Shown piece by piece: positions 1-64,000 of a stretch of DNA of 64,000 nucleotides. Positions within the stretch are counted from its first letter, which is position 1. Each line of letters begins with the position of its first letter. The DNA comes from Endomicrobiia bacterium. GTDB lineage: Bacteria > Elusimicrobiota > Endomicrobiia > DTEH01. The notes below the pieces were generated by a model. That model was not told the origin of the DNA, did no database searches, and worked only from the letters and a program-made list of their open reading frames with translations. The position numbers and the translations under genes were made by a program. The stretch is taken from NCBI GenBank assembly GCA_025059805.1, contig JANXDG010000030.1, positions 10,646 through 74,645 on the forward strand, given 5' to 3'.

Positions 1-810
1 CTCAGGTTTGCGAAAACCAATATGTTCAGGAGTAAGTTCAACACATACTGCACGGTTAGAAGAATCAGCTAAAGTAATTATTGCACCGTTAGGATACCTA
101 AAAGATTTAATAAACATAATAGCTTCCTCTACACTACTACATCGTTCTAATAGTTGTTGCACAAGAATTGTAATTGGAATTCTTATTTGTGTTTTCTCTG
201 TTGACAAACCGTAATTATAAAGGACGACCAGTCCTTTCTCATTCATACCATCATGTGCACCTGCAATTTGTTTATATGTAATCTCAATACTTTTGTATCC
301 ATTTCTAGGTTTACTGATACGCACTAAATGGTCAGAAGAAAAATCGTTCAAATAATCAAAATTTTTCCCGACAATCATCTGTGGTGATCTAATAACATTT
401 TGTAAAACACATATAGAACTGCATCCGAAAATTAGAAAATCACATCTTTTAATTGCAGCAGTAGTAGCAACTTCAGATTTTTCAACAAAATATCTCACAT
501 CATCCGCCATAACTTCAATAGACTGAATTACATAAAGATCAGAAAGGTCAACTTTTGCACCTTCTGCAATACCTTTAATTCTTTGCGAATACTCAGGTAG
601 CAAAATTTCAATTGCTTTCTTCCACTTCCTATAAAGTAAATGTTTCAGTAGTTGTCCAAAAACAAAGGTTGGTACTAAAGGTGGTTTTATACTTTTTATT
701 GATTTTGATCTTATTAATCTTACAAAACTTGTTCTGATATCATTTGCAAAAAATTCGCCTTGCTTAAAACCCATCTCATAGTAAGAACCTTCAACTCTAA
801 GGAAGTTCAT
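1..810 (-). CDS. C45-family Ntn-hydrolase / acyl-CoA:6-aminopenicillanic-acid acyltransferase-like protein, 3'-partial (continues beyond window start)
   Basis: Open reading frame on the minus strand from ATG at 808-810 to position 1 with no stop (absent from the ORF track because it is truncated). N-terminus MNFLRVEGSYYEMGFKQGEFF matches the GxxYExGxxxG opening of the C45/AAT family. It has a later Gly-Cys (FGCSS) candidate nucleophile and a GMNEKGL motif. Confidence 0.5.
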   Translation of the reverse strand, partial: MNFLRVEGSYYEMGFKQGEFFANDIRTSFVRLIRSKSIKSIKPPLVPTFVFGQLLKHLLYRKWKKAIEILLPEYSQRIKGIAEGAKVDLSDLYVIQSIEVMADDVRYFVEKSEVATTAAIKRCDFLIFGCSSICVLQNVIRSPQMIVGKNFDYLNDFSSDHLVRISKPRNGYKSIEITYKQIAGAHDGMNEKGLVVLYNYGLSTEKTQIRIPITILVQQLLERCSSVEEAIMFIKSFRYPNGAIITLADSSNRAVCVELTPEHIGFRKPE

Positions 811-901
811 AAAAGATTAGAGCGTTTTTGAGAATAATAGAGTACACGTGAGAAAATTATACATTTTACCAAGATAGTAATTTACTTGGTTTTATAAAAA
901 G

Positions 902-2149
902 CTAATCTTTAATACCCTTATATTCTTTGACAGCTTTTATTAACTCAGGAACAATTTCGTAAAGGTCACCTTCAATACTATAGGTTGCTATCTTCATCAT
1001 TGGAGCTGACGGATCCTTGTTTATTGCTACAATAATTTGTGACGAACTCATACCAACTAAATGCTGAATTTGTCCAGAGATACCACAGGCAATATAAAGT
1101 TTAGGTGCAACTGTCCTTCCTGTTTGTCCAACTTGATGAGAATACGGTATCCATCCTGCGTCAACTGCAGCACGGGAAGCACCTACCGCACCACCTAAAA
1201 GATCTGCAAGTTCTTCTAACAGTTTAAACCCGTCGGGTCCGCCGAGACCACGTCCGCCAGAAACTATTATATCAGCCTCGGCTAAGTTTACCTTCGCAGT
1301 AGTATCTTTTATGAACTCTAAAAATTTCGTTCTTATTTTAACTTTTGAAAAATCATATTGTACCTCTATAATTTCACCATTACGCGAAGTGTCTTTCTGT
1401 AAAGGTTTAAAAACTTTATGTCTTACGGTAGCCATCTGTGGTCTATGTTTAGGTGTGAGAATTGTTGCCATAATATTACCACCAAAAGCAGGCCGTGTCT
1501 GCAACAAATTTCTCGTCGTAGGGTCAACATCAAGTCCCGTACAGTCAGCAGTAAGACCTGTCCTTATCTTTGCTGCCACACGACTTGCAAACGACCTACC
1601 AATGTTTGTCGCTCCCATAAGAACAATCTCGGGTTTCTCTTTCTGGATTAACCAAGATAATACTGCTGAATAAGGTTCATCAAGAAATTCCTTTAGTACA
1701 GGATCATCAACTATGTATACAATATCGCTACCGTAATATATTAGTTCTTTAGCTAGTTCTTTAATATTATGCCCAAGTAATATACTACAGACTTTGACAT
1801 TAAGTTTTTCAGCAAGTTCTTTACCTTTAGCTATAAGTTCAAATACAACAGGTGATATTGTACCACGATGTTGTTCCGCATATATCCATACATTTTTATA
1901 AACATCCAATGTCGCTGTTACTTGTTCTTCTTTTTTTTCAATTAATATCGCGTTATATCTTTTACAAGCTTCAACACATGCACCACAGTACGTACATTTG
2001 TCAAGATCTATCACTGCAAGCTGTTTCACTGTTCTGCCTGATTCTAACTGGTGTGGAGAATCAACCAATTTGATAGCACCGTAAGGACAAGATTTTATAC
2101 ATAGTCCACATCCTGTACATTTTGTAACAATAACTTCAATTTTATTCAT
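902..2149 (-). CDS. etfA: Electron transfer flavoprotein alpha subunit with N-terminal 2x[4Fe-4S] ferredoxin domain (FixB/EtfA type)
   Basis: N-terminal CTGCGLCIKSCP and CTYCGACVEAC motifs are followed by an EtfA FAD-binding domain (GGRGLG, IACGISGQIQH). AAAGGA RBS lies 8 nt upstream of ATG at 2147-2149. Confidence 0.85.
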   Translation of the reverse strand: MNKIEVIVTKCTGCGLCIKSCPYGAIKLVDSPHQLESGRTVKQLAVIDLDKCTYCGACVEACKRYNAILIEKKEEQVTATLDVYKNVWIYAEQHRGTISPVVFELIAKGKELAEKLNVKVCSILLGHNIKELAKELIYYGSDIVYIVDDPVLKEFLDEPYSAVLSWLIQKEKPEIVLMGATNIGRSFASRVAAKIRTGLTADCTGLDVDPTTRNLLQTRPAFGGNIMATILTPKHRPQMATVRHKVFKPLQKDTSRNGEIIEVQYDFSKVKIRTKFLEFIKDTTAKVNLAEADIIVSGGRGLGGPDGFKLLEELADLLGGAVGASRAAVDAGWIPYSHQVGQTGRTVAPKLYIACGISGQIQHLVGMSSSQIIVAINKDPSAPMMKIATYSIEGDLYEIVPELIKAVKEYKGIKD

Positions 2150-2164
2150 TTTCTTATCCTTTCA

Positions 2165-2956
2165 TTAAATAATTCCATGAGAAGATAATTTTTGTATTAA
2201 CTTCTGTGCAATTTCTTTCGCATCCGCGCCTGTAATTCGTTCACCACCTAGCCTCGGTGGCGGTGTGAAAACTTTAACCACTTGCGTAGGTGAACCCACT
2301 AACCCAATCTTGTCTGTTTCAGCATGAATCGTTTCTTTATTCCATACATGTATTTGTTTTTTCTTTGCTGCAAGCATCCCTTTTAGTGTTGGAAGTCGTG
2401 GCGTATTTATTTCTTTAACCACAGTTATCAACGCTGGAAGTGACATTTCTAAAACGTCAACGCCATCTTCAAGCATTCGTTCAACTTTTATATATCCAGG
2501 TCTTATATCCACAATTTTTCTTACATATGCTACATGAGGAATATCTAACATCTCAGCAACCGAAGGACCAACCTGTGCTGTATCACCGTCAGATGCTTGT
2601 TTACCACAAATAATCAAATCTGCAGGTTCGGGTAACATTTTTATTGCGCAGGATAATGTGTATGAGGTCGCCCATGTATCAGCTCCAGCAAATGATCTAT
2701 CAGTTAATAGTATAGCATCATCGCAACCACGACTTAATGCTTCGCGTAGAGCTTGTTCAGCTTGTGGTGGTCCCATTGTTATTACTGTAGTTATTCCACC
2801 AACGCGTTCTTTTAGTCTTATCCCTTCTTCAATTGCATATTCATCAAACGGGTTAATAATTGATTCTACACCTTCACGTTTTAAAGTTCCAGTTTTTGGA
2901 TCAATCTGTACAGAAGTTGTTGCTGGCACTTGTTTAATGCATACTACAAAATGCAT
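2165..2956 (-). CDS. etfB: Electron transfer flavoprotein beta subunit (FixA/EtfB)
   Basis: N-terminus MHFVVCIKQVPAT..IDPKTG and overall EtfB-like sequence. Lies immediately upstream of and co-oriented with etfA. Confidence 0.85.
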   Translation of the reverse strand: MHFVVCIKQVPATTSVQIDPKTGTLKREGVESIINPFDEYAIEEGIRLKERVGGITTVITMGPPQAEQALREALSRGCDDAILLTDRSFAGADTWATSYTLSCAIKMLPEPADLIICGKQASDGDTAQVGPSVAEMLDIPHVAYVRKIVDIRPGYIKVERMLEDGVDVLEMSLPALITVVKEINTPRLPTLKGMLAAKKKQIHVWNKETIHAETDKIGLVGSPTQVVKVFTPPPRLGGERITGADAKEIAQKLIQKLSSHGII

Positions 2957-2987
2957 TTTAATACCTCCATAATAGTATACAAATAAT

Positions 2988-3395
2988 TTATTCTTTTTCT
3001 GTAGCTATTGCTAATTTTTGAGCACCTGATATCCTGGCTATGTCCATCACTGTCACTACAAAACCATGGCGAACATTTTTATCTGCACGAATTACAACTG
3101 TTCTATCAGAATAATAAGGCAATAAAAGTTTGAGCTGTTCTTCCAAGTTATCAAGTAAAACGGGTTTACCTTCTATAAAAATTTGTTCTTTAGCGTCAAT
3201 AGTTATCATAATTTTTTGCTGAACTTGTATTTCCGATGTTTGTGATTTAGGTAGGTTAACTTTTATCCCCGGTTCCACTATAAATGAAGATGAAAGAATA
3301 AAAAATAAAAGCACTTGGAATACCATATCAGTCATCGGTGCAAGATCTATTAATGTAATTGTGCTTCTATCTCTATATTTTCTGGTTAGTTTCAT
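2988..3395 (-). CDS. ExbD/TolR-family biopolymer transport protein
   Basis: 135 aa with a single N-terminal TM (LIDLAPMTDMVFQVLLFFIL) and a periplasmic domain typical of ExbD/TolR. Overlaps the upstream membrane-protein gene by 23 nt. Confidence 0.65.
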   Translation of the reverse strand: MKLTRKYRDRSTITLIDLAPMTDMVFQVLLFFILSSSFIVEPGIKVNLPKSQTSEIQVQQKIMITIDAKEQIFIEGKPVLLDNLEEQLKLLLPYYSDRTVVIRADKNVRHGFVVTVMDIARISGAQKLAIATEKE

Positions 3396-4362
3396 AGATA
3401 CTGTCTTTACTTACTTTTTTCACTAATGAAATTTCTTTAATAACAAAAATAAGACCAAAAATAAGAACAGGTAACATACCAACAAAATGTGACAACAATG
3501 CAAAAGATAAAGATTTATCTTTCTCTACATTAAAAATACTCAATGCTAAACTTCCCATAAATTCCCAACTTCCAACATAACCAGGTGAAGATGGTATCAC
3601 AACACTTAAAGCAGTAATAGCTTGTATCAAATATCCTGCCCATATGGAAGGTAAATTTATATTCAAAGAATAACAAACCAAAAGCATCCCTGTACTGTAT
3701 CCAGTCCATAACAACAATGTTAATATTATTACTTTCATCAATATTTTTACATTTTTAAAATTATCTATAGCAGAATAAAAATTCTTAAAAAGTGATAATA
3801 TCCTCAACCAGAATTTCTGTTTACTACTAATCTTACCTAAAAAGTGTAGTATTAAATTTCTAAATTTAAAAATAAAAATCACACCTGTTATTAAAAAAAA
3901 CAACACGCTAACACTTAATATAATACTTACCTGCTGTGGCAAAATTATAAAAAAGGAACCAATAATGATGGATATTATTGGCGGGAATAAATCAATAAAG
4001 CGTTCCATTAAAACAGTAGAGAGTGACAAAGATTTTGGCACGCCCGTCTTTTTTGAAACCATATATGCTTGCACAAGATCACCCATACGAAACGGAAGTA
4101 TGTTATTAAAAAATAAACCAATGTTAATTGATTCAAAAAAGTTAATAAGTTTACAATTTTTATATTCTTCTATAAACTGTTTCCAACGATAACTTCTCAA
4201 CAACAAAATAATCATTCCTAACAACACACTACTAATCAAATATCCTATTTTTACTTGTGAAAAGTTGCGCAGTATTAACCCAAAATCAACTTTTCTAAAT
4301 GCTAATAACAAAAGTATTATACTGATAGCTATTCCTAAAATAAACTTAAACCATTTGCTCAT
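3373..4362 (-). CDS. Flippase-like / lysylphosphatidylglycerol-synthase-TM-region (UPF0104) family membrane protein
   Basis: 329-aa polytopic membrane protein. Its N-terminal region resembles the UPF0104/LPG_synthase_TM family. ATGA start/stop overlap with glyS. Confidence 0.55.
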   Translation of the reverse strand: MSKWFKFILGIAISIILLLLAFRKVDFGLILRNFSQVKIGYLISSVLLGMIILLLRSYRWKQFIEEYKNCKLINFFESINIGLFFNNILPFRMGDLVQAYMVSKKTGVPKSLSLSTVLMERFIDLFPPIISIIIGSFFIILPQQVSIILSVSVLFFLITGVIFIFKFRNLILHFLGKISSKQKFWLRILSLFKNFYSAIDNFKNVKILMKVIILTLLLWTGYSTGMLLVCYSLNINLPSIWAGYLIQAITALSVVIPSSPGYVGSWEFMGSLALSIFNVEKDKSLSFALLSHFVGMLPVLIFGLIFVIKEISLVKKVSKDSIYETNQKI

Positions 4363-6497
4363 ATCTGAATGTATTCTAATGCTCCTATAGTTCTAAAAAC
4401 TTTCAATAGGGAATTTAACAACTTAAGCCTATTTTCTGCTAAAGTTATATTTTCATCAAAAACTAGTACTTTATCAAAAAAATTATCAACTATAGGTTTT
4501 AGTTCTATAAATATTTTTATAACCTTGTCAAATTCTTTATTGCTATAAAATCCGCTGATTCTCACTTTTAACTTTTGAGTTTCATCATATAAAACTTTTT
4601 CTTGTTCTAATTTCAGGAGCTCAGTATTTACTGAGTCTTCATATTTAAATCCTTTCTTTTTTGCTTGAATTAATATATTGTTGACCCTTTTGTATAACTC
4701 TATAAGTTTTATAAACTCTGGTTTGCTTCTAAAATTTTTTAATGATGATAACAATAAACTTTTACTAAAAAATTCGCCGTTAAAATCTGCCAATGCTGAT
4801 CTTATCTCATCAATATTATACGCTTCATTAACAAAAATATTTTCCAGCCTCTGTATGAAAAATTTTATAACAGTGTCAATTACAAAAGGATAATCCCATT
4901 TAACTTCCTGCCCAAGTAACATCTTTCTTGTAATTGGATGTTCAAGATAATACTTGACAATTTTTGACAAACAAAGATCAAATTTAAGATCAAAACAAAT
5001 TTTTATAACACTGTCTGCTGTTTTCTTTAAACCGTATACATCCGAAGTACCAGTTGGTAAGTTATCTGTTATAGTCATATCAATAATATCGGAAATCTTA
5101 GATGATAACGAAAATAATATTGATAATGGATGAGTTGGAACTTTATCTTCATAAAACTTTGGTAAATAATGTTCTTCACAACAAAAAGCTATTTCTTGTG
5201 GCAAATTATGCTTTTTACAATATTCACTACAATAAATCCTTCCTGCGGTACCTTGTAATTCAGGATATTCATACACGATCTGTGTTAAAAGATCATTTTT
5301 TATCAACTTAGAAGTAATATCAATAATTTTGCCATCTATATTCAAATTCAACTCTTCATTTAAGAAACCTGCTAATTGTTTTATCCTCAGAATTTTATCA
5401 TAATATGAACTGTCCAATTTTTCATTATAAACAACACCTCTAAGATGTTCAAAATAACTATCAAATTCATATTTACTGTCGGTATTGTAATAATATGCGA
5501 CATCGTCAAGGCGTGCAATGAGCACTTTTTCAAACCCATCCCTTACGACATCAAGATGTTCAGATGAACCATTTTTGACACCAATAAATTCATTCACAAT
5601 TTCCCCTTGCTCAGTATATAACGGGATAAACTTTTGTTTTGTTTTTAAACATATAATTATAAACTCTTGTGGAAGATTAAGAAATTCTTCTGGAAATTTG
5701 CATTCAATACAGGTAGGATATTCAACTATAGAAACTATCTCTGTTAAAAGTTTTGGATCGTTATCGTATTTTAGTTTTTTTCTTACACAAATATTCTCTA
5801 TAGATTTCAATAATGTTTGGTATCGTTTGTCAAAATCGTAAATTATACATTCTTTCTTTAAAATATTGAAATAGGATTCTACTAACGAAAAATTTTTCTC
5901 TCTTTGAATTTTTAATTTTTTAATCGGATAAGTTTTTATACCATAAGTGAAATTTGTTGATATTGAACTTGCAATTTTTATTTTAATAAATTCATTACCA
6001 AAAATTACAACAATATTACGAATTGGCCGTGGAAATTTAAATCTTGTCTCTTCCCAAACCATCATCTTAGGATATGCCAAACCAACGATAAGTTCTTTAA
6101 CAACTTCTGAAATTTTATTTTTTACTTCTTCACCACCAGAAATTTTTTTTACTGCTAAAACTTTACCTTTCTCAGTTTCTTTAATATATACATCTTTCAA
6201 CTCAACACCATATTTTTTCGCAAAACCAACCCCCTGTGGTGTAAACTCACCATTTTTTAGTCCAATAGACACAGGCGGTCCAAGTATTTCATATACTTCT
6301 TTTTTTGTTTGTTCTGATATTTTTTTAACATAAATTATCATTCTTACAGGTGTAATGTACGACTTTATATCACCATATTCAATTTTAAATTTTTCTAATA
6401 CTGATTCTATTACAAAAGGTAGTTGTGCTTTAAAGTTTGACACACAATTTATCGGCAGTTCTTCAGTATAAATCTCTATCAACAAATCTTTTTTCAT
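4359..6497 (-). CDS. glyS: Glycine--tRNA ligase beta subunit
   Basis: 712 aa; N-terminus LLIEIYTEELP is typical of GlyS. Lies directly downstream of glyQ with abutting stop and start. Confidence 0.9.
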   Translation of the reverse strand: MKKDLLIEIYTEELPINCVSNFKAQLPFVIESVLEKFKIEYGDIKSYITPVRMIIYVKKISEQTKKEVYEILGPPVSIGLKNGEFTPQGVGFAKKYGVELKDVYIKETEKGKVLAVKKISGGEEVKNKISEVVKELIVGLAYPKMMVWEETRFKFPRPIRNIVVIFGNEFIKIKIASSISTNFTYGIKTYPIKKLKIQREKNFSLVESYFNILKKECIIYDFDKRYQTLLKSIENICVRKKLKYDNDPKLLTEIVSIVEYPTCIECKFPEEFLNLPQEFIIICLKTKQKFIPLYTEQGEIVNEFIGVKNGSSEHLDVVRDGFEKVLIARLDDVAYYYNTDSKYEFDSYFEHLRGVVYNEKLDSSYYDKILRIKQLAGFLNEELNLNIDGKIIDITSKLIKNDLLTQIVYEYPELQGTAGRIYCSEYCKKHNLPQEIAFCCEEHYLPKFYEDKVPTHPLSILFSLSSKISDIIDMTITDNLPTGTSDVYGLKKTADSVIKICFDLKFDLCLSKIVKYYLEHPITRKMLLGQEVKWDYPFVIDTVIKFFIQRLENIFVNEAYNIDEIRSALADFNGEFFSKSLLLSSLKNFRSKPEFIKLIELYKRVNNILIQAKKKGFKYEDSVNTELLKLEQEKVLYDETQKLKVRISGFYSNKEFDKVIKIFIELKPIVDNFFDKVLVFDENITLAENRLKLLNSLLKVFRTIGALEYIQI

Positions 6498-7370
6498 CTA
6501 TTTTATAGTTTTAGAATCTTCGTGTTCTAAATATTTTTTAGCTACTTTATTTGCCAAAGTTCTTATTTTTGCAATATAATTTACTCGTTCTTCATAGGAA
6601 AGCACACCGCGTGCATCAAGCTGGTTGAATAAGTGTGAACATTTTAACACAAAATCATATGCTACAATATACAAATCTTGTTCAAGCAAACGTAAACATT
6701 CATTATAATGATCTTCAAAATGTTGTTTTATAACTTTATAGTTTGATAACTCAAAATTATATTTACACCATTGACGTTCATCTTCAAAATGTAAATCTCC
6801 ATAACTTAAATCTTTTGTCCATAAAATTTCAAATATAGAATTCTTCTGTTGAGAAATCATAGCAAGCCGTTCCAAACCATAAGTAATCTCGCAAGAAATA
6901 GGATCAAGATCAATACCACCAACTTGTTGAAAATAAGTAAACTGTGTTATCTCCATACCGTCAAGCCATACCTCCCAACCTAACCCCCAAGCACCAAGTG
7001 TGGGTGATTCCCAATCGTCCTCTACAAATCTTATATCATGCTGTTTAATTTTTATTCCAATTGTTTCTAACGAAGCTAAATACATCTGTTGAACATTGTC
7101 AGGAGAAGGTTTAAGTATAACCTGATATTGATAATAATGTTGTAGCCTATTTGGATTTTCAGCATATCTACCATCGGTTGGTCTCCTACAAGGTTCAACA
7201 TATGCTACCTTCCATGGTTTCTTACCTAAACATCCAAAAAATGTCGCTGGATTAAACGTTCCCGCACCTTTTTCTATATCATACGGTTGCCATAAAAGAC
7301 AATCCTGCTTCATCCAAAATTTGTTTAAAGACATTATTATATCTTGAAATAATATTTTCTGTACTTTCAT
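6498..7370 (-). CDS. glyQ: Glycine--tRNA ligase alpha subunit
   Basis: 290 aa; [12 protein letters not shown]...[18 protein letters not shown] is a strong match to GlyQ. Confidence 0.92.
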
Positions 7371-7383
7371 TTTTGCATTATAC

Positions 7384-8784
7384 TTAAATATTTTTTAACT
7401 GAGGTAAAAACAATTTTGCAATGTTAAAATATATAATTAATCCGCAAACATCAACTATACTGGTTATCAAAGGCGCGGATACTATTGCAGGATCAATCTT
7501 TAGTTTTTTAGAAATGATAGGTAATACAATGCCTGTCACGACACCGAGAAGTACAATAAAGAAAAGTGAAGATGAAACCACAATTGCTAACATTATATTA
7601 CCACCAACACTCAAACCTCTTATAAACCCAACAGTACCGACACCTACACCTAGTAATATCGCTGTAATCAGTTCTAATTTTACTACGGAGAGTATATTTC
7701 TAAAACTAACATCACCAGTAGAAAGACCACGGATTATCAAAGTTGCTGTTTGTGAACCTGCATTTCCTCCTGTGTCTATTAACATCGGAACAAAAAATGT
7801 CAATGCTATAACAGTTGCTATGGCTTTCTCAAACGTTTGTAATACAGATCCACTTAAGAAATTTATAAACAGCAAGATAACTAACCAACCTATCCGTCTT
7901 TTAAACAAATACCATGAAGTAGCATTTTGATATTTAATTTCTTCTTTACCTGCAATTTTACCTATTTCATAGATCTGTCTCGCATTAATCTCGTTTATTA
8001 TATCCACGACATCATCTACTGTAATAACTCCTAATAGTACATCATTATCATCTACAACAGGCGATACAATAAGGTCGTATTTCATAAACAATTTTGCAAC
8101 ATCTTCCACAGATGTTAAGTGGTTCACTTTTATAAAACTTACACTTGACATTATTTCTTTAACTTTTATATCAGACGGTGCTGCGATAAGCTTCCTTAAT
8201 GTTACGCCGCCTAAAAGTTTTCTATTTTCATCAATAACATAAAACGCATGTAAAGATGCATATCTTCTAAACTTTGACAATGCTTGAATGTATTCAATTG
8301 CCTGTCTAGATGTCATATTAGGTGACAGGCTTATAAAATAAGTATTCATTATAGCACCTGCAACACCTTCTTTGTAGTTAAGAGTTTGCTGTATAACACG
8401 TAAATCTTCGTGTTTAATACAACTTAACAGTTTTTTCCTCACCCGGTCAGGTAGTTTTCGGACAAGTTTACCTCTTTCATCTGCAGGCATGTCCTCCACA
8501 AGTTTCTCTAACGGATTTTTATCAAGATTTTCTATAATCCAGCTTTGTTCTTCAGGTTCAAGGTCTTCAAAAACAGCTATTGCCCTATTAGACTTTAAAA
8601 GTCTAAAAATTATAAGTTGTTCTTCTTTATCAAAATTGTGAAAACCTTCAGCTAAATCTATTGGATGAATCTCGTTGATGACATCTTTCAACTCAAAGAA
8701 TTTTTTCTCTTTAATTAACTGTTTTATTTCTGGAACCAATAAAGTAACTGATGAAAAACTTCCATTTTTGTTGTTTTTCAACAT
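7384..8784 (-). CDS. mgtE: Magnesium transporter MgtE
   Basis: 466 aa with an N-terminal MgtE_N domain, tandem CBS domains and a C-terminal five-TM MgtE channel domain. Confidence 0.85.
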
Positions 8785-8826
8785 AATCTCGTTCCCCCTT
8801 GAATTGTTATCTTTTTTTTCAAAAAA

Positions 8827-10053
8827 TTAAAGTTTTCTAACCTTTACTGTCTTTATTACTTTTTCCGTCGCATTTAAGATTTCTACTTCTACATTACCAA
8901 AGACGAATTTCTCTCCTATTTTAGGTACACTTCCAAGTTTTGTCATAACATACCCACCAATTGTAGCAACTTCTTCATCAGAAAATTTGACACCGAATAT
9001 CTGTTCTATAGTTGTAATATTTTCATCACCTTTAACTATCAAAGATTCACCATTAACTTTTCTAATGTTTATTTCTTTCAAATCATACTCGTCGTAGATT
9101 TCACCAACTAGCTCTTCAATAATATCCTCAATAGTTACAAGACCTACGGTAGAACCGTACTCATTTACGACTATTGCTAAATGGTGCTGTCCTTGTTTGA
9201 ATTTCTTTAACACATCAACCACCCTCGCTGTATCTATCACAAAATAAGCTTGACGAATTAAGTCATCTAAAATAATTAGTTCTTTATTTTGCATCGCTAC
9301 TATTAAGTCTTTCGTATAAATAATACCTATTATATTATCAATGTTATCTCTATATACAGGGACGCGTGAGTATTTAATATTTCTTATTCTTTCTATAATT
9401 TCATCCAATGAAGATTTTATCTCTACGGCAACGATTTCTTCTTTGGGAATCATCACTTCATAAATCCTTCTTTCAGCAAGCTCCAACATTTTTACATACA
9501 TTTCTTTACCATCTTGCAATATTTCACCTTTAGATAACAATTCTTCAATTTCATATTTTGTAAAAAACAACGGTTCTTGTTGTTCACCAAAAAAAATTTT
9601 AGAAAAATATATGCTAATATTACCCAAAACTTTCGCTACAGGAGCAAAGACTTTAGTAAATCTTACTAATAATCCTAAACCACTTGAAACAATTCTTTGC
9701 GGATAATACAACGCTAATATTTTTGGAATTATTTCACCAAATACTAAAAGTAAGATTATGGACAATCCTGTCCACAGACCCAAGGATACATTCAGTACAC
9801 CTATACCTACACATGCAAGATTAGTACCAACAAGTATTGTGCCTAATATCAATTCAGGTTGTGCTTCCCAAAAAATTAACCATTTCTTTATACCTTCATC
9901 TACACCAGTTTTACCCGCAGTATACTTCATCAATGCAGTTTCTATACCAGCAAAAAATGCAGACATTAAAATAAAAATTATGTATAAAATTATTTTTATA
10001 TAAACCAAAATATTATTTACCAGCAATCCTGATATCATATTCGTCAAGGACAT
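8827..10053 (-). CDS. CNNM/DUF21 + CBS pair + CorC_HlyC transporter-associated domain protein (TlyC/CorC family)
   Basis: TM CNNM domain (FFAGIETAL), CBS pair and C-terminal CorC_HlyC domain. The ORF-track start at 10062 is TTG; in-frame ATGs lie at 10053 and 10038, and 10053 is chosen here. Overlaps the preceding paralog. Confidence 0.78.
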   Translation of the reverse strand: MSLTNMISGLLVNNILVYIKIILYIIFILMSAFFAGIETALMKYTAGKTGVDEGIKKWLIFWEAQPELILGTILVGTNLACVGIGVLNVSLGLWTGLSIILLLVFGEIIPKILALYYPQRIVSSGLGLLVRFTKVFAPVAKVLGNISIYFSKIFFGEQQEPLFFTKYEIEELLSKGEILQDGKEMYVKMLELAERRIYEVMIPKEEIVAVEIKSSLDEIIERIRNIKYSRVPVYRDNIDNIIGIIYTKDLIVAMQNKELIILDDLIRQAYFVIDTARVVDVLKKFKQGQHHLAIVVNEYGSTVGLVTIEDIIEELVGEIYDEYDLKEINIRKVNGESLIVKGDENITTIEQIFGVKFSDEEVATIGGYVMTKLGSVPKIGEKFVFGNVEVEILNATEKVIKTVKVRKL

Positions 10054-11011
10054 CTCCAACAATTTCTTCTAAAATATCTTCTAAAGTAACAATACCAAGA
10101 TACCTTTGATGTTCATCTTCTACAACTGCGATGTGTACTTGTTCATTTTGCATTTTTTTCAAAACATCTTTTGCTTTCCAGTTTAAGTTTACCTTTAATA
10201 TCGGATGAACGATGTCTAAAATATTACATTCATAGCTTGAACATATGTAAAACAGATCTTTTACTAAAATATAACCTAATATTCGCTCTTTATTTCCTTC
10301 ATAAACAGGCACTCGTGTCCTACCAGTGTCTATGACTTCATTGATAATTTCCTCTAAATTTCTGTTAGCGATATTTACAGATAGAACTCGTTCTTTCGGA
10401 ACAAATATGTCTTTAATTCTAACATCATCAAACCTTGTTACACGGTCAAAAAGTTCAGCTATATCTTTTCGTTCAAATATTACCTTTGCTGAATCGCTCA
10501 GTAAACGTTTTAACTCATCCATTCTAGTAAAATGTGCAGTGGTCTCATCGCTTGCAGCAAGTTTCTTTTCAACAAAGAAAAGTACTGGAGAAAATATAGC
10601 AAAAACTATATATTGCAAAATTGTTAATGGATATATGGCTAAAGTTGAAATCGTTTCTGTTAATCTTCTTGCTACTAACTTAGGTAATAATTCGCAAAAA
10701 ACAATGATAACCGACGTTGTTGCCAACCAAATTATTGCTTCTTTTAGTTCTTCGTTAATGAATAATAATTGTGGCTTAAAAATTCTTGTTATTACTGTAC
10801 TAAACCATAAGTTTACTATAGTATTTCCAATCAATATCGTAATAATTATCCTGTAGGGTTTAACAACCCATAGTTTAAAAGGGAATCGTAAAATACGATG
10901 TTTAACATACAGTTTCTTTAGCCTGTAATCACTCAACGAAGTTAACGCAGCTTCACTTCCTGAAAACCAAAATGATAAAAACATTAAGAATAAAAGATAT
11001 ACTAATGTCAT
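10013..11011 (-). CDS. CNNM/DUF21 + CBS pair protein lacking the CorC_HlyC C-terminal domain
   Basis: FWFSGSEAALTSL CNNM motif and a CBS pair; only 332 aa, ending after the CBS domains. 4-nt overlap with ybeY. Confidence 0.72.
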   Translation of the reverse strand: MTLVYLLFLMFLSFWFSGSEAALTSLSDYRLKKLYVKHRILRFPFKLWVVKPYRIIITILIGNTIVNLWFSTVITRIFKPQLLFINEELKEAIIWLATTSVIIVFCELLPKLVARRLTETISTLAIYPLTILQYIVFAIFSPVLFFVEKKLAASDETTAHFTRMDELKRLLSDSAKVIFERKDIAELFDRVTRFDDVRIKDIFVPKERVLSVNIANRNLEEIINEVIDTGRTRVPVYEGNKERILGYILVKDLFYICSSYECNILDIVHPILKVNLNWKAKDVLKKMQNEQVHIAVVEDEHQRYLGIVTLEDILEEIVGDVLDEYDIRIAGK

Positions 11012-11433
11012 AAAGATGTTAATTTTGGCAATATTTTGTTTGCTTTCTCGTACATTTGCTGTCGTTGTTTGATTGTGTTATCCCGCATACCTTTGAAATG
11101 TAAGAACCCATGCACTAACACAAATAACAACTCTTCTTCTGGTTTTACTCCATAATATTCAGCATTTTTTTCTACTTGTGTCAAAGAAATTATTATATCG
11201 CCACAATACTTATCATACTTAAAACATAATACATCAGTTGGTCCTTCTAACCGTAAATATCTTTTATTCAACTCTGTTATCTCAGAATTATCAACAAAAA
11301 CAATATTTAATTCTAACTTATTTCTTGTATCTCGGTTCCCGAATAAAAAATCTATAATTTTGCTTATTATTTTTTTAAGACGGTTCGGATGAATTATTCT
11401 TTTAGCAGTTTTATATATTAATTCCACAGGCAT
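11008..11433 (-). CDS. ybeY: rRNA maturation endoribonuclease YbeY
   Basis: 141 aa with the HGFLHFKGMRD zinc-binding motif (HGxLHLxGYDH consensus). Sits in the classic phoH-ybeY-corC arrangement. Confidence 0.85.
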   Translation of the reverse strand: MPVELIYKTAKRIIHPNRLKKIISKIIDFLFGNRDTRNKLELNIVFVDNSEITELNKRYLRLEGPTDVLCFKYDKYCGDIIISLTQVEKNAEYYGVKPEEELLFVLVHGFLHFKGMRDNTIKQRQQMYEKANKILPKLTSL

Positions 11434-11442
11434 ATATAAAAG

Positions 11443-12999
11443 TTATCTACTGCTATTCTGTTGTGTTCTAAGATGGTAAAAACTTATTAACATCTGTATT
11501 ATTATGTTAGATATAACATATATATCTCGTAGTGTTAAAGGTACTTCGTCAAACTGACCATCTAAAAATTTCGTATTTATAACACGTTCCACAGTTTCTT
11601 TAATTTTTTGTGGACTAGGTTCTTGTATAGCTCTACATGCAGCTTCACAGGAATCACATATCATTATTATTGCAGCTTCTTTAGTTTGAGGTTTTGGTCC
11701 AAGATAACGTATAATGTCTTTATCAAACAATTCTAAAGTTTTCTCATAAAGGCCATAAATTACAGAGTTGCCATGATGTTGTTCAATAATGTCAACAATG
11801 GACTTGCCTAATTTGTATTTACGTGCAAGTTTTACTCCTTCTTTTACATGATTTATGATAACTAACGCAGATAACGATGGATTTATCTCTGTATGTGGGT
11901 TTTGCATTGATATTTGATTTTCAATAAAATATTCTGGCTGTACAATTTTACCGACATCATGATAATATCCTGCAACTTTACATAACAACTGGTTTAGTCC
12001 AATTTTTGTAGCTACCGTCTCAGCTAACGATGCTACAAGTAACGAATGGTGATAAGTACCTGGTGCTTCAGTCATCAAACGTTTTAGCAACGGATGGTTA
12101 AAATTTGCCAGTTCCATAAGTTTAAGATTTGTTGTACATTGATAAACAGACTCAAACAGTGACAACAATAAAGTTACTAGTAGCCAGTTTGTCAGTCCAT
12201 TAATAGTAAAAATCATTGCAATATTTATTAAACTACTATGTGCGTTTTTCGCATAAAACGCTAAAGATATATGCAAGTTTAGTAAACTTCTAACCTCATT
12301 GTATCTTATCAATTGAAGTGACACTGCTAAGAGGTAATTTATCAGAGTTGACTTCACAATTGTGTGTATCATGTTGTGCCTGGAAAATATTTTTTCAACT
12401 TGGGTTAGAACATACATAGAACTCAATATATAGAAAATTGTATGATAAAACATTTCAGTATTTAAGTCAGCGTATATATACACACATAATAATGCATTAA
12501 CTATTATAAAAACCACAGCCCACCATATGTTTAACAGAAGCGATACTAAAATTACAAATCCAGTTAGTGGTAGTAAGTAAAAATTTAAATTGTTAATTTT
12601 TAAAAATATGACAAAAACTATCTGTAACAATGAAATTGTTAGTACTATAACTAAATTTCTTCTATACTGTTCATAATTTAATTGTGACATTTCTATAAAT
12701 TTTTTGACAAAATATTTTAATATTATTTTAACACATATATAGATGATACAAAATAAACCAAGTATCCTTATCAAGATTTCAAACCGCGATGTTTGTCCCA
12801 AAGTAAAACTTTTCATTATAACTTCTATAGTCAAAATAATCAGCAGCAGTAAACCTAATACTTCATCGGGAAGAGAAAATTTATGTTTCGTTGTAATTTT
12901 AACTCTTTGTTCTATACGAAACTTTTGTTCTAGTTGTTCTATTTTGCTAATTAAACTTAATAAAACAGGTTTAAGTCTTATAAATAATTTATTGAACAT
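11443..12999 (-). CDS. pgpH: 7TM-receptor HD-domain phosphohydrolase (PgpH/YqfF-like, putative c-di-AMP phosphodiesterase)
   Basis: N-terminal polytopic TM region followed by an HD domain (YHDVGKIVQPEYFIENQ...EQHHG). Lies downstream of phoH as in many Firmicutes and Thermotogae. Confidence 0.78.
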   Translation of the reverse strand: MFNKLFIRLKPVLLSLISKIEQLEQKFRIEQRVKITTKHKFSLPDEVLGLLLLIILTIEVIMKSFTLGQTSRFEILIRILGLFCIIYICVKIILKYFVKKFIEMSQLNYEQYRRNLVIVLTISLLQIVFVIFLKINNLNFYLLPLTGFVILVSLLLNIWWAVVFIIVNALLCVYIYADLNTEMFYHTIFYILSSMYVLTQVEKIFSRHNMIHTIVKSTLINYLLAVSLQLIRYNEVRSLLNLHISLAFYAKNAHSSLINIAMIFTINGLTNWLLVTLLLSLFESVYQCTTNLKLMELANFNHPLLKRLMTEAPGTYHHSLLVASLAETVATKIGLNQLLCKVAGYYHDVGKIVQPEYFIENQISMQNPHTEINPSLSALVIINHVKEGVKLARKYKLGKSIVDIIEQHHGNSVIYGLYEKTLELFDKDIIRYLGPKPQTKEAAIIMICDSCEAACRAIQEPSPQKIKETVERVINTKFLDGQFDEVPLTLRDIYVISNIIIQMLISFYHLRTQQNSSR

Positions 13000-13949
13000 T
13001 ATTTATTTTCACCTTCCCATTTTTCGTACGCTTTTACTATTTTTTTTACCAATTTGTGCCTTACTATATCTTCTTCAGTAAAATATACGAACTTAATTTC
13101 TTCTATATCTTTAAGTATCTTAGTTATCAGCACCAAACCAGAAGTAGTTTTATAGTCAAGATCAATTTGAGTAATGTCTCCAGTAATAACCAGTTGCGAG
13201 TTGTATCCTAACCTTGTTAAAAACATTTTCATCTGTTCCGGTGTAGTATTTTGTCCTTCGTCAAGAATTATAAACGCATCATTTAAAGTTCTGCCACGCA
13301 TATAAGCCAAGGGTATTATTTCAATTATTTCTTCGTCAAGGTATCGTTTGAACTTATCAGGTCCAAGCATTACAAAAAATGCGTCATACAAAGGTTTCAA
13401 ATATGGATTTATCTTATCGTACAGGTCACCTGGTAAAAATCCAAGTCTTTCACCAGCTTCTACTACTGGTCGCGTAAGTACAACTTTATAAACATCACCA
13501 CGGTCAAGTTTAATCAAAGCTGACATTACTGCAAGAAATGTTTTGCCTGTCCCAGCTGGACCTATCGCTACGACTATATCGTATTCATCCATTAGTTCCA
13601 CATATAATTTTTGTGTTGACGTCTTGGGTTTAATAATTTCTCCATCATACGCAAGGTATTCATATTTTTTAACAAGTGATCTCCTTGATTCTTCTTCAGA
13701 AAGCACAGATTTTTTATGTAAATCAGTTGCTGCAAGTTTCCCGGATGAGATGTTTAAAATAAAATTATATGCACGTTCTACATTTTCTTTTGAACCTACT
13801 ATGTTTATTTCAAATCCTTCTTCGTCAGGTAACGGATAGTAATAAATTTCTACATTACTATGTTTCTCAATGTATCTAATATTCTTATCCTGTTCACCAA
13901 TTAAGTTTAGTAGTTCCTTTTGGTTTTTAACATATATTTTTTTCTTCAT
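12999..13949 (-). CDS. phoH: PhoH-family ATPase (YbeZ-like)
   Basis: Walker A VVAIGPAGTGKTFLAV and overall PhoH-like sequence. Confidence 0.88.
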   Translation of the reverse strand: MKKKIYVKNQKELLNLIGEQDKNIRYIEKHSNVEIYYYPLPDEEGFEINIVGSKENVERAYNFILNISSGKLAATDLHKKSVLSEEESRRSLVKKYEYLAYDGEIIKPKTSTQKLYVELMDEYDIVVAIGPAGTGKTFLAVMSALIKLDRGDVYKVVLTRPVVEAGERLGFLPGDLYDKINPYLKPLYDAFFVMLGPDKFKRYLDEEIIEIIPLAYMRGRTLNDAFIILDEGQNTTPEQMKMFLTRLGYNSQLVITGDITQIDLDYKTTSGLVLITKILKDIEEIKFVYFTEEDIVRHKLVKKIVKAYEKWEGENK

Positions 13950-13972
13950 GAAAAAATTTGACTCCTTGTTAA

Positions 13973-15733
13973 TTATTCGTCAAAATTAAGTTTAATTTTT
14001 AGTTCGTCAAGTTGACGTTTGTTTACTTCTGAAGGAGCACCTGTCAAAAGACAAAATCCTTTCTGTGTTTTAGGGAAAGCTATAACATCACGTATTGATT
14101 CAGAATTAGTAATGATTGCAAGCAGCCTGTCAAATCCCAGTGCTATCCCACCATGTGGTGGTGCACCGTAAGATAAGGCTTCAAGTAAAAATCCAAACCT
14201 ATCATTAATTTCTTGTTCATCTAAATTAAGAATACGAAATATTTTTCTTTGTAGATTAGGATCATGAATTCTTATACTTCCTCCACCTAATTCTATACCG
14301 TTTAATACTATATCATATGCACGTGACCGTACTTCTGATGGATTTTCGTCTAACAGTTGTAAATCTTCCTGTTTGGGTGAGGTAAATGGATGATGAACAC
14401 TTACTAAACGATTTTCTTCTTCTGAAAATTCAAATAATGGAAAATCTACCACCCATACAAATTTGTATTCATCTTTTTTTATAAGATTTAATTCTTTTGC
14501 AACTTTTTGTCTAACCAAGCCTAAAAGTTCACAACTTTTCTTATGTTCACCTGCAGAAAAGAATAGTATCTCGCCACCTTTAAGATTTAATCTTTGCGAC
14601 AGATTATTTAATTCCTTCTCTGAAAAGAATTTTACTATGTTTGATTCAAACTTTTCCCCGTCGTATTTCATCCATGCAAGTCCTTCACCGCCACAACTTT
14701 TCGCAAATTCTATGTATTTATCAATCATTTGTCTTGTAAAAAACTCACCTTGTGGTACAACAATAACATTCACTTCACCATGGTTAGAAATTATGTTCCT
14801 AAAAACTTTAAATTCAGTATTAATAAATACATCAGTAACATTATTTATTTCAAACCCATACCTTAGATCTGGCTTATCCGTACCATACCTGGAAATTGCC
14901 TGTTGGTATGAAATACGATAAAACTGTATTTTTAACGAACCACCGGATATATATTCAAAAATTTTTGATAATAAACTTTCGGTAATAGACATAACATCAT
15001 CTTCTGTAACAAAAGAAAGTTCGTAGTCAATCTGTGTAAACTCAGGCTGTCTATCAGCACGAAGGTCTTCATCACGAAAACAACGGACAATTTGGAAATA
15101 TTTATCAACCCCGGCTATCATAAGGATTTGTTTAAACAGTTGTGGTGATTGCGGTAACGCGTAAAATGTCCCAGGGTTTAACCTAGAAGGTACTAAAAAA
15201 TCGCGTGCTCCTTCAGGTGTTGATTTTGTAAGAAAAGGTGTCTCAACTTCTATAAAACCTTCATTAACAAAAAAATTTCTTATCACTGCCATTAAACTGC
15301 TACGAAGTTTCAACATATTCAACATTTCTTGTCTGCGTATGTCAAGATAACGATATTTTAATCTAAGTTCTTCGGATACCTCAGCATATTCTGTAACTTC
15401 AAATGGTAAAACTTTTGAAGTATTTATGATTTCTAAATCTTTACATAAGATTTCAACTTCACCTGTTGGTATCTTAGTATTTTCAGTACCTTCGGGCCTT
15501 CTTCTTACAATACCACAAATTTTTATTACATATTCACTTCTTAACTTTTCTGCTTTACTAAATAACTCTTTATCTTCTGGTTGAAACACTATTTGTACAA
15601 CTCCTTCCCTATCTCTAAGATCTACAAATATTACTCCGCCATGGTCACGTCTTGAATGTACCCAGCCATATAGGCAAATTTCGTTTCCAATGTGACTGCT
15701 GTTAATCTGTCCACAATATAATCTTTTTTGCAT
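13973..15733 (-). CDS. aspS: Aspartate--tRNA ligase
   Basis: 586 aa; CGQINSSHIGNEICLYGWVHSRRDHGGVIFVDLRDREG is the N-terminal OB anticodon-binding domain, followed by class II catalytic-core motifs. Confidence 0.92.
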   Translation of the reverse strand: MQKRLYCGQINSSHIGNEICLYGWVHSRRDHGGVIFVDLRDREGVVQIVFQPEDKELFSKAEKLRSEYVIKICGIVRRRPEGTENTKIPTGEVEILCKDLEIINTSKVLPFEVTEYAEVSEELRLKYRYLDIRRQEMLNMLKLRSSLMAVIRNFFVNEGFIEVETPFLTKSTPEGARDFLVPSRLNPGTFYALPQSPQLFKQILMIAGVDKYFQIVRCFRDEDLRADRQPEFTQIDYELSFVTEDDVMSITESLLSKIFEYISGGSLKIQFYRISYQQAISRYGTDKPDLRYGFEINNVTDVFINTEFKVFRNIISNHGEVNVIVVPQGEFFTRQMIDKYIEFAKSCGGEGLAWMKYDGEKFESNIVKFFSEKELNNLSQRLNLKGGEILFFSAGEHKKSCELLGLVRQKVAKELNLIKKDEYKFVWVVDFPLFEFSEEENRLVSVHHPFTSPKQEDLQLLDENPSEVRSRAYDIVLNGIELGGGSIRIHDPNLQRKIFRILNLDEQEINDRFGFLLEALSYGAPPHGGIALGFDRLLAIITNSESIRDVIAFPKTQKGFCLLTGAPSEVNKRQLDELKIKLNFDE

Positions 15734-15776
15734 AAAATATCAGTCCCCTTAGTTTGACAGTTAAAAATTCTAAATC

Positions 15777-16520
15777 TTACTTTATCTGAACATCATACCT
15801 TCTTGTTCTTAATTTTGCCCATTCCCAACAATATTCGTACAAATGTAACCCTTTTGATGAAACTATAATTTCGCCATTACCTACTCCAATCTCTGACGCC
15901 ATATATTGCTTTAACAATTCCATACCTGCAAGGTTTGACGGCATCCCTCCCCATAAGTCCCATGAACGAAAATAGATTATAAAATGCAACTTGTTATATC
16001 TGATCCTTGTATCAATTATCCTGCAACATGGCGGATCTTTAAGTTTAATGTCCGTAGGCATACCAATCTCAAGTGTACATTGGTTAGTTTCATAACCCTC
16101 GGTTTTATAAATATTTATTACTTCTTGAATGGGATTTATCTTGCAAACAATCTCTTTTTCTTTACCATTCTCATCAAGAATTTTTATTTTTGGATTTACT
16201 AATCGTTCACCATATGTATAATCTTCAGTCGCGGTTTTCTCATCAGTTAGGAGATAATTTAAATACTGTTGAACATATTCCATAGAAGTTGGTGCTGGTA
16301 TCCCACAACCTTCAGGGATAATAGGTATTATCTGGTGTTCCGGTTTACGTACGCGTATCACAACATAATCAAATTCTAACCTACGTTGCCCTTTATAACT
16401 GCCTCTTTCAACTGTGTATACATATCCATACTGCAAAATTTTGTCTAAACATTGATACCAGGCATCGTCAAGGTCAAACGCGTCAATAAAAACAGGTGTC
16501 AAAAATTTTTCTTCTTTCAT
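15777..16520 (-). CDS. Thymidylate synthase family protein, short archaeal-type (ThyA-like / possible pyrimidine hydroxymethylase)
   Basis: 247 aa. The C-terminal half aligns by eye to the ThyA catalytic core: PCC (ThyA PCH nucleophile), FRSWD (QRSCD), GMPSNLAGMELL (GLPFNIASYALL), KGLHLYE (GDTHLYSNH). Too short for canonical bacterial ThyA (about 264-320 aa), so archaeal-type. Confidence 0.6.
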   Translation of the reverse strand: MKEEKFLTPVFIDAFDLDDAWYQCLDKILQYGYVYTVERGSYKGQRRLEFDYVVIRVRKPEHQIIPIIPEGCGIPAPTSMEYVQQYLNYLLTDEKTATEDYTYGERLVNPKIKILDENGKEKEIVCKINPIQEVINIYKTEGYETNQCTLEIGMPTDIKLKDPPCCRIIDTRIRYNKLHFIIYFRSWDLWGGMPSNLAGMELLKQYMASEIGVGNGEIIVSSKGLHLYEYCWEWAKLRTRRYDVQIK

Positions 16521-17332
16521 ATACCAACCTGAGACAAATTAAAATTCTTTGTATAAGTTTCACCATCTTCTGTTTTTAACTCTACTGTAACCAATTCTTT
16601 TATGCAATCAATACCAATTACTTTACCTTCACCGTCTGGAGTTTTTATTTTACCACCTATTTTAGGAAATTTCTCAACTGCTTCTTTATAAAATTGATAT
16701 TCATAAAAAAGACAACATTTTAATCTATTACATAAACCTGACAATTTTGGTATGTTTAAAGTAAGTTGTTGAACTTTTGCCATTTCAACAGAAATAGACT
16801 CAAATTTTTTTATCCAACGTTTACAACAAAGTTCATATCCACAAACTCCGATACCGCCTAAAATCTTTGTTTCATCACGTACTCCAATTTGTTTCATCTC
16901 AATTCGTATTTTGAACTTATGTGCTAATTCATGTATTAACTTTTTTAGATTAACTGGTTTTTCTTGTGTGTAATATACATAAAGTTTAGTTCTGTCAAAA
17001 GAATAAAGTGCTTGTACAACTTTTATTGGTAGATCATAGTTTTTAACGACTTGTTTTATAGTTTTAAGAACTTCTTGAGACTTTTGTAAATTCTCTTTTA
17101 TACGCTGAATGTCTTGTTGGTTAACTTTACGTATAAGTTTATAAAGATTTTTTTTGTCAATTTTGCTTTCTTCTACTATCTTTTCTTCAGAACTAACAAC
17201 ACCAACATCATATGTATTTTCAATAAAAACAACTACTTTATCACCTATTTTAAGATCAATCTTTTCTATATTTTCTGCTAAAACTTCCTTGCTATCACTA
17301 AGTTTAACATTAACTATATGTCGTTGGTGCAT
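16517..17332 (-). CDS. ricT: PSP1-domain protein RicT/YaaT
   Basis: PSP1 C-terminal region with conserved Cys cluster (GVCGYELCCKRW...SGLCNRLKCC). Sits in the conserved position downstream of holB. Confidence 0.75.
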   Translation of the reverse strand: MHQRHIVNVKLSDSKEVLAENIEKIDLKIGDKVVVFIENTYDVGVVSSEEKIVEESKIDKKNLYKLIRKVNQQDIQRIKENLQKSQEVLKTIKQVVKNYDLPIKVVQALYSFDRTKLYVYYTQEKPVNLKKLIHELAHKFKIRIEMKQIGVRDETKILGGIGVCGYELCCKRWIKKFESISVEMAKVQQLTLNIPKLSGLCNRLKCCLFYEYQFYKEAVEKFPKIGGKIKTPDGEGKVIGIDCIKELVTVELKTEDGETYTKNFNLSQVGI

Positions 17333-18216
17333 ATTTGCCTTAACCTTACTAAAAAAGTCTCCAAAAGTATTCTATAGTCAATATTGTATCTAAATTCTTT
17401 TATATAACTCTCTACTTCGTCAAGAAATTGAAAATATCCTTCGTTAAAATTAAAGTTCTTATCTAAAAAGTTTTCAAATAGACTCAACAAAAAATATTTT
17501 GCAAAATTTTTATCTACAACAACATCATCCAAAACTCTTTGTAAATCAAACAATGTGGAACCAAAAATATTAATATCTAAATTTTTAAAACGTTTTGTAT
17601 ATTCAATTTCTTCTATTGACCCCAAAACAGAAGTTTCTGGTAACATATTATCTTTTACAATCTCATTTATTGTTTTTTTATCCAATGGCAAAAATTTCAC
17701 TTGTTGACACCGAGATAATACAGTTTTTGGCAAAAGACCAATTGATGTTGTTATAAGGATAACAACACAATTAATTGGTGGTTCTTCTAAAAGTTTTAGT
17801 AGAGAATTAGCAGCATCTCTTTGTAAGGTTTCTGCCGAATCAATTATAACAACTTTGTATTTATTTGAAAATGATGTCAATGAACAAAAATGTTTCACAT
17901 ATCTTATAGTATCTATACTTATTACGTTGGCTTTTTCTGTTTTCTCAAGTAATCTATCTTGAAAGTCAAAATCTACAACTATGACATCAGGATGTATTTT
18001 ATCATCCACTTGTATACAAGTATCACATTTATCACAACTATACCCTTCATATGGTTTTTCACACATTAAAGATTTTACAAACTGAATTGCAGTAAACTTT
18101 TTCCCTACCCCTTTTACACCATAAAATATGTATGAATGTTTAACACTTCCAGATTTTATATCGTTTAATAATAAGTTTATTGCATATTCTTGACCAAAAA
18201 CATCTTTGAAGCTCAT
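17314..18216 (-). CDS. holB: DNA polymerase III delta-prime subunit
   Basis: AAA+ Walker A FYGVKGVGKKFTA and a zinc-module-like CDKCDTCIQV. Lies downstream of tmk. Confidence 0.8.
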   Translation of the reverse strand: MSFKDVFGQEYAINLLLNDIKSGSVKHSYIFYGVKGVGKKFTAIQFVKSLMCEKPYEGYSCDKCDTCIQVDDKIHPDVIVVDFDFQDRLLEKTEKANVISIDTIRYVKHFCSLTSFSNKYKVVIIDSAETLQRDAANSLLKLLEEPPINCVVILITTSIGLLPKTVLSRCQQVKFLPLDKKTINEIVKDNMLPETSVLGSIEEIEYTKRFKNLDINIFGSTLFDLQRVLDDVVVDKNFAKYFLLSLFENFLDKNFNFNEGYFQFLDEVESYIKEFRYNIDYRILLETFLVRLRQICTNDI

Positions 18217-18239
18217 TTTTTACTACATTATATTATGAC

Positions 18240-18875
18240 TCAGAGTTTAAACTTTCTTTTTAATATATTTACGATAATATCATGTACTTCTTGCGAAGAT
18301 TTATTGTTAACATCTATTATGTAAAAATTCTTTCTACGATTAGCAAGTTTTAAATATCCTTCACGAATCTTGTGATGAAACTCAAGATCTTCCTTTTCCA
18401 TCCTATCAAAATTTTTTGTTCTGTTTTTGATTCTTGACAATCCTTCATCTGGATGGATATCTAAAATAAATGTTATATCTGGCGTTATACCTCCTACAAC
18501 TAAACGATTCAAAGTTTCAACAAATTTCATCCCTAAACCACGTGCATATCCTTGATAAACAACAGAAGCATCAGCAAATCTATCAGAGATAACAATTTTG
18601 TTTTCTTTCAAACTTGGAGCGATAACTTCAGCAATATGTTGTGCTCGTGCTGCTTCATACAACAACAATTCCGCCATTGGTGTTATTTGCAACCTTGGCG
18701 AAAGTATAATTTTTCTTACCATTTCAGCCATTTTTGTCCCACCAGGTTCCCTTGTTAAAACTACATCGTAACCTTTTTGCTTCAGATGTTCACACAACAG
18801 TTTTGCTTGCGTTGACTTTCCACCACCTTCTGGTCCGTCAAAAACTATAAATAATTTTCTTTGTGTTTTTCTCAT
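18240..18875 (-). CDS. tmk: Thymidylate kinase
   Basis: LFIVFDGPEGGGKSTQAKLL P-loop with a DRF/DR motif; 211 aa. Confidence 0.9.
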   Translation of the reverse strand: MRKTQRKLFIVFDGPEGGGKSTQAKLLCEHLKQKGYDVVLTREPGGTKMAEMVRKIILSPRLQITPMAELLLYEAARAQHIAEVIAPSLKENKIVISDRFADASVVYQGYARGLGMKFVETLNRLVVGGITPDITFILDIHPDEGLSRIKNRTKNFDRMEKEDLEFHHKIREGYLKLANRRKNFYIIDVNNKSSQEVHDIIVNILKRKFKL

Positions 18876-20836
18876 TTACAATATTTTTCTCTGACGAAGT
18901 TTAACTTACCACCAGCTATAATGATATCTTTTTCTTCCTGTGTGAGTTGTAATCTTGTTTTGATAACTTTGTTAGTCCTTTTATGTATTAAAAACACTGT
19001 ATTAAATTGTAATTGTGAATGCAAATTCTCAATTATTATTTCATCTAAATCTTGGATCTCATCATAATTTGTTTCATCAAAAAATTCTAACGGTACTACA
19101 CCAAAGTTGATAAGATTATTTTTATGTATTCTTGCAAAAGATTTTGCTACTACAACACAAATACCATTGTATCGTTGGACAATAGCAGCATGTTCTCTTG
19201 AAGAACCCTGGCCATAATTGTGTCCAGCAATTAACACAAACATTCTTTCTTTTTCAGGAATGTTTTCTATTTTCGTTACGATTTCAGGATACTTATTACA
19301 AAACATATACTTACTAATTGCAGGAATATTAGATCTCAACGATAAAATTTTTGTCCCTGCAGGCAGTATATCATCTGTAGAGATATTATCAGGTAATTTC
19401 TTTAGAACTTTCAATATCATATTATCTGCAAGTGGTGGTATTTCAGGCAAAGGTTTTATATTTGGACCACGAAAAATTTCAACTTGAGTGTTATTCTTTG
19501 GTGGATATATAAAAAGTGGTTTAAAATTAATCTTTTCCGGAATTAATATCTTAGGATATCTACCCAAGACTTTAGGATGAACAATTTCTCCGTATATTGC
19601 TGCGGCAGTTGCTACTTCTACAGATGAAAGATAAACCTTTGCATCTTTAGTACCTGAACGTCCTTCAAAATTACGGTTAAAAGTTCTTAGAGAGATCCCT
19701 GCGCTTATAGGTGCTTGTCCTTGACCTATACATGCACCACATACTGGCTCCATCACACGTACACCAGCATTGTACAAATTTTCTAATAAACCTAGTTTCT
19801 CCAGTATGTACATTACTTTTCTTGAACCGGGATAAACAATAACTGAGACTTTTGGGTTAACTTTACGCCCTTTTAACATCTTAGAAAAAAATATCATATC
19901 TTTTATTGAAGAATTTGTACAACTTCCTATACATACTTGATCAACCTTTAACCCTTCAATTTCATCTACAGAAACAACATTATCTGGTGAATGAGGTTGA
20001 GCAACCATTGGTGATATTTTCGCAAGGTCAAGTTCGTATTCTTCATCATAACTACATCCTTCATCAGGATAGAGGTATTTAAAATCTTTTAGTCTATTAT
20101 GAAATTTAAAGAATTTATATGTCTGACGGTCTGACGGAAAAATTGAACTTGTAAGCCCTAATTCGGTACCCATATTGGTTATAGTAGCGCGGTCGTATAC
20201 TGAAAGTATTCTTATTCCTTCGCCTGTATACTCAAAAATTTTGTTTACTCCACCTTTAACCGTAAATTGCTTTAAAAGATATAGTATTATATCTTTTGCA
20301 GAGACAAATTCTTGCAGTTTATTTTTCAACTTAATATTAACAACTTTCGGCATACGTAAAGAAAAAGGTTCACCTGCTAATGCACACGCAACTTCTAACC
20401 CACCAACACCTATCGCTAACATTCCAACAGCTGAAGATGTAGGAGTATGACTATCAGAACCTATAAGTGTTGAACCTGGTTTTGAAAAATTCTCAAGATG
20501 TAGTTGGTGACAAATACCATTACCTGCTGGTGAGAAAATTATACCATACTTTGCTGCTACAGTTTGCAAGTATTTATGATCATCTGAATTTTCAAAAGAA
20601 GTTTGTAATGTATTATGGTCAACATAGGAAACTGCTAAACTAACCCTAACTTTTTTGTTCTTTTTATTGCATACAATGCTTTCGTATTGAAGATATGCAA
20701 GTGTACCGGTAGCGTCCTGCGTTAAAGTTTGATCAATTTTTAACTTAATAGGTTCTAATGGTTCAGGTATCTTTTTGTTATTACCTAAAATATGTGATAA
20801 AATGATTTTTTGTGTTAGGTTAAGTCTTGGTTTCAT
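18872..20836 (-). CDS. Aconitase-family hydratase, fused large+small subunit type (Aquifex-type putative aconitate hydratase, about 650 aa)
   Basis: GSDSHTPTSSAVGMLAIGVGGLE, CIGSCTNS and CGACIG Fe-S ligand motifs, plus a C-terminal swivel domain. The length matches the short Aquifex-type aconitase class. Confidence 0.78.
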   Translation of the reverse strand: MKPRLNLTQKIILSHILGNNKKIPEPLEPIKLKIDQTLTQDATGTLAYLQYESIVCNKKNKKVRVSLAVSYVDHNTLQTSFENSDDHKYLQTVAAKYGIIFSPAGNGICHQLHLENFSKPGSTLIGSDSHTPTSSAVGMLAIGVGGLEVACALAGEPFSLRMPKVVNIKLKNKLQEFVSAKDIILYLLKQFTVKGGVNKIFEYTGEGIRILSVYDRATITNMGTELGLTSSIFPSDRQTYKFFKFHNRLKDFKYLYPDEGCSYDEEYELDLAKISPMVAQPHSPDNVVSVDEIEGLKVDQVCIGSCTNSSIKDMIFFSKMLKGRKVNPKVSVIVYPGSRKVMYILEKLGLLENLYNAGVRVMEPVCGACIGQGQAPISAGISLRTFNRNFEGRSGTKDAKVYLSSVEVATAAAIYGEIVHPKVLGRYPKILIPEKINFKPLFIYPPKNNTQVEIFRGPNIKPLPEIPPLADNMILKVLKKLPDNISTDDILPAGTKILSLRSNIPAISKYMFCNKYPEIVTKIENIPEKERMFVLIAGHNYGQGSSREHAAIVQRYNGICVVVAKSFARIHKNNLINFGVVPLEFFDETNYDEIQDLDEIIIENLHSQLQFNTVFLIHKRTNKVIKTRLQLTQEEKDIIIAGGKLNFVREKYCK

Positions 20837-20837
20837 T

Positions 20838-22097
20838 TTATTTCAAATTCATTACTTGAATAATTTTTTTAAAAATATCTGTATTATCATATACACCACT
20901 AAAAATTTCTGAATTTTTGCCCATAGCATAAATAGGTACTGACATACCAGAATGTACAGAAGTTGACCATCCAATTTCTGCACGTGACGATATGATCCTG
21001 CTAATCTCTTTACGATTACCTTTTGAAATTTGTAGTATTTCTTCTTCAGTAAGATCAGCAATACCAGTATATTCTTCAAATTTTTGTATAATTATTTCTT
21101 TTGGTTGACCTTTCAGTTCTTCGCCAATTTTTTTAATAGAAATTTTTTGTTTACTTATTTTCTCTGGATAAAATCTATACTCACCCGTACCTAAAGATAA
21201 ACCACCAGTTTCATGGTCAGAAGTTATAATAATTAATGTATCCTGTAAAAGCTTTTTTTGTTTTATAGTTTCAACTACCATTGCTACTGCGTCATCAAAT
21301 TCTTTAATCTCATTTATAGCCGTGGCTGCGTCATTATCATGACAAGCCCAGTCTATCCTGCCAGCTTCTATCAATAAGAAAAAACCTTTCTTGTTTTTAC
21401 TTAATACTTCAATTGCTGTTTTACTTAATTCGCTTAATGAAGGTATATCATCTCTTTGTAAGAAGTTTTTGTCAATATAATATACAGAATCTATATCGTT
21501 AAACAATCCAGTCAATTTAGTTACCAATTTCGTATCTAAACTCAAAAGTTCATCTCGTGTAGTTACTACAGTATATCCAGCATTTATAAATTCTTTTGTA
21601 TAAACAGAAAGGTATCTCCCACCTCCTAACAGAACATCTACATTTTTCAATTCTACATATTGTTTAGCAACTTGTTTTTCATCACGAGAATTAATATGTA
21701 CTGCGAACCCAGCTGGTGTTGCATGGGTTATTGTCACTGTTGTCACCAAACCGACTGTTCTACCAGTTTTTTTAATTTTTTCAACAAGGTTCTCAACTAC
21801 AACTCCATCTGTTGTTAAACCTAAAAACGAATTTTTTGTTTTTACACCACAGGACATAGCGGTTGCCGCAGCAGCAGAATCTGTAACTAAACTTTCGTCA
21901 GAATAAGTCTTAACAATCCCTACAACAGGAAATTTTTCAAAGTTTAGATACTGATCTTTACCTACGATAATTATTCGTGCAAGATCCGTGATTGCTAACC
22001 CCATACCGTCACCTATCATCAGAATTAAATTTTTTACTTCACAAAAAATAATACCGTAACCAAGAAGTAATAAAAAAACTATACTTTTGTTTTTCAT
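20838..22097 (-). CDS. Alkaline phosphatase (PhoA family), secreted
   Basis: Signal peptide, the MIGDGMG metal site and the active-site Ser motif TDSAAAATA. Confidence 0.8.
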   Translation of the reverse strand: MKNKSIVFLLLLGYGIIFCEVKNLILMIGDGMGLAITDLARIIIVGKDQYLNFEKFPVVGIVKTYSDESLVTDSAAAATAMSCGVKTKNSFLGLTTDGVVVENLVEKIKKTGRTVGLVTTVTITHATPAGFAVHINSRDEKQVAKQYVELKNVDVLLGGGRYLSVYTKEFINAGYTVVTTRDELLSLDTKLVTKLTGLFNDIDSVYYIDKNFLQRDDIPSLSELSKTAIEVLSKNKKGFFLLIEAGRIDWACHDNDAATAINEIKEFDDAVAMVVETIKQKKLLQDTLIIITSDHETGGLSLGTGEYRFYPEKISKQKISIKKIGEELKGQPKEIIIQKFEEYTGIADLTEEEILQISKGNRKEISRIISSRAEIGWSTSVHSGMSVPIYAMGKNSEIFSGVYDNTDIFKKIIQVMNLK

Positions 22098-22185
22098 GGA
22101 AGTAATACAAATTTTACTATTAAAAAAGTGTAAGATTATTTATTGTATTAAAATTTTATTTACTTTTTCAACATAAAGAAAAGAT

Positions 22186-23229
22186 TCAATATTCTCGTTC
22201 AGTGTGAACACTATAAGTTAGCCCGTCAGAAAATACTGTTATATTTCCGTTTTGGTCTGTTCTATAAATTTTAATTCCTCGTTGGTTTAGTTTTTCCAAT
22301 GTAACCTGATGTGGATGACCAAACGGATTACCTCTACCACATGAAATTATAGCTACCTCAGGAGAGACATGATCTAAAAAAGGTTCAGAAGTAGAAGTGA
22401 AAGAACCATGATGAGGAACCTTAAGGATTGTTGATTTCAATTTATCTCTATACTCTAATAAATCCATCTCTGCAAAAGTTTCTATATCAGCAGTGAAAAG
22501 GACAGAAAAATTTCTATAGGTTAGTTTTATAACTATAGACGAATTATTATCTGCACGGTCAACCGTTTCAGACCGATATCTCTGTATAGGTCCCAGAATT
22601 TCTATGTCAACTTCAGGATCTAACTGTATTTTTTGCTGTGACTTTGCTATTTTGTAGTTAATCTTCATCCTATATATTGTATTTAATAAACTTAAATATT
22701 CAGGATGGGACGTTTCAAGCTTTGCGTCCATAAACCACTTAGGGACAAAACCTGCTTCCAAAATACTTCTTGTACCACCAAAATGGTCCGTATGTGGATG
22801 TGTAATCACGATTCCATCTAAATTAATTTTGTATCTTTCTAAATATGGAACGATAACTTCTTGACCAGCATCAATTTCTGTTATAAGAGTACCTGGTTCT
22901 GATTCCTGAACAACCATACCTCTACCAGGACCAGTATCTATCAAAAAACTTTTCTCATTAGGTAATGTTATAAGAATCCCATCACCTTGTGTTACATCAA
23001 AAAAAACTATTTTTAATAACTTATCAGAAGTTAACTTAAAATAAGATGTTGTTATTTCATTTTTAATCTTGGTATGTATTCTTTGAAAGGTAAATAAACA
23101 TAAAATTAAACATAAACCTGACAATATGTATGCTATAAGTTTATCTCCAAAAATATAAGGTTCGCCACTGTGCAGTTTTTCTTCAAGTTGTTTTACATAT
23201 TGTCTATGCCAATAGTTTCTTTTGTTCAT
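22186..23229 (-). CDS. Membrane-anchored MBL-fold metallo-hydrolase, ComEC C-terminal-domain-like
   Basis: N-terminal TM helix followed by an MBL fold (ITHPHTDHFGG, VPHHGS, NPFGHP) that resembles the beta-lactamase domain of ComEC/Rec2. Confidence 0.7.
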   Translation of the reverse strand: MNKRNYWHRQYVKQLEEKLHSGEPYIFGDKLIAYILSGLCLILCLFTFQRIHTKIKNEITTSYFKLTSDKLLKIVFFDVTQGDGILITLPNEKSFLIDTGPGRGMVVQESEPGTLITEIDAGQEVIVPYLERYKINLDGIVITHPHTDHFGGTRSILEAGFVPKWFMDAKLETSHPEYLSLLNTIYRMKINYKIAKSQQKIQLDPEVDIEILGPIQRYRSETVDRADNNSSIVIKLTYRNFSVLFTADIETFAEMDLLEYRDKLKSTILKVPHHGSFTSTSEPFLDHVSPEVAIISCGRGNPFGHPHQVTLEKLNQRGIKIYRTDQNGNITVFSDGLTYSVHTEREY

Positions 23230-23232
23230 CTT

Positions 23233-25137
23233 TTATAACTTTTCAGCTTTCGGAGAAACTGGTTGTTCTGTTGTCGTTAACTCCTGTTGTATTTCTTTAT
23301 CAATTATCTCACCGGTTTCCGATACTTTAAATAACAATTTATCTTGATATTCTGTTTTTATCAATTGTTCTTTAGGGCAACCTTTAAGATAGTCACAACC
23401 ACCACAGTATTTGTTAATTTTTGATGGAAAAATTTCTTCAATTTTTTCTTCTGGAGGTTTTTCTCCTTTAGTCTCGTATTCTTTTTTAAGGCTAATATAT
23501 TTCTCTCCGTCCGCCCACATTTTGTCTCCTATATTTTTTACATAATCGTCTAAAAGATCAATATCCTTCTGTGACCGTGTTGTATAGATTATTTCGCCAA
23601 AACGAATAAAGATTAAACCTAAACGTTTAATATCAATCCCTTTGTTCCTCATTGCCCAGTAATAGATTGTAAGCTGCAAATCTTTATCAACTTCTTCCTG
23701 CGTACGAACTTTTGGATCCGTCTTATAGTCAAGTATTTCAAAGGTTCCATCAGGATTATTCTGTACCCTGTCTATATATCCAATCATTACATGGTTTCCT
23801 TTACCTATAGGTAATTCAAAGTATTCTTCAGTCATATACGCAGGTAGGTATTGTTCTTTAACAAATTTTTCATAATAACTAGTTAACCATTTCTTACCGT
23901 TCTGATAATATTCCTGTTCTTCTTGTTTTGAACTATACCCTGCAGAAATCCAACATTGGTCGTATAAACGAAACAACTCATCTATACTCGGCTCTTTTCT
24001 TTTCTTTGGTTTTATCTTGTAAAAAAGTTCTAAAGTATTATGTATGGTTGAACCTATGGAAAAGAACCCTTGTGGTTTTACACCTAACCTATCTATGTAG
24101 CAGAGTCTGTATCTACGTGGACATTGAATATACATTGACATTTTAGAATATGATAACGCCATTCTACCAGGTGTCTCCCGCGCAATACGAAACAAAGTTG
24201 TATCTGGAGATACGGGTTCTATTCCTTTTTGTTTATCACCTTCACGCTCAGTCTTCCAACCAGGACAAATATCATAATACCCACACCAGCCACATAACGG
24301 TCCCTTATGAAGTTCATATTCTTTATTTCTCAATTTCTCCTTTACCTCGGATATAATTTTCCTAGTTTCTTCCTGCATTGACCAGTCCTCAACAAAATCT
24401 GTTAGATTATCGTATAACAAAAAAAACTTAGAAAATTTAAATTTCTTTTTTTTCTTCTCAAAGTATGTTTTTAAAACAAAATATTGTAAGTTTGTATTAA
24501 CATCGTAAGGTAACATCTCAGAAATAATATTTCTTTTACTTGTAGCAAAGTCTATTACCCAATAGTCAAAATTATTATCTCTGTTAACTAAGATACAATC
24601 GCATTTCATTTTTAACCTTACACCATTATGTTTAACAACAATATCGGAATTTACTGTATATACATATTGTTTATGTTTTTCATACCAGCAATTAAAGTTA
24701 GTAAATATAGTTCGTATATTTTTTTCGTAATATAATCTATCTTCAGGAGTAAGTTCTGGAAAGTTCTCCAATACCTGTTGCATTATTATAAGTGAAATAT
24801 ATTCTAAATCTACCTTAATCTCTTTATTCAAAATTTTATAAATATATTGATGTATTAACTGCCCTATCAATCCTTCCGGATACTCTTTCGCAAGAACTTC
24901 ATCTAAATTGTAGTAATACTGAAATTTGTATTTAAGTCCACATGTGCGCATATCACTAATTTTCCCTACCGTAAGAACAATTTTCGGAACGAACAAAAAT
25001 TTCAAATATTCAAAAATTTTTCTCACACCACTGGCTAACATTATAAACAGATCAAATATCCCGCTAACAGCTTGTTCTCCTTTAAGGTTTTTCATGTTCA
25101 TTTTACATTTTAAAGAGTTTATTTTTTTACATTGCAA
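23233..25137 (-). CDS. Tandem Cas4/RecB-like PD-(D/E)XK nuclease with two C-x2-C-x5-C Fe-S cluster motifs
   Basis: Two repeats. Repeat 2 has the Cas4 N-terminal Y-x2-CPR motif (MYIQCPRRY), GYIDRV, ILDYKT (D-x-K) and CGGCDYLKGC. Repeat 1 has a degenerate TCGL in place of CPR, CDCILV, IDFATS (Lys missing) and CGWCGYYDIC. Confidence 0.65.
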   Translation of the reverse strand: MQCKKINSLKCKMNMKNLKGEQAVSGIFDLFIMLASGVRKIFEYLKFLFVPKIVLTVGKISDMRTCGLKYKFQYYYNLDEVLAKEYPEGLIGQLIHQYIYKILNKEIKVDLEYISLIIMQQVLENFPELTPEDRLYYEKNIRTIFTNFNCWYEKHKQYVYTVNSDIVVKHNGVRLKMKCDCILVNRDNNFDYWVIDFATSKRNIISEMLPYDVNTNLQYFVLKTYFEKKKKKFKFSKFFLLYDNLTDFVEDWSMQEETRKIISEVKEKLRNKEYELHKGPLCGWCGYYDICPGWKTEREGDKQKGIEPVSPDTTLFRIARETPGRMALSYSKMSMYIQCPRRYRLCYIDRLGVKPQGFFSIGSTIHNTLELFYKIKPKKRKEPSIDELFRLYDQCWISAGYSSKQEEQEYYQNGKKWLTSYYEKFVKEQYLPAYMTEEYFELPIGKGNHVMIGYIDRVQNNPDGTFEILDYKTDPKVRTQEEVDKDLQLTIYYWAMRNKGIDIKRLGLIFIRFGEIIYTTRSQKDIDLLDDYVKNIGDKMWADGEKYISLKKEYETKGEKPPEEKIEEIFPSKINKYCGGCDYLKGCPKEQLIKTEYQDKLLFKVSETGEIIDKEIQQELTTTEQPVSPKAEKL

Positions 25138-28100
25138 CGTTCTCTTGCTCTGTTGCTAATCGTGTTTCGTACTCTTCCTTACTTATACCTGTTGTATATT
25201 TAAATTCTTCACCGTTCAACTCTACAACTACAGCACCAACGTAATCAGTACGTAAAAATTTTATACCTAGTTCTTCGTAAATATTTGCTGTTTCCGTAAC
25301 ATACGAAGAGAAAAAATACCCTATTCTCTGATTGGTCCAACCATATTGGCATATTGCAATCTTGGGCGATACTTTATAGAGAAAATTTTTATTTACAGAT
25401 TTTGAAAAACCATTCTGTGGCACAAGCAAAATATCAGCAGTTAATTTGTCTGACATATCCATTACAAATTTTTCCTGCAACTCAAACCCAACCTGTGATG
25501 GTATCAAAATTGTAATTTGACCAAAAGTTATCCTAACAGCAAAAGAATTATTGCCTGGTTCATCCATCGTGTTATTTACGCCACCTGGGTTTATTATCGT
25601 TACCCTTAAAGGTTTGCCACTTACAATTTCTTCTAGTATAAGCTCTTCATTAGAAGAGACAATTTTTACATCACCTCTATAATTCTTCAAAAATCTTGAG
25701 AGTTTATAATTCTCGTTGTATAACCCTGTCACTTCGTAAAGATACGGATTTGACATATAGTACCATAGATTAAACTTCTCTAAGAAATCATAATATGTAA
25801 AAGAAGTACAGTCTTTATAGGTATGTGGCAAATATAATTTCTCTGTCCGAAAATGCGAAAGAAGATAAGGTAAACCGCCGATACACTGTGGTTTCAATGA
25901 TGTTATAACTACACTATCAAACTTTTTGATCTTATAATAAGTTAATGTTGGAGAAATTGCAGATTCTGCAGGTGACCAACCTGGAGGACCAGGTGGACCT
26001 GTATCTATTAAAACATTTTTTGTTGGCGTAGTTATAAGAACAGCATTACCAAAACCTACATCAAAAAAAATCAGTCTTACACTATATGTTTTCTTAATTT
26101 CTGGTAATAAAAAATAATATATTAAAGAAAAAAATATTATAACTGAGGTTACTACCACTTTCAGTCTATATTTTATGAACATTTCTTTAATTTTATCAAA
26201 CCATATAATTATGCCTAAAATCAAATACCATATAAGTAGCGATTTACTGCTAAACATTTCAACATAAGGATATGGCACAAAATTACCCCAGGTTTTTGCC
26301 ATACCCAAAAACATCTGACAAAGTTGATTATTGAACGCATTAATTATAAGTGCTATATTTACACCTATGTCGTTAATTATCTTAAAACCAAAAAGTGAAG
26401 AAAATAAGGTAAATACTAAATCAATAATACCTGCAATCCAGCCAAGTTGAACAATCCATCCTATTAGAGGTATAGCAAGAAAGTTTGCATAAAAACCAGA
26501 AATTGGAAATCTATAAAAATATACACTTGACAATGGCCACATCATACCTAACTGTATTGCTACCTGTGCACAAACAAATTGTATTAACGTACGCAATGTC
26601 GGGTTTGATCTCATATCTTTAACCAACAATTTACCAGAGAGAGAATATAAATAGTGTGCTATTACTCCACAGAAATAAAAAACTAATGAAAGTAAAAAAA
26701 ACTCACCTTTGTATAGCCATCTTGAAGTTGGTATGTTGAACCATTTTGGAAACAAAACATCTAATGATGGGAACCAGACTAAAAACGGGAACAGTTTCCT
26801 TACTAAAGAAACTTCTTGCAAAATTCCACCAAATAAAGAAAGCAATGTCATTCCAGTTACTACCGAAAATAATGGAAAAGTAATAAACTGGTGAATAAGT
26901 TTTGAATTTGTATAAATCAAAATTTTTTCAACCACAGGGCTAACATATATAAGAGACCATACTGCCATAAATGATAATACAAATGAAGCATCTGGTAATA
27001 AACTTGGATTCAATAATAGTATAACACAGGCTGCGATAATAATTGTCATCCTGGAACTCTTAACCAAAGATAATTTCAATACATCATACATAAATAAACC
27101 TGTACAGAACATCAATGCTGATCTTGTAGTTGCAGGCGACGCGCCTGTCATTATCACAAAAATTGTCAACGCTATGCTAACTAAAATAAATCTTAGAAAA
27201 GATTTGATTTTAAAAATTCTACATATCATTAAAAGTAATGCTGCGATAAAACCTGTATGTAAACCTGAAAGTGCAAGTACATGCGCTACACCTGTTGCTT
27301 GAAACTGCTCTCTAATTTTTTGAGGGACACCACCACGATAACCAAGTGTCACACCTCCTAAAAACGCACTCTGCGGGTACGGCACTGTTTTACGTATTGT
27401 TGTTAATATTTTTTTTCTCAAAATAAATGCTAGTTTCACTATAAAGTTAACTTTGCCCATACCAATATATTGTATTTCTGACGAATCACGTATAGTCTTT
27501 GTCACTGCATAGATACCACGAGCATTAAGATATTTTCTATAGTCAAACCCAGCAGGATTTGTAGCTTTTTTCGGTAATAGTAATGGTGATACTATTTTAA
27601 CATAGTCACCATAGCTCATCTGTAAATAATATTCACCAATTGTTGGTAACACCTTTGCTCTAATAAGACCACTACCGTTTTCAATTTTTACTTCTTCACC
27701 CTGATAACAACGAAGTTTTTTAATTATTTTTATATTGGGATCATCATAATACTGCCCAAGGCCAGATTCCAAAAGTAACTTATTAACATTTTCATTATTT
27801 ACAAATACCACTGCTAAAACTCTATCATAAATGTCAAACATATAATCTTCTTGAATAATCAGAGTAACATGTTTATTTAATATTTTACTTCTTAAAAATT
27901 CAGTTGCCTCATCTGCTTTTTCCTGCCCAATCTCTGGTGCATTAACAGCCATCAGTCGTACTTTATTGCCACTTTTCGTAACAAAGGTATCACCATCTGT
28001 TACTTTAACAACAAATTCATTCTCTACTATAACTCTAGCTGTTGACGTATCAATCTCTATAGTATATCCCTTTTTTGGAGATGGTATAATGCGATCGGGT

Positions 28101-28525
28101 TTTATAACAATATTTGTTGCATCCTCTCTTATATCTGGATCAGTAACTATTGTACCATAAATAACACTTGTCTGTGAGAAATCAGTATCAATAAATTTAT
28201 ATTTTCCATTTTCTTTAGTAAGTAAATGTGTTGAGGGATAAACTTTCATATCTTTGAGGTACCAAAATACACCAAAGGAAAAACTTGCAAAAACAAGAAA
28301 TAAACGTTTAAAAGTAAGCTTAGGCAGGACTTCTTTTTCAGGAATAATTATAGATATTATGATAAAAATAAAACAAACGATTAAAAATATATAGTGTGGT
28401 GGGCTTAAAAGTATTGAAATATTGGAAGTATATCCTATAATACCTATTCCAACCCCTGCTACAAAGAACCATAACACTATCACTGAATTTTCTAATATAT
28501 TAGCAATTTTATTTCGTAAATCCAT
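25127..28525 (-). CDS. comEC: ComEC/Rec2-family DNA internalisation channel protein with an embedded thermonuclease (SNase) domain and C-terminal MBL domain
   Basis: 1132 aa. It has a Competence-domain signature (VAHVLALSGLHTGF). An SNase-like segment (VTDGDTFVTKSGNKVRLMAVNAPEIG...DRVLA) sits in the N-terminal extracytoplasmic region. The C-terminal MBL-like domain begins VRLIFFDVGFGNAVLI. Confidence 0.75.
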   Translation of the reverse strand: MDLRNKIANILENSVIVLWFFVAGVGIGIIGYTSNISILLSPPHYIFLIVCFIFIIISIIIPEKEVLPKLTFKRLFLVFASFSFGVFWYLKDMKVYPSTHLLTKENGKYKFIDTDFSQTSVIYGTIVTDPDIREDATNIVIKPDRIIPSPKKGYTIEIDTSTARVIVENEFVVKVTDGDTFVTKSGNKVRLMAVNAPEIGQEKADEATEFLRSKILNKHVTLIIQEDYMFDIYDRVLAVVFVNNENVNKLLLESGLGQYYDDPNIKIIKKLRCYQGEEVKIENGSGLIRAKVLPTIGEYYLQMSYGDYVKIVSPLLLPKKATNPAGFDYRKYLNARGIYAVTKTIRDSSEIQYIGMGKVNFIVKLAFILRKKILTTIRKTVPYPQSAFLGGVTLGYRGGVPQKIREQFQATGVAHVLALSGLHTGFIAALLLMICRIFKIKSFLRFILVSIALTIFVIMTGASPATTRSALMFCTGLFMYDVLKLSLVKSSRMTIIIAACVILLLNPSLLPDASFVLSFMAVWSLIYVSPVVEKILIYTNSKLIHQFITFPLFSVVTGMTLLSLFGGILQEVSLVRKLFPFLVWFPSLDVLFPKWFNIPTSRWLYKGEFFLLSLVFYFCGVIAHYLYSLSGKLLVKDMRSNPTLRTLIQFVCAQVAIQLGMMWPLSSVYFYRFPISGFYANFLAIPLIGWIVQLGWIAGIIDLVFTLFSSLFGFKIINDIGVNIALIINAFNNQLCQMFLGMAKTWGNFVPYPYVEMFSSKSLLIWYLILGIIIWFDKIKEMFIKYRLKVVVTSVIIFFSLIYYFLLPEIKKTYSVRLIFFDVGFGNAVLITTPTKNVLIDTGPPGPPGWSPAESAISPTLTYYKIKKFDSVVITSLKPQCIGGLPYLLSHFRTEKLYLPHTYKDCTSFTYYDFLEKFNLWYYMSNPYLYEVTGLYNENYKLSRFLKNYRGDVKIVSSNEELILEEIVSGKPLRVTIINPGGVNNTMDEPGNNSFAVRITFGQITILIPSQVGFELQEKFVMDMSDKLTADILLVPQNGFSKSVNKNFLYKVSPKIAICQYGWTNQRIGYFFSSYVTETANIYEELGIKFLRTDYVGAVVVELNGEEFKYTTGISKEEYETRLATEQENVAM

Positions 28526-28706
28526 TTTTACTCAACAGTTTTTGTAAATCTTTTTTCACATTTTCGTCGTTTATTTGAGGATAGTAATTTTTGTTCGTCT
28601 GATAAATATTTTTAATTCTATACTCCGGCATTGTCAACAACACAACTCCTCCTATTGTCAAAGAAACTAAAAGCATAAATATAAATAATTTAGTTGTGGC
28701 ATCCAT
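28509..28706 (-). CDS. Small single-TM protein (hypothetical)
   Basis: 65-aa ORF with one hydrophobic helix. Overlaps the comEC start by 17 nt; no homology recognised. Confidence 0.3.
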   Translation of the reverse strand: MDATTKLFIFMLLVSLTIGGVVLLTMPEYRIKNIYQTNKNYYPQINDENVKKDLQKLLSKNGFTK

Positions 28707-28730
28707 AGTTTTTATGACACCTATTAATCC

Positions 28731-29570
28731 TTAATGATTTCTATTTAAAAATTTTCTAACCAAATCAAACATAAACTTTTCGTCAGCTTTCACACCTGTC
28801 CATAAGAAAAAAGATTCCACAGCTTGATATACAAACATTGGTACACCGTCAAAAACATGTTTGCAACCTATCTGTTTTGCATGTTTAACAAGCTCTGTCT
28901 CTCTGTTATACACTACATCATAGACAATGTGTTCTTTAGTTATGAGATCTAATCTTAAAGGTGAAAGGTCATTTTCTTTCATTCCAAGTGGTGTAGCATT
29001 CACTAACATTTTTACATCAGGTATAGTTGTATCAATTTGTTCTTCTTTGAGTAAAACAATAAAATCTTCAAATTGTTTTTTTATTAATAACATCTTGTTT
29101 TTGTCAATGTCATATACATATACTTTTTTTACACCTAACTCTTGTAATCCACAGACAATTGCTCTGCTAACACCGCCACACCCAATTACTAAAACATCCT
29201 CACCTTTCAAAGTAACCTCAGAAAGTGAATGTGTAAACCCATAAATGTCAGTATTGTAACCAATAAGTTCGCCACCTTTATTTACTACGGTATTAACAGC
29301 ACCAATGTGTTTCGCAAGTTTATCTACTTTGTGTAAATAAGAAATAACTTTCTCTTTATACGGTATGGTGATATTTAAACCTTCTATATTTAACGTTAAC
29401 ACAACTTCTTTAAAATATTTAAAGTTTTCAGGTAAAATTTCAAATGCTAAATATACAAAGTTAAGTCCGTATTTTTGTGCAAGTGATGTATGCAACATAG
29501 GAGAAAAAGAATGTTTAACAGGATATCCTATTATACCTAATAACCCTGTCTCAGAATTCACTAAGTTCAT
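28731..29570 (-). CDS. aroE: Shikimate dehydrogenase
   Basis: LLGIIGYPVKHSFSPMLH N-terminal substrate motif and GCGGVSRAI NADP motif; 279 aa. Confidence 0.85.
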   Translation of the reverse strand: MNLVNSETGLLGIIGYPVKHSFSPMLHTSLAQKYGLNFVYLAFEILPENFKYFKEVVLTLNIEGLNITIPYKEKVISYLHKVDKLAKHIGAVNTVVNKGGELIGYNTDIYGFTHSLSEVTLKGEDVLVIGCGGVSRAIVCGLQELGVKKVYVYDIDKNKMLLIKKQFEDFIVLLKEEQIDTTIPDVKMLVNATPLGMKENDLSPLRLDLITKEHIVYDVVYNRETELVKHAKQIGCKHVFDGVPMFVYQAVESFFLWTGVKADEKFMFDLVRKFLNRNH

Positions 29571-30037
29571 TCTTTTAAACCTCCAAAACGTATATCTATC
29601 ATTGAAAGATATCTCTCTACTTCCTTACGTTTTGATTCATCTATACTTAATACCTTATGAAAAAAAATTCTTGCCTGTCGGTACTTCCCAGCAGCAAAGT
29701 AAACCTTGCCTAGTAACATCAACACCTCTGAATTCTTCGGTTGTTTATTTAATATTTCAAAACACAATTTTTCTGCCGTTGTAAAATTCCTAGAATAATA
29801 ATTTTTATATGCGACATAGGTAAGATCACGGTTGACAGCTTTTCTAATCTCCACACCTATAGAAACTATTCCTGTTAGAATTAAAAACAATCCTATCTTT
29901 TTCCCATGCAAAATTATTATTCGTTCGTTGAACAAAAATTTTTTAATAGATTCGCATATTTTTATTAGAAGACTAATTTTATAAATATAAAGTAAACCAA
30001 CAACTATAAAAATTATTCCGATAAAAATTGATATCAT
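29567..30037 (-). CDS. Membrane-anchored TPR-repeat protein
   Basis: Two N-terminal TM helices then TPR-like repeats (LGKVYFAAGKYRQARIFFHKVLSID). Confidence 0.5.
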   Translation of the reverse strand: MISIFIGIIFIVVGLLYIYKISLLIKICESIKKFLFNERIIILHGKKIGLFLILTGIVSIGVEIRKAVNRDLTYVAYKNYYSRNFTTAEKLCFEILNKQPKNSEVLMLLGKVYFAAGKYRQARIFFHKVLSIDESKRKEVERYLSMIDIRFGGLKE

Positions 30038-30043
30038 TATTTC

Positions 30044-30250
30044 TTACTTATTATTTATTTCGATCTTTACCACATTTATTTTTTTATCTACGCCTTTCAA
30101 TGTTTTAACTAAAGCTATTATTACTTGTACAAACACTTTCTTCACATATGTGTTTAATGCAATTTTTTTGTAGTTAACTTCAAGAGTTATGTTCATTTTT
30201 CCTCCAAAAAGTGAAAATTCATGTATATATACATCAAAGAATCTTATCAC
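30044..30250 (-). CDS. Hypothetical small protein (68 aa)
   Basis: ORF only, with a 4-nt overlap with the upstream ZIP gene that suggests translational coupling. No recognisable motif. Confidence 0.25.
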   Translation of the reverse strand: MIRFFDVYIHEFSLFGGKMNITLEVNYKKIALNTYVKKVFVQVIIALVKTLKGVDKKINVVKIEINNK

Positions 30251-30966
30251 AAAATACTCATAAATCCTATACCTAATAAAAATATAACCAAGGAAATTAA
30301 CGATCTCGTTAAATTTCTTTCTCTGTGCAATTCAGGTATTAGATCACAACATGACACATAAATAAACCCGCCTGCAACTAACGGAAGTAAATATAGTGAC
30401 AAAGTATGTATTCTGTCCGACATAACATATCCTAAAATAGCACCAATAACTGATGCTAACCCTGATAAAAAGTTGTATAAAATTGCTTTTTTTACACTTA
30501 ATCCGCTATAAAGCAAAATACCAAAATCTCCCAACTCCTGCGGTATTTCATGCAGTATTACAGCAATTGTTGAAACAATGCCAATTTTAACATCTATAAA
30601 AAAACTAGCCCCGATAAACATACCGTCTATAAAATTGTGTATCGTATCTCCAAGAATATTTAAATAACTTACAGGATGTAACTCACAGTTTTCACCCTTA
30701 TGACAATGTCGCCAGTATAGATATTTTTCTAATATAAAAAAAACGATGAAACCTAAAACAACATAATAAAAGGTAACTTCACTTTTTTCAACTATCTCAG
30801 GAAGAATATGCAAAAATGATGCCCCAATCAAAGTTCCTGCTGCAAAACTTATTAGAATAAAAATTATATTTTCTACGACAGATGTTGTAAATAACAAACT
30901 TATTGCTCCAATAAGAGATAATAAACTTACAATAATACTTGCAATTAAAGTATAAAAAAACTTCAT
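30247..30966 (-). CDS. ZIP-family metal (Zn/Fe) transporter
   Basis: Eight-TM topology with the HNFIDGMFIGASF and HEIPQELGDFGILL signature motifs. Confidence 0.8.
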   Translation of the reverse strand: MKFFYTLIASIIVSLLSLIGAISLLFTTSVVENIIFILISFAAGTLIGASFLHILPEIVEKSEVTFYYVVLGFIVFFILEKYLYWRHCHKGENCELHPVSYLNILGDTIHNFIDGMFIGASFFIDVKIGIVSTIAVILHEIPQELGDFGILLYSGLSVKKAILYNFLSGLASVIGAILGYVMSDRIHTLSLYLLPLVAGGFIYVSCCDLIPELHRERNLTRSLISLVIFLLGIGFMSIL

Positions 30967-31544
30967 GTTCTTGCTCCTATTGAAACTATATATATTGGTT
31001 CAGTATCTTCTGGTAACTTAAGGAGATGTTTCACATCCTTGTCTACAAACGCACCAATGCACACGCTATCCAAACCTAAACTAATAGCTTGTAAACAAAT
31101 GTTTTGAGCACAGTGTCCCGCTTCCATATATACATAACGATAGCCACGACTCCCATAATACATCACTGTACGTTCATACACAGCGCAGATAACAATACTG
31201 ATAGCAGCTTCTGCAATAAATTTTTGACCTAAAGCACAATTGACAAGTTCTCTCCTAAAATCTCCTTCCGTTATTCTTTTTACTGAATGTTCTTCAGGAA
31301 AATAATGATAAATACCTGTTTTATCTAAGTAATATATTTCAAGTGGATATGTTGCACCTGCGGATGGTACAGTTTTAAACATATTTTTATCATCTGTAAC
31401 ACCGTATGCTGACCATAAAAGTTGAGATATCTGTATATCTGTCGGCTGAAAATCCCTAAATTTTCTAATTGATCTCCGTTTCGATATTACTTCTTCAACA
31501 GAAATTTTGCCTTTGTAATTTGGCACAGGAAGTTTGTATCTCAC
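30963..31544 (-). CDS. SagB/ThcOx-type dehydrogenase domain protein (nitroreductase superfamily), stand-alone
   Basis: RRSIRKF, PSAGATYPLEIY and the overall SagB-type dehydrogenase domain pattern (by eye, about 190 aa). No cyclodehydratase lies nearby. Confidence 0.65.
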   Translation of the reverse strand: MRYKLPVPNYKGKISVEEVISKRRSIRKFRDFQPTDIQISQLLWSAYGVTDDKNMFKTVPSAGATYPLEIYYLDKTGIYHYFPEEHSVKRITEGDFRRELVNCALGQKFIAEAAISIVICAVYERTVMYYGSRGYRYVYMEAGHCAQNICLQAISLGLDSVCIGAFVDKDVKHLLKLPEDTEPIYIVSIGART

Positions 31545-31574
31545 ATTTTTAACCTAATAGAAATCAACTTATTT

Positions 31575-32147
31575 CTATACATACAAGGAAACAAAAAATA
31601 AACCAAAAACAGATAATAGAAACAAAACCATTATCATAAATGGTATAACAAGAATAAAAAACATTTGTATTATAGAAAAATCAAGCTCTGCCTTTGTGTA
31701 TTTTAAAACATTAAACAGAATTATAATTGATATCGTCAATTCTATATAGAAATAATATCTTGTCAAATTCAAATAGTAACAAATAAAACTGACTGGCAAC
31801 AACAGAATGTATAACGAAAAAAAGTTTAAAATTATACATAGCAAGTGTTTATAATCATAACTTTTCTTTTTCAATGAACGCACTAAGAATACCGAACCTA
31901 TATAAATTCCAATAATCAACATAAAAAATATTAAATAATACGGAAATAAAACTATAAAGAAAAAAATATCTTTCGCAAGAACAATATTCCGCGAAATTGT
32001 TAATGATAGTATTGATAGTAAGAAAATTAGAAAACTATTTCGTAATGAAAATTTTAACTGTAAGATTTCTCCTTTCGGAAAAATAAAATTTAACATATAG
32101 TTATCTATCAAATCTGAAACTGTCATAACAGTATAAACAAAACTCAA
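31575..32147 (-). CDS. Hypothetical polytopic membrane protein
   Basis: 190 aa with about five hydrophobic helices and no recognised motif. Confidence 0.45.
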   Translation of the reverse strand: MSFVYTVMTVSDLIDNYMLNFIFPKGEILQLKFSLRNSFLIFLLSILSLTISRNIVLAKDIFFFIVLFPYYLIFFMLIIGIYIGSVFLVRSLKKKSYDYKHLLCIILNFFSLYILLLPVSFICYYLNLTRYYFYIELTISIIILFNVLKYTKAELDFSIIQMFFILVIPFMIMVLFLLSVFGLFFVSLYV

Positions 32148-32153
32148 TCTTTC

Positions 32154-32594
32154 TTAAGAATTAATGATGATTGTAACAGGTCCGTCATTTACTATTGTTA
32201 CTATCATATGTGCACCAAATTTCCCAGTTTTAACTTTTTCTTTAGACATGTTAGAAATCATTTTGCTAACAAATTTATCATATAACTTTTGTGCTGTTTC
32301 AGCAGTAGCTGCAGAAGTAAAATCAGGCCTGTTACCTTTTGAACAATCACCATAAAGTGTAAACTCAGATACTATAAGTATTTCGCCATCTATATCAACA
32401 ACGGACCTATCCATTTTCTTTTTCTCATTTTCAAATATTCTAAGATTTAATATTTTTTTTACTAAATAATCAACATCTTCTTCTGTATCATCCTTGCCAA
32501 CAGCAAGAAAAATAACTATACCATTTGATATTTGATTTTTTGTATCATCATATTCAACACTTGCATAAGATACACGCTGTATTACTGCTTTCAT
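32154..32594 (-). CDS. dtd: D-aminoacyl-tRNA deacylase
   Basis: MKAVIQRVS start and the SEFTLYGD..KGNRPDF motif (SQFTL...KGxRPSF). Start refined to ATG at 32592-32594, directly after the sppA stop. Confidence 0.85.
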   Translation of the reverse strand: MKAVIQRVSYASVEYDDTKNQISNGIVIFLAVGKDDTEEDVDYLVKKILNLRIFENEKKKMDRSVVDIDGEILIVSEFTLYGDCSKGNRPDFTSAATAETAQKLYDKFVSKMISNMSKEKVKTGKFGAHMIVTIVNDGPVTIIINS

Positions 32595-32595
32595 A

Positions 32596-33516
32596 TCATT
32601 CAAGCATATATTCAAATGCAAATTTTTGTCGTATAAATTTTGTCATACCAGAAATTTTTTGTTGTCTTTCTTCCATTGCCTGCCGAAGTACATCTATAAA
32701 CGATGTTTTCTCACGTAAAATTTCAACTTCTTCTATCTTAGTAATCTTCTTGACCTCATCAATTGCAACATTTTCATCTCCTACACCATCAACCATCTTA
32801 AGTTCAAACGCTTTGTTTGCTATATATATTCCACCGTCAGCAAATTTTAAAATATCCTGTCTATCTAAATTTCTTCCTTTTTCAATAGCTGCAATGAATT
32901 GTTCATAAGCAGCATTAACTAAATCTTGAAACATCTTTTTTTCTTCTGGCAACATATCACGAAACGGTGAACCCATATCTTTGTATTTTGACGATTTTAT
33001 TATTTCTACATTAACACCGATTTTTTTTAATAATCCATTAATATTACCCACCTGTAAAAGTACTCCTATAGAACCTACAACACTGCCTTCCGCACAGATT
33101 ATTTTGTCACACGCTACTGCAACATAATACCCACCTGAAGCACATAATTCTGGCACATAACATACTATTGGTTTCTTATACTGTTGTTTCATTTTTATAA
33201 TTTGATTATACAACCGTTGTACTGCGGCAACTGATCCACCTGGCGAGTTAATCTTTAAAACTATACCTTTTACATCACTACGTTGAAATAATGAACTAAG
33301 TTTTTCTACATAATACTCAACATCTTTTTTTAGCATCGCACGTGGAACATCAGCATAAAAAATCTCTCCCCTTAAATCAATTATTGCAATTTTATCCTTT
33401 TTATGTTTAATTGGCATTTTCCCAATATCAATCCTTCTTTGGATTATAATGGCAAAACCCAGAATTACGCTAATAATGAACAATATCATAATTATAATGT
33501 TAACATTATTTTTCAT
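32596..33516 (-). CDS. sppA: Signal peptide peptidase SppA (36K type)
   Basis: N-terminal TM anchor followed by a ClpP/crotonase-fold S49 peptidase domain (VCYVPELCASGGYYVAVACDKIIC, GSIGV). Confidence 0.85.
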   Translation of the reverse strand: MKNNVNIIIMILFIISVILGFAIIIQRRIDIGKMPIKHKKDKIAIIDLRGEIFYADVPRAMLKKDVEYYVEKLSSLFQRSDVKGIVLKINSPGGSVAAVQRLYNQIIKMKQQYKKPIVCYVPELCASGGYYVAVACDKIICAEGSVVGSIGVLLQVGNINGLLKKIGVNVEIIKSSKYKDMGSPFRDMLPEEKKMFQDLVNAAYEQFIAAIEKGRNLDRQDILKFADGGIYIANKAFELKMVDGVGDENVAIDEVKKITKIEEVEILREKTSFIDVLRQAMEERQQKISGMTKFIRQKFAFEYMLE

Positions 33517-34034
33517 TTTTCTTTAACCTCAAACAGTTTTGAATATATTTCTTTACTTGGTAACCAAATATCATTAACATAATCTAAACCATACTTTTCT
33601 GCAAGTTTTGTCCAACTACGCAGTTTTTTATAATCTCTAACCAAATCTTTTAATAACGGATTTTTATCAGATTTGTGTTTAATAATAAAAAGTTTTATTA
33701 TTTCTGATTTACCAAATCCAGAAACTATTTTTTTAATATCTGCTAGTTTCAAAACACCGCTGGTTTCTAAGACAACATATTTATTTTCTTCTGTAGCACT
33801 TGATGATGGTACATTGTATTCGCTCATATTAATGTTATAAAATGCAGAACTATACTTTATTGAATAGAAATATTCTAAAATTTGTTTTAGTGTGGAGTCA
33901 TCTATGAGTTCAACTTGATAAGTTGTTGAAACAGAAATATCATATGGAGAAAAACCTATTCCAAATTCTACTGCCTGTGATAGTAAAAATTGGCAGTAAA
34001 ATATAAAGAACAAAAAAAATAATTTTTTATTCAT
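33513..34034 (-). CDS. Hypothetical secreted protein with possible C-terminal helix-hairpin-helix (ComEA-like?) segment
   Basis: Signal peptide present. The C-terminal LADIKKIVSGFGKSEIIKLFI weakly fits the HhH pattern LxxhxGhGxxxAxxIh. The HhH call is speculative. Confidence 0.4.
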   Translation of the reverse strand: MNKKLFFLFFIFYCQFLLSQAVEFGIGFSPYDISVSTTYQVELIDDSTLKQILEYFYSIKYSSAFYNINMSEYNVPSSSATEENKYVVLETSGVLKLADIKKIVSGFGKSEIIKLFIIKHKSDKNPLLKDLVRDYKKLRSWTKLAEKYGLDYVNDIWLPSKEIYSKLFEVKEK

Positions 34035-34557
34035 TCAGTAGATCCATAAAAGTTTTGATATCATTTTCAGCAGATTTTATAACTAAAGAAGCAAGATAAA
34101 TAATTAACGAGAATTGCCAGATGTCAGGTAAAGACAATATCAATCCCGTATCAATATCTTCTTTACGCTGAAATAACTCTTGATATTCTTTAATTACATC
34201 TTCCAAGGGTTTATCAACCACCTCTAATTTTATTTCAGAATTAGAATATCTCATTGATGGCAATTGCACACCACGTATTAACAAAAATGATTTTACAATT
34301 TCGTCACTATACTCGGTTGTTTCTTTAAATTTAAAATTATGTAATTCAAACTTACTATATGGCAGATGTATTATTGCAGGAGAAACTTCAACTGTCCCTT
34401 CTCTAATTACAGTACTACCTTTGTTAACTAAGGATTTGTTCACTAAAACATATGGAACAACAGTTTTTTTGAAAGTTTCAAGTTTGGAATACCGGCTCCT
34501 TATAATTTTCGTATTCTTAATTGCTTCTTCCCATTTTTTGTTAAGATCAATCTTCAT
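34027..34557 (-). CDS. Hypothetical protein
   Basis: 176-aa ORF, translationally coupled to both neighbours. No motif recognised. Confidence 0.4.
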   Translation of the reverse strand: MKIDLNKKWEEAIKNTKIIRSRYSKLETFKKTVVPYVLVNKSLVNKGSTVIREGTVEVSPAIIHLPYSKFELHNFKFKETTEYSDEIVKSFLLIRGVQLPSMRYSNSEIKLEVVDKPLEDVIKEYQELFQRKEDIDTGLILSLPDIWQFSLIIYLASLVIKSAENDIKTFMDLLNE

Positions 34558-35009
34558 AGTTTTATTTTACCTTCATAAATATCTATTGCAGTTTTAGCAT
34601 CCTGAACTTTAATAACACCTTCAATATCCCAAGTTTTTATACCAAAGACAGGTTTGTCTATAACCTTAGCAAGCGCTATCTCTGACAAAGTACCATATTC
34701 ACCATCAATCGCTATCACACAACATGCAGACCGTACAATTATTGCATTTCTTGCATGTGACATAGCTGTAATTATAGGGATATCAACATACGGATTAGCC
34801 TCAGCTGTATCTTTACCTGGAAGAATCCCAACTACTAATCCACCAACACTTTTTGCACCTTTAGCTGCTTCTTCCATCACACCTCCCATACCACCACATA
34901 CTAAAACATATCCACGCAAGGCTATTTCTTTTCCTGTTTGAAAAGCAATCTCTCTAACCTCCTCTGAATTTATCACCGAGCCACCAATAACTGCAATAAG
35001 TTTTTTCAT
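34554..35009 (-). CDS. TIGR00725-family Rossmann-fold protein (LOG/SLOG-like, lysine-decarboxylase-like family)
   Basis: 151 aa; VIGGS....GGMGGVMEEAAKGA...GILPG and later AIDGEYGTLSE resemble LOG-family PGGxGTxxE-type motifs. Confidence 0.6.
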   Translation of the reverse strand: MKKLIAVIGGSVINSEEVREIAFQTGKEIALRGYVLVCGGMGGVMEEAAKGAKSVGGLVVGILPGKDTAEANPYVDIPIITAMSHARNAIIVRSACCVIAIDGEYGTLSEIALAKVIDKPVFGIKTWDIEGVIKVQDAKTAIDIYEGKIKL

Positions 35010-35065
35010 ATCAAGATGTTTTTCCTTTTTGTTACTTTTCTTTTTTCCTTAAAAAGAAAATTAAC

Positions 35066-35139
35066 TGCGCCCGGGCAGACTCGAACTGCCAACCTGCTGG
35101 TTCGTAGCCAGACGCTCTATCCAATTGAGCTACGGGCGC
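35066..35139 (-). tRNA. tRNA-Arg (anticodon ACG)
   Basis: Minus-strand sequence GCGCCCGTAGCTCAATTGGATAGAGCGTCTGGCTACGAACCAGCAGGTTGGCAGTTCGAGTCTGCCCGGGCGCA folds as a cloverleaf. The 7-bp acceptor stem is GCGCCCG/CGGGCGC, the anticodon loop CTACGAA gives anticodon ACG, and there is a TPsiC loop GTTCGAG. No encoded CCA. Confidence 0.88.
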
Positions 35140-35465
35140 ATATAAAATATGACACCTTCTTTTTTTAACAGTTCAAGTTTTCTATTTAAACCTTTAGAAT
35201 ACCCACCTAATTCACCAGAAGATTTAACCACTCTGTGACACGGTATAACTACGGTTAACGGATTATTCTTAAGCGCTTTTCCTACAGCACGATATGCATT
35301 GCTACAACCAATCTTTTTAGCTACCCATTTGTATGTTCTAACTTCGCCTTTAGGAATACTTAACACTGCTAACCATACTTTTTTATAAAATTTTGGATAA
35401 TTTTTAATCTTGTCAAAATTATCTCTGCCAAGAAGTTCCCTAAGTTTTTTATCAATTTTATCCAT
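35130..35465 (-). CDS. Methylated-DNA--protein-cysteine methyltransferase, catalytic-domain-only form (MGMT/Ogt family)
   Basis: 111 aa with the PCHRVV active-site motif and NPLTVVIPCHRVVKSSGELGGY. The last three codons and stop (ATG CGC CCG TAG) lie inside the tRNA-Arg 5' end. Confidence 0.78.
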   Translation of the reverse strand: MDKIDKKLRELLGRDNFDKIKNYPKFYKKVWLAVLSIPKGEVRTYKWVAKKIGCSNAYRAVGKALKNNPLTVVIPCHRVVKSSGELGGYSKGLNRKLELLKKEGVIFYMRP

Positions 35466-36216
35466 CCACTAACACTGTTCCTTCGCTTTCTAAACTATTA
35501 GTAATAACAACTTTTTTAACACCAGAAACAAACATTTTTTTTACTGCGTTGAGTTTTGGAATCATACCTTCAGTTACAACTTTCTCTTTTATTAACTTAT
35601 TTATATCTTTTATATACAATTTCTTAATTAGTTCACCATTTTTATTTAAAACTCCCGGTTTGTCAGTAACTAAAACAACTTTGTCAAATTTTAGTCTGCT
35701 TGTTGCTAACGCATATACCACAGTGTCAGCGTTAATATTAGCCATTACCAAAGGACTGTTTTTCCTTTTAATACCAAGACCTACGGTAGCAACTAACACT
35801 AAATAGCCCTTTCTTAAAAGGTTGTCTATCAACTCAGTATCAACATAAACTACATCTTTACCAACAAAACCAAGTCTTTTATCAATTGTAGTAAGTAGCA
35901 ACTTACTATCTAAACAAGATATACCCACAACATTTTTAATACCAAGATTTACAAAATTTAAAACAAGTTGTTTATTTATAAGACCACAAAGTATACCTGT
36001 TACTACTTCTAATGTTTTCTCGTCAGTAACTCTTAATCCATCAATAAATTTAGGTTTCAGTCCAAGTTGTTGCATCCATCGTGATATTTGTATTCCACCA
36101 CCATGTATTACAACAACTTCATCTTGTTGCAAAACTTTTATTACTTGTAAAAGAAACTTATTTAACTCTGCTTTATTATCCAATATCTTTCCACTAAGTT
36201 TTATTAACCATCTCAT
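35458..36216 (-). CDS. argB: Acetylglutamate kinase (amino-acid kinase family)
   Basis: LIKLSGK...VVVIHGGGIQI...FIDGLRVTD matches ArgB. The ORF-track start at 36234 is TTG, so the start is refined to ATG at 36214-36216 (MRWLIKL). Confidence 0.75.
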   Translation of the reverse strand: MRWLIKLSGKILDNKAELNKFLLQVIKVLQQDEVVVIHGGGIQISRWMQQLGLKPKFIDGLRVTDEKTLEVVTGILCGLINKQLVLNFVNLGIKNVVGISCLDSKLLLTTIDKRLGFVGKDVVYVDTELIDNLLRKGYLVLVATVGLGIKRKNSPLVMANINADTVVYALATSRLKFDKVVLVTDKPGVLNKNGELIKKLYIKDINKLIKEKVVTEGMIPKLNAVKKMFVSGVKKVVITNSLESEGTVLVDG

Positions 36217-36308
36217 ATAAAAAATATAATACAAAAATCACAAATCAATATCTACATCAGTCACTTTTTTTACAAAACAGTTTTCCGCCAGTAATAACTC
36301 ATGCATAA

Positions 36309-38555
36309 TTATAATTCTATAACTAATCCATCTTTAGTATGAACTATCTTCTTAATCCCCCGTATTACATTGCTATATTGTATCTCTACACTGATATTAC
36401 CAAAAATCTTAGTAGTGAAAGAACTTCTGCGTAATGTACTACCTATAAACTTTTTGTTTCCTGTAATTATGTAAAATAACAACTTTATATCCTTGTTGCG
36501 AACAAATAAATGTTCAATTTGTTTTACATCTTCCTCATATTTACCGTGTCTTGGTAATTGAACAAGTAGGAATTTGTCTTTTAATTTCATCATTGAAAGT
36601 TTTTCTAAAATGTATTCTCCAGGTAGGTCATTTGAAAGAACTATTATTGCATTTTTATATCTTACAGTAACAAGCAACGAGTTGTAATCTGTAAGTTTTA
36701 TTTCATCACTGGCTGTAGTTACATAATTTGGTATTACTGTTATCTCCACATTATCGTTGACTAAAATTGTCCTTGATGTATGTATGATTTCATATTCAAT
36801 TTTTCTTTTTAATACATCTATAAAAATTTCTTTATAATCACTAGTCCACGGTGGTACATAGTTTGAGGTATATAATTTCTTAACTTTAAAATTAGATATT
36901 ATATACTTAGCGCCACCGTAATGAGGATAATGTGCATGTGTAATAATAAGGTAATCAATTTTATTTAAACTATCTTTGTACAACTCAGGTATAATTTTAA
37001 ACTTTGCAACTTTTTCGTCACCACCCGTATCTATAAGCACTGTCCTACCACATGGAGTTTTTATCAAAACACTCTCACCAAAATTTAGATCAAAAAATTT
37101 AATCTTAAATATCCTTTTTTTAAAAATTGAATTGCTAAAAATTAGAATTCCTGTTGATAAAATCAAAATTCCTAAATACAAAATTAAACTTTTTTTCTTT
37201 ATTAATTTCGCTATAGCAACTGTTAGTAAGTAGTAAATAATAATCGCATAAGAACTCGGTGTTGTTATGTTTAATTTAGCATATGGTAGATTAGCAAAAA
37301 ACTTTACAGTGGATAAAAATACTTCACCTAAAATTCCAACAGTTTGCCATAAAACTGATATATAACCTGAGGATAAAAACTCTACCAAATATGATATCAT
37401 CCCAAGCCATAATAGTAAACAAGTCAAAGGAATTACAAAAATGTTAGATACTATACTTACTGTGGAAACTTTGTTAAAATAATATATAATCAGAGGTAGT
37501 ATCATAATTTGAGCAGAAAATGTGGTAATGAAAAGTTTCACAAAATATTGAAAAACAATGTTTTTATTTTCAATAGATGACTTTATGTGTTGATAAAAAA
37601 ATGGATAAAAATATACTATACCGAAACACGCTGCGAACGATAACTGAAACGAAGGATTAAACAAACTTCGTGGCGAAAACAATAATATTATAAACGCTGC
37701 TAAAATTAGAGAGTAGATACTATTTTGTTTTTGTTTCAAAAGATTCGCAGCAGCAATAGTGATAACAATTATCGTTGCACGGACAACTGGCGATGAACAA
37801 CCGGTAATAAACATATAAAATAATACAACAATACAACTCAATATAATTTTAAATTCATATCTTAAAAAAGTTAACTTTAACAAAAAGTATGTCAATATAA
37901 ACACAAATCCTACATGAAGTCCGCTTACCACTAACACATGTGCTACGCCAGCATCCTGGAAATATATTTTTACATCTTTAATCTCTTCATCCTCATACCC
38001 CAAAATAACTCGTAAAATTACACTATTTATAGGCGAGTTAAGTTTTTTATTAGATATTTCTACAAGTGTTTGTTTAACTTTAGTTGTAATAAAATATAAT
38101 TGTCTTAAACACTGGCTAACAAAATTTTGATTACCAAAATTTTGCTCCAATTTTACTGCATAGCCAATTTTTTGTACATCATAACTGTTAAATAAAAACA
38201 AATCATAGTTGTTTTGTAAATTAATTGTTCTACATAGTGTTAACACTGATACCTGGTCACCATAGCTTATGTTCTCAAATTCTTCAGTGTGCCTGTCAGT
38301 CTGTATATAATACTTACTACCATTTCTGGTTTTAATTATAAAAATCTTTTTATTTTTCTCTTCTTTTATAAAATATACTTTTCCTTTAACTAACTCATAC
38401 TGGTAAGGTTCTTTTCTTAGGTACAACAAGTTGTCATATATTATTCTGTATTCAACTATAAGAAAGAATGTATAGAAAAGCATACTAGAAGGTAGTAACA
38501 AAAGTAAGAATTTCCAACTATGATTTTTATTCAAACTGGAAAGATTTTTCACCAA
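36309..38555 (-). CDS. comEC: ComEC/Rec2-family protein (canonical DUF4131 + Competence + MBL architecture), second paralog
   Basis: DAGVAHVLVVSGLHVGFVF Competence-domain motif, a polytopic TM region, and a C-terminal MBL domain (ITHAHYPHYGG). Confidence 0.75.
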   Translation of the reverse strand: MVKNLSSLNKNHSWKFLLLLLPSSMLFYTFFLIVEYRIIYDNLLYLRKEPYQYELVKGKVYFIKEEKNKKIFIIKTRNGSKYYIQTDRHTEEFENISYGDQVSVLTLCRTINLQNNYDLFLFNSYDVQKIGYAVKLEQNFGNQNFVSQCLRQLYFITTKVKQTLVEISNKKLNSPINSVILRVILGYEDEEIKDVKIYFQDAGVAHVLVVSGLHVGFVFILTYFLLKLTFLRYEFKIILSCIVVLFYMFITGCSSPVVRATIIVITIAAANLLKQKQNSIYSLILAAFIILLFSPRSLFNPSFQLSFAACFGIVYFYPFFYQHIKSSIENKNIVFQYFVKLFITTFSAQIMILPLIIYYFNKVSTVSIVSNIFVIPLTCLLLWLGMISYLVEFLSSGYISVLWQTVGILGEVFLSTVKFFANLPYAKLNITTPSSYAIIIYYLLTVAIAKLIKKKSLILYLGILILSTGILIFSNSIFKKRIFKIKFFDLNFGESVLIKTPCGRTVLIDTGGDEKVAKFKIIPELYKDSLNKIDYLIITHAHYPHYGGAKYIISNFKVKKLYTSNYVPPWTSDYKEIFIDVLKRKIEYEIIHTSRTILVNDNVEITVIPNYVTTASDEIKLTDYNSLLVTVRYKNAIIVLSNDLPGEYILEKLSMMKLKDKFLLVQLPRHGKYEEDVKQIEHLFVRNKDIKLLFYIITGNKKFIGSTLRRSSFTTKIFGNISVEIQYSNVIRGIKKIVHTKDGLVIEL

Positions 38556-41500
38556 TAATATGTCTAAGTTCCGATAACATTTTGTTTGATGGTAGGATTT
38601 TATAGTCAGTTTCTATAATTATCTCTTCAAAATTTCTTGTGTATACTTTAAAATAAACCTGTGTATTACCAGGGTATCTCTCTATAATCTTTTTTATTCT
38701 TGATAAAAATTCATCATCTACACCTACATTTGATAAAGTAATGTAGATTCTTTCCTTCTTTTTATAAAGTTCTTCTTTGAAATTTTCAAATAGAACTACT
38801 TTTTCAGCTATGATACTTTTCTTGGTTTCATCTGTAATGCTTATGTTCCCTTTGACATATACAATACCATTTTTGTGTATAAAATCCTTACATTCTTCAT
38901 ACACTTTATTATAAACAAGTATTTCAATCTCGTCAGTTAAATCTTCTAACATAAATTTTACCCAGGGTTGGCCTGATTGTGTCTTATATTTTTTTATTTC
39001 TGTTATCATACCTATGAGTTCTACTGCTTTACCATCTTCCGAAGGTACCTCGCCTATTGAATAATGAGTTATACTTTTTATTTCATCCAAGTGTTTCTGT
39101 AAAGGATGGCCTGACCAGTATATTTCTGTTAATTGATGTTCATGATAAAATATTTCTTGCTCTGTAAATTTCTCAACAACTTTTGGTTTATGCTCAGGTT
39201 CAGAGAAAAGAAGTTGAACTTTTTGTTTCCTTTGTTCTTTCTCTTCAACTCTGTTTATATACATTTTCCTAACAATACACTTTTCTTCTAAACTTAGATT
39301 ACTTTTATACAATGAATCTAAACTTCCAGAAAGAATTAAAGCTTCAATCACACGTTTGTTCACTTCTCTCGTATTAACTCTTGAGATAAAATCTTCAAAA
39401 GATTTAAACTTCCCTGTCTTATTTCTTAGGTTAACAATAAACTCTGCTGCTGTTTCACCTACATTTTTTATTCCTAATAATCCATATCTTACAAAATTGT
39501 CTGATTCTTTTGAAAAATATACGTCAGAAGAATTTATATCTGGCGGTAAAAGTTTAAAACCCATCTCTTCAATTTCAAGAAGAAACTTACGATAATTTTT
39601 TTCTTCCTTCCCCTGTGATTTAATATTTGCACCTGAACGTACTTCTGCGTTCACTAGAGATATCAAATATTCTAAAGGATAATGTGCTTTCAAATACGCA
39701 CATCTATAAGAAGTAACTGCATAAGCGGCAGCATGCGACTTGTTAAAACCATATCCTCCAAAATTTAGAATCTGTTGAAAAATTTTCTGTGCAATATTTA
39801 ATGGGATACCATTTTTTTTAGCGCCAGAAATAAACCTATCCTCCATTTTTTCAATTTTTTCAGGCACTTTTTTTGCTACTGCAGACCTCAAATCATCTGC
39901 TTCCTCAGGTGTGAAACCACCAATTACCTGTGCTATTTTCATAACCTGCTCTTGATATACAAGAACACCATAAGTTTCTTTTAATACTTCAACTAATAAC
40001 GGATGGTCATATTTGATTTCCTGCTTATTATGTTTCCGTGCGACGAAATCGTTCACCATACCACTACGAATCGGTCCAGGACGATATAATGCTATACATG
40101 CGATAATGTCTTCAAAAACTGTTGGTTTTAGCTTTCTTAACAAATCCTGCATACCAGGCGATTCTAGCTGAAACACACCCGTAGTTTTCCCTTCCTGTAA
40201 TAATTTAAAAGTTTTTTTATCGTCCAAAGGAATTTTTTTTAAGTCCAGGTTTATACCATAATTTCGTCTAATTAAATCCAAAGTTTCTTCAATAATGGAC
40301 AATGTTTTCAATCCTAAGAAATCAACTTTAAGTAAACCTAAATCTAACAAAATTTCGTCGTAATATTGTGTTGTGACAGGTTCTTCTTTTGTCCGTCTAT
40401 AAAGTGGAGTATGATCTGTTATATCTCCTTTAGAAATTATAACGCCAGAAGCATGTATACCTGTATGTCTTGTTCTACCAACTATATCCTTTGAATAATC
40501 CAAAATTCTTCTTACATTCTCATCTTTTTGATATAACTCTTTAATTTCGGGTATTTCAGTGATTGTTTCTTCTACGGTCATATCCGCATTAGGAATAAGT
40601 TTTGAAATTTTATCAGCCAAACTTGCTGGCAAACCTAACACTCTTGTAACATCACGTACAGTATTTTTAATTTTTAATGTATTAAAAGTTATTATCTGTA
40701 CAACATTTTTCTCACCATATTTTTTTCTTACATATTCTATTATCCTGTCCCTGCCATAATCTGCAAAGTCAATATCTAAATCAGGTAAGGTTTTCCTTGC
40801 AGGATTCAAAAACCGTTCAAATAAAAGTCCATACTTTATGGGATCAACATCAGTAATACCTAAACAATAACTAACCAACGAACCTACACCAGAACCACGA
40901 CCCGGCCCTACAGGTATATTGTTTTCTTTAGCAAAGTTTACAAAATCTCTTACAATAAGAAAGTATGGTGAGAAACCTTTTTGTTTAATAATTTCAAGTT
41001 CGTATTCTAACCTATTAGTAATTTCTAATGGAATATGTTCATAACGTTCTTTAAGTCCTTCGTAACAAAGTTTTCTCAACAAATTATCTGCGGTCTCGCC
41101 CTCAGGTAAGGTAAATTCAGGTAAGTGTATCTTACCAAATTCTATTATAAGATTACACTGTTGTGAAATTTCAACTGTATTTTTTAAAGCATCCGGATAT
41201 TCTTTAAAAACTTCATACATTTCCTCAGGTGACTTTAGATAAAACTCATCACTTCCAAAACTTAACCTGTCAGGTGAATCTAATGTTGTCCTTGTACCTA
41301 TACACAATATAATTTCCTGTAATTTCGCATCTTGTTTCCTTACATAATGAATGTCATTAGTTGCAACAACTTTTAATCCGAAACGTTTCGCAATTTCATA
41401 TAATTTTGGTAAAATTTTTTTCTGATCTTCAAGATTGTTATCCATTAGTTCTATATAAAAATTGTCTTTACCAAAAACATCAATATAAAACTCAATAGTC

Positions 41501-41973
41501 TTTTCTATATCTTTTTCCGCTTTACCTTCTAACAAACAATAAGCAATTTCTCCTTCTAAACAACCAGATAGTGCAATTATATCCTTAGCATATACTTTTA
41601 GCCAATCTTTTTTAACTTTCCCCTTACCAGCAACTAAATTTTCTTCATACGCTTTTGAAAGAAGTTTCATTAAGTTTTTATATCCAACATCATTTTTTGC
41701 TAATAATGTTAAATGAAAACTTTTTCTTTGGTCAGGTATTTTCTCTTCTGGATCAATGTAAACCTCACATCCAATAATAGGTTTTATCCCAGCAGAGGTA
41801 CAACTGCGATAAAATTCTATTGCACCAAACATATTACCATGGTCCGTTATAGCTAAAGCTGGCATATTATATCTTTTTGTAATCTCAAAAAGGTCCGAAC
41901 CTTGATCTACTCTACACATACCATCTAAAAGTGAATACTCACTGTGCAGATGTAAATGTACAAACTCTTTCAT
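38527..41973 (-). CDS. dnaE: DNA polymerase III alpha subunit
   Basis: 1148 aa. N-terminal PHP domain begins HLHLHSEYSLLDG, followed by polymerase core and OB domains. Confidence 0.95.
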   Translation of the reverse strand: MKEFVHLHLHSEYSLLDGMCRVDQGSDLFEITKRYNMPALAITDHGNMFGAIEFYRSCTSAGIKPIIGCEVYIDPEEKIPDQRKSFHLTLLAKNDVGYKNLMKLLSKAYEENLVAGKGKVKKDWLKVYAKDIIALSGCLEGEIAYCLLEGKAEKDIEKTIEFYIDVFGKDNFYIELMDNNLEDQKKILPKLYEIAKRFGLKVVATNDIHYVRKQDAKLQEIILCIGTRTTLDSPDRLSFGSDEFYLKSPEEMYEVFKEYPDALKNTVEISQQCNLIIEFGKIHLPEFTLPEGETADNLLRKLCYEGLKERYEHIPLEITNRLEYELEIIKQKGFSPYFLIVRDFVNFAKENNIPVGPGRGSGVGSLVSYCLGITDVDPIKYGLLFERFLNPARKTLPDLDIDFADYGRDRIIEYVRKKYGEKNVVQIITFNTLKIKNTVRDVTRVLGLPASLADKISKLIPNADMTVEETITEIPEIKELYQKDENVRRILDYSKDIVGRTRHTGIHASGVIISKGDITDHTPLYRRTKEEPVTTQYYDEILLDLGLLKVDFLGLKTLSIIEETLDLIRRNYGINLDLKKIPLDDKKTFKLLQEGKTTGVFQLESPGMQDLLRKLKPTVFEDIIACIALYRPGPIRSGMVNDFVARKHNKQEIKYDHPLLVEVLKETYGVLVYQEQVMKIAQVIGGFTPEEADDLRSAVAKKVPEKIEKMEDRFISGAKKNGIPLNIAQKIFQQILNFGGYGFNKSHAAAYAVTSYRCAYLKAHYPLEYLISLVNAEVRSGANIKSQGKEEKNYRKFLLEIEEMGFKLLPPDINSSDVYFSKESDNFVRYGLLGIKNVGETAAEFIVNLRNKTGKFKSFEDFISRVNTREVNKRVIEALILSGSLDSLYKSNLSLEEKCIVRKMYINRVEEKEQRKQKVQLLFSEPEHKPKVVEKFTEQEIFYHEHQLTEIYWSGHPLQKHLDEIKSITHYSIGEVPSEDGKAVELIGMITEIKKYKTQSGQPWVKFMLEDLTDEIEILVYNKVYEECKDFIHKNGIVYVKGNISITDETKKSIIAEKVVLFENFKEELYKKKERIYITLSNVGVDDEFLSRIKKIIERYPGNTQVYFKVYTRNFEEIIIETDYKILPSNKMLSELRHIIGEKSFQFE

Positions 41974-42842
41974 TAATATTGTACACCTGTTGTTCGTGTA
42001 AGTTCTTTAAATTCTTTCATTATTTGTTTAGTTAGTTCTCCTGGTTTACCATCGTTAATAATTCTGCTGTCAACTTTAACCACTGGTATTACTTCAGCAG
42101 CAGTGCCTGTTAGAAAACACTCATCTGCAGTATATACATGGTAAATAGTAAAAGGTTCCTCTTTCACCATAAGTTTGAGTTTTGTTTTTGCAATTTCAAT
42201 TACAGTATCTCGTGTGATACCAGGCAATGCTCCAATATAAATAGGTGGTGTTATTAACACATTATTTTTTATAATAAATATATTATCACCTGTACATTCT
42301 GCTACATAACCGTCATCATTTAACATTATTGCTTCTTCACAACCCGCTTTTATAGCTTCAATTTTTGCAAAAATATTGTTTAGATAATTAAGCGACTTAA
42401 TCGCAGGATTGATAGCCGATGGTAAATTCCGTCTTGTGGAAACCGTTATTACTTCTAGTCCCTTTTCATAAAATTCCTGTGGATACAACACTATCTTATC
42501 AGTTATAATTATTATTGATGGATTTTTACATTTTCTTGGATCTAACCCAAGATCTCCAACTCCACGTGTTACAACCAATCTTATATAAGCATCTGCTAAA
42601 TTATTAATCCTTAAAGTTTCAAGAACAGCTTGTTCTATTTCACGTTTAGAAACTGGAATTTCCAACATTATTGCTTTAGCTGAGTTATATAATCTATCAA
42701 TATGTTCAGCAAGCTTGAATACACGACGGTTATAACTTCTGATACCTTCAAATACACCATCGCCATATAACAATCCATGGTCAAAAACTGAAATTTTCGC
42801 TTCTTCTTTATCATAAAATTTTCCGTCAATATATACTTTCAT
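41973..42842 (-). CDS. ilvE: Branched-chain amino acid aminotransferase (fold-type IV, short form)
   Basis: 289 aa; [32 protein letters not shown] and the ExxY...VVTRG class IV motifs. Confidence 0.85.
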
Positions 42843-42852
42843 TCTTCCCCTC

Positions 42853-44787
42853 CTATTTAGATAAATATTTTGTTACATTAGGAAATAAAGAAAGGTCCGT
42901 ATGTGGAATAAATAGTGTTGAACTATATTCATTCATATACATAGACATGCTTGAAAGATCAATATATGTCATTTTTTGTTGTGTTTTATAAATTCTATCT
43001 CTTGCAGATTGTGATAATGTATATAAAATAGCACCTAACAAAGATGTATTGCCAGCAACAACAAACTTACTCTCTTCAATATCAGGTAAAAGTCCTAATA
43101 TCTGTGCTTTCTTTATATCAATATAACTTCCAAATCCACCACAGATAAAAATTTTCTTTATGTCAGAAAAACTTAAATGTAAATACTTCAATAACGTATG
43201 TAATCCATGAAAAATAGCACCTTTTGACCTCAGTATATTTTGGATATCACTCTCAGAGATCACAATATCTCTATTGTTGCCAGTATGTTCTTTACCGACA
43301 AGTATAAATTCATTTTCACCTATTTCATTTTGTCTTATTCTTTTTTGTAGTTGTGGTTCTAATATGCTTTTATTAAATTTACCAGAACGATCTATTATCC
43401 CAGCTTTGTATAACTCAGCAGGTAAACCTATTAATCCAGAACCACAAATTCCAATAGGTTTTGTATTACCGATCACTTTGTAGTCAACCCTGCCATTCAC
43501 AATTTTTACATCTTCAATTGCACCTTCTACTGCTAACATCCCTGAAGAAATATCTATCCCCTCAAATGCAGGGCCACAAGAACAAGCTGCAGCTACAAGA
43601 AAATCCTTATTCCCAACAACAATTTCTCCATTAGTACCTAAATCAAGTAAAACACATATGTCATCAGAAACATCTATTTGACAAGAAACAACCCCGCCTA
43701 CTATATCACCTCCAATGTAAGACGCTACCAATGGTAAACAGTAAACTCGTGCTTCTGGATTTATCATCAACCCGAGTTGTTTTGCAACAGTAACCGGTGG
43801 TCTATTTACCACAGGGACATATGGTTCCCGACGGATATACTTAGCAGGAAGATTTAGTAAGAAATGTATCATTGTTGTATTCCCTGCAAAAACTACAGCA
43901 TATATATCTCTTAAATCAACTCCGTTTTCTGCTATTATATAGTATATAAGTTCGTTAATTGTTTCTAATACTTTTTGATTAAGCATTTCAAGACCTGAAG
44001 TTTCTTCAGAATATACAATGCGCGTTATAATATCAGCACCAAAAGTAATCTGTTTGTTTATAGAACATACGCTTCCTAATATTTTAAAATCAGTAATATT
44101 TAAAAGTGTCACAACTATTGTTGTAGTTCCAACATCTACAGCTATGGCATACAAGTTTCTTTTTTCTTTGCGAACTTCACATATTTCATACAATAGCTCT
44201 GGAAATAGATATTTTTGAACTAATACCACTGTGATGTTCCAGTTGTTCACACGCAAAATTTCTGGTAAAGTTTTAACAACTGAATAGTCGTCAATAATAA
44301 CTTTTAATTTCTCTTGTTGTGAAACGTAAGTTACTAACCGGTCCGTATCTGAAACATAATCCTCAATAGAAGGGGATGGAAGGTTTAAATGTATCATCTT
44401 TGCTATAGGAGAAATATCAAATCCATCTAAAACAAGTTTTTTTTCCAAATTGTGTTTATCAAAATATGAACTAGTAATAAAAACATCTTTTAATTTCTTA
44501 ATTTCATCTATTGGATTTAATAATTCTACAACAATATCAGACAACGGCTGTGTTTCACACGCAAGAACTATATTTTGTTGTTTCTCTTCCTCTGAAATAA
44601 ACTGAGAAAATTTGGTAACAAAATTGCCGTTTACAATTTTTATTTTGCACTTACCACAAACTCCTTTCCCACCACAGGAAGCAAAAATGTTTACACCAGA
44701 TTTAATCATTGCCTGTAGTAGATCTTGACCCTCAGCTACTTCAATTTCTTTGTTTAATGAAAGCACTTTTACTTTAAATGAATTCAT
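42853..44787 (-). CDS. RACo-type ATP-dependent reductive activase of corrinoid proteins (N-terminal plant-type 2Fe-2S ferredoxin + ASKHA ATPase domain)
   Basis: N-terminal [14 protein letters not shown] 2Fe-2S motif and a C-terminal ASKHA-fold region ([10 protein letters not shown]...LDLGTNGE). It is 644 aa and lies immediately downstream of acsC, as RACo genes typically do. Confidence 0.72.
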
Positions 44788-44813
44788 CTGTTGTTAATAA
44801 ATATTACAAAATC

Positions 44814-46145
44814 TTATCCGAAAAGTGATTTTAAAAACTTCGGTATACCTGAAGCTTCTTTTGGTCCTACTATAACTTCCCAGTCAGGTAAAAGATCGTT
44901 TAACTTCCCACTCATTACTGCAACATAGCCTGGAATTATTATTTTCTTATGTTTAACTTTATCATCTACACTTTCTTTTTTTAAAGAATCTACAATTTTT
45001 TCTGGTGTAAATTTTTCTGCTGCCCATGCTGTGAGTACAGAAAGTCCGTCTGTGTCAACTATTAGAAGCCATGAAGGTATCTTTGAATTTAAGATTTCAG
45101 GTTCAACTGAGAAATAAGTTAACGAAAAATTTGTAGTTACAAGCAACGGCGAATTTTCTGATGGTTGTCCTCCAATCTTGTAAAGCTTAGGTTCTACAGT
45201 TACAGGTCGTTGTGGATCCGTATAAATGTTTAATCTCAAAGTTATTAATGCTAAATGTACTTCTGGTTTTACTGTGTTTAAACAAACTATGCTACCGTAT
45301 TTCAAAATTGCTAGAGATCCTAACGATAGATTCGTATTAATATCTTCAGATTCAATAACAACCATCGTTGGGTATCCCACTACTCTCAAATTTTTTTTCA
45401 ATGCTAATCTTCTTACCTGTGTAAGATATTCTATTAGTTGACGATAACTTTTTACCGGGATGTTAAGTATTAGTTCTCTGTATCCCGTCGTAGTAACTAC
45501 AAGATTAACCCTGTTTGCAATTTCATCTAATGTATCACCATTTATTACAACTGGTATATTATATGATTTTGCCACCATCATAATTTTTTCTATTTTATCG
45601 TCATTGTCAAGATGTCCGATTAAAGAAAATTTTCGTACTTTCAACATCTCTTCTATCAATGATATATCACTGCACAACAGTCCTATCGGTACTTCAGGAT
45701 CAATCTGTGATACTATATTTCTTATACGTTCAATATTATTTTGTTCACATTTTAAAATTAACAATTCAGTATGATATTCTTGACCTACACGAATAAAATG
45801 CAAGTTTTTAAACCCGCTAATCCTTTTTGATATTTCATCATCACCAAATGTATCTTTTATCAAAACAGCTAATAAACATGGATTAACAAATGTTTTTTCG
45901 TGACGGAATAACACTGTCTCACCACCAATTTTGTATTTATCAGCAATTGTTATTGTTCGTATTGGCGGTTCAGCAGCTTCAGCTAATATTCTTTTTGTTT
46001 CTTCAGAAACATAAGGACATTTATCTAACGAAACTTTTTTTGCGGCGAGTGCCATTGCAAACGCTAAACATGTAGGAAAGCCACACTCTTTACAGTTTGT
46101 CTTAGGCAAGAGTTTATATATTTCAAGTCCTGTAAGTGTTGGCAT
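44814..46145 (-). CDS. acsC: Corrinoid iron-sulfur protein large subunit (CO dehydrogenase/acetyl-CoA synthase gamma subunit family, AcsC/CdhE-like)
   Basis: N-terminal 4Fe-4S motif LTGLEIYKLLPKTNCKECGFPTCLAFAMALAAKK..LDKCPYVSEE. The C-terminal B12-binding region NIYTDPQRPV...NSPLLVTTNFSLTYFSVE...KIPSWLLIVDTDGLSVLTAWAAEKF...WEVIVGPKEASGI closely resembles my recollection of Moorella AcsC. 443 aa. Confidence 0.8.
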   Translation of the reverse strand: MPTLTGLEIYKLLPKTNCKECGFPTCLAFAMALAAKKVSLDKCPYVSEETKRILAEAAEPPIRTITIADKYKIGGETVLFRHEKTFVNPCLLAVLIKDTFGDDEISKRISGFKNLHFIRVGQEYHTELLILKCEQNNIERIRNIVSQIDPEVPIGLLCSDISLIEEMLKVRKFSLIGHLDNDDKIEKIMMVAKSYNIPVVINGDTLDEIANRVNLVVTTTGYRELILNIPVKSYRQLIEYLTQVRRLALKKNLRVVGYPTMVVIESEDINTNLSLGSLAILKYGSIVCLNTVKPEVHLALITLRLNIYTDPQRPVTVEPKLYKIGGQPSENSPLLVTTNFSLTYFSVEPEILNSKIPSWLLIVDTDGLSVLTAWAAEKFTPEKIVDSLKKESVDDKVKHKKIIIPGYVAVMSGKLNDLLPDWEVIVGPKEASGIPKFLKSLFG

Positions 46146-46167
46146 TTTTTTTCCTCCTATATATACA

Positions 46168-46740
46168 TTACCTAGGATTTAAAAATATTTCAAGTTCCAT
46201 AATACCTTCAGGGATAACAGAAACCTCTGAAATATAAGGTTGACAATCTATATGTTGGACATATATTTTAAGCTTTCTGTCTGAACTTTCAGATATTACT
46301 GAATATTCAAACTCTCCTTTAGTATTAGTATAACATGTATCAACTGAACCGTCTCTGTATTCAAATATAACTTCTGCATTTGACGCTGGTACATTTCTTG
46401 GATAAGTTTTTATAAAAATTTTACCTTTTATTATTGTACGCGAACTTTTGTGGTCACTACTAACTTGTGTTGAACGAGCTCTTATTTTTGTAATAACATT
46501 TACTGCGTAACCTAATGTAGCTATAAAGAAATTAACTACTGATATAGAAACTGCAATAATAACGAGTAGTTTATGAATATTTGAAATGTTTTTAAATTTA
46601 TATGTTAATAAAGATAATACCGCAATCACACATAACACACAAATGTTAATAATTATCAACCATATCTTGCCATACAAAAAAGGTAATAAACAACTATTCA
46701 ACAATGTTATTAAAAGCAATATCAATATTCCTACATACAT
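46168..46740 (-). CDS. Membrane protein with C-terminal carboxypeptidase-regulatory-like (CarbopepD_reg) beta-sandwich domain
   Basis: Two or three N-terminal TM helices. The C-terminal IKGKIFIKTYP...SNAEVIFEYRDGSVDTCYTNTKGEFEY is typical of CarbopepD_reg_2 domains. Confidence 0.45.
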   Translation of the reverse strand: MYVGILILLLITLLNSCLLPFLYGKIWLIIINICVLCVIAVLSLLTYKFKNISNIHKLLVIIAVSISVVNFFIATLGYAVNVITKIRARSTQVSSDHKSSRTIIKGKIFIKTYPRNVPASNAEVIFEYRDGSVDTCYTNTKGEFEYSVISESSDRKLKIYVQHIDCQPYISEVSVIPEGIMELEIFLNPR

Positions 46741-46741
46741 C

Positions 46742-47842
46742 TTACTTTAATGATAACAGTCTTAAGTACACATCTTCAACTATAGAAGTAACCTTATTCC
46801 AATCATAATCCAAAACTAAATCACGGTTGAAAGTACGAAATTGTAATTCTTTACGGATAGCTTTCTTCAAATAATATCTTAATCCAAAAATATGTCCTTG
46901 TGGATAATAATATGCATATTCTTTCCCAACCATTATATTTGCATCAATAGAACTTGCGATCACTGGTAAGTTATAACCTATCGCAGTAATAAGATACGTT
47001 GGAGCGGCTTCGTAATGACTTGTAGTTACGAATACTCCTGCGTTGCTAAAAAGTTCTTCCATCATTTCAGGTAGTGTTTCAGGAATAATTATAATATCAG
47101 GATTAGGTTTTGACTCATACCTAATTTGTTTTAAGTATTTCTGATGTACTATCCCGGTTCCAGCAAGAACAAGTTTCCATCCTTCTTTATCTTCTATACC
47201 ATTGAACGCTCTCACCACGTCCAAGAAACCTTTCTCAGGGACAAATCCTCCAACACAAAGGAAATAATTTCCAGGACTAAGTGCAAATTGTTTTATATAG
47301 TTCCTTGTTAACTTTCGTAGTTTTATACCTATACCATTTGGTGTGCAAGTGACAGGTTTATTATAGTTTTGTTCTATAAAATATTTTATCCATACTGCGA
47401 TACAAAAAATCTCGTCAGCATACATCACAACAATTTTTTCACAAAGTTTCAAAATTTGTTTTTCAATAAAATTCCACTTTGTTCTTACATAGTCAGGACC
47501 ATGATGTGTAACAACTACTTTATAACCGAGGAATTTCAAAAAAGGAAGTATGAAACTACAACCAATCGTATGTATATGTACTAATCCAGACTTTGCACTT
47601 TTATGAGTAATTAACCACAACAAACTTAGAATTGCATAAATTGGTGTTTCTAAAAATTTAATTTTTAAAGTTGGAATGTAAACTAATTTTATACCTTTAT
47701 ATTGTGACTGAGGTACACTATGTTTGACAAAAATTATAAATTTCCATCCTTTATCTACAAGTCTGCGGTAAACCTCACTACAATGCTCACTTATTGCATC
47801 TTTGGATAACAAAAAGTTTCTCCATCCAATAACTGCTATCAT
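46742..47842 (-). CDS. Glycosyltransferase family 4 (GT-B, group 1)
   Basis: C-terminal GGFVPEKGF...LVLAGTG...E-x7-E region typical of GT4. Confidence 0.7.
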   Translation of the reverse strand: MIAVIGWRNFLLSKDAISEHCSEVYRRLVDKGWKFIIFVKHSVPQSQYKGIKLVYIPTLKIKFLETPIYAILSLLWLITHKSAKSGLVHIHTIGCSFILPFLKFLGYKVVVTHHGPDYVRTKWNFIEKQILKLCEKIVVMYADEIFCIAVWIKYFIEQNYNKPVTCTPNGIGIKLRKLTRNYIKQFALSPGNYFLCVGGFVPEKGFLDVVRAFNGIEDKEGWKLVLAGTGIVHQKYLKQIRYESKPNPDIIIIPETLPEMMEELFSNAGVFVTTSHYEAAPTYLITAIGYNLPVIASSIDANIMVGKEYAYYYPQGHIFGLRYYLKKAIRKELQFRTFNRDLVLDYDWNKVTSIVEDVYLRLLSLK

Positions 47843-47907
47843 GTCTATCTTTAGGCAAAGAACTTGAAATGTTTGGGATCATTGCAAGTGAAAATAAGAT
47901 AATTATG

Positions 47908-47936
47908 GTTTTAACATATTTTTCTTATTATGTCAA
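47908..47936 (-). promoter_or_regulatory. Candidate sigma-70-like promoter for the GT4 gene, in the only sizeable intergenic gap (47843..47991)
   Basis: Minus strand reads TTGACA-17nt-TAAAAC, about 60 nt upstream of the ATG at 47842. Confidence 0.2.
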
Positions 47937-47991
47937 CATATATGGCGAGTGAGTTTGTTCATAATGGTGATGAATTTTTAAACGAAAACTT

Positions 47992-50322
47992 TTAGACTGT
48001 TACAACAATTTGATGTAATTTGTGTTTTGAAAGGAAGGGGACTAAATTTCCGCTAAGCTGTTCTCCATCAACTGTCAATTTTGGTTGGTTTACTTTTTTG
48101 TTAATAATTAAAAACCTGTATTTTGTATTCTTAATTATTAACTCCACTTTTGCTTTCTTAATAAATTCAGGTAAACACGGTGAAACTAAAATTCCATTAA
48201 GACAAGGTCTTATACCAAAAACATATTCTAATGTAACTTTAAACAACCATTGTGCAGAACCTGTATACCATGACCACCCACCTTGACCAAAATATGAACT
48301 ATTAGGTCCGTAAATATCACCACAAGTTACATATGGTTCTGTTTTGTAAAGGTCTGGGTTAGCAGTTGACCTAAAAATTGGATTAAGATTTTTGTAAATA
48401 TACTCAACTTTATCTTTACGTTGTAACAAACACTCCATAAGCAGTGCCCAGCAACCCGCATGAACATACAACCCGCCATTTTCTCGTACACCAGGCGAGT
48501 ATTCAGTTAAATAACCTATTTCTTTATCTGGTTTTGAGTATGCTGGGTATAACAATACTGGTCCGTATTTATGGTATAAATATTTCTCTAAAGAATTTAA
48601 AATCTTTTTCTGTCTGTCTTTATCATCAACTATACCGTTCATTATTGCCCAGGTTTGAGTATTAAGAAATATCATACCTTCTTTATTTTTCCTTGAACCA
48701 ATTAAATCTCCGTTATCTTTTGTAGCACACCAGAACCATTCTCCGTCCCAGCAATATTTGTTAATATTTTCTTTAAGTTTCACTGAGACTTTTTTATACT
48801 TTTCTTTCAAACTATTTGGTACAAACTTTACTTTAAAATGTTCTAAAATTTCTACAAATTCTTTCAAAATACCATATAAAAATTCTGCAAGCCAGACACT
48901 TTCTCCCTTCCAGTTTTTCCCTGCAGCAGAAAGACCATCGTTCCAATCACCACAACCTATAAGTGGTAATCCTCGTTTTGAGAATCTTTTCAATGACAAC
49001 TCTATCGCCTTAATGCAATGTAAATAAAGTGCATATTTCTTTTTATCATCTACAAACTCAACTTTCTCTTTCAGAATATCAATATCACCCGTTAACTTAA
49101 TATACTCATTTGTCACAAATACAAGCCAAAGATAAGGATCTGAATGTTTACTTATAGGACCGTCTTCTGTTACCGGCATCCACCAGTGGTACACATTGCC
49201 ATTTTTAAACTGATGTTTCGCATGGAGTAAAATTTGTTCTTTTGTCTTTTTTGGATCAATATACAAATAAATCATACTATCCTGTAACTGATCTCTATAA
49301 CCATATCCACCTGCTGGCTGGAAATATGCTGTTCTTGCGTTCATTCTGCAGGAAATAGTTTGATACTTTAACCAATAGTTTGTCATTATATCTATTTCTT
49401 TAACTCCTGTTTCTACTTTAACAGTAGATACCAAATCAAGCCAAAATTTTTTAGTTTGTTCAAATAGGACATCTATATTTTTCTCATATTTCTGCACTAA
49501 CATTTTAGCTTGATTCTGATTCTTTGCAACTCCAACTAAAAAAATAACCTGTTTTTCTTCTCCAGGTTGAAAATTTAGTTTACATTTAAAACTTGCAACT
49601 GGATCCACTGTCCTGCCTACAACATTGCTTAATGAAGAAACCTCAAGAGCTTTTGGATTATAAACACTTCTGTAGTTGCCTATAAAATCTTGTTTATCAG
49701 TAGTAAATCTTTCAGGTTTGGTTGAACAACTATGAAATGAAAATAAATCAAGTAAGCTATTTACTTTCTTAGCAAATATTATACCATTGGAATCATACCC
49801 TGTTTCAAAAAATAACTTGTGGAATTCGTTATGTACAGCAGCAGGATCTCTCAACGACCATTCAAGATAAGAATAGAGTTCAATCTCACGAGGTAACACT
49901 TTGTTATTTTTAATTTTTAACCACCAAACCTCAGTTGTATCTTCTGGAGGTACAAATATTGTTGCTTCTATTCTAAAATTATTATAGTTGTTTATAATCT
50001 TTGTATAACCTAAACCGTGAATACATAAGTAGTTTCTAACCTTACCCAACGGTTTATAGCCTAAGGACCATATTCTGTTATTTTCTTTAAAATAAAAAAA
50101 TTTGCCGTATTCTTCCTTAACTAAATCTTGAAACCATTGTGTGATCCTGAATAATGCTGCGTTCTTATAAAACGTATAACCTGTCCCAAGATTAGTAACT
50201 ACACAACCAAACTCTTTAGGACAAATAATGTTACTCCATGGTTTTGGTGTTAACGCTGTAATCACATACTCTTTACCTTCATCAATAAAATATCCATATT
50301 TTGTTTTTAACATTTTTTTCAT
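47992..50322 (-). CDS. GH94-family glycoside phosphorylase (cellobiose/cellodextrin/chitobiose-phosphorylase-like)
   Basis: N-terminus KYGYFIDEGKEYVITALTPKPWSNII...GTGYTFYKNAALFRITQW matches the GH94 N-terminal beta-sandwich. Also has a CGDWNDGLS motif and an (alpha/alpha)6 core; 776 aa. Confidence 0.7.
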   Translation of the reverse strand: MKKMLKTKYGYFIDEGKEYVITALTPKPWSNIICPKEFGCVVTNLGTGYTFYKNAALFRITQWFQDLVKEEYGKFFYFKENNRIWSLGYKPLGKVRNYLCIHGLGYTKIINNYNNFRIEATIFVPPEDTTEVWWLKIKNNKVLPREIELYSYLEWSLRDPAAVHNEFHKLFFETGYDSNGIIFAKKVNSLLDLFSFHSCSTKPERFTTDKQDFIGNYRSVYNPKALEVSSLSNVVGRTVDPVASFKCKLNFQPGEEKQVIFLVGVAKNQNQAKMLVQKYEKNIDVLFEQTKKFWLDLVSTVKVETGVKEIDIMTNYWLKYQTISCRMNARTAYFQPAGGYGYRDQLQDSMIYLYIDPKKTKEQILLHAKHQFKNGNVYHWWMPVTEDGPISKHSDPYLWLVFVTNEYIKLTGDIDILKEKVEFVDDKKKYALYLHCIKAIELSLKRFSKRGLPLIGCGDWNDGLSAAGKNWKGESVWLAEFLYGILKEFVEILEHFKVKFVPNSLKEKYKKVSVKLKENINKYCWDGEWFWCATKDNGDLIGSRKNKEGMIFLNTQTWAIMNGIVDDKDRQKKILNSLEKYLYHKYGPVLLYPAYSKPDKEIGYLTEYSPGVRENGGLYVHAGCWALLMECLLQRKDKVEYIYKNLNPIFRSTANPDLYKTEPYVTCGDIYGPNSSYFGQGGWSWYTGSAQWLFKVTLEYVFGIRPCLNGILVSPCLPEFIKKAKVELIIKNTKYRFLIINKKVNQPKLTVDGEQLSGNLVPFLSKHKLHQIVVTV

Positions 50323-50359
50323 AATTTCTCCTGTGAAAATTTAACCTTTTACAAATTAA

Positions 50360-52750
50360 TCATAGTATTACAGTTAAATAATTATCTTTCCCAACTTGAA
50401 GTTCAGAAACAAAAATTTTCAAAATTCCATTCTCGTACTGCCATTTGGTAGAAGTATTGGATTCTACCTTTTTTGGTCTTTTAGAAACTTTCAAGCATAA
50501 CTCGCCGCTGCTAACATTGCCATTAATTGAAAAACTTAATTTATTTTTTGACTTTAAATATTTCAAGATTTCAATACTGCCATAACGCAAAATTATGTTT
50601 TCTTCCAATGGTATATTCAGAGGTAATACCAGTGAGCTTCTTTGTCTCATTTGCGTATTACCAATGCTCGGGATCCTCGTCTTATTTTTTTCACCAGGAA
50701 GAGACAAACTTATCACTACTTTCTTATCAACTTCGTGATAGTTAAAAACATATAAAAAACCGAAGGTTTCATTTTCTCTTAACACTGCTATAATATCACT
50801 AAAAGGTTCAATTTGAATCCTACGTTTTACACCAGCAAGTTTTATAATTTTATCTACTAAACTTATATGATAATCAAAAGTATGATTTATTCCAAAACCT
50901 ACAATTATTACTTTTCCTTTACCTATTTTCCTTATAAATGCAGATGGTTCACCGGTTTTTGTCCTTGCAATAATTTCATTTTTTGCAATATTATCAAAAA
51001 TTTGTGTGGTTCCGCTTACAACAAAAATTTCTTCATCCTTAAAGTATACCCATTTTGTTTCAACTTCTTTACAAATTTTAACACCGATTTTGTCTAATAA
51101 AAAAGTCTCTTTTTCACTCATTAGATTTTTAGTTGGTAACTTAGGATTGAGAATCAAACTTCCGCCATCAAGTAAATATCTGTACAGTTTTTCCTGTACT
51201 TGTTTATCCATAAAATCTAAACCAAACACAAACAAGAAAGGATGCAATTTAAGTTCTTCTGATGAAATTTTTTCAAGATCAATAATATCATAACTATATC
51301 CTGCGAGTTGAAGCAATCTAGCGAACCCGTCAAAGAAAAATGTTGTTCTGAGATTTTCAAGTTTATTCACAAATTCGCCATCTAATAACTCAGTAGCATA
51401 ATATGGTGCATAAAAGCCAATTGTTATATCATTATATTTCTTAGTCTGAGACATAAATTCACCAAAAGTTTTTACTAAAAGTCCAAACTTTTGCATTGGT
51501 ATGAAATGTTCTTTTATTTCACCAGTAGAACTTACTGGTGCCTGCCATTCGTGATATCTACCAAACGCTCCCGTACCTTCTGGATTTATACCGCCAGAAA
51601 ACATATAAGCGTTAACACCAGCAAGGCCCGACGCAGTTGACAGTTTTAGGTTAAGTTCAACATCTGAAGGATAAATTTTAGGTCTATCTGACAGTTTCCC
51701 TGTTTGCAATTCACAACATATTGATGGTACATTTTCAGTAGTTATCATTCTTACAACTTCTGTTGTAATTAAAACATCGTGAAAATTGTCATAGTCAAGA
51801 CGGCGCATCTGGTATGCACCACCGAATATTACTTCAGGGACATATTTTGTGAATTCTCTAAACATTATAGTTGTTGTTGGACTATAAATCCCTCTGCCAC
51901 GTACGTCAAAATCATAAAATTGTGGTATGTTCGCAACAACAGGTATGTTTATCCCAGATTTATTCACTAGTTTAAATAAAAACTTGTAGTATCTTCCATA
52001 GTAATCACTATAAAAATTCATCCAGTCGTAATAAATTTGATAGCATGTTTCTTTCGCAATATTATCCTGTGGTTGACGAAGTTCATCAAAACTTTTGTAT
52101 TTCGTTTTATATACTTTGTTAAGGTAATCAATATCCTTATATTTGTTTTTCAAAAATTCTACATACATCTTTTCGGTATTCTCAGAACGTTCTACAGCTT
52201 TGTGTAACCAGTGAACCATCCCTATCTCATTACAGAGTTGAAGTAAAATAATATTACCACCTTTTGTTATCTGATATTTTTTGATGATCTCTAAAACATT
52301 GTTATACCATCGTTCAACAAATTTTAAATACGTTGAATTGTGATAAGATATCAACGTAGCGTGTGGTAAACTACCTAAATCTTTCCCTTTGACAAATACT
52401 TCTGGGTATTCTTCACAGAGCCATCTCGGTAAACCTTCGTATACAAGTTCTGCATTTGATACAGGGCCTATCCTTGCTATAAAATAAAGTCCCATATCAT
52501 TTACAAGTTTTAAAAAATCAACTATGTCTTTAAAATTAAATTCACCTTCTTTACTTTCATGGAAACACCAGGGAATATATGACGAAACTGTGTTAAGTCC
52601 TGCTTGTTTTGCTCGCAATAAATGTAGTTTCCAAAACTTCCTAGGTATCCTAAAATAATGTATCTCACCAGAATAAATAAAGAATGGTCTTTGATTAAGA
52701 TAAAAACAACTATTCTTTCTAACTTCGGTTTGCATAAGTAATCCCCTCAC
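50360..52750 (-). CDS. GH35-family beta-galactosidase
   Basis: FFIYSGEIHYFRIPRKFWKLHLLRAKQAGLNTVSSYIPWCFHESKEGEFNF matches the GH35 N-terminus. LQLCNEIG corresponds to the ENEYG acid/base motif. 796 aa. Confidence 0.75.
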   Translation of the reverse strand: MRGLLMQTEVRKNSCFYLNQRPFFIYSGEIHYFRIPRKFWKLHLLRAKQAGLNTVSSYIPWCFHESKEGEFNFKDIVDFLKLVNDMGLYFIARIGPVSNAELVYEGLPRWLCEEYPEVFVKGKDLGSLPHATLISYHNSTYLKFVERWYNNVLEIIKKYQITKGGNIILLQLCNEIGMVHWLHKAVERSENTEKMYVEFLKNKYKDIDYLNKVYKTKYKSFDELRQPQDNIAKETCYQIYYDWMNFYSDYYGRYYKFLFKLVNKSGINIPVVANIPQFYDFDVRGRGIYSPTTTIMFREFTKYVPEVIFGGAYQMRRLDYDNFHDVLITTEVVRMITTENVPSICCELQTGKLSDRPKIYPSDVELNLKLSTASGLAGVNAYMFSGGINPEGTGAFGRYHEWQAPVSSTGEIKEHFIPMQKFGLLVKTFGEFMSQTKKYNDITIGFYAPYYATELLDGEFVNKLENLRTTFFFDGFARLLQLAGYSYDIIDLEKISSEELKLHPFLFVFGLDFMDKQVQEKLYRYLLDGGSLILNPKLPTKNLMSEKETFLLDKIGVKICKEVETKWVYFKDEEIFVVSGTTQIFDNIAKNEIIARTKTGEPSAFIRKIGKGKVIIVGFGINHTFDYHISLVDKIIKLAGVKRRIQIEPFSDIIAVLRENETFGFLYVFNYHEVDKKVVISLSLPGEKNKTRIPSIGNTQMRQRSSLVLPLNIPLEENIILRYGSIEILKYLKSKNKLSFSINGNVSSGELCLKVSKRPKKVESNTSTKWQYENGILKIFVSELQVGKDNYLTVIL

Positions 52751-52805
52751 TTTCCGAAAGAAAAAGTGATTTTAATTTTCAGTATAAGATAAGAGAAACT
52801 ATATT

Positions 52806-53681
52806 TTATCCTTTTAATCCTGTGTGGGCAAAACTTTCAATAATATATCTTTGTGCAAATAAATAAATAATAATGATTGGTAACACTACTATAACAGCAC
52901 CTGCCATCAACAAACCGTATTCAGTAGTGTACTCACCAGATAAATTTGCTAAAGCAACTGTCAAAGTATATTTTCTCTCAGATGTCATAACTATCAATGG
53001 CCATAAAAAGTCATTCCATGTACCCATAAACGAAAACATAGCAAGTGTTGCTAATACAGGTTTGCATAAAGGAAGAACTATCTTCCAAAAAATCATAAAA
53101 TCAGAACAACCGTCAATCCTCGCAGCGTCAATTAAATCTTCAGGAATTGTTAACATAAACTGTCGGATAAGAAATATTCCGTAAACATTTGCTGCTGCAG
53201 GCAAAATTAATCCTAAATATGAATTTAATAATCCTAAATATTTAAGCAAAAGGAAAACAGGGATCATTGTCATCTGTCCTGGAATCATCATTGTAGCAAG
53301 CAGTAAGGTAAATATCTTATCCTTGCCTGCAAAATTGTATTTTGCGAATGCAAATGCTGCAAGTGAATTAAAAAATAAACTTATAATAGGAATTGTGAAG
53401 GCAACTATAACACTGTTTAGAAAACTACGCCAAAAGTTTATCCCTATAGCACCTTTCTCACGTCGTACTTCTTCAGGTTCTATATGGAATATACGCAGGT
53501 AATTTTCCAATGTTGGTTTTTTAGGTATAATCTGTGGTGTTTTTGTAAATATTGCTTCTTTACTTTTAAAAGATGTGGACAACATCCATATAAATGGCAA
53601 CATCGTGATTACTAAACCAAGAATTAAAAATATGTGGACTTGCCATCTTCTTATTATTTCGCCGATATCTAAATTTTTCAT
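52806..53681 (-). CDS. Carbohydrate ABC transporter permease (MalG/CUT1 type)
   Basis: Six TM helices and the EAA-loop motif DAARIDGCSDFMIFWKIVLP. Confidence 0.85.
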   Translation of the reverse strand: MKNLDIGEIIRRWQVHIFLILGLVITMLPFIWMLSTSFKSKEAIFTKTPQIIPKKPTLENYLRIFHIEPEEVRREKGAIGINFWRSFLNSVIVAFTIPIISLFFNSLAAFAFAKYNFAGKDKIFTLLLATMMIPGQMTMIPVFLLLKYLGLLNSYLGLILPAAANVYGIFLIRQFMLTIPEDLIDAARIDGCSDFMIFWKIVLPLCKPVLATLAMFSFMGTWNDFLWPLIVMTSERKYTLTVALANLSGEYTTEYGLLMAGAVIVVLPIIIIYLFAQRYIIESFAHTGLKG

Positions 53682-53690
53682 AACTAAATC

Positions 53691-55937
53691 TCAATAGAAT
53701 TTAGTTTTTTGAAATCTTAATTGTACTAGCGTAAACACAAATATTATGCTAAACAGAACGTATGCTGTTGCAGATGAAAAACCAAGTTTGAAAAATTTAA
53801 ATCCTTGATTGTACATATAGAGTACTACTGAAATTGTACTATTCATAGGACCACCTTGCGTCATAATATACGGTTCTGCAAAAAACTGAAAATAACCAAT
53901 GACAGAAGTTATTGTAATAAAAAGTGTTGTAGGTTTCAAACCCGGTAATGTTATGTGCCATACTATTTGACCTTTATTTGCTCCATCTACTGCAGCTGCT
54001 TCATACAAAGATTCTGGTATAGCCTGAAGTCCAGCTAAAAATATTACCATGTTATAGCCAAAATTTTTCCATGTTGCCATAAGAATCAATGATGGTAAAG
54101 CAAGCCTCGTACTGTTAAGCCAATCTTGTGGTTCTAAACCAATTAATGTTATAATGCTATTTATTAGACCAAAGTTAGGATCATACAACCATTTCCATAT
54201 TACTGCTACTGCAACAAGCGAAGTTATCACTGGCATAAAATATCCTGCACGAAAGAAAGATCTCAGTTTTATAAACTTTTCATTCAATATCAATGCTACA
54301 ATCAAAGCAATAAAAATGTTAAGTGGCACACCTAGAAATACATATAAAAATGTATTTCTCAAGGATTTCCAAAATACGGGGTCTTTTACTAACAGTTTAT
54401 AGTTTTCAATACCTATAAACACTAACTTTTGAGGATTTGCAATAGAATAAATGTCATAATTAGTCAAACTTAACATAAATGAAGCAATTATAGGTATAAA
54501 AAGAAAAACTACCAGAATACATACCGCAGGTAGTATAAATAAATAAGCAATATTAGAACTTCTTCCAAAAGACGTTTCTGCAGCAGGTTTACGCAAAAAT
54601 ATTAGAAATATTATGACGAAAAGCATTATTAATCCTATTAATAACAAAATACCTATTCTGGATGGTTTTATGTACTTCTCTAGTATCGTATTAATTTCTT
54701 TATCTAGTATTCTCAATGTATCTTCTATTGGCGCGTTTTCTCTAATAATAAGTTCCATCTTCTGACCAATAACATACGCAATTTGTTCCCATTCTGGGAT
54801 GTTCGGTGGACCTTTAGCATCTTCTAACTGTTTCAAGAAAGCTTTCATCATTGGCTTATCATCAAAATACTTGTGATACCATGCACTTCTTATAGCAGGA
54901 AGGTCTGTAGTAAGTTTGTACCATTCAACTTGATTTTCTGGCCGCGACATAAACTCTATAAACTTCCATGCAACATCTTTACGTTGTGATTTCTTAAATA
55001 TTACAAGATTACATCCACCAACAAATGAAGTATACTTTTTTGATTTTTTATCCTTTGTCCATAATGGACTTACAAACCATCTACCTTCAATCTCTGCACA
55101 TTCTTTACTGACAAGTTCTATCATCCACGGTCCTGAAACAAACATGCAGAAATATCCGGTTCTGAACGCATGAAAGATATCAATATCTGCCTGTGCACCA
55201 ATTGGTGCAATTTTATGTTTGTTAAATATATCATAGTAAAACTTCACCGCTTCAACAAACTTAGGTGTAAGAACCAATGATTTCTTATTATCTTCTGTAA
55301 GAAATTCAGCATCGTTTTGCCAAACAAAGAAACCCAACTCTGTCCAAATACCACTGCCACCAGAAGGTAAGTTTATAGCCCAACGGTCAATCCTACCATC
55401 GTTGTTCAAATCTTTTGTTAATTTTTTACCTGCGTCTATGAGTTCATCCCAGGTTCTCGGTGGATGGTCGTATCCTACAGATTTTAACAAATCAGTTCTG
55501 TAAAATAAAATTCTTGTATCTACATACCATGGTATACCATAAACCTTTCCATTAAAAACACAAGTGTTCCAGGAACCACTGAAATATTTTTCTTTAGAAA
55601 TAACCTTAGAGTTTTGTATAAATTCATCAAGTGGTTCTAGTGCTTCCATTGCATAAAATTCTGACATCCAGGTTGTACCTAGCTGACATACATCAGGTGG
55701 TATCCCGCCTACCACCGCAGTCAAAAGTTTTTCATGTGCAGCACCCCAAGGAATTGGCTGAACTACAACTTTTACACCAGGATTTTCTTGCTCAAACCTT
55801 TTTGCCATCTCTGGCAATTTTCTTCCTTCAGCACCCATTGCCCATACCGTAAGTATAGTTTCATTCGCTAAAGCAAAACAAGTTGACAAAATAGTAAAAG
55901 TTAATATGTTAACCAATCTAATGATTTTTCTTTCCAT
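53691..55937 (-). CDS. Fused carbohydrate ABC transporter substrate-binding protein + permease (SBP family 1 domain fused to MalF/UgpA-type TM domain)
   Basis: Signal peptide (MERKIIRLVNILTFTILSTCFALA), then an about 400-aa SBP_bac_1-like domain, then a six-TM permease with EAAAVDGANKGQ. The ORF-track start at 56039 is TTG, so the start is refined to ATG at 55935-55937. Single continuous ORF. Confidence 0.72.
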   Translation of the reverse strand: MERKIIRLVNILTFTILSTCFALANETILTVWAMGAEGRKLPEMAKRFEQENPGVKVVVQPIPWGAAHEKLLTAVVGGIPPDVCQLGTTWMSEFYAMEALEPLDEFIQNSKVISKEKYFSGSWNTCVFNGKVYGIPWYVDTRILFYRTDLLKSVGYDHPPRTWDELIDAGKKLTKDLNNDGRIDRWAINLPSGGSGIWTELGFFVWQNDAEFLTEDNKKSLVLTPKFVEAVKFYYDIFNKHKIAPIGAQADIDIFHAFRTGYFCMFVSGPWMIELVSKECAEIEGRWFVSPLWTKDKKSKKYTSFVGGCNLVIFKKSQRKDVAWKFIEFMSRPENQVEWYKLTTDLPAIRSAWYHKYFDDKPMMKAFLKQLEDAKGPPNIPEWEQIAYVIGQKMELIIRENAPIEDTLRILDKEINTILEKYIKPSRIGILLLIGLIMLFVIIFLIFLRKPAAETSFGRSSNIAYLFILPAVCILVVFLFIPIIASFMLSLTNYDIYSIANPQKLVFIGIENYKLLVKDPVFWKSLRNTFLYVFLGVPLNIFIALIVALILNEKFIKLRSFFRAGYFMPVITSLVAVAVIWKWLYDPNFGLINSIITLIGLEPQDWLNSTRLALPSLILMATWKNFGYNMVIFLAGLQAIPESLYEAAAVDGANKGQIVWHITLPGLKPTTLFITITSVIGYFQFFAEPYIMTQGGPMNSTISVVLYMYNQGFKFFKLGFSSATAYVLFSIIFVFTLVQLRFQKTKFY

Positions 55938-56068
55938 CTTTTTTCTCTGTTGTAAATTTTTGTTCGGCTTAAGATTTTTCCTAAACTGTCCTACTAGCTT
56001 TAAGGAATATACAACTTGTTGAACAACACAAAAATACAAAATTTCAAGTTAATTTTCATCACATTTGA

Positions 56069-58447
56069 CTACACAGTCACTTCCACTTTGTGTTCTTTAC
56101 CGTCATTAACAATTGGTATTATATCACCTTTTAGAGATTTGCCATCAAGTTTTACAGTTTTTACACTGTAACCATTACCACTCTTATTTTTTATTTCTAT
56201 ATGATATACATCATTACGAATTTCCCGTATTATTTTTACTTTTTTCCATCCAGGTGGTAAACAAGGATCAACACGTAAGCCGTTAATCTCAGGTCTTACA
56301 CCTATCATCCATTGTGTTGCAGCTACAAATAACCAATCAGCTGAACCTGTCAACCAAGTGAACGCACCTTCACCATAACGTGGATTACCCGGTCCTATTA
56401 GATACTCTGGTAAAACATATGGTTCTGTTTTAAACACTTCTATGTTCTTATTCCTACTAAGTGGTAATAATTTTACAAAAGTTTCGTATGCCTGTCTTGC
56501 TCTTTTAAGTTTTAAATCTGCCATTATTTTAAACGCACCTGCATGAGAAAAAATAGCAGCGTTCTCTTTTGTACCAACAGCAAATGTTGTTATTCTTCCG
56601 ATACGAGGGTTGTATACAGTATATGCTGGTTTAAACAAAACAGGTCCATAAGGTGTATCAAGTTCACTATCTATAATTTTCAATATTTTTTCTAATTTAT
56701 TTTCATCAGGTATTTCTGCAAGTATTGCCCATGTTTGTGCATTGAGTTGAATATTACCTTCCTTATTCTTCTTTGAGCCAACAGGTTCTCCATAATCGTT
56801 AAATGCGTAAATGTACCAACTACCATCCCATGCATATTTGTTTATCAAATTTTTCATATATTCATAATTTTTCCTGCATTTATCAACAGTTTGTTTATCT
56901 CCGATAATATCTGCTAATTCTTGTAAATGTTTAAGTGCAACACAAAGGCCCATACCAAGCCATACACTTTCACCTTTACCTAAAATACCAGTTCTGTCAA
57001 AAGCGTCGTTCCAATCTTGCGTACCAATAAGTGGTAATCCGCGTTTACTCTTCGCTACATTTAACAAAAACATAACAGCACGTTTTATGTGTTCATAAAG
57101 TTTTGAATATCCACCATCATAGTATTTCACCTTCTTATGCAAAATCTTAACATCCCCTGTTTCTTTCACATATGCGGTGGCTAAAATTGGTAACCATATT
57201 GGAAAATCAGAAGGTGGAGTATGAGTTGTAGGACCTGTCTCAAGTGACCATCCTGGCAACGGCTGGCCAGTTCTACGTTGATGCTCTGTAAGTTTTATTA
57301 ATATTCTCTTTGAATATTCTGGGTTTAAAGAAACCATTGCCCAGGCGTCCTGTGCAGTGTTTCTATACCCAAACTCGCCACCACCCTCATGGTAAAACGT
57401 AGCACTTCTTCCCCAATAGTTGTTCATATAAATTTGGTACTTAAGCCAAATGTTAACCATTAAATTAAAATCTTTGTCTGGTGTCTCAACATTAACAGTG
57501 TTAAGAATTGTGTTTTTCCAGTGTGCCTTCGTATTTTCAAATATTTGAATGACAGTTTTCACATCACGATATTTATTAACAAGTTTAATTATCTGAGCTT
57601 TGTTTTTTGAAATACCTATTGTTATACAAAAAATTTTTTCTTCACCTGCAGATAATCTTAGTTCATGTTGCAAAACACCTACCATCCCAACACCTGTGAC
57701 TCTATCCGTATTATTACATCGCCCAGAAATAACAGCCTGCGGTGCCTCATAATTTTTTTGCCTTCCATAGAAAAATTCTTCATCAATATCAAAACTATTA
57801 ACTTCTAAACTTGAAGACATAAAACATATGTATGGCCAGATGCGGTTTCTCCATGGTGTACGATATACATAGATTATCTGATTTTTATAATCATATTCGC
57901 CTCTGTAAGTCAATGCATATATATTTCTGATTGATAAATCTTCAAAGTAATCACCTAACATCCATTCAACCACAGGAAAAGTCCTAAGTATCTTTCTATC
58001 ACCACTTTTGTTTATTATCTTTACAATCCACACCTCTAAAGGTTCATCCTGCGGAACAAAATATGTTATTTCTGTTGTTACACCAAAATTTTCCGAACCT
58101 ATAATTGTATAACCTAATCCATGACGACAGTAATATTTTTTTCTAGTTTTAGTAACTGACCAATACTTACCTGTCTCAACATCGTAAATAAACAAAAATC
58201 TTCCCGGATTTTCGTATAAATAATTTTGTGGAGCCCACCTTGTTATTCTATTTTTTTCACAGTCAAGGTAAAAACTATATCCCGATGCTACCTGAGATAT
58301 TAACAAACAATATCTACCATTTGTTAAATAATTAATCCAGGGCCGGGGTGTGTCTGGTCTTTTTATCACAAACTCAGTTCCATCTTTTGAAAAATTACCA
58401 TATTTTGTATAACTTGTATTTGTACTCATCTGTCCATCATCCTCCAT
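56069..58447 (-). CDS. GH94-family glycoside phosphorylase, second paralog
   Basis: N-terminus KYGNFSKDGTEFVIKRPDTPRPWINYLTN...ASGYSFYLDCEKNRITRW, and GTQDWNDAFD. 792 aa, paralogous to 47992..50322. Confidence 0.7.
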   Translation of the reverse strand: MEDDGQMSTNTSYTKYGNFSKDGTEFVIKRPDTPRPWINYLTNGRYCLLISQVASGYSFYLDCEKNRITRWAPQNYLYENPGRFLFIYDVETGKYWSVTKTRKKYYCRHGLGYTIIGSENFGVTTEITYFVPQDEPLEVWIVKIINKSGDRKILRTFPVVEWMLGDYFEDLSIRNIYALTYRGEYDYKNQIIYVYRTPWRNRIWPYICFMSSSLEVNSFDIDEEFFYGRQKNYEAPQAVISGRCNNTDRVTGVGMVGVLQHELRLSAGEEKIFCITIGISKNKAQIIKLVNKYRDVKTVIQIFENTKAHWKNTILNTVNVETPDKDFNLMVNIWLKYQIYMNNYWGRSATFYHEGGGEFGYRNTAQDAWAMVSLNPEYSKRILIKLTEHQRRTGQPLPGWSLETGPTTHTPPSDFPIWLPILATAYVKETGDVKILHKKVKYYDGGYSKLYEHIKRAVMFLLNVAKSKRGLPLIGTQDWNDAFDRTGILGKGESVWLGMGLCVALKHLQELADIIGDKQTVDKCRKNYEYMKNLINKYAWDGSWYIYAFNDYGEPVGSKKNKEGNIQLNAQTWAILAEIPDENKLEKILKIIDSELDTPYGPVLFKPAYTVYNPRIGRITTFAVGTKENAAIFSHAGAFKIMADLKLKRARQAYETFVKLLPLSRNKNIEVFKTEPYVLPEYLIGPGNPRYGEGAFTWLTGSADWLFVAATQWMIGVRPEINGLRVDPCLPPGWKKVKIIREIRNDVYHIEIKNKSGNGYSVKTVKLDGKSLKGDIIPIVNDGKEHKVEVTV

Positions 58448-58462
58448 AGAATTACAAAATAA

Positions 58463-59989
58463 CTATTTACGAAGTGGTGATTCAGTATGTGCAAAATATA
58501 ACCACGCGGTCGGTGCTACACCATACATCGTTGTGTGCCAGATACCACCCTGGTGAAACCTTTCATGAGAATGTTGTAGTGCACCATCCTCACGTTGTTG
58601 ACGATTAATATTATCAAGGTAAAACTGTGCATTTCTGCCTCCAGCACAAACATATTGTAGTGTCCCCTCATTCCATACTGTGAACGGTCCAGAAGTATCA
58701 AACCCAACTATTCTATCATCAAAAGTTGTACATTTCAAATTTTCCTCGGCAAATGATAAAGCCCAACGTGCTTTCTCCTCTTCACCTATAGCTTTCAAAA
58801 ATTCTGCACCCCAAGTTTGTGGATCTAAATAAACTTCAGGATTATTTCTTCCGGTATTAAAACGTTTTTCGGTTTCGTTCCATAAGTTTGACAGTATAAA
58901 ATTTTTAACTCGCTCTGCTTCAGTATGATATCCGTTGTAAAAAAATGCCCACCAACAATCAAGATTACCTTCTGTAGAATCGTGAATGGAACCATCTTCG
59001 TGCATTTTAGATTTTAACCATTCACACGCTTTTTTCGCAACCGGGAGATATTCTACATCATTTGTAATCCTTGAATATTTTGCAATTGCAAACGACATCC
59101 ACGCTACTGAACCTATCCATAGATTATCTGTTGCTGGCTCACAGGATGTAGATATATAACCATCGTACCAGGAACCGTCAGGATTCTGTAATTTTGCAAA
59201 CACCGCAAGAAGTTTTTTTGCTGCTGTCTTATCTTCATGTGCAAAAACCAAAAGTGCTAACGCTTGATCATAAGTCCATGCGTAGGCTGGCTCCTCGTTT
59301 TCAAACGAAGCAACAAGTCCAGTATCTTTTTGTTGCTTTTTAATCCATTGTGCAGCTTTCTTAGCTATTGATGGATTTTTCTTTACAGTATAAAATTTTT
59401 CCTGTGGAACTTTTGGTAATTTAACTTTAGGTGGTGATTTAAAAAATGTAAGGTCATCAATCAAGACATATCCTTTTTGACTGCGAAGACCTGTTACTGC
59501 GAAATACACTTTTTTTATATTAGCAGTGTCAAGGTTTTTATCACTTCCGCCCCAGAAGTATTCAAGATCACTATAAAGTAGTTTTATCTCTTTCCAATTA
59601 CTGAGCGAGGTAATATCACTAAAAGTTTTTCCATACACAGTACCGTCCATATCTTCAATCTTAAATTGTAGATTCGCAGGTTCACCACCACCACGTAAGA
59701 AAAACTTTATACTATTATATTCTGAAATGTCTTTATAAAAACTTTTTTCTATCTGTGCCCACCGACCTTTATTCCCAAGTTCAAAAACTATTTTTATAGC
59801 ATTATCTTTGATCCCTTTATCTAAGAAAATTTTTATCTTACTACCTTGAGGTTTATTCATTTCTTCTGCTGAAGCTGTCCATAGAAACAAACTTTCCATA
59901 CTATCAACAAAATCAGCAGTTAAGAATTTTGTACTGCTAAACCAAAGAAATATTATTACAACAGTTAATTTTTTAGTTTTGCTCAACAT
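58463..59989 (-). CDS. Secreted protein: N-terminal CBM-like beta-sandwich (EYFWGGSD repeat type) + C-terminal (alpha/alpha)6-barrel-like putative glycanase
   Basis: Signal peptide. The N-terminal domain shares the LxYWWGGD motif with the tandem domains of 62731..63771. The C-terminal YDQALALLVFAHED and W-rich helices suggest an (alpha/alpha)6 toroid. Confidence 0.5.
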   Translation of the reverse strand: MLSKTKKLTVVIIFLWFSSTKFLTADFVDSMESLFLWTASAEEMNKPQGSKIKIFLDKGIKDNAIKIVFELGNKGRWAQIEKSFYKDISEYNSIKFFLRGGGEPANLQFKIEDMDGTVYGKTFSDITSLSNWKEIKLLYSDLEYFWGGSDKNLDTANIKKVYFAVTGLRSQKGYVLIDDLTFFKSPPKVKLPKVPQEKFYTVKKNPSIAKKAAQWIKKQQKDTGLVASFENEEPAYAWTYDQALALLVFAHEDKTAAKKLLAVFAKLQNPDGSWYDGYISTSCEPATDNLWIGSVAWMSFAIAKYSRITNDVEYLPVAKKACEWLKSKMHEDGSIHDSTEGNLDCWWAFFYNGYHTEAERVKNFILSNLWNETEKRFNTGRNNPEVYLDPQTWGAEFLKAIGEEEKARWALSFAEENLKCTTFDDRIVGFDTSGPFTVWNEGTLQYVCAGGRNAQFYLDNINRQQREDGALQHSHERFHQGGIWHTTMYGVAPTAWLYFAHTESPLRK

Positions 59990-61502
59990 AAAATTCCTCC
60001 ATCTCTAAGATTTTTTTAATCTTTTTACCGAACTTTGATTTACTTATACGTCTCGGTATAATATTATTATTAAGATAGTTATTTATAGCAATAAAACTCA
60101 TTGCTTGGTCAAGCAATAAATACTTTTTTGTAACTTCGCCAGTCTCAAGATTTACAGAATCGTAAAAACCATATTCACCATAAATTCCTGGATATACTTC
60201 TAACATTTTCCTTAAATTTTTTATTGCCTCCTCAGGTAGAACCATAAGTGCTAAAAATGATGCATGTGGTGTTACGACACCGTCATTATACCCTTTCGCA
60301 CCAATCTCTGGAACGCCAAACTCACCATATCTATCTGGCAAACTACATGGTGACATACCCCATACGGGATAATTTTTCTTTTGCGCATATTTTATATGTG
60401 CTAATACATAGTTTTTATTATTTATTGCAAAACTTTTTTTAGCCCAGTTTTGTTCATCTATCACCATAAGTGGCATTAATGCTTCAAACATACTGCCACC
60501 CCAGGATGGTACAACTTTTAATTCTTCATATTCATAATATCCTTCAAAAACCTTTATTTTGTCGGGTTTTATCAAACCAATTTTTAACAACAGATTTTTC
60601 TTATTCAAAATATGTTCTTCTCCTGAAATCTTAGCAACATAGTAAAACTTATTTCCACCTTTTGGCCTTTGTTTCTGCCATGACCAGTTTTTAGGTAACA
60701 CACGATGTATCTTAAACCAATGTTTCAGTGGAACATCACCTTTCGCTATTGCAAGTAAGGAAATTGTTCTTGCTTCAGTATTCAACATACCATAGTGATA
60801 GTCTGAGTATTTCTGTTCTTTCACATTATATCCGTGATACATTAATCCTTCCTTCTCATCATAGAAAAATTTGAAATTACTTCTTTTAAGTATTTTTTCA
60901 ACTTTGGGTTTAAACTCTGGAAACGTCTCTGCAACTACAATTAAACCCCAAATGTACCATCCGCTGTCAACAAAAGAAACAAAGTGTGTTGTACGCTCCA
61001 TTGTTGTGGTATCGTAATAGTTAAAATGGAAACCTTGAAACATTTCTCTTGTTTCAACAATACTTAAAGTTTTTTTAATACGACTGATAGCTTCGTCCTT
61101 TGAAATAAGTCCTAAATCGTAGCCTGACACTATGGACAGGAAATACAAGCCGATATTAGTTATATTTGTATAATCACCAACAAACTTTTTTGGTCCAACT
61201 TGAATTGTATCAAGTGGCAAATGTGTATTTCTATCAACAATATTTATAAAAAACTTGAAAGTATCTGATGCTATCATAAGCAAAAACTCTCTATCATCCT
61301 GTGGAAATTGACGGTTAACTATTTCATTCTTAGGAAAATCATATAGATAGGTAACTAACACTTTTGCACGTTCTTCATCATCTTTAATCATATCAGTATA
61401 TTTCTTAATCCTTCTTTCACTAAAGGAGAATAGCTGTATAGATAATATTAACGATAAAAAAATGATGAACAAACTTTGTCTTATTATCACTGCTACAACC
61501 AT
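59973..61502 (-). CDS. Membrane-anchored/secreted (alpha/alpha)6-barrel-like protein, putative glycoside hydrolase (family uncertain; DUF3131/GH144-like?)
   Basis: N-terminal hydrophobic anchor, repeated aromatic-rich helical motifs and YLLLDQAMSFIAINNYL. The family assignment is not secure. Confidence 0.4.
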   Translation of the reverse strand: MVVAVIIRQSLFIIFLSLILSIQLFSFSERRIKKYTDMIKDDEERAKVLVTYLYDFPKNEIVNRQFPQDDREFLLMIASDTFKFFINIVDRNTHLPLDTIQVGPKKFVGDYTNITNIGLYFLSIVSGYDLGLISKDEAISRIKKTLSIVETREMFQGFHFNYYDTTTMERTTHFVSFVDSGWYIWGLIVVAETFPEFKPKVEKILKRSNFKFFYDEKEGLMYHGYNVKEQKYSDYHYGMLNTEARTISLLAIAKGDVPLKHWFKIHRVLPKNWSWQKQRPKGGNKFYYVAKISGEEHILNKKNLLLKIGLIKPDKIKVFEGYYEYEELKVVPSWGGSMFEALMPLMVIDEQNWAKKSFAINNKNYVLAHIKYAQKKNYPVWGMSPCSLPDRYGEFGVPEIGAKGYNDGVVTPHASFLALMVLPEEAIKNLRKMLEVYPGIYGEYGFYDSVNLETGEVTKKYLLLDQAMSFIAINNYLNNNIIPRRISKSKFGKKIKKILEMEEFYVEQN

Positions 61503-61506
61503 CTTT

Positions 61507-62631
61507 CTAACTATGAATTTCTAAAGTGAACGGATTAAACTTATGTTTTGCAAATATGTACCAGCATACAGCCGAAGTAAAACCTTTATTTACATCAACC
61601 CATTCATATCCACCAGAAGTGTTTGCTGTATACGGCAATGTTTTGACTTTAACACCGTTTAACTCCTTTTCTATTATTAGTTTCTCCATTTCTCTGACAT
61701 AAAAATCACCTTTCTCTGTATTTGCAACAGAGTAATAAGCACAAGCAATGTGTCCTAACCCGTCAATCCATATATTATCAACATTTGTAGGACCAGAAAA
61801 GAAACCTGTTACTGTTTTTCCATTGAATACCACTTGTTTTTTGTACCGTGTATCGTTTTCTACCAATTCTAAAAGATCTTTATAATCCTTACCAAATGCT
61901 AACACTCGCCATGTATAAAGGTCTAAAGGTAATCCCTTCTTCTTTTTCAACCTGTTATCTAACCATTTTTTAATATTTTTTGCAATTTTTTTCTCACCAC
62001 ATAATATTAACGCAGCATAACAGTCAATATTACCTTCTTCATGACCATAATTCTCATGAAGTTTAGTATCATCTCTACGCCAACCGTGTTGAATATACCC
62101 ACCAACCTTCGCTTGTTTATAGTAAGAAACCAACAAATCTTTGATCAATCCTGTAATCCTTAGGTATTTTTTACTTTTAAACTGTCTTTCATAAAACTTG
62201 TAAGCAAGTAACAACCATGCCATATCACCAATCCACCTGTCGCCACCATAAGTACCTTTAATCCTGTGATACCTTGGAACTTCGGCATCGTTAAGAAGTA
62301 CCTGTTGGTAAAACCCTCGTGGTTCACCTTTATAAAAAAAGTTTTGTAATGTAATATCTTCGTTATCAACAACTGTAGCTTCAGCATAAAAATCAAGAAT
62401 ACGTTCCGCACGTTCTTTCTCACCTTCAAGAATAAACGCCATTGCACACAGTGCATTATTAAACGTATGTGCATAATTATCTTCCATTGATGACAACAAC
62501 TTCTGTTCTTCTGAAGCAATATCTTGCAACACTTTTAAATAAGAAACTACCTCAGTACCATCAGGAAAAACGTTCTGGGCAATTAGGATAAAAAAACAAC
62601 ACAGCAAGAGCCCCCACTTTCTGATAACCAT
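61507..62631 (-). CDS. Secreted (alpha/alpha)6-barrel-like protein, putative glycanase or glycan-binding protein
   Basis: Signal peptide. NALCAMAFILEGE resembles the DQALALLVFAHED segment of 58463..59989. Confidence 0.4.
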   Translation of the reverse strand: MVIRKWGLLLCCFFILIAQNVFPDGTEVVSYLKVLQDIASEEQKLLSSMEDNYAHTFNNALCAMAFILEGEKERAERILDFYAEATVVDNEDITLQNFFYKGEPRGFYQQVLLNDAEVPRYHRIKGTYGGDRWIGDMAWLLLAYKFYERQFKSKKYLRITGLIKDLLVSYYKQAKVGGYIQHGWRRDDTKLHENYGHEEGNIDCYAALILCGEKKIAKNIKKWLDNRLKKKKGLPLDLYTWRVLAFGKDYKDLLELVENDTRYKKQVVFNGKTVTGFFSGPTNVDNIWIDGLGHIACAYYSVANTEKGDFYVREMEKLIIEKELNGVKVKTLPYTANTSGGYEWVDVNKGFTSAVCWYIFAKHKFNPFTLEIHS

Positions 62632-62730
62632 CTTTTTATATCCTCCGTGATTGTTAACTTCTTCTTTTAGACAGGGCTCGGATTTTAGACAATAAAAATA
62701 ATGACTATCTGTTACTGAAAACCTTAAAAA

Positions 62731-63771
62731 TTATTTCACTAATTGAAGTTTATCTATATAAATTGTTCCCTTACCGCCGTCAATAGTGCTAATTGCGAAG
62801 CCTATTTTCTCGGGTTGCTGTAGTTCTCCATCACCACCCCACCAGTATTCAAGTTCGTCAACAGAAATAGTAATCTCTTGCCACTTATTTTCCAAATCTT
62901 CAAACTTCTGACCAAATGTACTACCATCTTTATCTATGACCTTAAACTCTAAACGGTTATTACCACCTTCTGCTTTAACTAAGAATTTCAGAGTTTTTGT
63001 TTTTGTAAAATCAAGTTGAAATCGTTTGTTCCAAGCAACCCATTTACCTTCTTCTTCAGTAAGATCATACTGTGCTGCAAGAGCGTTACCATCTTTACCT
63101 GGAACATTCTTAAGTAAAAGTTTTGCACCTTCCGCTGTAAACACCTGCCAACCTCTTTTATCTTCGAAATCGTCAAGTACATCCGGTGATACCTTCTTTG
63201 TAATTGTCTTTCTTGGTAATTCGACTATCTCCAGATTGTCTATTTCTACAATTCCACTGCCTCCAACATTTTTGCTTACCGCAAAACCTATTCTAGTAAC
63301 GTCATTAATATTTTCATCGCCGCCCCACCAGTAAGAAAAATCGTCGTAATTAAGTGTTATATCTTGCCACTTTCCATCTGGTGATAAGAGCATCTTATTG
63401 CCAAAAACAGAACCGTCCTTGTCAATAAATTTTACTTCTAAATAATTCTCATTCCCGGTAGATTTCAAAGCAAATTTCCATACGAAATTCTCTGGTAGTT
63501 TCAAATTAGCAGTTTTCTCAAACGCAACCCAATCTTTGTCACCAAGATCATAGTCAACTTTCAATCCTGCACCGTCTTTACCCTGACCTTTTGAAAGTTT
63601 AATATTGCAACCTTCAGCTTTATATGTCTTCCACCCAGTTATAGTATCAAACTTTTCACTGTAATGTATGCCGGTTGCTGGCTGTGTATTTTGTTGTGTT
63701 TGTTGTTTTGTTTGACCAAATACTAATGATAAAGTTAACAACATTGTAATAAATATTATGGATTTGTTCAT
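62731..63771 (-). CDS. Secreted protein with two tandem CBM-like beta-sandwich domains (F/YWWGGD repeat type)
   Basis: Signal peptide plus a low-complexity QQTQQNTQ linker. Two about 150-aa repeats each end in ...DDFSYWWGGDENI / ...DELEYWWGGDGEL. Strong AGGAGG RBS 9 nt upstream of the ATG. Confidence 0.5.
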   Translation of the reverse strand: MNKSIIFITMLLTLSLVFGQTKQQTQQNTQPATGIHYSEKFDTITGWKTYKAEGCNIKLSKGQGKDGAGLKVDYDLGDKDWVAFEKTANLKLPENFVWKFALKSTGNENYLEVKFIDKDGSVFGNKMLLSPDGKWQDITLNYDDFSYWWGGDENINDVTRIGFAVSKNVGGSGIVEIDNLEIVELPRKTITKKVSPDVLDDFEDKRGWQVFTAEGAKLLLKNVPGKDGNALAAQYDLTEEEGKWVAWNKRFQLDFTKTKTLKFLVKAEGGNNRLEFKVIDKDGSTFGQKFEDLENKWQEITISVDELEYWWGGDGELQQPEKIGFAISTIDGGKGTIYIDKLQLVK

Positions 63772-63899
63772 ATTGTTTCTACCTCCTATTTAACAGAACT
63801 CTTACTTTTTCTCAATATTGTATAAATTTAGTCTCTCACCCCCTTTTCGTAAAATTTAAAATACCCACTTTCAGGTGAACATGAGAAAAACCTTCTATG

Positions 63900-63936
63900 T
63901 GACAACACAAATGTTTGTCAATGTTACGTCTGTCAA
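63900..63936 (-). promoter_or_regulatory. Candidate promoter (-35 TTGACA) overlapping a palindromic operator-like site TGACAA-N9-TTGTCA upstream of the CBM-protein gene
   Basis: Minus strand reads TTGACAGACGTAACATTGACAAACATTTGTGTTGTCACATAGAAGG. It contains two TTGACA hexamers and an inverted repeat TGACAA/TTGTCA, about 130 nt upstream of the ATG at 63771. Confidence 0.25.
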
Positions 63937-63945
63937 ATAGCAAAA

Positions 63946-63963
63946 GCAAGGTTAAAACCTTGC
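63946..63963 (-). terminator. Candidate rho-independent terminator hairpin for a gene upstream (beyond window end)
   Basis: Minus strand reads GCAAGGT-TTTA-ACCTTGC followed by TTTTGCTATTT, giving a 7-bp stem, 4-nt loop and U-rich tail. Confidence 0.3.
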
Positions 63964-64000
63964 CCTACATTTATAAATTATAGAGATTTTTAGCGGTCTC

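Follow-up and report, generated by a model that had tools for sequence, protein, structure and literature searches.

Whether bacteria take up DNA mainly for genetic exchange or for food is a long-standing question. To our knowledge, the cytoplasmic fate of the single-stranded DNA (ssDNA) imported by ComEC has been followed in only a handful of model species, which protect the strand and do not cut it, and we know of no dedicated nuclease on the cytoplasmic side of the canonical uptake machinery. The stretch of DNA analyzed here, a 64-kb portion of a contig from an Endomicrobiia bacterium (hereafter the window), encodes a Cas4-like nuclease immediately next to comEC. The locus raises the question of what kind of enzyme this is, and whether its position reflects a role in DNA uptake.

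All coordinates below are window positions, and all features described lie on the minus strand. The mechanically called open reading frame (23233..25137) encodes 634 amino acids from a TTG codon that overlaps the comEC stop. Judging from the start sequence, the true start is most likely the ATG at 25101 (M13) or 25095 (M15), which would give a protein of about 620 amino acids. The alignment of homologues begins at M13, and the NCBI protein P0001, which is 100% identical to the window nuclease, is 620 amino acids long. The gene was delimited as 23233..25101 on this combined basis, while residue numbers follow the 634-residue reading frame. An AF2 model (pLDDT 86.7, pTM 0.81) contained two alpha/beta domains, an N-terminal helix (residues 19-49; 24991..25083; pLDDT 56-65), and an interdomain linker (residues 301-326; 24160..24237). 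The linker is conserved in the family alignment (A1), where its consensus, FRxARxxxGRMxLSYSK, extends into the C-terminal domain. The relatives of the protein were all from uncultured genomes.

The initial annotation had described the protein as a tandem of one degenerate and one intact Cas4-like repeat, and this description was confirmed. The whole protein matched PF12705 (PDDEXK_1) at 146 bits against a gathering threshold of 22, and each half passed the same cutoff independently over model positions 2-247, with 48.2 bits (E 1.8e-12) for the N-terminal half and 102.4 bits (E 5.1e-29) for the C-terminal half. The family profiles of the two domains aligned with each other in hhalign over 234 columns, with all motifs in register (probability 99.96%, E 8.4e-39), a similarity well above chance. 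A direct BLASTP comparison of the two halves was insufficient to reveal the duplication, which required the profile-profile comparison. Only the CxxCx5C stretch was matched by BLASTP (E 0.075), which indicates that the duplication is ancient. When modeled separately (pLDDT 90.8), the N-terminal half matched the nuclease domain of AdnA in Foldseek (E 3.6e-11, TM 0.64-0.67), and further matches were found to ACE1, AddB, Dna2, and Cas4, with RecC chains also among them. The nuclease is a tandem of two PD-(D/E)XK domains of the Cas4-AddB type.

The two domains differ in what they have retained. The C-terminal domain (residues 327-590; 23368..24159) is predicted to be the catalytic copy. All the hallmarks listed for it in the initial annotation were present, namely Y336-x2-C339-P-R, I455-D456-R457, D470-Y-K472, and C578-x2-C581-x5-C587. 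The core from I-D456-R to D470-Y-K472 (23722..23772) and the C578-x2-C581-x5-C587 motif (23377..23406) fell in invariant columns and were supported by the census, and C339 (24121..24123) supplied the fourth Cys of a 1+3 set. The catalytic D...D/E-x-K together with QhxxY was complete (D456, D470, K472, Q488, and Y492), and the active site of this domain type, H-E-D-D-K-Q-Y, was present in 62/62 aligned relatives, while each of the four Cys positions was a Cys in at least 60 of the 62.

The N-terminal domain (residues 54-300; 24238..24978), delimited from PDDEXK_1, AF2/Foldseek, and hhalign, is predicted to be catalytically crippled. As had been noted for the first repeat, the four Cys were kept, while CPR was changed to C66-G-L and D-x-K to D196-F-A198. 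Cys66 (24940..24942), the first predicted Fe-S ligand, is followed by G-L and not P-x; it was invariant in A1, and in the census every one of the 96 N-type domains that aligned there had a Cys. The other three predicted ligands, C282-x2-C285-x5-C291 (24265..24294), were likewise invariant in A1, and the CxxCx5C motif was conserved as Cys in 100 of 102 N-type domains. Motif III (24544..24552) has Ala in place of the catalytic Lys. The motif-II Asp (D180), the motif-III Asp (D196), and His96 were retained, but the QhxxY motif was gone (N216...F220), leaving the catalytic set of PF12705 incomplete (D180, D196, A198; N216, F220).

The N-type domains of the family varied in which residues were lost. 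In the Endomicrobiia clade, CPx has no proline, QhxxY is gone, and the position of the catalytic Lys was occupied by A, M, or V. Across the census (n = 102) the Lys was kept in 93 domains, the second Asp (D2) in 89, and the third (D3) in 69, and the Gln of QhxxY survived in just 11. The N-terminal domains of P0016 (44% identical) and of a majority of the distant relatives retained D-D-K, while those of other clades had decayed differently, for example to S-Q-K or D-I-K, giving at least three distinct loss patterns. As read from the aligned sequences, it is only in the close Endomicrobiia clade that the Lys was lost. The varied losses suggest that the conserved feature of N-type domains is the Cys cluster and the fold, with catalysis decaying repeatedly. 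The N-terminal domain is also evolving about twice as fast as the C-terminal domain: the median pairwise identity was 24% for the former versus 41% for the latter, and it was lower for the former in 99% of 780 pairs. The N-terminal domain of the window nuclease is probably inactive, although it may have residual activity given its two Asp, its His, and a nearby Lys (TSK).

If both domains were active, the N-terminal one would have to replace its lost Lys, for example with the conserved Lys of T-S-K five residues after D196, and the protein would make two cuts per pass. Catalytic residues can migrate in the PD-(D/E)XK superfamily, and the retention of H96, D180, D196, and the full fold, as well as the complete D-D-K in a majority of the distant relatives, would agree with such a replacement. 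It is nonetheless improbable, since A, M, or V at the Lys position within the Endomicrobiia clade implies that the position is under no constraint there, QhxxY has disappeared from nearly all N-type domains, and the domain diverges at about twice the rate of its partner. In addition, the Lys at +5 was also found in members that have the canonical Lys (KTGK), and is thus not compensating for its loss. A separate alternative concerns the Cys sets. The initial annotation had assigned each repeat its own Fe-S cluster motif, and the 1+3 pattern (C...CxxCx5C) of 'iron staple' nucleases such as Cas4, AddB, AdnA, Dna2, and Exo5 was indeed found twice, as C66/C282/C285/C291 and C339/C578/C581/C587. Such sets are able to bind other metals in vitro, and cluster binding is predicted here from the Cys pattern. 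A protein that binds zinc or nothing at these sites, and that serves the ComEC machine as a non-enzymatic DNA-binding scaffold, is very improbable all the same, given the complete and invariant catalytic set of the C-terminal domain in all 62 relatives. These ligands coordinate an Fe-S cluster in every solved relative with such a pattern (PMC12094033), and each domain of the window nuclease probably binds one as well.

The closest relatives in both sequence and structure were the nuclease domains of AdnA, AdnB, and AddB. Those of AdnA and AddB have the 1+3 Cys, D-DxK, and QhxxY in common with the C-terminal domain, and the similarity extends to the fold. A sequence search of the PDB yielded a match to AdnB alone, which was marginal (E 0.015). 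Membership in the AddB/AdnA family was rejected, as the AddB model TIGR02786 scored 24.4 bits (cutoff 486.5), with the match confined to the nuclease region, and as the protein lacks a helicase domain. AddB and AdnA carry SF1 (UvrD-like) helicase or helicase-like domains N-terminal to the nuclease domain, whereas no helicase domain was detected by Pfam in the nuclease, in line with the initial annotation, or in its window neighbors. The AdnAB and AddAB machines also use two nuclease domains, but here the two follow each other head to tail in a single chain, one of them is degenerate, and the genomic partner is ComEC instead of a helicase subunit. The initial comparison to an AddB-style pairing of an inactive and an active domain holds as far as one domain is degenerate and the other intact; AddB, however, combines its live nuclease with a helicase that is dead, and the term is a loose analogy. 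Better precedents are the two nuclease domains of AdnA/AdnB and RecC, in which a dead PD-(D/E)XK domain has been retained next to an active nuclease to channel or guide ssDNA. The RecC domain belongs to a helicase-like subunit and lacks an Fe-S cluster, in contrast to the apparently dead domain here, which is joined directly to the live one and still has its cluster ligands.

The relationship to Cas4 comprises the fold, the four Cys ligands, and the D-(D/E)xK site, but Cas4 consists of one domain and the window nuclease of two. Both halves matched the Cas4 profiles (TIGR00372 and PF01930) weakly, and the TIGR00372 scores of 39.4 bits for the whole protein and 26.5 and 25.1 bits for its halves were below the cutoff of 65. 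An assignment to CRISPR Cas4 was rejected on this score and on the genomic context, which contained no CRISPR repeat array anywhere in the 64-kb window and no adjoining cas genes, as the initial annotation had stated. ACE1 is a single-domain enzyme with a pAgo partner, while the nuclease has two domains and no adjoining Argonaute gene; the co-encoding with a long-A pAgo that marks ACE1 and ACE2 was not observed, and no Argonaute-like gene was present among the annotated neighbors in the window and nine related contigs. PHROGs returned only generic 'exonuclease' families. PADLOC gave generic Cas4 and MBL matches (39 bits), and an assignment to a defense system was rejected as these matches were at the domain level. 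The best-fitting family, pfam12705, is not CRISPR-associated according to Hudaiberdiev et al. (PMC5704561).

The nuclease is predicted to be soluble and cytoplasmic. Its N-terminal helix is amphipathic, with a hydrophobicity maximum of 1.44, and neither an N-terminal hydrophobic segment above 1.6 nor a Tat motif was found in any of 56 nucleases of the family. These scans of hydrophobicity and Tat motifs ruled out a signal peptide, a transmembrane segment, and a periplasmic or exported location. The neighboring gene products differed in this respect, an N-terminal hydrophobic segment being present in 97% of those of the MBL type and in 90% of the ComEA-like ones. The C-terminal MBL domain of ComEC, EndA, and NucA share with the nuclease a genomic and presumed functional tie to import by ComEC/ComEA, but they have other folds and act outside the cytoplasmic membrane, while the nuclease carries no export signal and would work on the cytoplasmic side.

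In the window, the nuclease gene abuts comEC, as reported initially, and lies between it and a gene for a stand-alone MBL hydrolase. The upstream partner, ComEC (1132 amino acids; 25127..28525; Pfam and NCBIfam), contains a DUF4131 OB fold, the Competence domain, an MBL domain, and an SNase-like insert (27713..27964; Pfam/NCBIfam). A motif scan indicated that its MBL domain has lost HxHxDH and reads VITSLKPQC there (25883..25909). The downstream partner (22186..23229; Pfam) has a hydrophobic N-terminus that would anchor it in the membrane. It resembles the C-terminal domain of ComEC (TIGR00361 positions 441-663, E 4.7e-47) and has an intact HPHTDH motif (22783..22800). The gap from the comEC stop (25127) to the nuclease ATG (25101/25095) is 25-31 nt, and that from the nuclease stop (23233) to the MBL ATG (23229) is 3 nt. 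No terminator-like site was seen among the three genes, though the AT-rich sequence made scans for promoters and terminators uninformative. Based on the spacing, comEC, nuclease, and MBL are predicted to form a tight, co-transcribed operon. The other neighbors in the window included genes for a phoA-type alkaline phosphatase, aconitase (acn), a TPR protein, a ZIP transporter, and a nitroreductase, together with aroE and, downstream in the window, tmk and holB. Since all genes of the window are on one strand, the co-orientation of comEC and the nuclease there carries little weight.

The linkage to comEC was more informative when followed among relatives. Of 66 species-level loci, 34 had a ComEC Competence-domain gene and 34 a stand-alone MBL gene, counted when on the nuclease strand and no more than 10 kb away, and 28 had a ComEA-like HHH_3 gene. 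As loci inside one clade are not independent, 34/66 overstates the number of independent observations. The comEC linkage nevertheless spanned five or more clades and survived in at least five gene orders, with C-terminal domains only about 40% identical between clades, and it recurred in several uncultured bacterial phyla and was also borne out on Pfam-annotated contigs. Its conservation across phyla and gene orders makes the comEC neighbor the most informative feature of the nuclease. In clade D, for example, the operon reads deoC-pdp-comEC-comEA-MBL-nuclease-DHH-cdd, adding deoC, a pyrimidine nucleoside phosphorylase (pdp), cdd, and a DHH phosphoesterase. The division of the MBL motif seen in the window was also present elsewhere: 39 of 40 ComEC-size proteins in the loci lacked HxHxD[HR], which was kept in 20 of 37 stand-alone MBL proteins. 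A nearby comEC was absent for the multi-domain members of Riflebacteria, the Tritonobacter/Euphemobacter members, P0045, P0046, and P0055. In the literature, we found no paper tying ComEC to Cas4 or to a Cas4-like, PDDEXK, or RecB-family exonuclease; a phylogenomic study of Cas4 and a survey of the PD-(D/E)XK superfamily mention neither tandem forms nor ComEC. This gene context, the linkage of comEC, nuclease, and MBL, is the main new result.

The position inside the ComEC operon in several uncultured phyla suggests that the nuclease probably processes imported DNA. We propose, with about an even chance of being right, that the protein cuts ssDNA in the cytoplasm and is coupled to ComEC-mediated uptake. 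An ancient internal duplication of a PD-(D/E)XK domain of the Cas4/AddB/AdnA type produced a soluble, predicted cytoplasmic protein of about 620 amino acids, and the 1+3 Cys 'iron staple' of each copy should bind a [4Fe-4S] cluster. The C-terminal copy would cut ssDNA that reaches its D-DxK site by way of a narrow channel, by analogy to ACE1 and AdnA, which have an Fe4S4 iron staple and thread ssDNA to a buried D-DxK site (PMC12094033). The N-terminal copy, which in this clade is without QhxxY, the proline of CPx, and the catalytic Lys but has kept the fold, the ligands, and two metal-binding Asp, would most likely bind or guide DNA without cutting it, like the dead nuclease domain of RecC. 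Its partners would be a ComEC with a dead MBL nuclease motif and a separate, membrane-anchored MBL nuclease, leaving it as the sole soluble cytoplasmic member of a conserved DNA-uptake gene set. It would receive the single strand delivered by ComEC and cut it, most plausibly feeding nucleotide salvage or catabolism, or alternatively trimming the strand before recombination. Two general considerations count against such cutting: known transformation systems shield the incoming ssDNA instead, and ssDNA import is generally thought to proceed 3'-end first, while enzymes of the Cas4/AdnA type usually engage 5' ends. The analysis establishes how the domains are arranged, which residues they carry, the predicted fold, the conserved synteny, and the lack of export signals; the binding of Fe-S clusters, the inactivity of the N-terminal domain, ssDNA as the substrate, and a link to uptake are inferred.

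An unlikely alternative is a general end-processing nuclease of recombination or repair, acting like AddB or AdnA, alone or with an unlinked helicase, whose proximity to comEC would reflect a loose clustering of genes for DNA metabolism. It would fit the nearest relatives being AdnA, AdnB, and AddB nuclease domains, the placement of P0045 beside polA and fpg (consistent with a repair role), the several members without comEC, and tmk and holB downstream in the window. A UvrD/PcrA-like gene in the clade C loci could similarly point to repair, but the Walker A and DExx motifs of its product are degenerate. A helicase is missing from the nuclease and its window neighbors, and without selection for co-expression it is difficult to account for a linkage with comEC, MBL, and ComEA that has outlasted rearrangement into at least five gene orders, in clades about 40% identical. 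The nuclease could also restrict or sample foreign DNA at the uptake channel, like solo-Cas4 or like ACE1, which converts ssDNA to guides. ACE1, an Argonaute-associated enzyme of the Cas4 family, was among the best structural matches, the PADLOC Cas4 models matched weakly, and Cas4-like proteins of pfam12705 are frequent in defense contexts (PMC5704561). Such a role in defense is nevertheless improbable, as the PADLOC matches remained at the domain level, no Argonaute, cas, restriction-modification, or other defense genes adjoined the nuclease in the window, which also lacked a CRISPR array, and the conserved neighbors were genes of DNA uptake and nucleoside catabolism.

If the linkage to comEC is incidental, the nuclease would be an uncharacterized but ordinary member of the pfam12705 group. 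Otherwise, its retention in the comEC operon of several phyla makes it a concrete and testable candidate for the nuclease that would act in the cytoplasm when uncultured lineages take up DNA as food, with one clade placing it between uptake genes and genes of deoxynucleoside catabolism. A broader and more doubtful proposal, offered tentatively, is that tandem Cas4-like Fe-S nucleases of two to five domains are a dedicated cytoplasmic arm of the ComEC machine in Elusimicrobiota and allied candidate phyla. These enzymes might shred the incoming strand for the catabolism or salvage of deoxynucleosides, with the clade D operon as a hard-wired form of 'DNA uptake for food' and the dead N-type domains as threaded guides that space the cuts. 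The family uses a Cas4/AddB-type domain as a repeat unit, with a single, invariant catalytic copy alongside one to four others that evolve fast. The latter, which keep only the cluster ligands, offer a natural experiment on what an 'iron staple' domain does beyond catalysis.

The nuclease ORF at 23233..25137 (minus strand) was found to be real and encodes 634 aa when counted from a TTG codon, with its first 11 nt overlapping the 3' end of comEC. The most likely start, judging from protein alignments, is the ATG at 25101 or 25095, 25-31 nt past the comEC stop (25127), because homologues align with the window protein from Met13 and P0001, a 100% identical NCBI protein from an Endomicrobia MAG ('PD-(D/E)XK nuclease family protein'), is 620 aa long. 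The gene ends at 23233, and the ATG of the next gene lies 3 nt on, at 23229. The G+C content of the window is about 31%, the minus strand carries all of its gene-sized ORFs (non-shadow, at least 150 aa), and the GC skew was negative in every 2-kb bin of 1..64000; the window sits inside one replichore of a genome with an extreme gene-strand bias.

The initial annotation described two tandem Cas4-like repeats, the first of them degenerate, and every motif it named was found in the protein: Y-x2-C339-P-R, I-D456-R, D470-Y-K472, and C578-x2-C581-x5-C587 in repeat 2, and C66-G-L, D196-F-A198, and C282-x2-C285-x5-C291 in repeat 1. Tested alone, each half matched the Pfam PDDEXK_1 profile end to end (cutoff 22), the N half with 48.2 bits (E 1.8e-12) and the C half with 102.4 bits (E 5.1e-29), and both halves were above the threshold for membership in pfam12705. 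A direct BLASTP of the N half versus the C half gave no significant match. The repeat is not an alignment artefact, as family profiles of the two halves aligned over 234 columns (E 8.4e-39) with every motif in register.

Assignment to Cas4 was rejected, as the protein scored 39 bits with the equivalog model, whose cutoff is 65, and the window has no CRISPR-Cas context, as noted initially, with neither cas genes nor a repeat array. AddB and AdnA were likewise rejected, given the lack of a helicase domain and a score of 24 bits versus 486, and so was ACE1, given the lack of a pAgo; neither a helicase gene nor an Argonaute gene was found in the window context of the nuclease. The observation in the initial annotation was thus confirmed, and its interpretation as an AddB-style pairing without a helicase was partly supported: no helicase domain is present, and the protein is not AddB itself. 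It works most like the nuclease domain of AdnA, AddB, or ACE1. The family comprises tandem-repeat nucleases of the Cas4/AddB type with predicted Fe-S clusters and one invariant catalytic domain. A phylogenomic study of Cas4 placed pfam12705 members in phage, UvrD-fusion, and COG1205 contexts and mentioned neither tandem forms nor ComEC (PMC5704561), and a study of ComEC evolution reported neither PDDEXK nor SNase among its co-occurring domains (PMC6299819). Full-text searches found no literature link of ComEC with Cas4-like or PDDEXK nucleases.

Residue states were compared in an alignment of 29 homologues of the window protein and in a census of every domain in 64 family proteins, which included the window protein and 63 proteins from 66 species-representative loci. 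In the C-type domain, H-E-D-D-K-Q-Y was present in all 62 copies and each of the four Cys positions was Cys in at least 60 of them. Such an invariant active site contradicts a non-enzymatic scaffold, an explanation we regard as very improbable. Among the 102 N-type domains, the four Cys were retained almost without exception, while the motif-II Asp was kept in 89, the motif-III Asp in 69, and the catalytic Lys in 93; QhxxY has its Q in just 11 of them. These losses were clade-dependent: in the close Endomicrobiia clade that holds the window protein the states are C-G and D-D-[A/M/V], in a second Elusimicrobiota clade S-Q-K, and in the CSSED10-310 relatives D-[I/A/D]-K. The homologue P0016, 44% identical to the window protein, retains CPL and D-D-K in its N domain. 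The N domain evolves faster than the C domain, with a median pairwise identity of 24% versus 41% and a lower identity in 99% of 780 pairs. Together, the retained Cys, the clade-by-clade loss of catalytic residues, and the faster evolution point to selection on the fold and the Cys cluster of the N-type domain, not on catalysis. Although it still has D180, D196, and H96, this domain most probably has no catalytic activity in the window protein; activity of both domains seems improbable, with the Lys position unconstrained and QhxxY gone.

Two domains were found in 41 of the 64 proteins, three in six, four in one, and five in 11, and all additional domains were N-type and ahead of the single C-type domain. 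Five tandem Cas4-like Fe-S-type domains, four N-type and one C-type in about 1290-1330 aa, were observed in Riflebacteria/Ozemobacteraceae (L034, L037, L039, L040, L042, L044, L046-L048, L051, and L052), for example in the 1326-aa protein of Ca. Ozemobacter sibiricus (contig L037, 8276..12256, plus strand). The third domain of these proteins has lost the motif-III Asp, and no comEC was found near their genes. An exhaustive representative search returned only some 35-40 clusters of full-length proteins at 50% identity, among them proteins 1297, 1245, and 1047 aa long in which three to four stretches matched. It also recovered about 1000 relatives of the C domain that have a single domain or are fused to a helicase. 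The tandem family is small and limited to uncultured lineages, namely Elusimicrobiota, Riflebacteria/Ozemobacteraceae, CSSED10-310, Sumerlaeota, Schekmanbacteria, Tritonobacter/Euphemobacter, and UBP18.

Upstream of the nuclease lies comEC (25127..28525, minus strand), whose 1132-aa product contains DUF4131 and a Competence domain, and upstream of comEC lies aroE. The metallo-beta-lactamase-type (MBL) domain of ComEC has VITSLKPQC (25883..25909, minus) where the HxHxDH motif is expected. Ahead of its OB fold, ComEC has a staphylococcal-nuclease-like (SNase) insert (27713..27964, minus; Pfam SNase 43 bits), a domain that Pimentel and Zhang (2018) do not include in their list of ComEC co-domains. 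Downstream of the nuclease, a stand-alone MBL hydrolase of 347 aa (22186..23229, minus) matches positions 441-663 of TIGR00361, the C-terminal MBL part of ComEC (E 4.7e-47). It has a hydrophobic N-terminal anchor and an intact HPHTDH (22783..22800), and appears to supply in trans the MBL catalysis of ComEC. Directly past it, and followed by aconitase, tmk, and holB, is an alkaline phosphatase with an N-terminal hydrophobic segment (20838..22097, minus; Pfam 301 bits), which could dephosphorylate nucleotides freed from DNA. This gene is missing from the matching position in a related Endomicrobiia contig (L001/L010). Elsewhere in L001, a UDP-glucose/GDP-mannose dehydrogenase gene (1..1923, plus) contains an intein (Pfam Intein_splicing, with a faint LAGLIDADG_3 match).

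In the Pfam-annotated contigs of nine homologues, comEC was adjacent or a few kb away in six (P0011, P0022, P0038, P0047, P0019, and P0016) and was not found near the nuclease in three (P0055, P0045, and P0046). Of the 66 species loci, 34 have a Competence-domain gene on the same strand within 10 kb of the nuclease, a count in which loci of one clade are not independent, and a stand-alone MBL gene was likewise near in 34. By our estimate, about 1% of random genes would have comEC within 10 kb, given 1-3 copies per few-Mb genome. Neighbour clustering recovered a ComEC/MBL family in 39 of the 66 loci and, in 28, a family resembling ComEA that carries two HHH_3 domains, besides DHH phosphoesterases (eight loci), DeoC (seven), pyrimidine-nucleoside phosphorylase (seven), cytidine deaminase (six), and UvrD-like proteins (five). 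Gene order differs among clades whose C domains share only some 40% identity: aroE-comEC-NUC-MBL (A), comEA-comEC-NUC-MBL-x-comEA-comEC2 (B), comEC-uvrD-like-MBL-NUC-x-comEA-comEC2 (C), deoC-pdp-comEC-comEA-MBL-NUC-DHH-cdd (D), and NUC-comEC-x-comEA-MBL-comEA (E), where NUC is the nuclease. The two-domain form is a conserved member of the comEC operon, and because this linkage has outlasted at least five rearrangements, it points to selection for co-expression. The Riflebacteria forms with more than two domains, and a few further members, do not have this link.

The clade D operon (L004 62..10218, plus; also L036, L043, L055, L056, L060, L062, and L065) ties DNA-uptake genes directly to deoxynucleoside-catabolism genes, and its DHH proteins have an N-terminal hydrophobic segment. 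One Elusimicrobiota clade encodes a UvrD/PcrA-like protein of 566-574 aa between comEC and the MBL gene (L026 7258..8979, plus; also L020, L022, L027, L031, and L003 3778..5478), with matches of 21.5 bits (Pfam) and E 0.0055 (PcrA) and degenerate Walker A (PPGGGST) and DExx (LIDGGQ) motifs. With an S-Q-K N domain and an MBL protein lacking HxHxDH, this locus brings together several apparently inactivated domains, recalling RecC or AddB. Many Elusimicrobiota loci contain two ComEC paralogues, the second about 2-3.5 kb downstream of the nuclease (L015/L016, L020, L022, L026, and L027); one, of about 980 aa, adjoins the nuclease, and the other, of about 690-710 aa, follows a ComEA/SLBB gene and the gene for a conserved coiled-coil membrane protein of 184 aa.

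Neither an N-terminal hydrophobic segment nor a Tat motif was found in 56 family members, while such a segment occurs in 97% of the MBL, 92% of the ComEC, 90% of the ComEA-like, and 88% of the DHH proteins, which makes the nuclease the sole soluble, cytoplasmic product of the gene cluster. In the nuclease loci, HxHxD[HR] is absent from 39 of 40 ComEC-size proteins and kept in 20 of 37 stand-alone MBL proteins; the nuclease functions of the uptake machine appear to have shifted onto separate polypeptides.

Architecture, residue states, predicted fold, synteny, and the lack of export signals were shown, and a mechanism can be proposed beside them. By analogy with solved relatives, each domain would carry a [4Fe-4S] iron staple, and ssDNA would be threaded via a narrow channel and cut by the C domain at its D-DxK site, the mechanism given for AdnA and ACE1 (PMC12094033). 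The genomic context suggests a single strand brought in by ComEC as the substrate, which the N-type domain may bind or guide without cutting, like the dead nuclease domain of RecC. The products may feed nucleotide salvage or catabolism, as suggested by the clade D operon and by the adjacent phosphatase and tmk in the window, or the strand may alternatively be trimmed ahead of recombination.

Coupling of the nuclease to DNA uptake has, in our judgment, about an even chance of being correct, and its specifically nutritional version is a tentative proposal that could well be wrong. One relative adjoins polA and fpg and several lack comEC, which would fit a nuclease of general repair or recombination whose synteny is incidental, an explanation that we consider unlikely. 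It is more doubtful still that the protein is a defence nuclease acting on incoming DNA, as defence neighbours were not found.

Competence genes are reported to be conserved and expressed in Endomicrobium (PMC8809381). The domains of the nuclease are themselves ordinary; what gives the finding its value is the conserved tie of the protein to DNA uptake and also, in one of the clades, to the catabolism of deoxynucleosides. These links provide a testable handle on the fate of imported DNA in uncultured phyla.

Follow-up and report, generated by a model that had tools for sequence, protein, structure and literature searches.

A corrinoid iron-sulfur protein gene and its activase stand apart from a dispersed Wood-Ljungdahl gene set in Endomicrobiia

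The gene for the large subunit of the corrinoid iron-sulfur protein (CFeSP), acsC, and the adjoining gene for its reductive activase, RACo, form an orphan pair only locally in an Endomicrobiia genome. They belong to a scattered Wood-Ljungdahl gene set, with their partners on other contigs of the genome. The window is a 64-kb stretch of DNA from a metagenome-assembled genome (MAG) population of Endomicrobiia (Elusimicrobiota). An earlier note described the pair as an orphan, which is correct within the window but not at the level of the genome, where AcsD and AcsB are encoded in the same species. Two explanations were offered in that note. A split of the Wood-Ljungdahl genes is borne out by acsD and acsB elsewhere in the species and by a second locus in relatives, while no positive support has emerged for a CFeSP-like carrier that serves another methyl-transfer reaction. 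A split operon, the outcome named there as undoing the orphan reading, is largely what is found: acsD and acsB in the species and acsE in relatives. With considerable confidence, the pair is taken to encode a bona fide AcsC and its dedicated RACo, the acs operon having been split in Endomicrobiia with the partners at a second locus.

The AcsC and RACo proteins

Two open reading frames on the minus strand make up the pair. Pfam, NCBIfam and PDB matches identify acsC (cdhE; 44814..46145) as encoding the 443-residue CFeSP large subunit AcsC/CdhE. Pfam and PDB 3ZYY identify acsV (42853..44787), which begins 26 nt downstream of acsC, as encoding the 644-residue RACo, an ATP-dependent reductive activase of corrinoid protein. 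Both frames were found at exactly these coordinates, and the matches of the pair are far beyond chance.

AcsC begins with a [4Fe-4S] motif at its N-terminus, continues with a TIM-barrel domain, and ends in a domain that binds corrinoid; the Pfam families FeS (E=8e-15) and CdhD (E=3e-72) both exceed their cutoffs. The earlier note had left room for a failure to match the CdhE/AcsC profile; the NCBIfam model NF003195 (ACDS subunit gamma) is matched at 483.4 bits, well above its cutoff of 306, and residues 4-440 of AcsC span positions 3-445 of the 450 in that profile. The same residues are colinear, with few gaps, with the CFeSP large subunits of PDB 2H9A and 4C1N (E~3e-118; 2H9A_A, E=3e-118), and the protein is also colinear with the solved large subunit 9FZY. 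The resemblance to Moorella AcsC stated in the note proves well founded, as the large subunit of the Moorella thermoacetica CFeSP/MeTr structure 4DJD matches over the whole length (E=2e-103).

Cys18, Cys21, Cys26, Cys43, and the SVLTAW segment at residues 369-374 are invariant in 32 homologs, T372 included. The threonine of this segment presumably lies below the corrin in the CFeSP of Carboxydothermus hydrogenoformans (Thr374). In detached and canonical AcsC alike, the catalytic and ligand residues do not vary. Nor is the sequence divergent: it shares ~55% identity, and these invariant residues, with canonical Elusimicrobia AcsC. Judged by its sequence, AcsC is an ordinary, full-length, bona fide CFeSP large subunit. 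Constraint on AcsC was assessed by the conservation of ligand residues; the available acsC DNA pairs are either >99% or ~70% identical in amino acids, and dS is saturated.

An HgcA-like reading, a corrinoid domain with a membrane partner, was considered because of weak HgcA profile matches and a neighboring membrane protein, TM190, described below. It was rejected: the HgcA profiles score 63-79 bits against cutoffs of 275-285, and the protein is a full-length AcsC.

The identification of a 2Fe-2S/ASKHA activase of the RACo type after acsC is likewise upheld. The four domains of RACo, a [2Fe-2S] ferredoxin, a linker, a middle domain, and an ASKHA ATPase, all exceed their Pfam cutoffs (Fer2, 46 bits; RACo_linker, 48; Raco_middle, 193; RACo_C_ter, 303). 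Residues 4-638, the full length, match PDB 3ZYY_X at E=2e-156. Like C. hydrogenoformans RACo (3ZYY; RACo:CFeSP complex, 4C1N), the protein has the 2Fe-2S cysteines (Cys38, Cys44, Cys47, Cys77) and the ASKHA motifs, with DVGTTT at 218 and DLGTNGE at 382. The best-scoring model by far is NCBIfam NF040756 (corrinoid activation/regeneration protein AcsV), a narrow, exception-type model. It matches full length (residues 5-636 on positions 1-632 of 632) at 627.5 bits, under its cutoff of 800, so the protein is filed under the RACo family in general and not under the name of that model. The domains and motifs identify the acsV product as the predicted dedicated reductive activase of AcsC.

Genomic neighborhood and the membrane protein TM190

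The pair is flanked, as first described, by genes for a GT4 glycosyltransferase and a 190-residue membrane protein and by ilvE and dnaE. The local absence of acsB, acsD, acsE, and cooS also stands, none having been found in the 64-kb window by a Pfam scan of the annotated large open reading frames (47 proteins); CooS and AcsE tblastn queries gave no match there. A scan for promoters and terminators between 38 and 48.5 kb was uninformative in this AT-rich DNA: it gave 54 promoter-like sites where 54.4 are expected, and 5 terminators where 3.3 are.

The membrane protein, TM190 (46168..46740, minus strand), has three predicted transmembrane helices together with a beta domain that weakly resembles CarboxypepD_reg, and its gene ends 22 nt upstream of acsC. 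Its homologs are 24-40% identical and occupy this place in every Endomicrobiia-type locus, whereas the outer flanks vary. Only 13 representative clusters among 1.84 billion match it. Pfam gives sub-threshold CarboxypepD_reg/PEGA matches and no recognizable catalytic domain, and the single-sequence AlphaFold (AF2) model is poor (pLDDT 55.6). TM190 is a tiny lineage-specific membrane protein that always lies ahead of acsC.

Partner genes in the same species

Three assemblies of the species were available: GCA_026416555.1, GCA_033581535.1, and Logan SRR15826899. In all three, AcsD (P0143; 314 aa, PF03599) is encoded beside folD, on contigs JAOAEX010000068.1 of GCA_026416555.1, JAVQTB010000003.1 of GCA_033581535.1, and a contig of Logan SRR15826899. 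AcsB (P0278; 638 aa, truncated where the contig ends) adjoins fhs on JAOAEX010000061.1 of GCA_026416555.1. In that assembly, folD-acsD thus lies on one contig and fhs-rSAM-acsB on another, both apart from acsC-RACo. The acsB contig is only 4.8 kb long and ends inside fhs, the gene beyond which acsE lies in relatives; acsE was therefore not seen in this species.

The window matches the Logan contig at 99.93% identity and that of GCA_026416555.1 at 99.40%; the acsD contigs show the matching pattern, 99.92% and 99.44%. GC content is 0.30-0.32 for all contigs compared. The nearest homologs of AcsD and AcsB are those of Elusimicrobia, at a divergence congruent with that of AcsC.

Two-locus layout and its ancestry

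The two-locus arrangement is conserved in three MAG lineages. In GCA_017880035.1, the acsC-RACo locus (L003) lies on a 619-kb contig and the second locus (L094) on a 1.1-Mb contig; GCA_039630545.1 likewise has a detached acsC-RACo locus (L011) and a second locus (L097). In both MAGs the second locus reads acsE-fhs-acsB...fchA...folD-acsD, with AcsE encoded directly upstream of fhs. AcsE is absent from the equivalent position in L099. The metV/metF genes are kept at the second locus of GCA_039630545.1 only and are missing from that of GCA_017880035.1. No second acsC is present at the second locus of the relatives, which makes the two loci complementary.

In five lineages the acsC-RACo pair is separate from every other acs gene, and TM190 precedes it each time. 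By comparison, AcsB, AcsD, and AcsE are all missing nearby in only one of 37 other acsC loci. A profile search of genome contigs with the AcsC alignment gave at least one further Endomicrobiia locus; the comparison covers 79 reference loci and is not a census.

The earlier note called for an AcsC phylogeny, and a neighbor-joining tree places the Endomicrobiia AcsC as a monophyletic clade beside canonical Elusimicrobia AcsC (L008). Loci L008, L010, L013, L024, L029, and others have the order acsB-acsC-RACo-cooC-acsD-acsE. Since the Endomicrobiia clade lies beside a canonical AcsC with an intact operon, the window pair would be the central part of an ancestral operon, split off by rearrangement. 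The nearest AcsC, AcsD, and AcsB relatives, at 54-63% identity, are those of free-living Elusimicrobia (lineages VII-IX) and Omnitrophota clusters, with which the acsC-RACo adjacency is shared. Unlike in these groups, the Endomicrobiia operon is broken into acsC-RACo and acsE-fhs-acsB...folD-acsD, and cooS beside acsB is lost.

The layout also differs from those of the biochemically familiar systems. Moorella keeps acsA-acsB-acsC-acsD-acsE together, whereas in the Endomicrobiia window acsC adjoins only the activase. The AcsC/AcsD CFeSP of C. hydrogenoformans (2H9A, 2YCL) shares with the Endomicrobiia protein a full-length AcsC match, the four-cysteine [4Fe-4S] motif, and SVLTAW. In contrast to the C. 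hydrogenoformans CFeSP and RACo, the Endomicrobiia pair lies outside any acs operon, with acsD, acsB, and fhs on other contigs. Méheust et al. (bioRxiv 10.1101/765248) have already described the Wood-Ljungdahl pathway from Elusimicrobia of lineages VII-IX. A literature search on Endomicrobia and Elusimicrobia with CFeSP or ACS found nothing specific to the two-locus arrangement.

Proposed function of the dispersed gene set

By homology with Carboxydothermus and Moorella, AcsC would pair with the AcsD small subunit encoded elsewhere beside folD. The AcsC/AcsD heterodimer would carry a methyl group on its corrinoid, cycling between Co(I) and CH3-Co(III), and the methyl would move between methyl-tetrahydrofolate, via the AcsE seen in relatives, and the A-cluster of AcsB. 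Using ATP and its [2Fe-2S] cluster, RACo would re-reduce the inactive Co(II) form to Co(I). In the evolutionary part of this proposal, the central acsC-acsV of the Elusimicrobia/Omnitrophota order was probably detached by rearrangement, and the remaining genes would now reside in a second locus rich in folate enzymes, acsE-fhs-acsB-metVF-fchA-...-folD-acsD. That the proteins form a complex, which way the flux runs, and that the two loci are co-expressed are inferred from such analogy.

Carbon monoxide dehydrogenase

The window has no intact cooS, the CODH gene, and neither does any Endomicrobiia locus examined, so that a source of CO for acetyl-CoA synthesis is at most putative. Beside acsB, cooS survives in L097 and L098, two independent assemblies, as a frameshifted C-terminal remnant that covers residues 423-608 of 628 in three frames; it is absent from this position in L094, L096, and L099. 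The remnant indicates the loss of at least one cooS copy.

These observations are consistent with a CODH-less or reverse-running variant of the pathway, in which CFeSP, RACo, and AcsB function in the absence of a CODH subunit and acetyl-CoA is cleaved to supply methyls to the folate pool, or exogenous CO is used, rather than CO2 being fixed. Such a variant shares its gene identities with the split-operon reading and differs in physiological role only. It has a precedent in Dehalococcoides mccartyi, for which it was proposed and which has an incomplete Wood-Ljungdahl pathway with ACS and CFeSP but without CODH (discussed in PMC11334346); Endomicrobiia similarly have AcsB and CFeSP genes with no CODH gene detected nearby. 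The N-terminal, CODH-contacting domain of AcsB is also only 39% identical to that of Elusimicrobia AcsB, against 70% for the rest of the protein.

However, of the 37 canonical loci that span 19 kb or more, 13 likewise lack cooS within 10 kb of acsC, and the canonical Elusimicrobia locus L008 has none, so a cooS elsewhere in the genome is quite possible. Unlike Dehalococcoides, Endomicrobiia also have metF, fhs, folD, and fchA, with metF and acsE kept in at least some lineages, and thus need no rescue route for methyl-tetrahydrofolate. The CODH-less variant is considered unlikely.

Possible erosion of the carbonyl branch

The AcsB genes of L097 and L099 are intact, while that of GCA_017880035.1 (L094) carries two frameshifts and one stop, at positions 3690-3745, 4569-4571, and 4760-4785 of the locus; about 20 genes around it, together with acsC, RACo, acsD, and acsE, appear intact. 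From these lesions, acsB of this lineage is probably pseudogenized, although, being located in part in A-homopolymers, in what is probably a long-read assembly, they may be errors. At least one lineage may be losing the Wood-Ljungdahl pathway with its acsC and RACo genes still intact. A broader reading, that the carbonyl branch is being dismantled in Endomicrobiia, with cooS lost and acsB pseudogenized in at least one lineage, and that CFeSP, activase, and TM190 are kept as a separate conserved module, is rather improbable. If true, it would mean that a corrinoid carrier of the CFeSP type has a role independent of ACS, or that a lineage of sugar fermenters uses ACS without CODH.

Still less probable is recruitment of RACo and the CFeSP, either AcsC alone or AcsC with AcsD, to another methyl transfer independent of ACS, possibly with TM190. 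Recruitment to another reaction would account for a pair that is detached from the acs genes and persists where acsB decays, as its isolation behind TM190 in five lineages, the rarity of comparable loci elsewhere, and the L094 lesions would suggest. Yet no MtaA/MtrH/MtbA-type methyltransferase or further Pterin_bind protein lies beside the pair in any lineage, and TM190 lacks a recognizable catalytic domain. AcsC is also not divergent, and AcsB is present in the species (P0278) and in two other lineages where it was called intact. The possible assembly errors in L094 further weaken the case.

All genomes compared are MAGs, so that co-residence of the loci depends on binning, and with an acsB contig of just 4.8 kb the acsD and acsB contigs might come from another organism in the samples, leaving the pair truly orphan in its genome; this is hardly credible, given co-occurrence of both loci in three assemblies of the species with matching strain-level identities and GC content, their co-occurrence in two further MAG lineages (one on the 619-kb and 1.1-Mb contigs), congruent divergence of AcsD, AcsB, and AcsC, and a second locus without an acsC of its own.

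Significance

The split-operon reading corrects an apparent orphan to a dispersed, otherwise standard acs gene set, which as found matters little. It is a reminder that partners absent within 64 kb say little where pathway genes scatter. Described gut Endomicrobiia are known as fermenters, and the present analysis shows that free-living Endomicrobiia carry Wood-Ljungdahl genes, unusually arranged at two loci. It also flags a possible erosion of the carbonyl branch in the cooS remnant and the damaged acsB. If this is confirmed in complete genomes, these lineages would provide a useful natural series on CFeSP and RACo after the loss of CODH/ACS.

Identity of the Gene Pair

The acsC gene (44814-46145, minus strand) encodes a full-length, 443-residue large subunit of the corrinoid iron-sulfur protein (CFeSP), and the RACo gene, acsV (42853-44787, minus strand), encodes a 644-residue product with the complete RACo architecture. 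Both open reading frames lie exactly where the earlier note placed them, and its naming of AcsC holds. The protein matches the Pfam families FeS and CdhD and, on the CdhE/AcsC profile, scores 483 bits against NCBIfam NF003195 (ACDS subunit gamma; cutoff 306). Over its whole length it can be aligned with the solved large subunits from Carboxydothermus hydrogenoformans (2H9A/4C1N, E ~3e-118) and Moorella thermoacetica (4DJD, E = 2e-103), as well as with 9FZY; the Moorella match agrees with the resemblance described in the note. All 32 aligned homologs share N-terminal Cys18, Cys21, Cys26, and Cys43 and, in the corrinoid domain, the segment SVLTAW. The sequence is identical to a protein annotated [quoted passage not shown]. 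Three contigs encode it; two of these, GCA_026416555.1 JAOAEX010000009.1 and one in the Logan assembly of SRR15826899, are 99.40% and 99.93% identical to the window, respectively.

The RACo product carries the four domains Fer2, RACo_linker, Raco_middle, and RACo_C_ter in the Pfam scan, and the C. hydrogenoformans RACo structure 3ZYY matches residues 4-638 (E = 2e-156). The protein retains the cysteines of the 2Fe-2S cluster as well as DVGTTT and DLGTNGE, two ASKHA motifs, in keeping with the proposed 2Fe-2S/ASKHA activase. Against the narrow NCBIfam AcsV model the protein scores 627 bits, under the cutoff of 800.

A Detached Layout in Endomicrobiia

The neighbors described earlier are all found: a GT4 glycosyltransferase and a 190-residue membrane protein upstream, and ilvE and dnaE downstream, all on the same strand as the pair with gaps of 1-26 nt. 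Pfam scans of 47 proteins from the annotated large open reading frames detect no acsB, acsD, acsE, or cooS in the 64-kb window, and tblastn searches that used CooS and AcsE as queries find no match within it, which bears out the reported local absence. Elsewhere in the window, a glycan-utilization block (47992-63771, minus strand) encodes two GH94 phosphorylases, along with a GH35/GH42-like enzyme and a glucoamylase-like protein. It also includes ABC transporter genes, and the 782-residue product of one (53691-56039) fuses a solute-binding protein (SBP_bac_1) to a permease domain. Two ComEC-like genes (25127-28525 and 36309-38555, minus strand) encode a 1132-residue protein with SNase nuclease and Competence domains and a 748-residue protein with Competence and metallo-beta-lactamase domains.

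Neighborhoods of AcsC homologs with 57-72% identity (L003, L004/5, and L006/7, whose contigs reach 619 kb) and a further Endomicrobiia locus from a profile scan of genome contigs (L011) share a common unit, in which a homolog of the membrane protein is followed by acsC, RACo, and usually ilvE. In these loci, the 10 kb on either side of the pair contain no acs gene. The membrane protein family (window 46168-46740, minus strand; L003 9398-9970; L004 9408-9980; L006 9276-9914; L011 9362-9994) keeps its place directly upstream of acsC in all five lineages, though the outer flanks vary. Its members have 190-212 residues, three predicted transmembrane helices, and, at the C-terminus, a domain with weak CarboxypepD_reg/PEGA similarity; Pfam and structure prediction yielded no function for the protein. 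The family amounts to no more than 13 representative clusters among 1.84 billion proteins. In one lineage, the early tetrapyrrole/corrin precursor genes cobA/hemD (TP_methylase+HEM4), hemB, and hemL follow acsC-RACo-ilvE after a few intervening genes (L004 17618-21318), which puts them near the corrinoid protein gene.

The next-closest AcsC proteins (51-54% identity) sit in the order acsB-acsC-RACo-cooC-acsD-acsE in Elusimicrobia (L008) and Omnitrophota (L010). The acsC-RACo adjacency is thus inside an acs operon in those groups, whereas in Endomicrobiia the other acs genes are at a second locus. Scripted phmmer classification covered 79 further acsC loci from many phyla among the matches listed. 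For the 37 of these with at least 8 kb on each side of acsC, acsD is nearby in 33, acsE in 34, and acsB in 29; a single locus lacks all three. A neighbor-joining tree places Endomicrobiia AcsC as a monophyletic group beside the canonical Elusimicrobia sequence, within an Omnitrophota/Planctomycetia-rich group. This placement and the canonical operon order argue that the pair is the middle of an ancestral operon and not a divergent paralog. Two other lineages have AcsC with neither RACo nor an acs partner within 10 kb (L009 10001-11356, flanked by genes for a holA-like product and a GH38 mannosidase; L062 9579-10916, from UBA9088, the longest branch of the AcsC tree), which may make them stronger candidates for genuine orphans.

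Partner Genes on Other Contigs

The earlier note called the pair an orphan, which does not stand, as acsD and acsB are present on other contigs, for example in GCA_026416555.1. A search with an Elusimicrobia AcsD query returns several AcsD sequences that carry the label Endomicrobia or Endomicrobiia. One of them, P0143, is encoded directly downstream of folD in GCA_026416555.1 JAOAEX010000068.1, GCA_033581535.1 (a 142-kb contig with metF and fchA also upstream), and Logan SRR15826899. The window's AcsC occurs in the same three data sets, presumably so for GCA_033581535.1, and the strain identities of the acsD contigs (99.92% for Logan and 99.44% for GCA_026416555.1) follow the pattern of the acsC contigs. 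Another, P0156, belongs to GCA_017880035.1, the source of L003, where a 1.1-Mb contig reads acsE-fhs-acsB-...-fchA-...-folD-acsD (L094). A search with the reconstructed AcsB of L094 finds a partial AcsB (P0278) in GCA_026416555.1 JAOAEX010000061.1, in the order fhs, radical-SAM gene, acsB (L096), and P0243 in GCA_039630545.1, the source of L011. The latter genome has cooC ... acsE-fhs-(fragments)-acsB-RnfC-like/MetV-MetV-metF-fchA-...-folD-acsD (L097), and a further lineage has cooC...fhs-acsB-metV-metF-fchA...folD (L099).

No second locus contains acsC by phmmer classification, GC content is alike across loci, and AcsD identity (~78% among Endomicrobiia, ~61-63% to Elusimicrobia) parallels the divergence of AcsC. 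Together, the two loci thus make up complementary portions of a single Wood-Ljungdahl gene set. The suggestion of a split set, with an acs cluster elsewhere, therefore holds for acsD, acsB, and fhs, while no intact cooS is seen in the Endomicrobiia loci.

MetF is 92% identical between L091 (1-642) and L097 (14888-15772), with neighboring FchA, FolD, and AcsD only 67-78% identical, which hints at recent exchange or unusually strong constraint. Some Omnitrophota AcsB open reading frames reach ~1275 residues (L024 6161-9988; L086 8-3847), and intein/LAGLIDADG Pfam domains in the 1261-residue P0290 point to an intein within the acetyl-CoA synthase.

CODH and the Role of the Pair

Use of ACS without CODH, for which Dehalococcoides is a precedent (PMC11334346), or an ACS-independent role for CFeSP, has a low probability. 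No CODH gene is seen in the Endomicrobiia loci examined. In L097 and its independent Logan counterpart L098, the fhs-acsB interval holds a radical-SAM fragment and a C-terminal remnant of cooS that spans residues 423-608 of 628 and is spread over three frames; the two features lie at 7741-8043 and 9375-9957. Their identity in two independent assemblies argues that a CODH gene decayed in place. Between fhs and acsB, cooS is not found in L094, L096, or L099, and in the source species (L096) an intact radical-SAM gene occupies this position. The AcsB domain that contacts CODH (CODH_A_N, N-terminal) is far more diverged, with 39% identity to Elusimicrobia AcsB against 70% for the catalytic remainder (L094 2839-3744 vs. 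L008 7716-9902). The L094 acsB (2815-4990) has two frameshifts in A-homopolymers (~3735 and ~4775) and an in-frame TAA (4569-4571) just ahead of the SCGCFEC motif. Either this gene became a pseudogene recently or the lesions are a local long-read error. Some 20 of the other L094 genes look intact, and the locus lacks metF, metV, and an RnfC-like gene. These features, together with the conserved place of the membrane protein gene, give the two readings their low probability. However, among the matches listed, 37 canonical loci have at least 19 kb of sequence, and 13 of these likewise lack cooS within 10 kb of acsC, as does Elusimicrobia L008, so a CODH gene may lie elsewhere in Endomicrobiia genomes. 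That CODH/ACS is eroding while the CFeSP/RACo module is kept is unlikely.

For a dispersed but canonical gene set, homology predicts that AcsC and AcsD would together make up the CFeSP, which would carry a methyl group between methyl-THF, via AcsE, and the ACS A-cluster. RACo would use ATP to return adventitiously oxidized Co(II) to Co(I). The data directly show which genes these are, that key residues are conserved, and that the genes co-occur, whereas complex formation, flux direction, and co-expression are inferred. The Wood-Ljungdahl pathway was reported earlier in free-living Elusimicrobia lineages VII-IX (bioRxiv 10.1101/765248). The window carries a genuine acsC-acsV pair that belongs to a dispersed Wood-Ljungdahl gene set of an Endomicrobiia MAG; the kinds of gene are already known, and their layout is uncommon.
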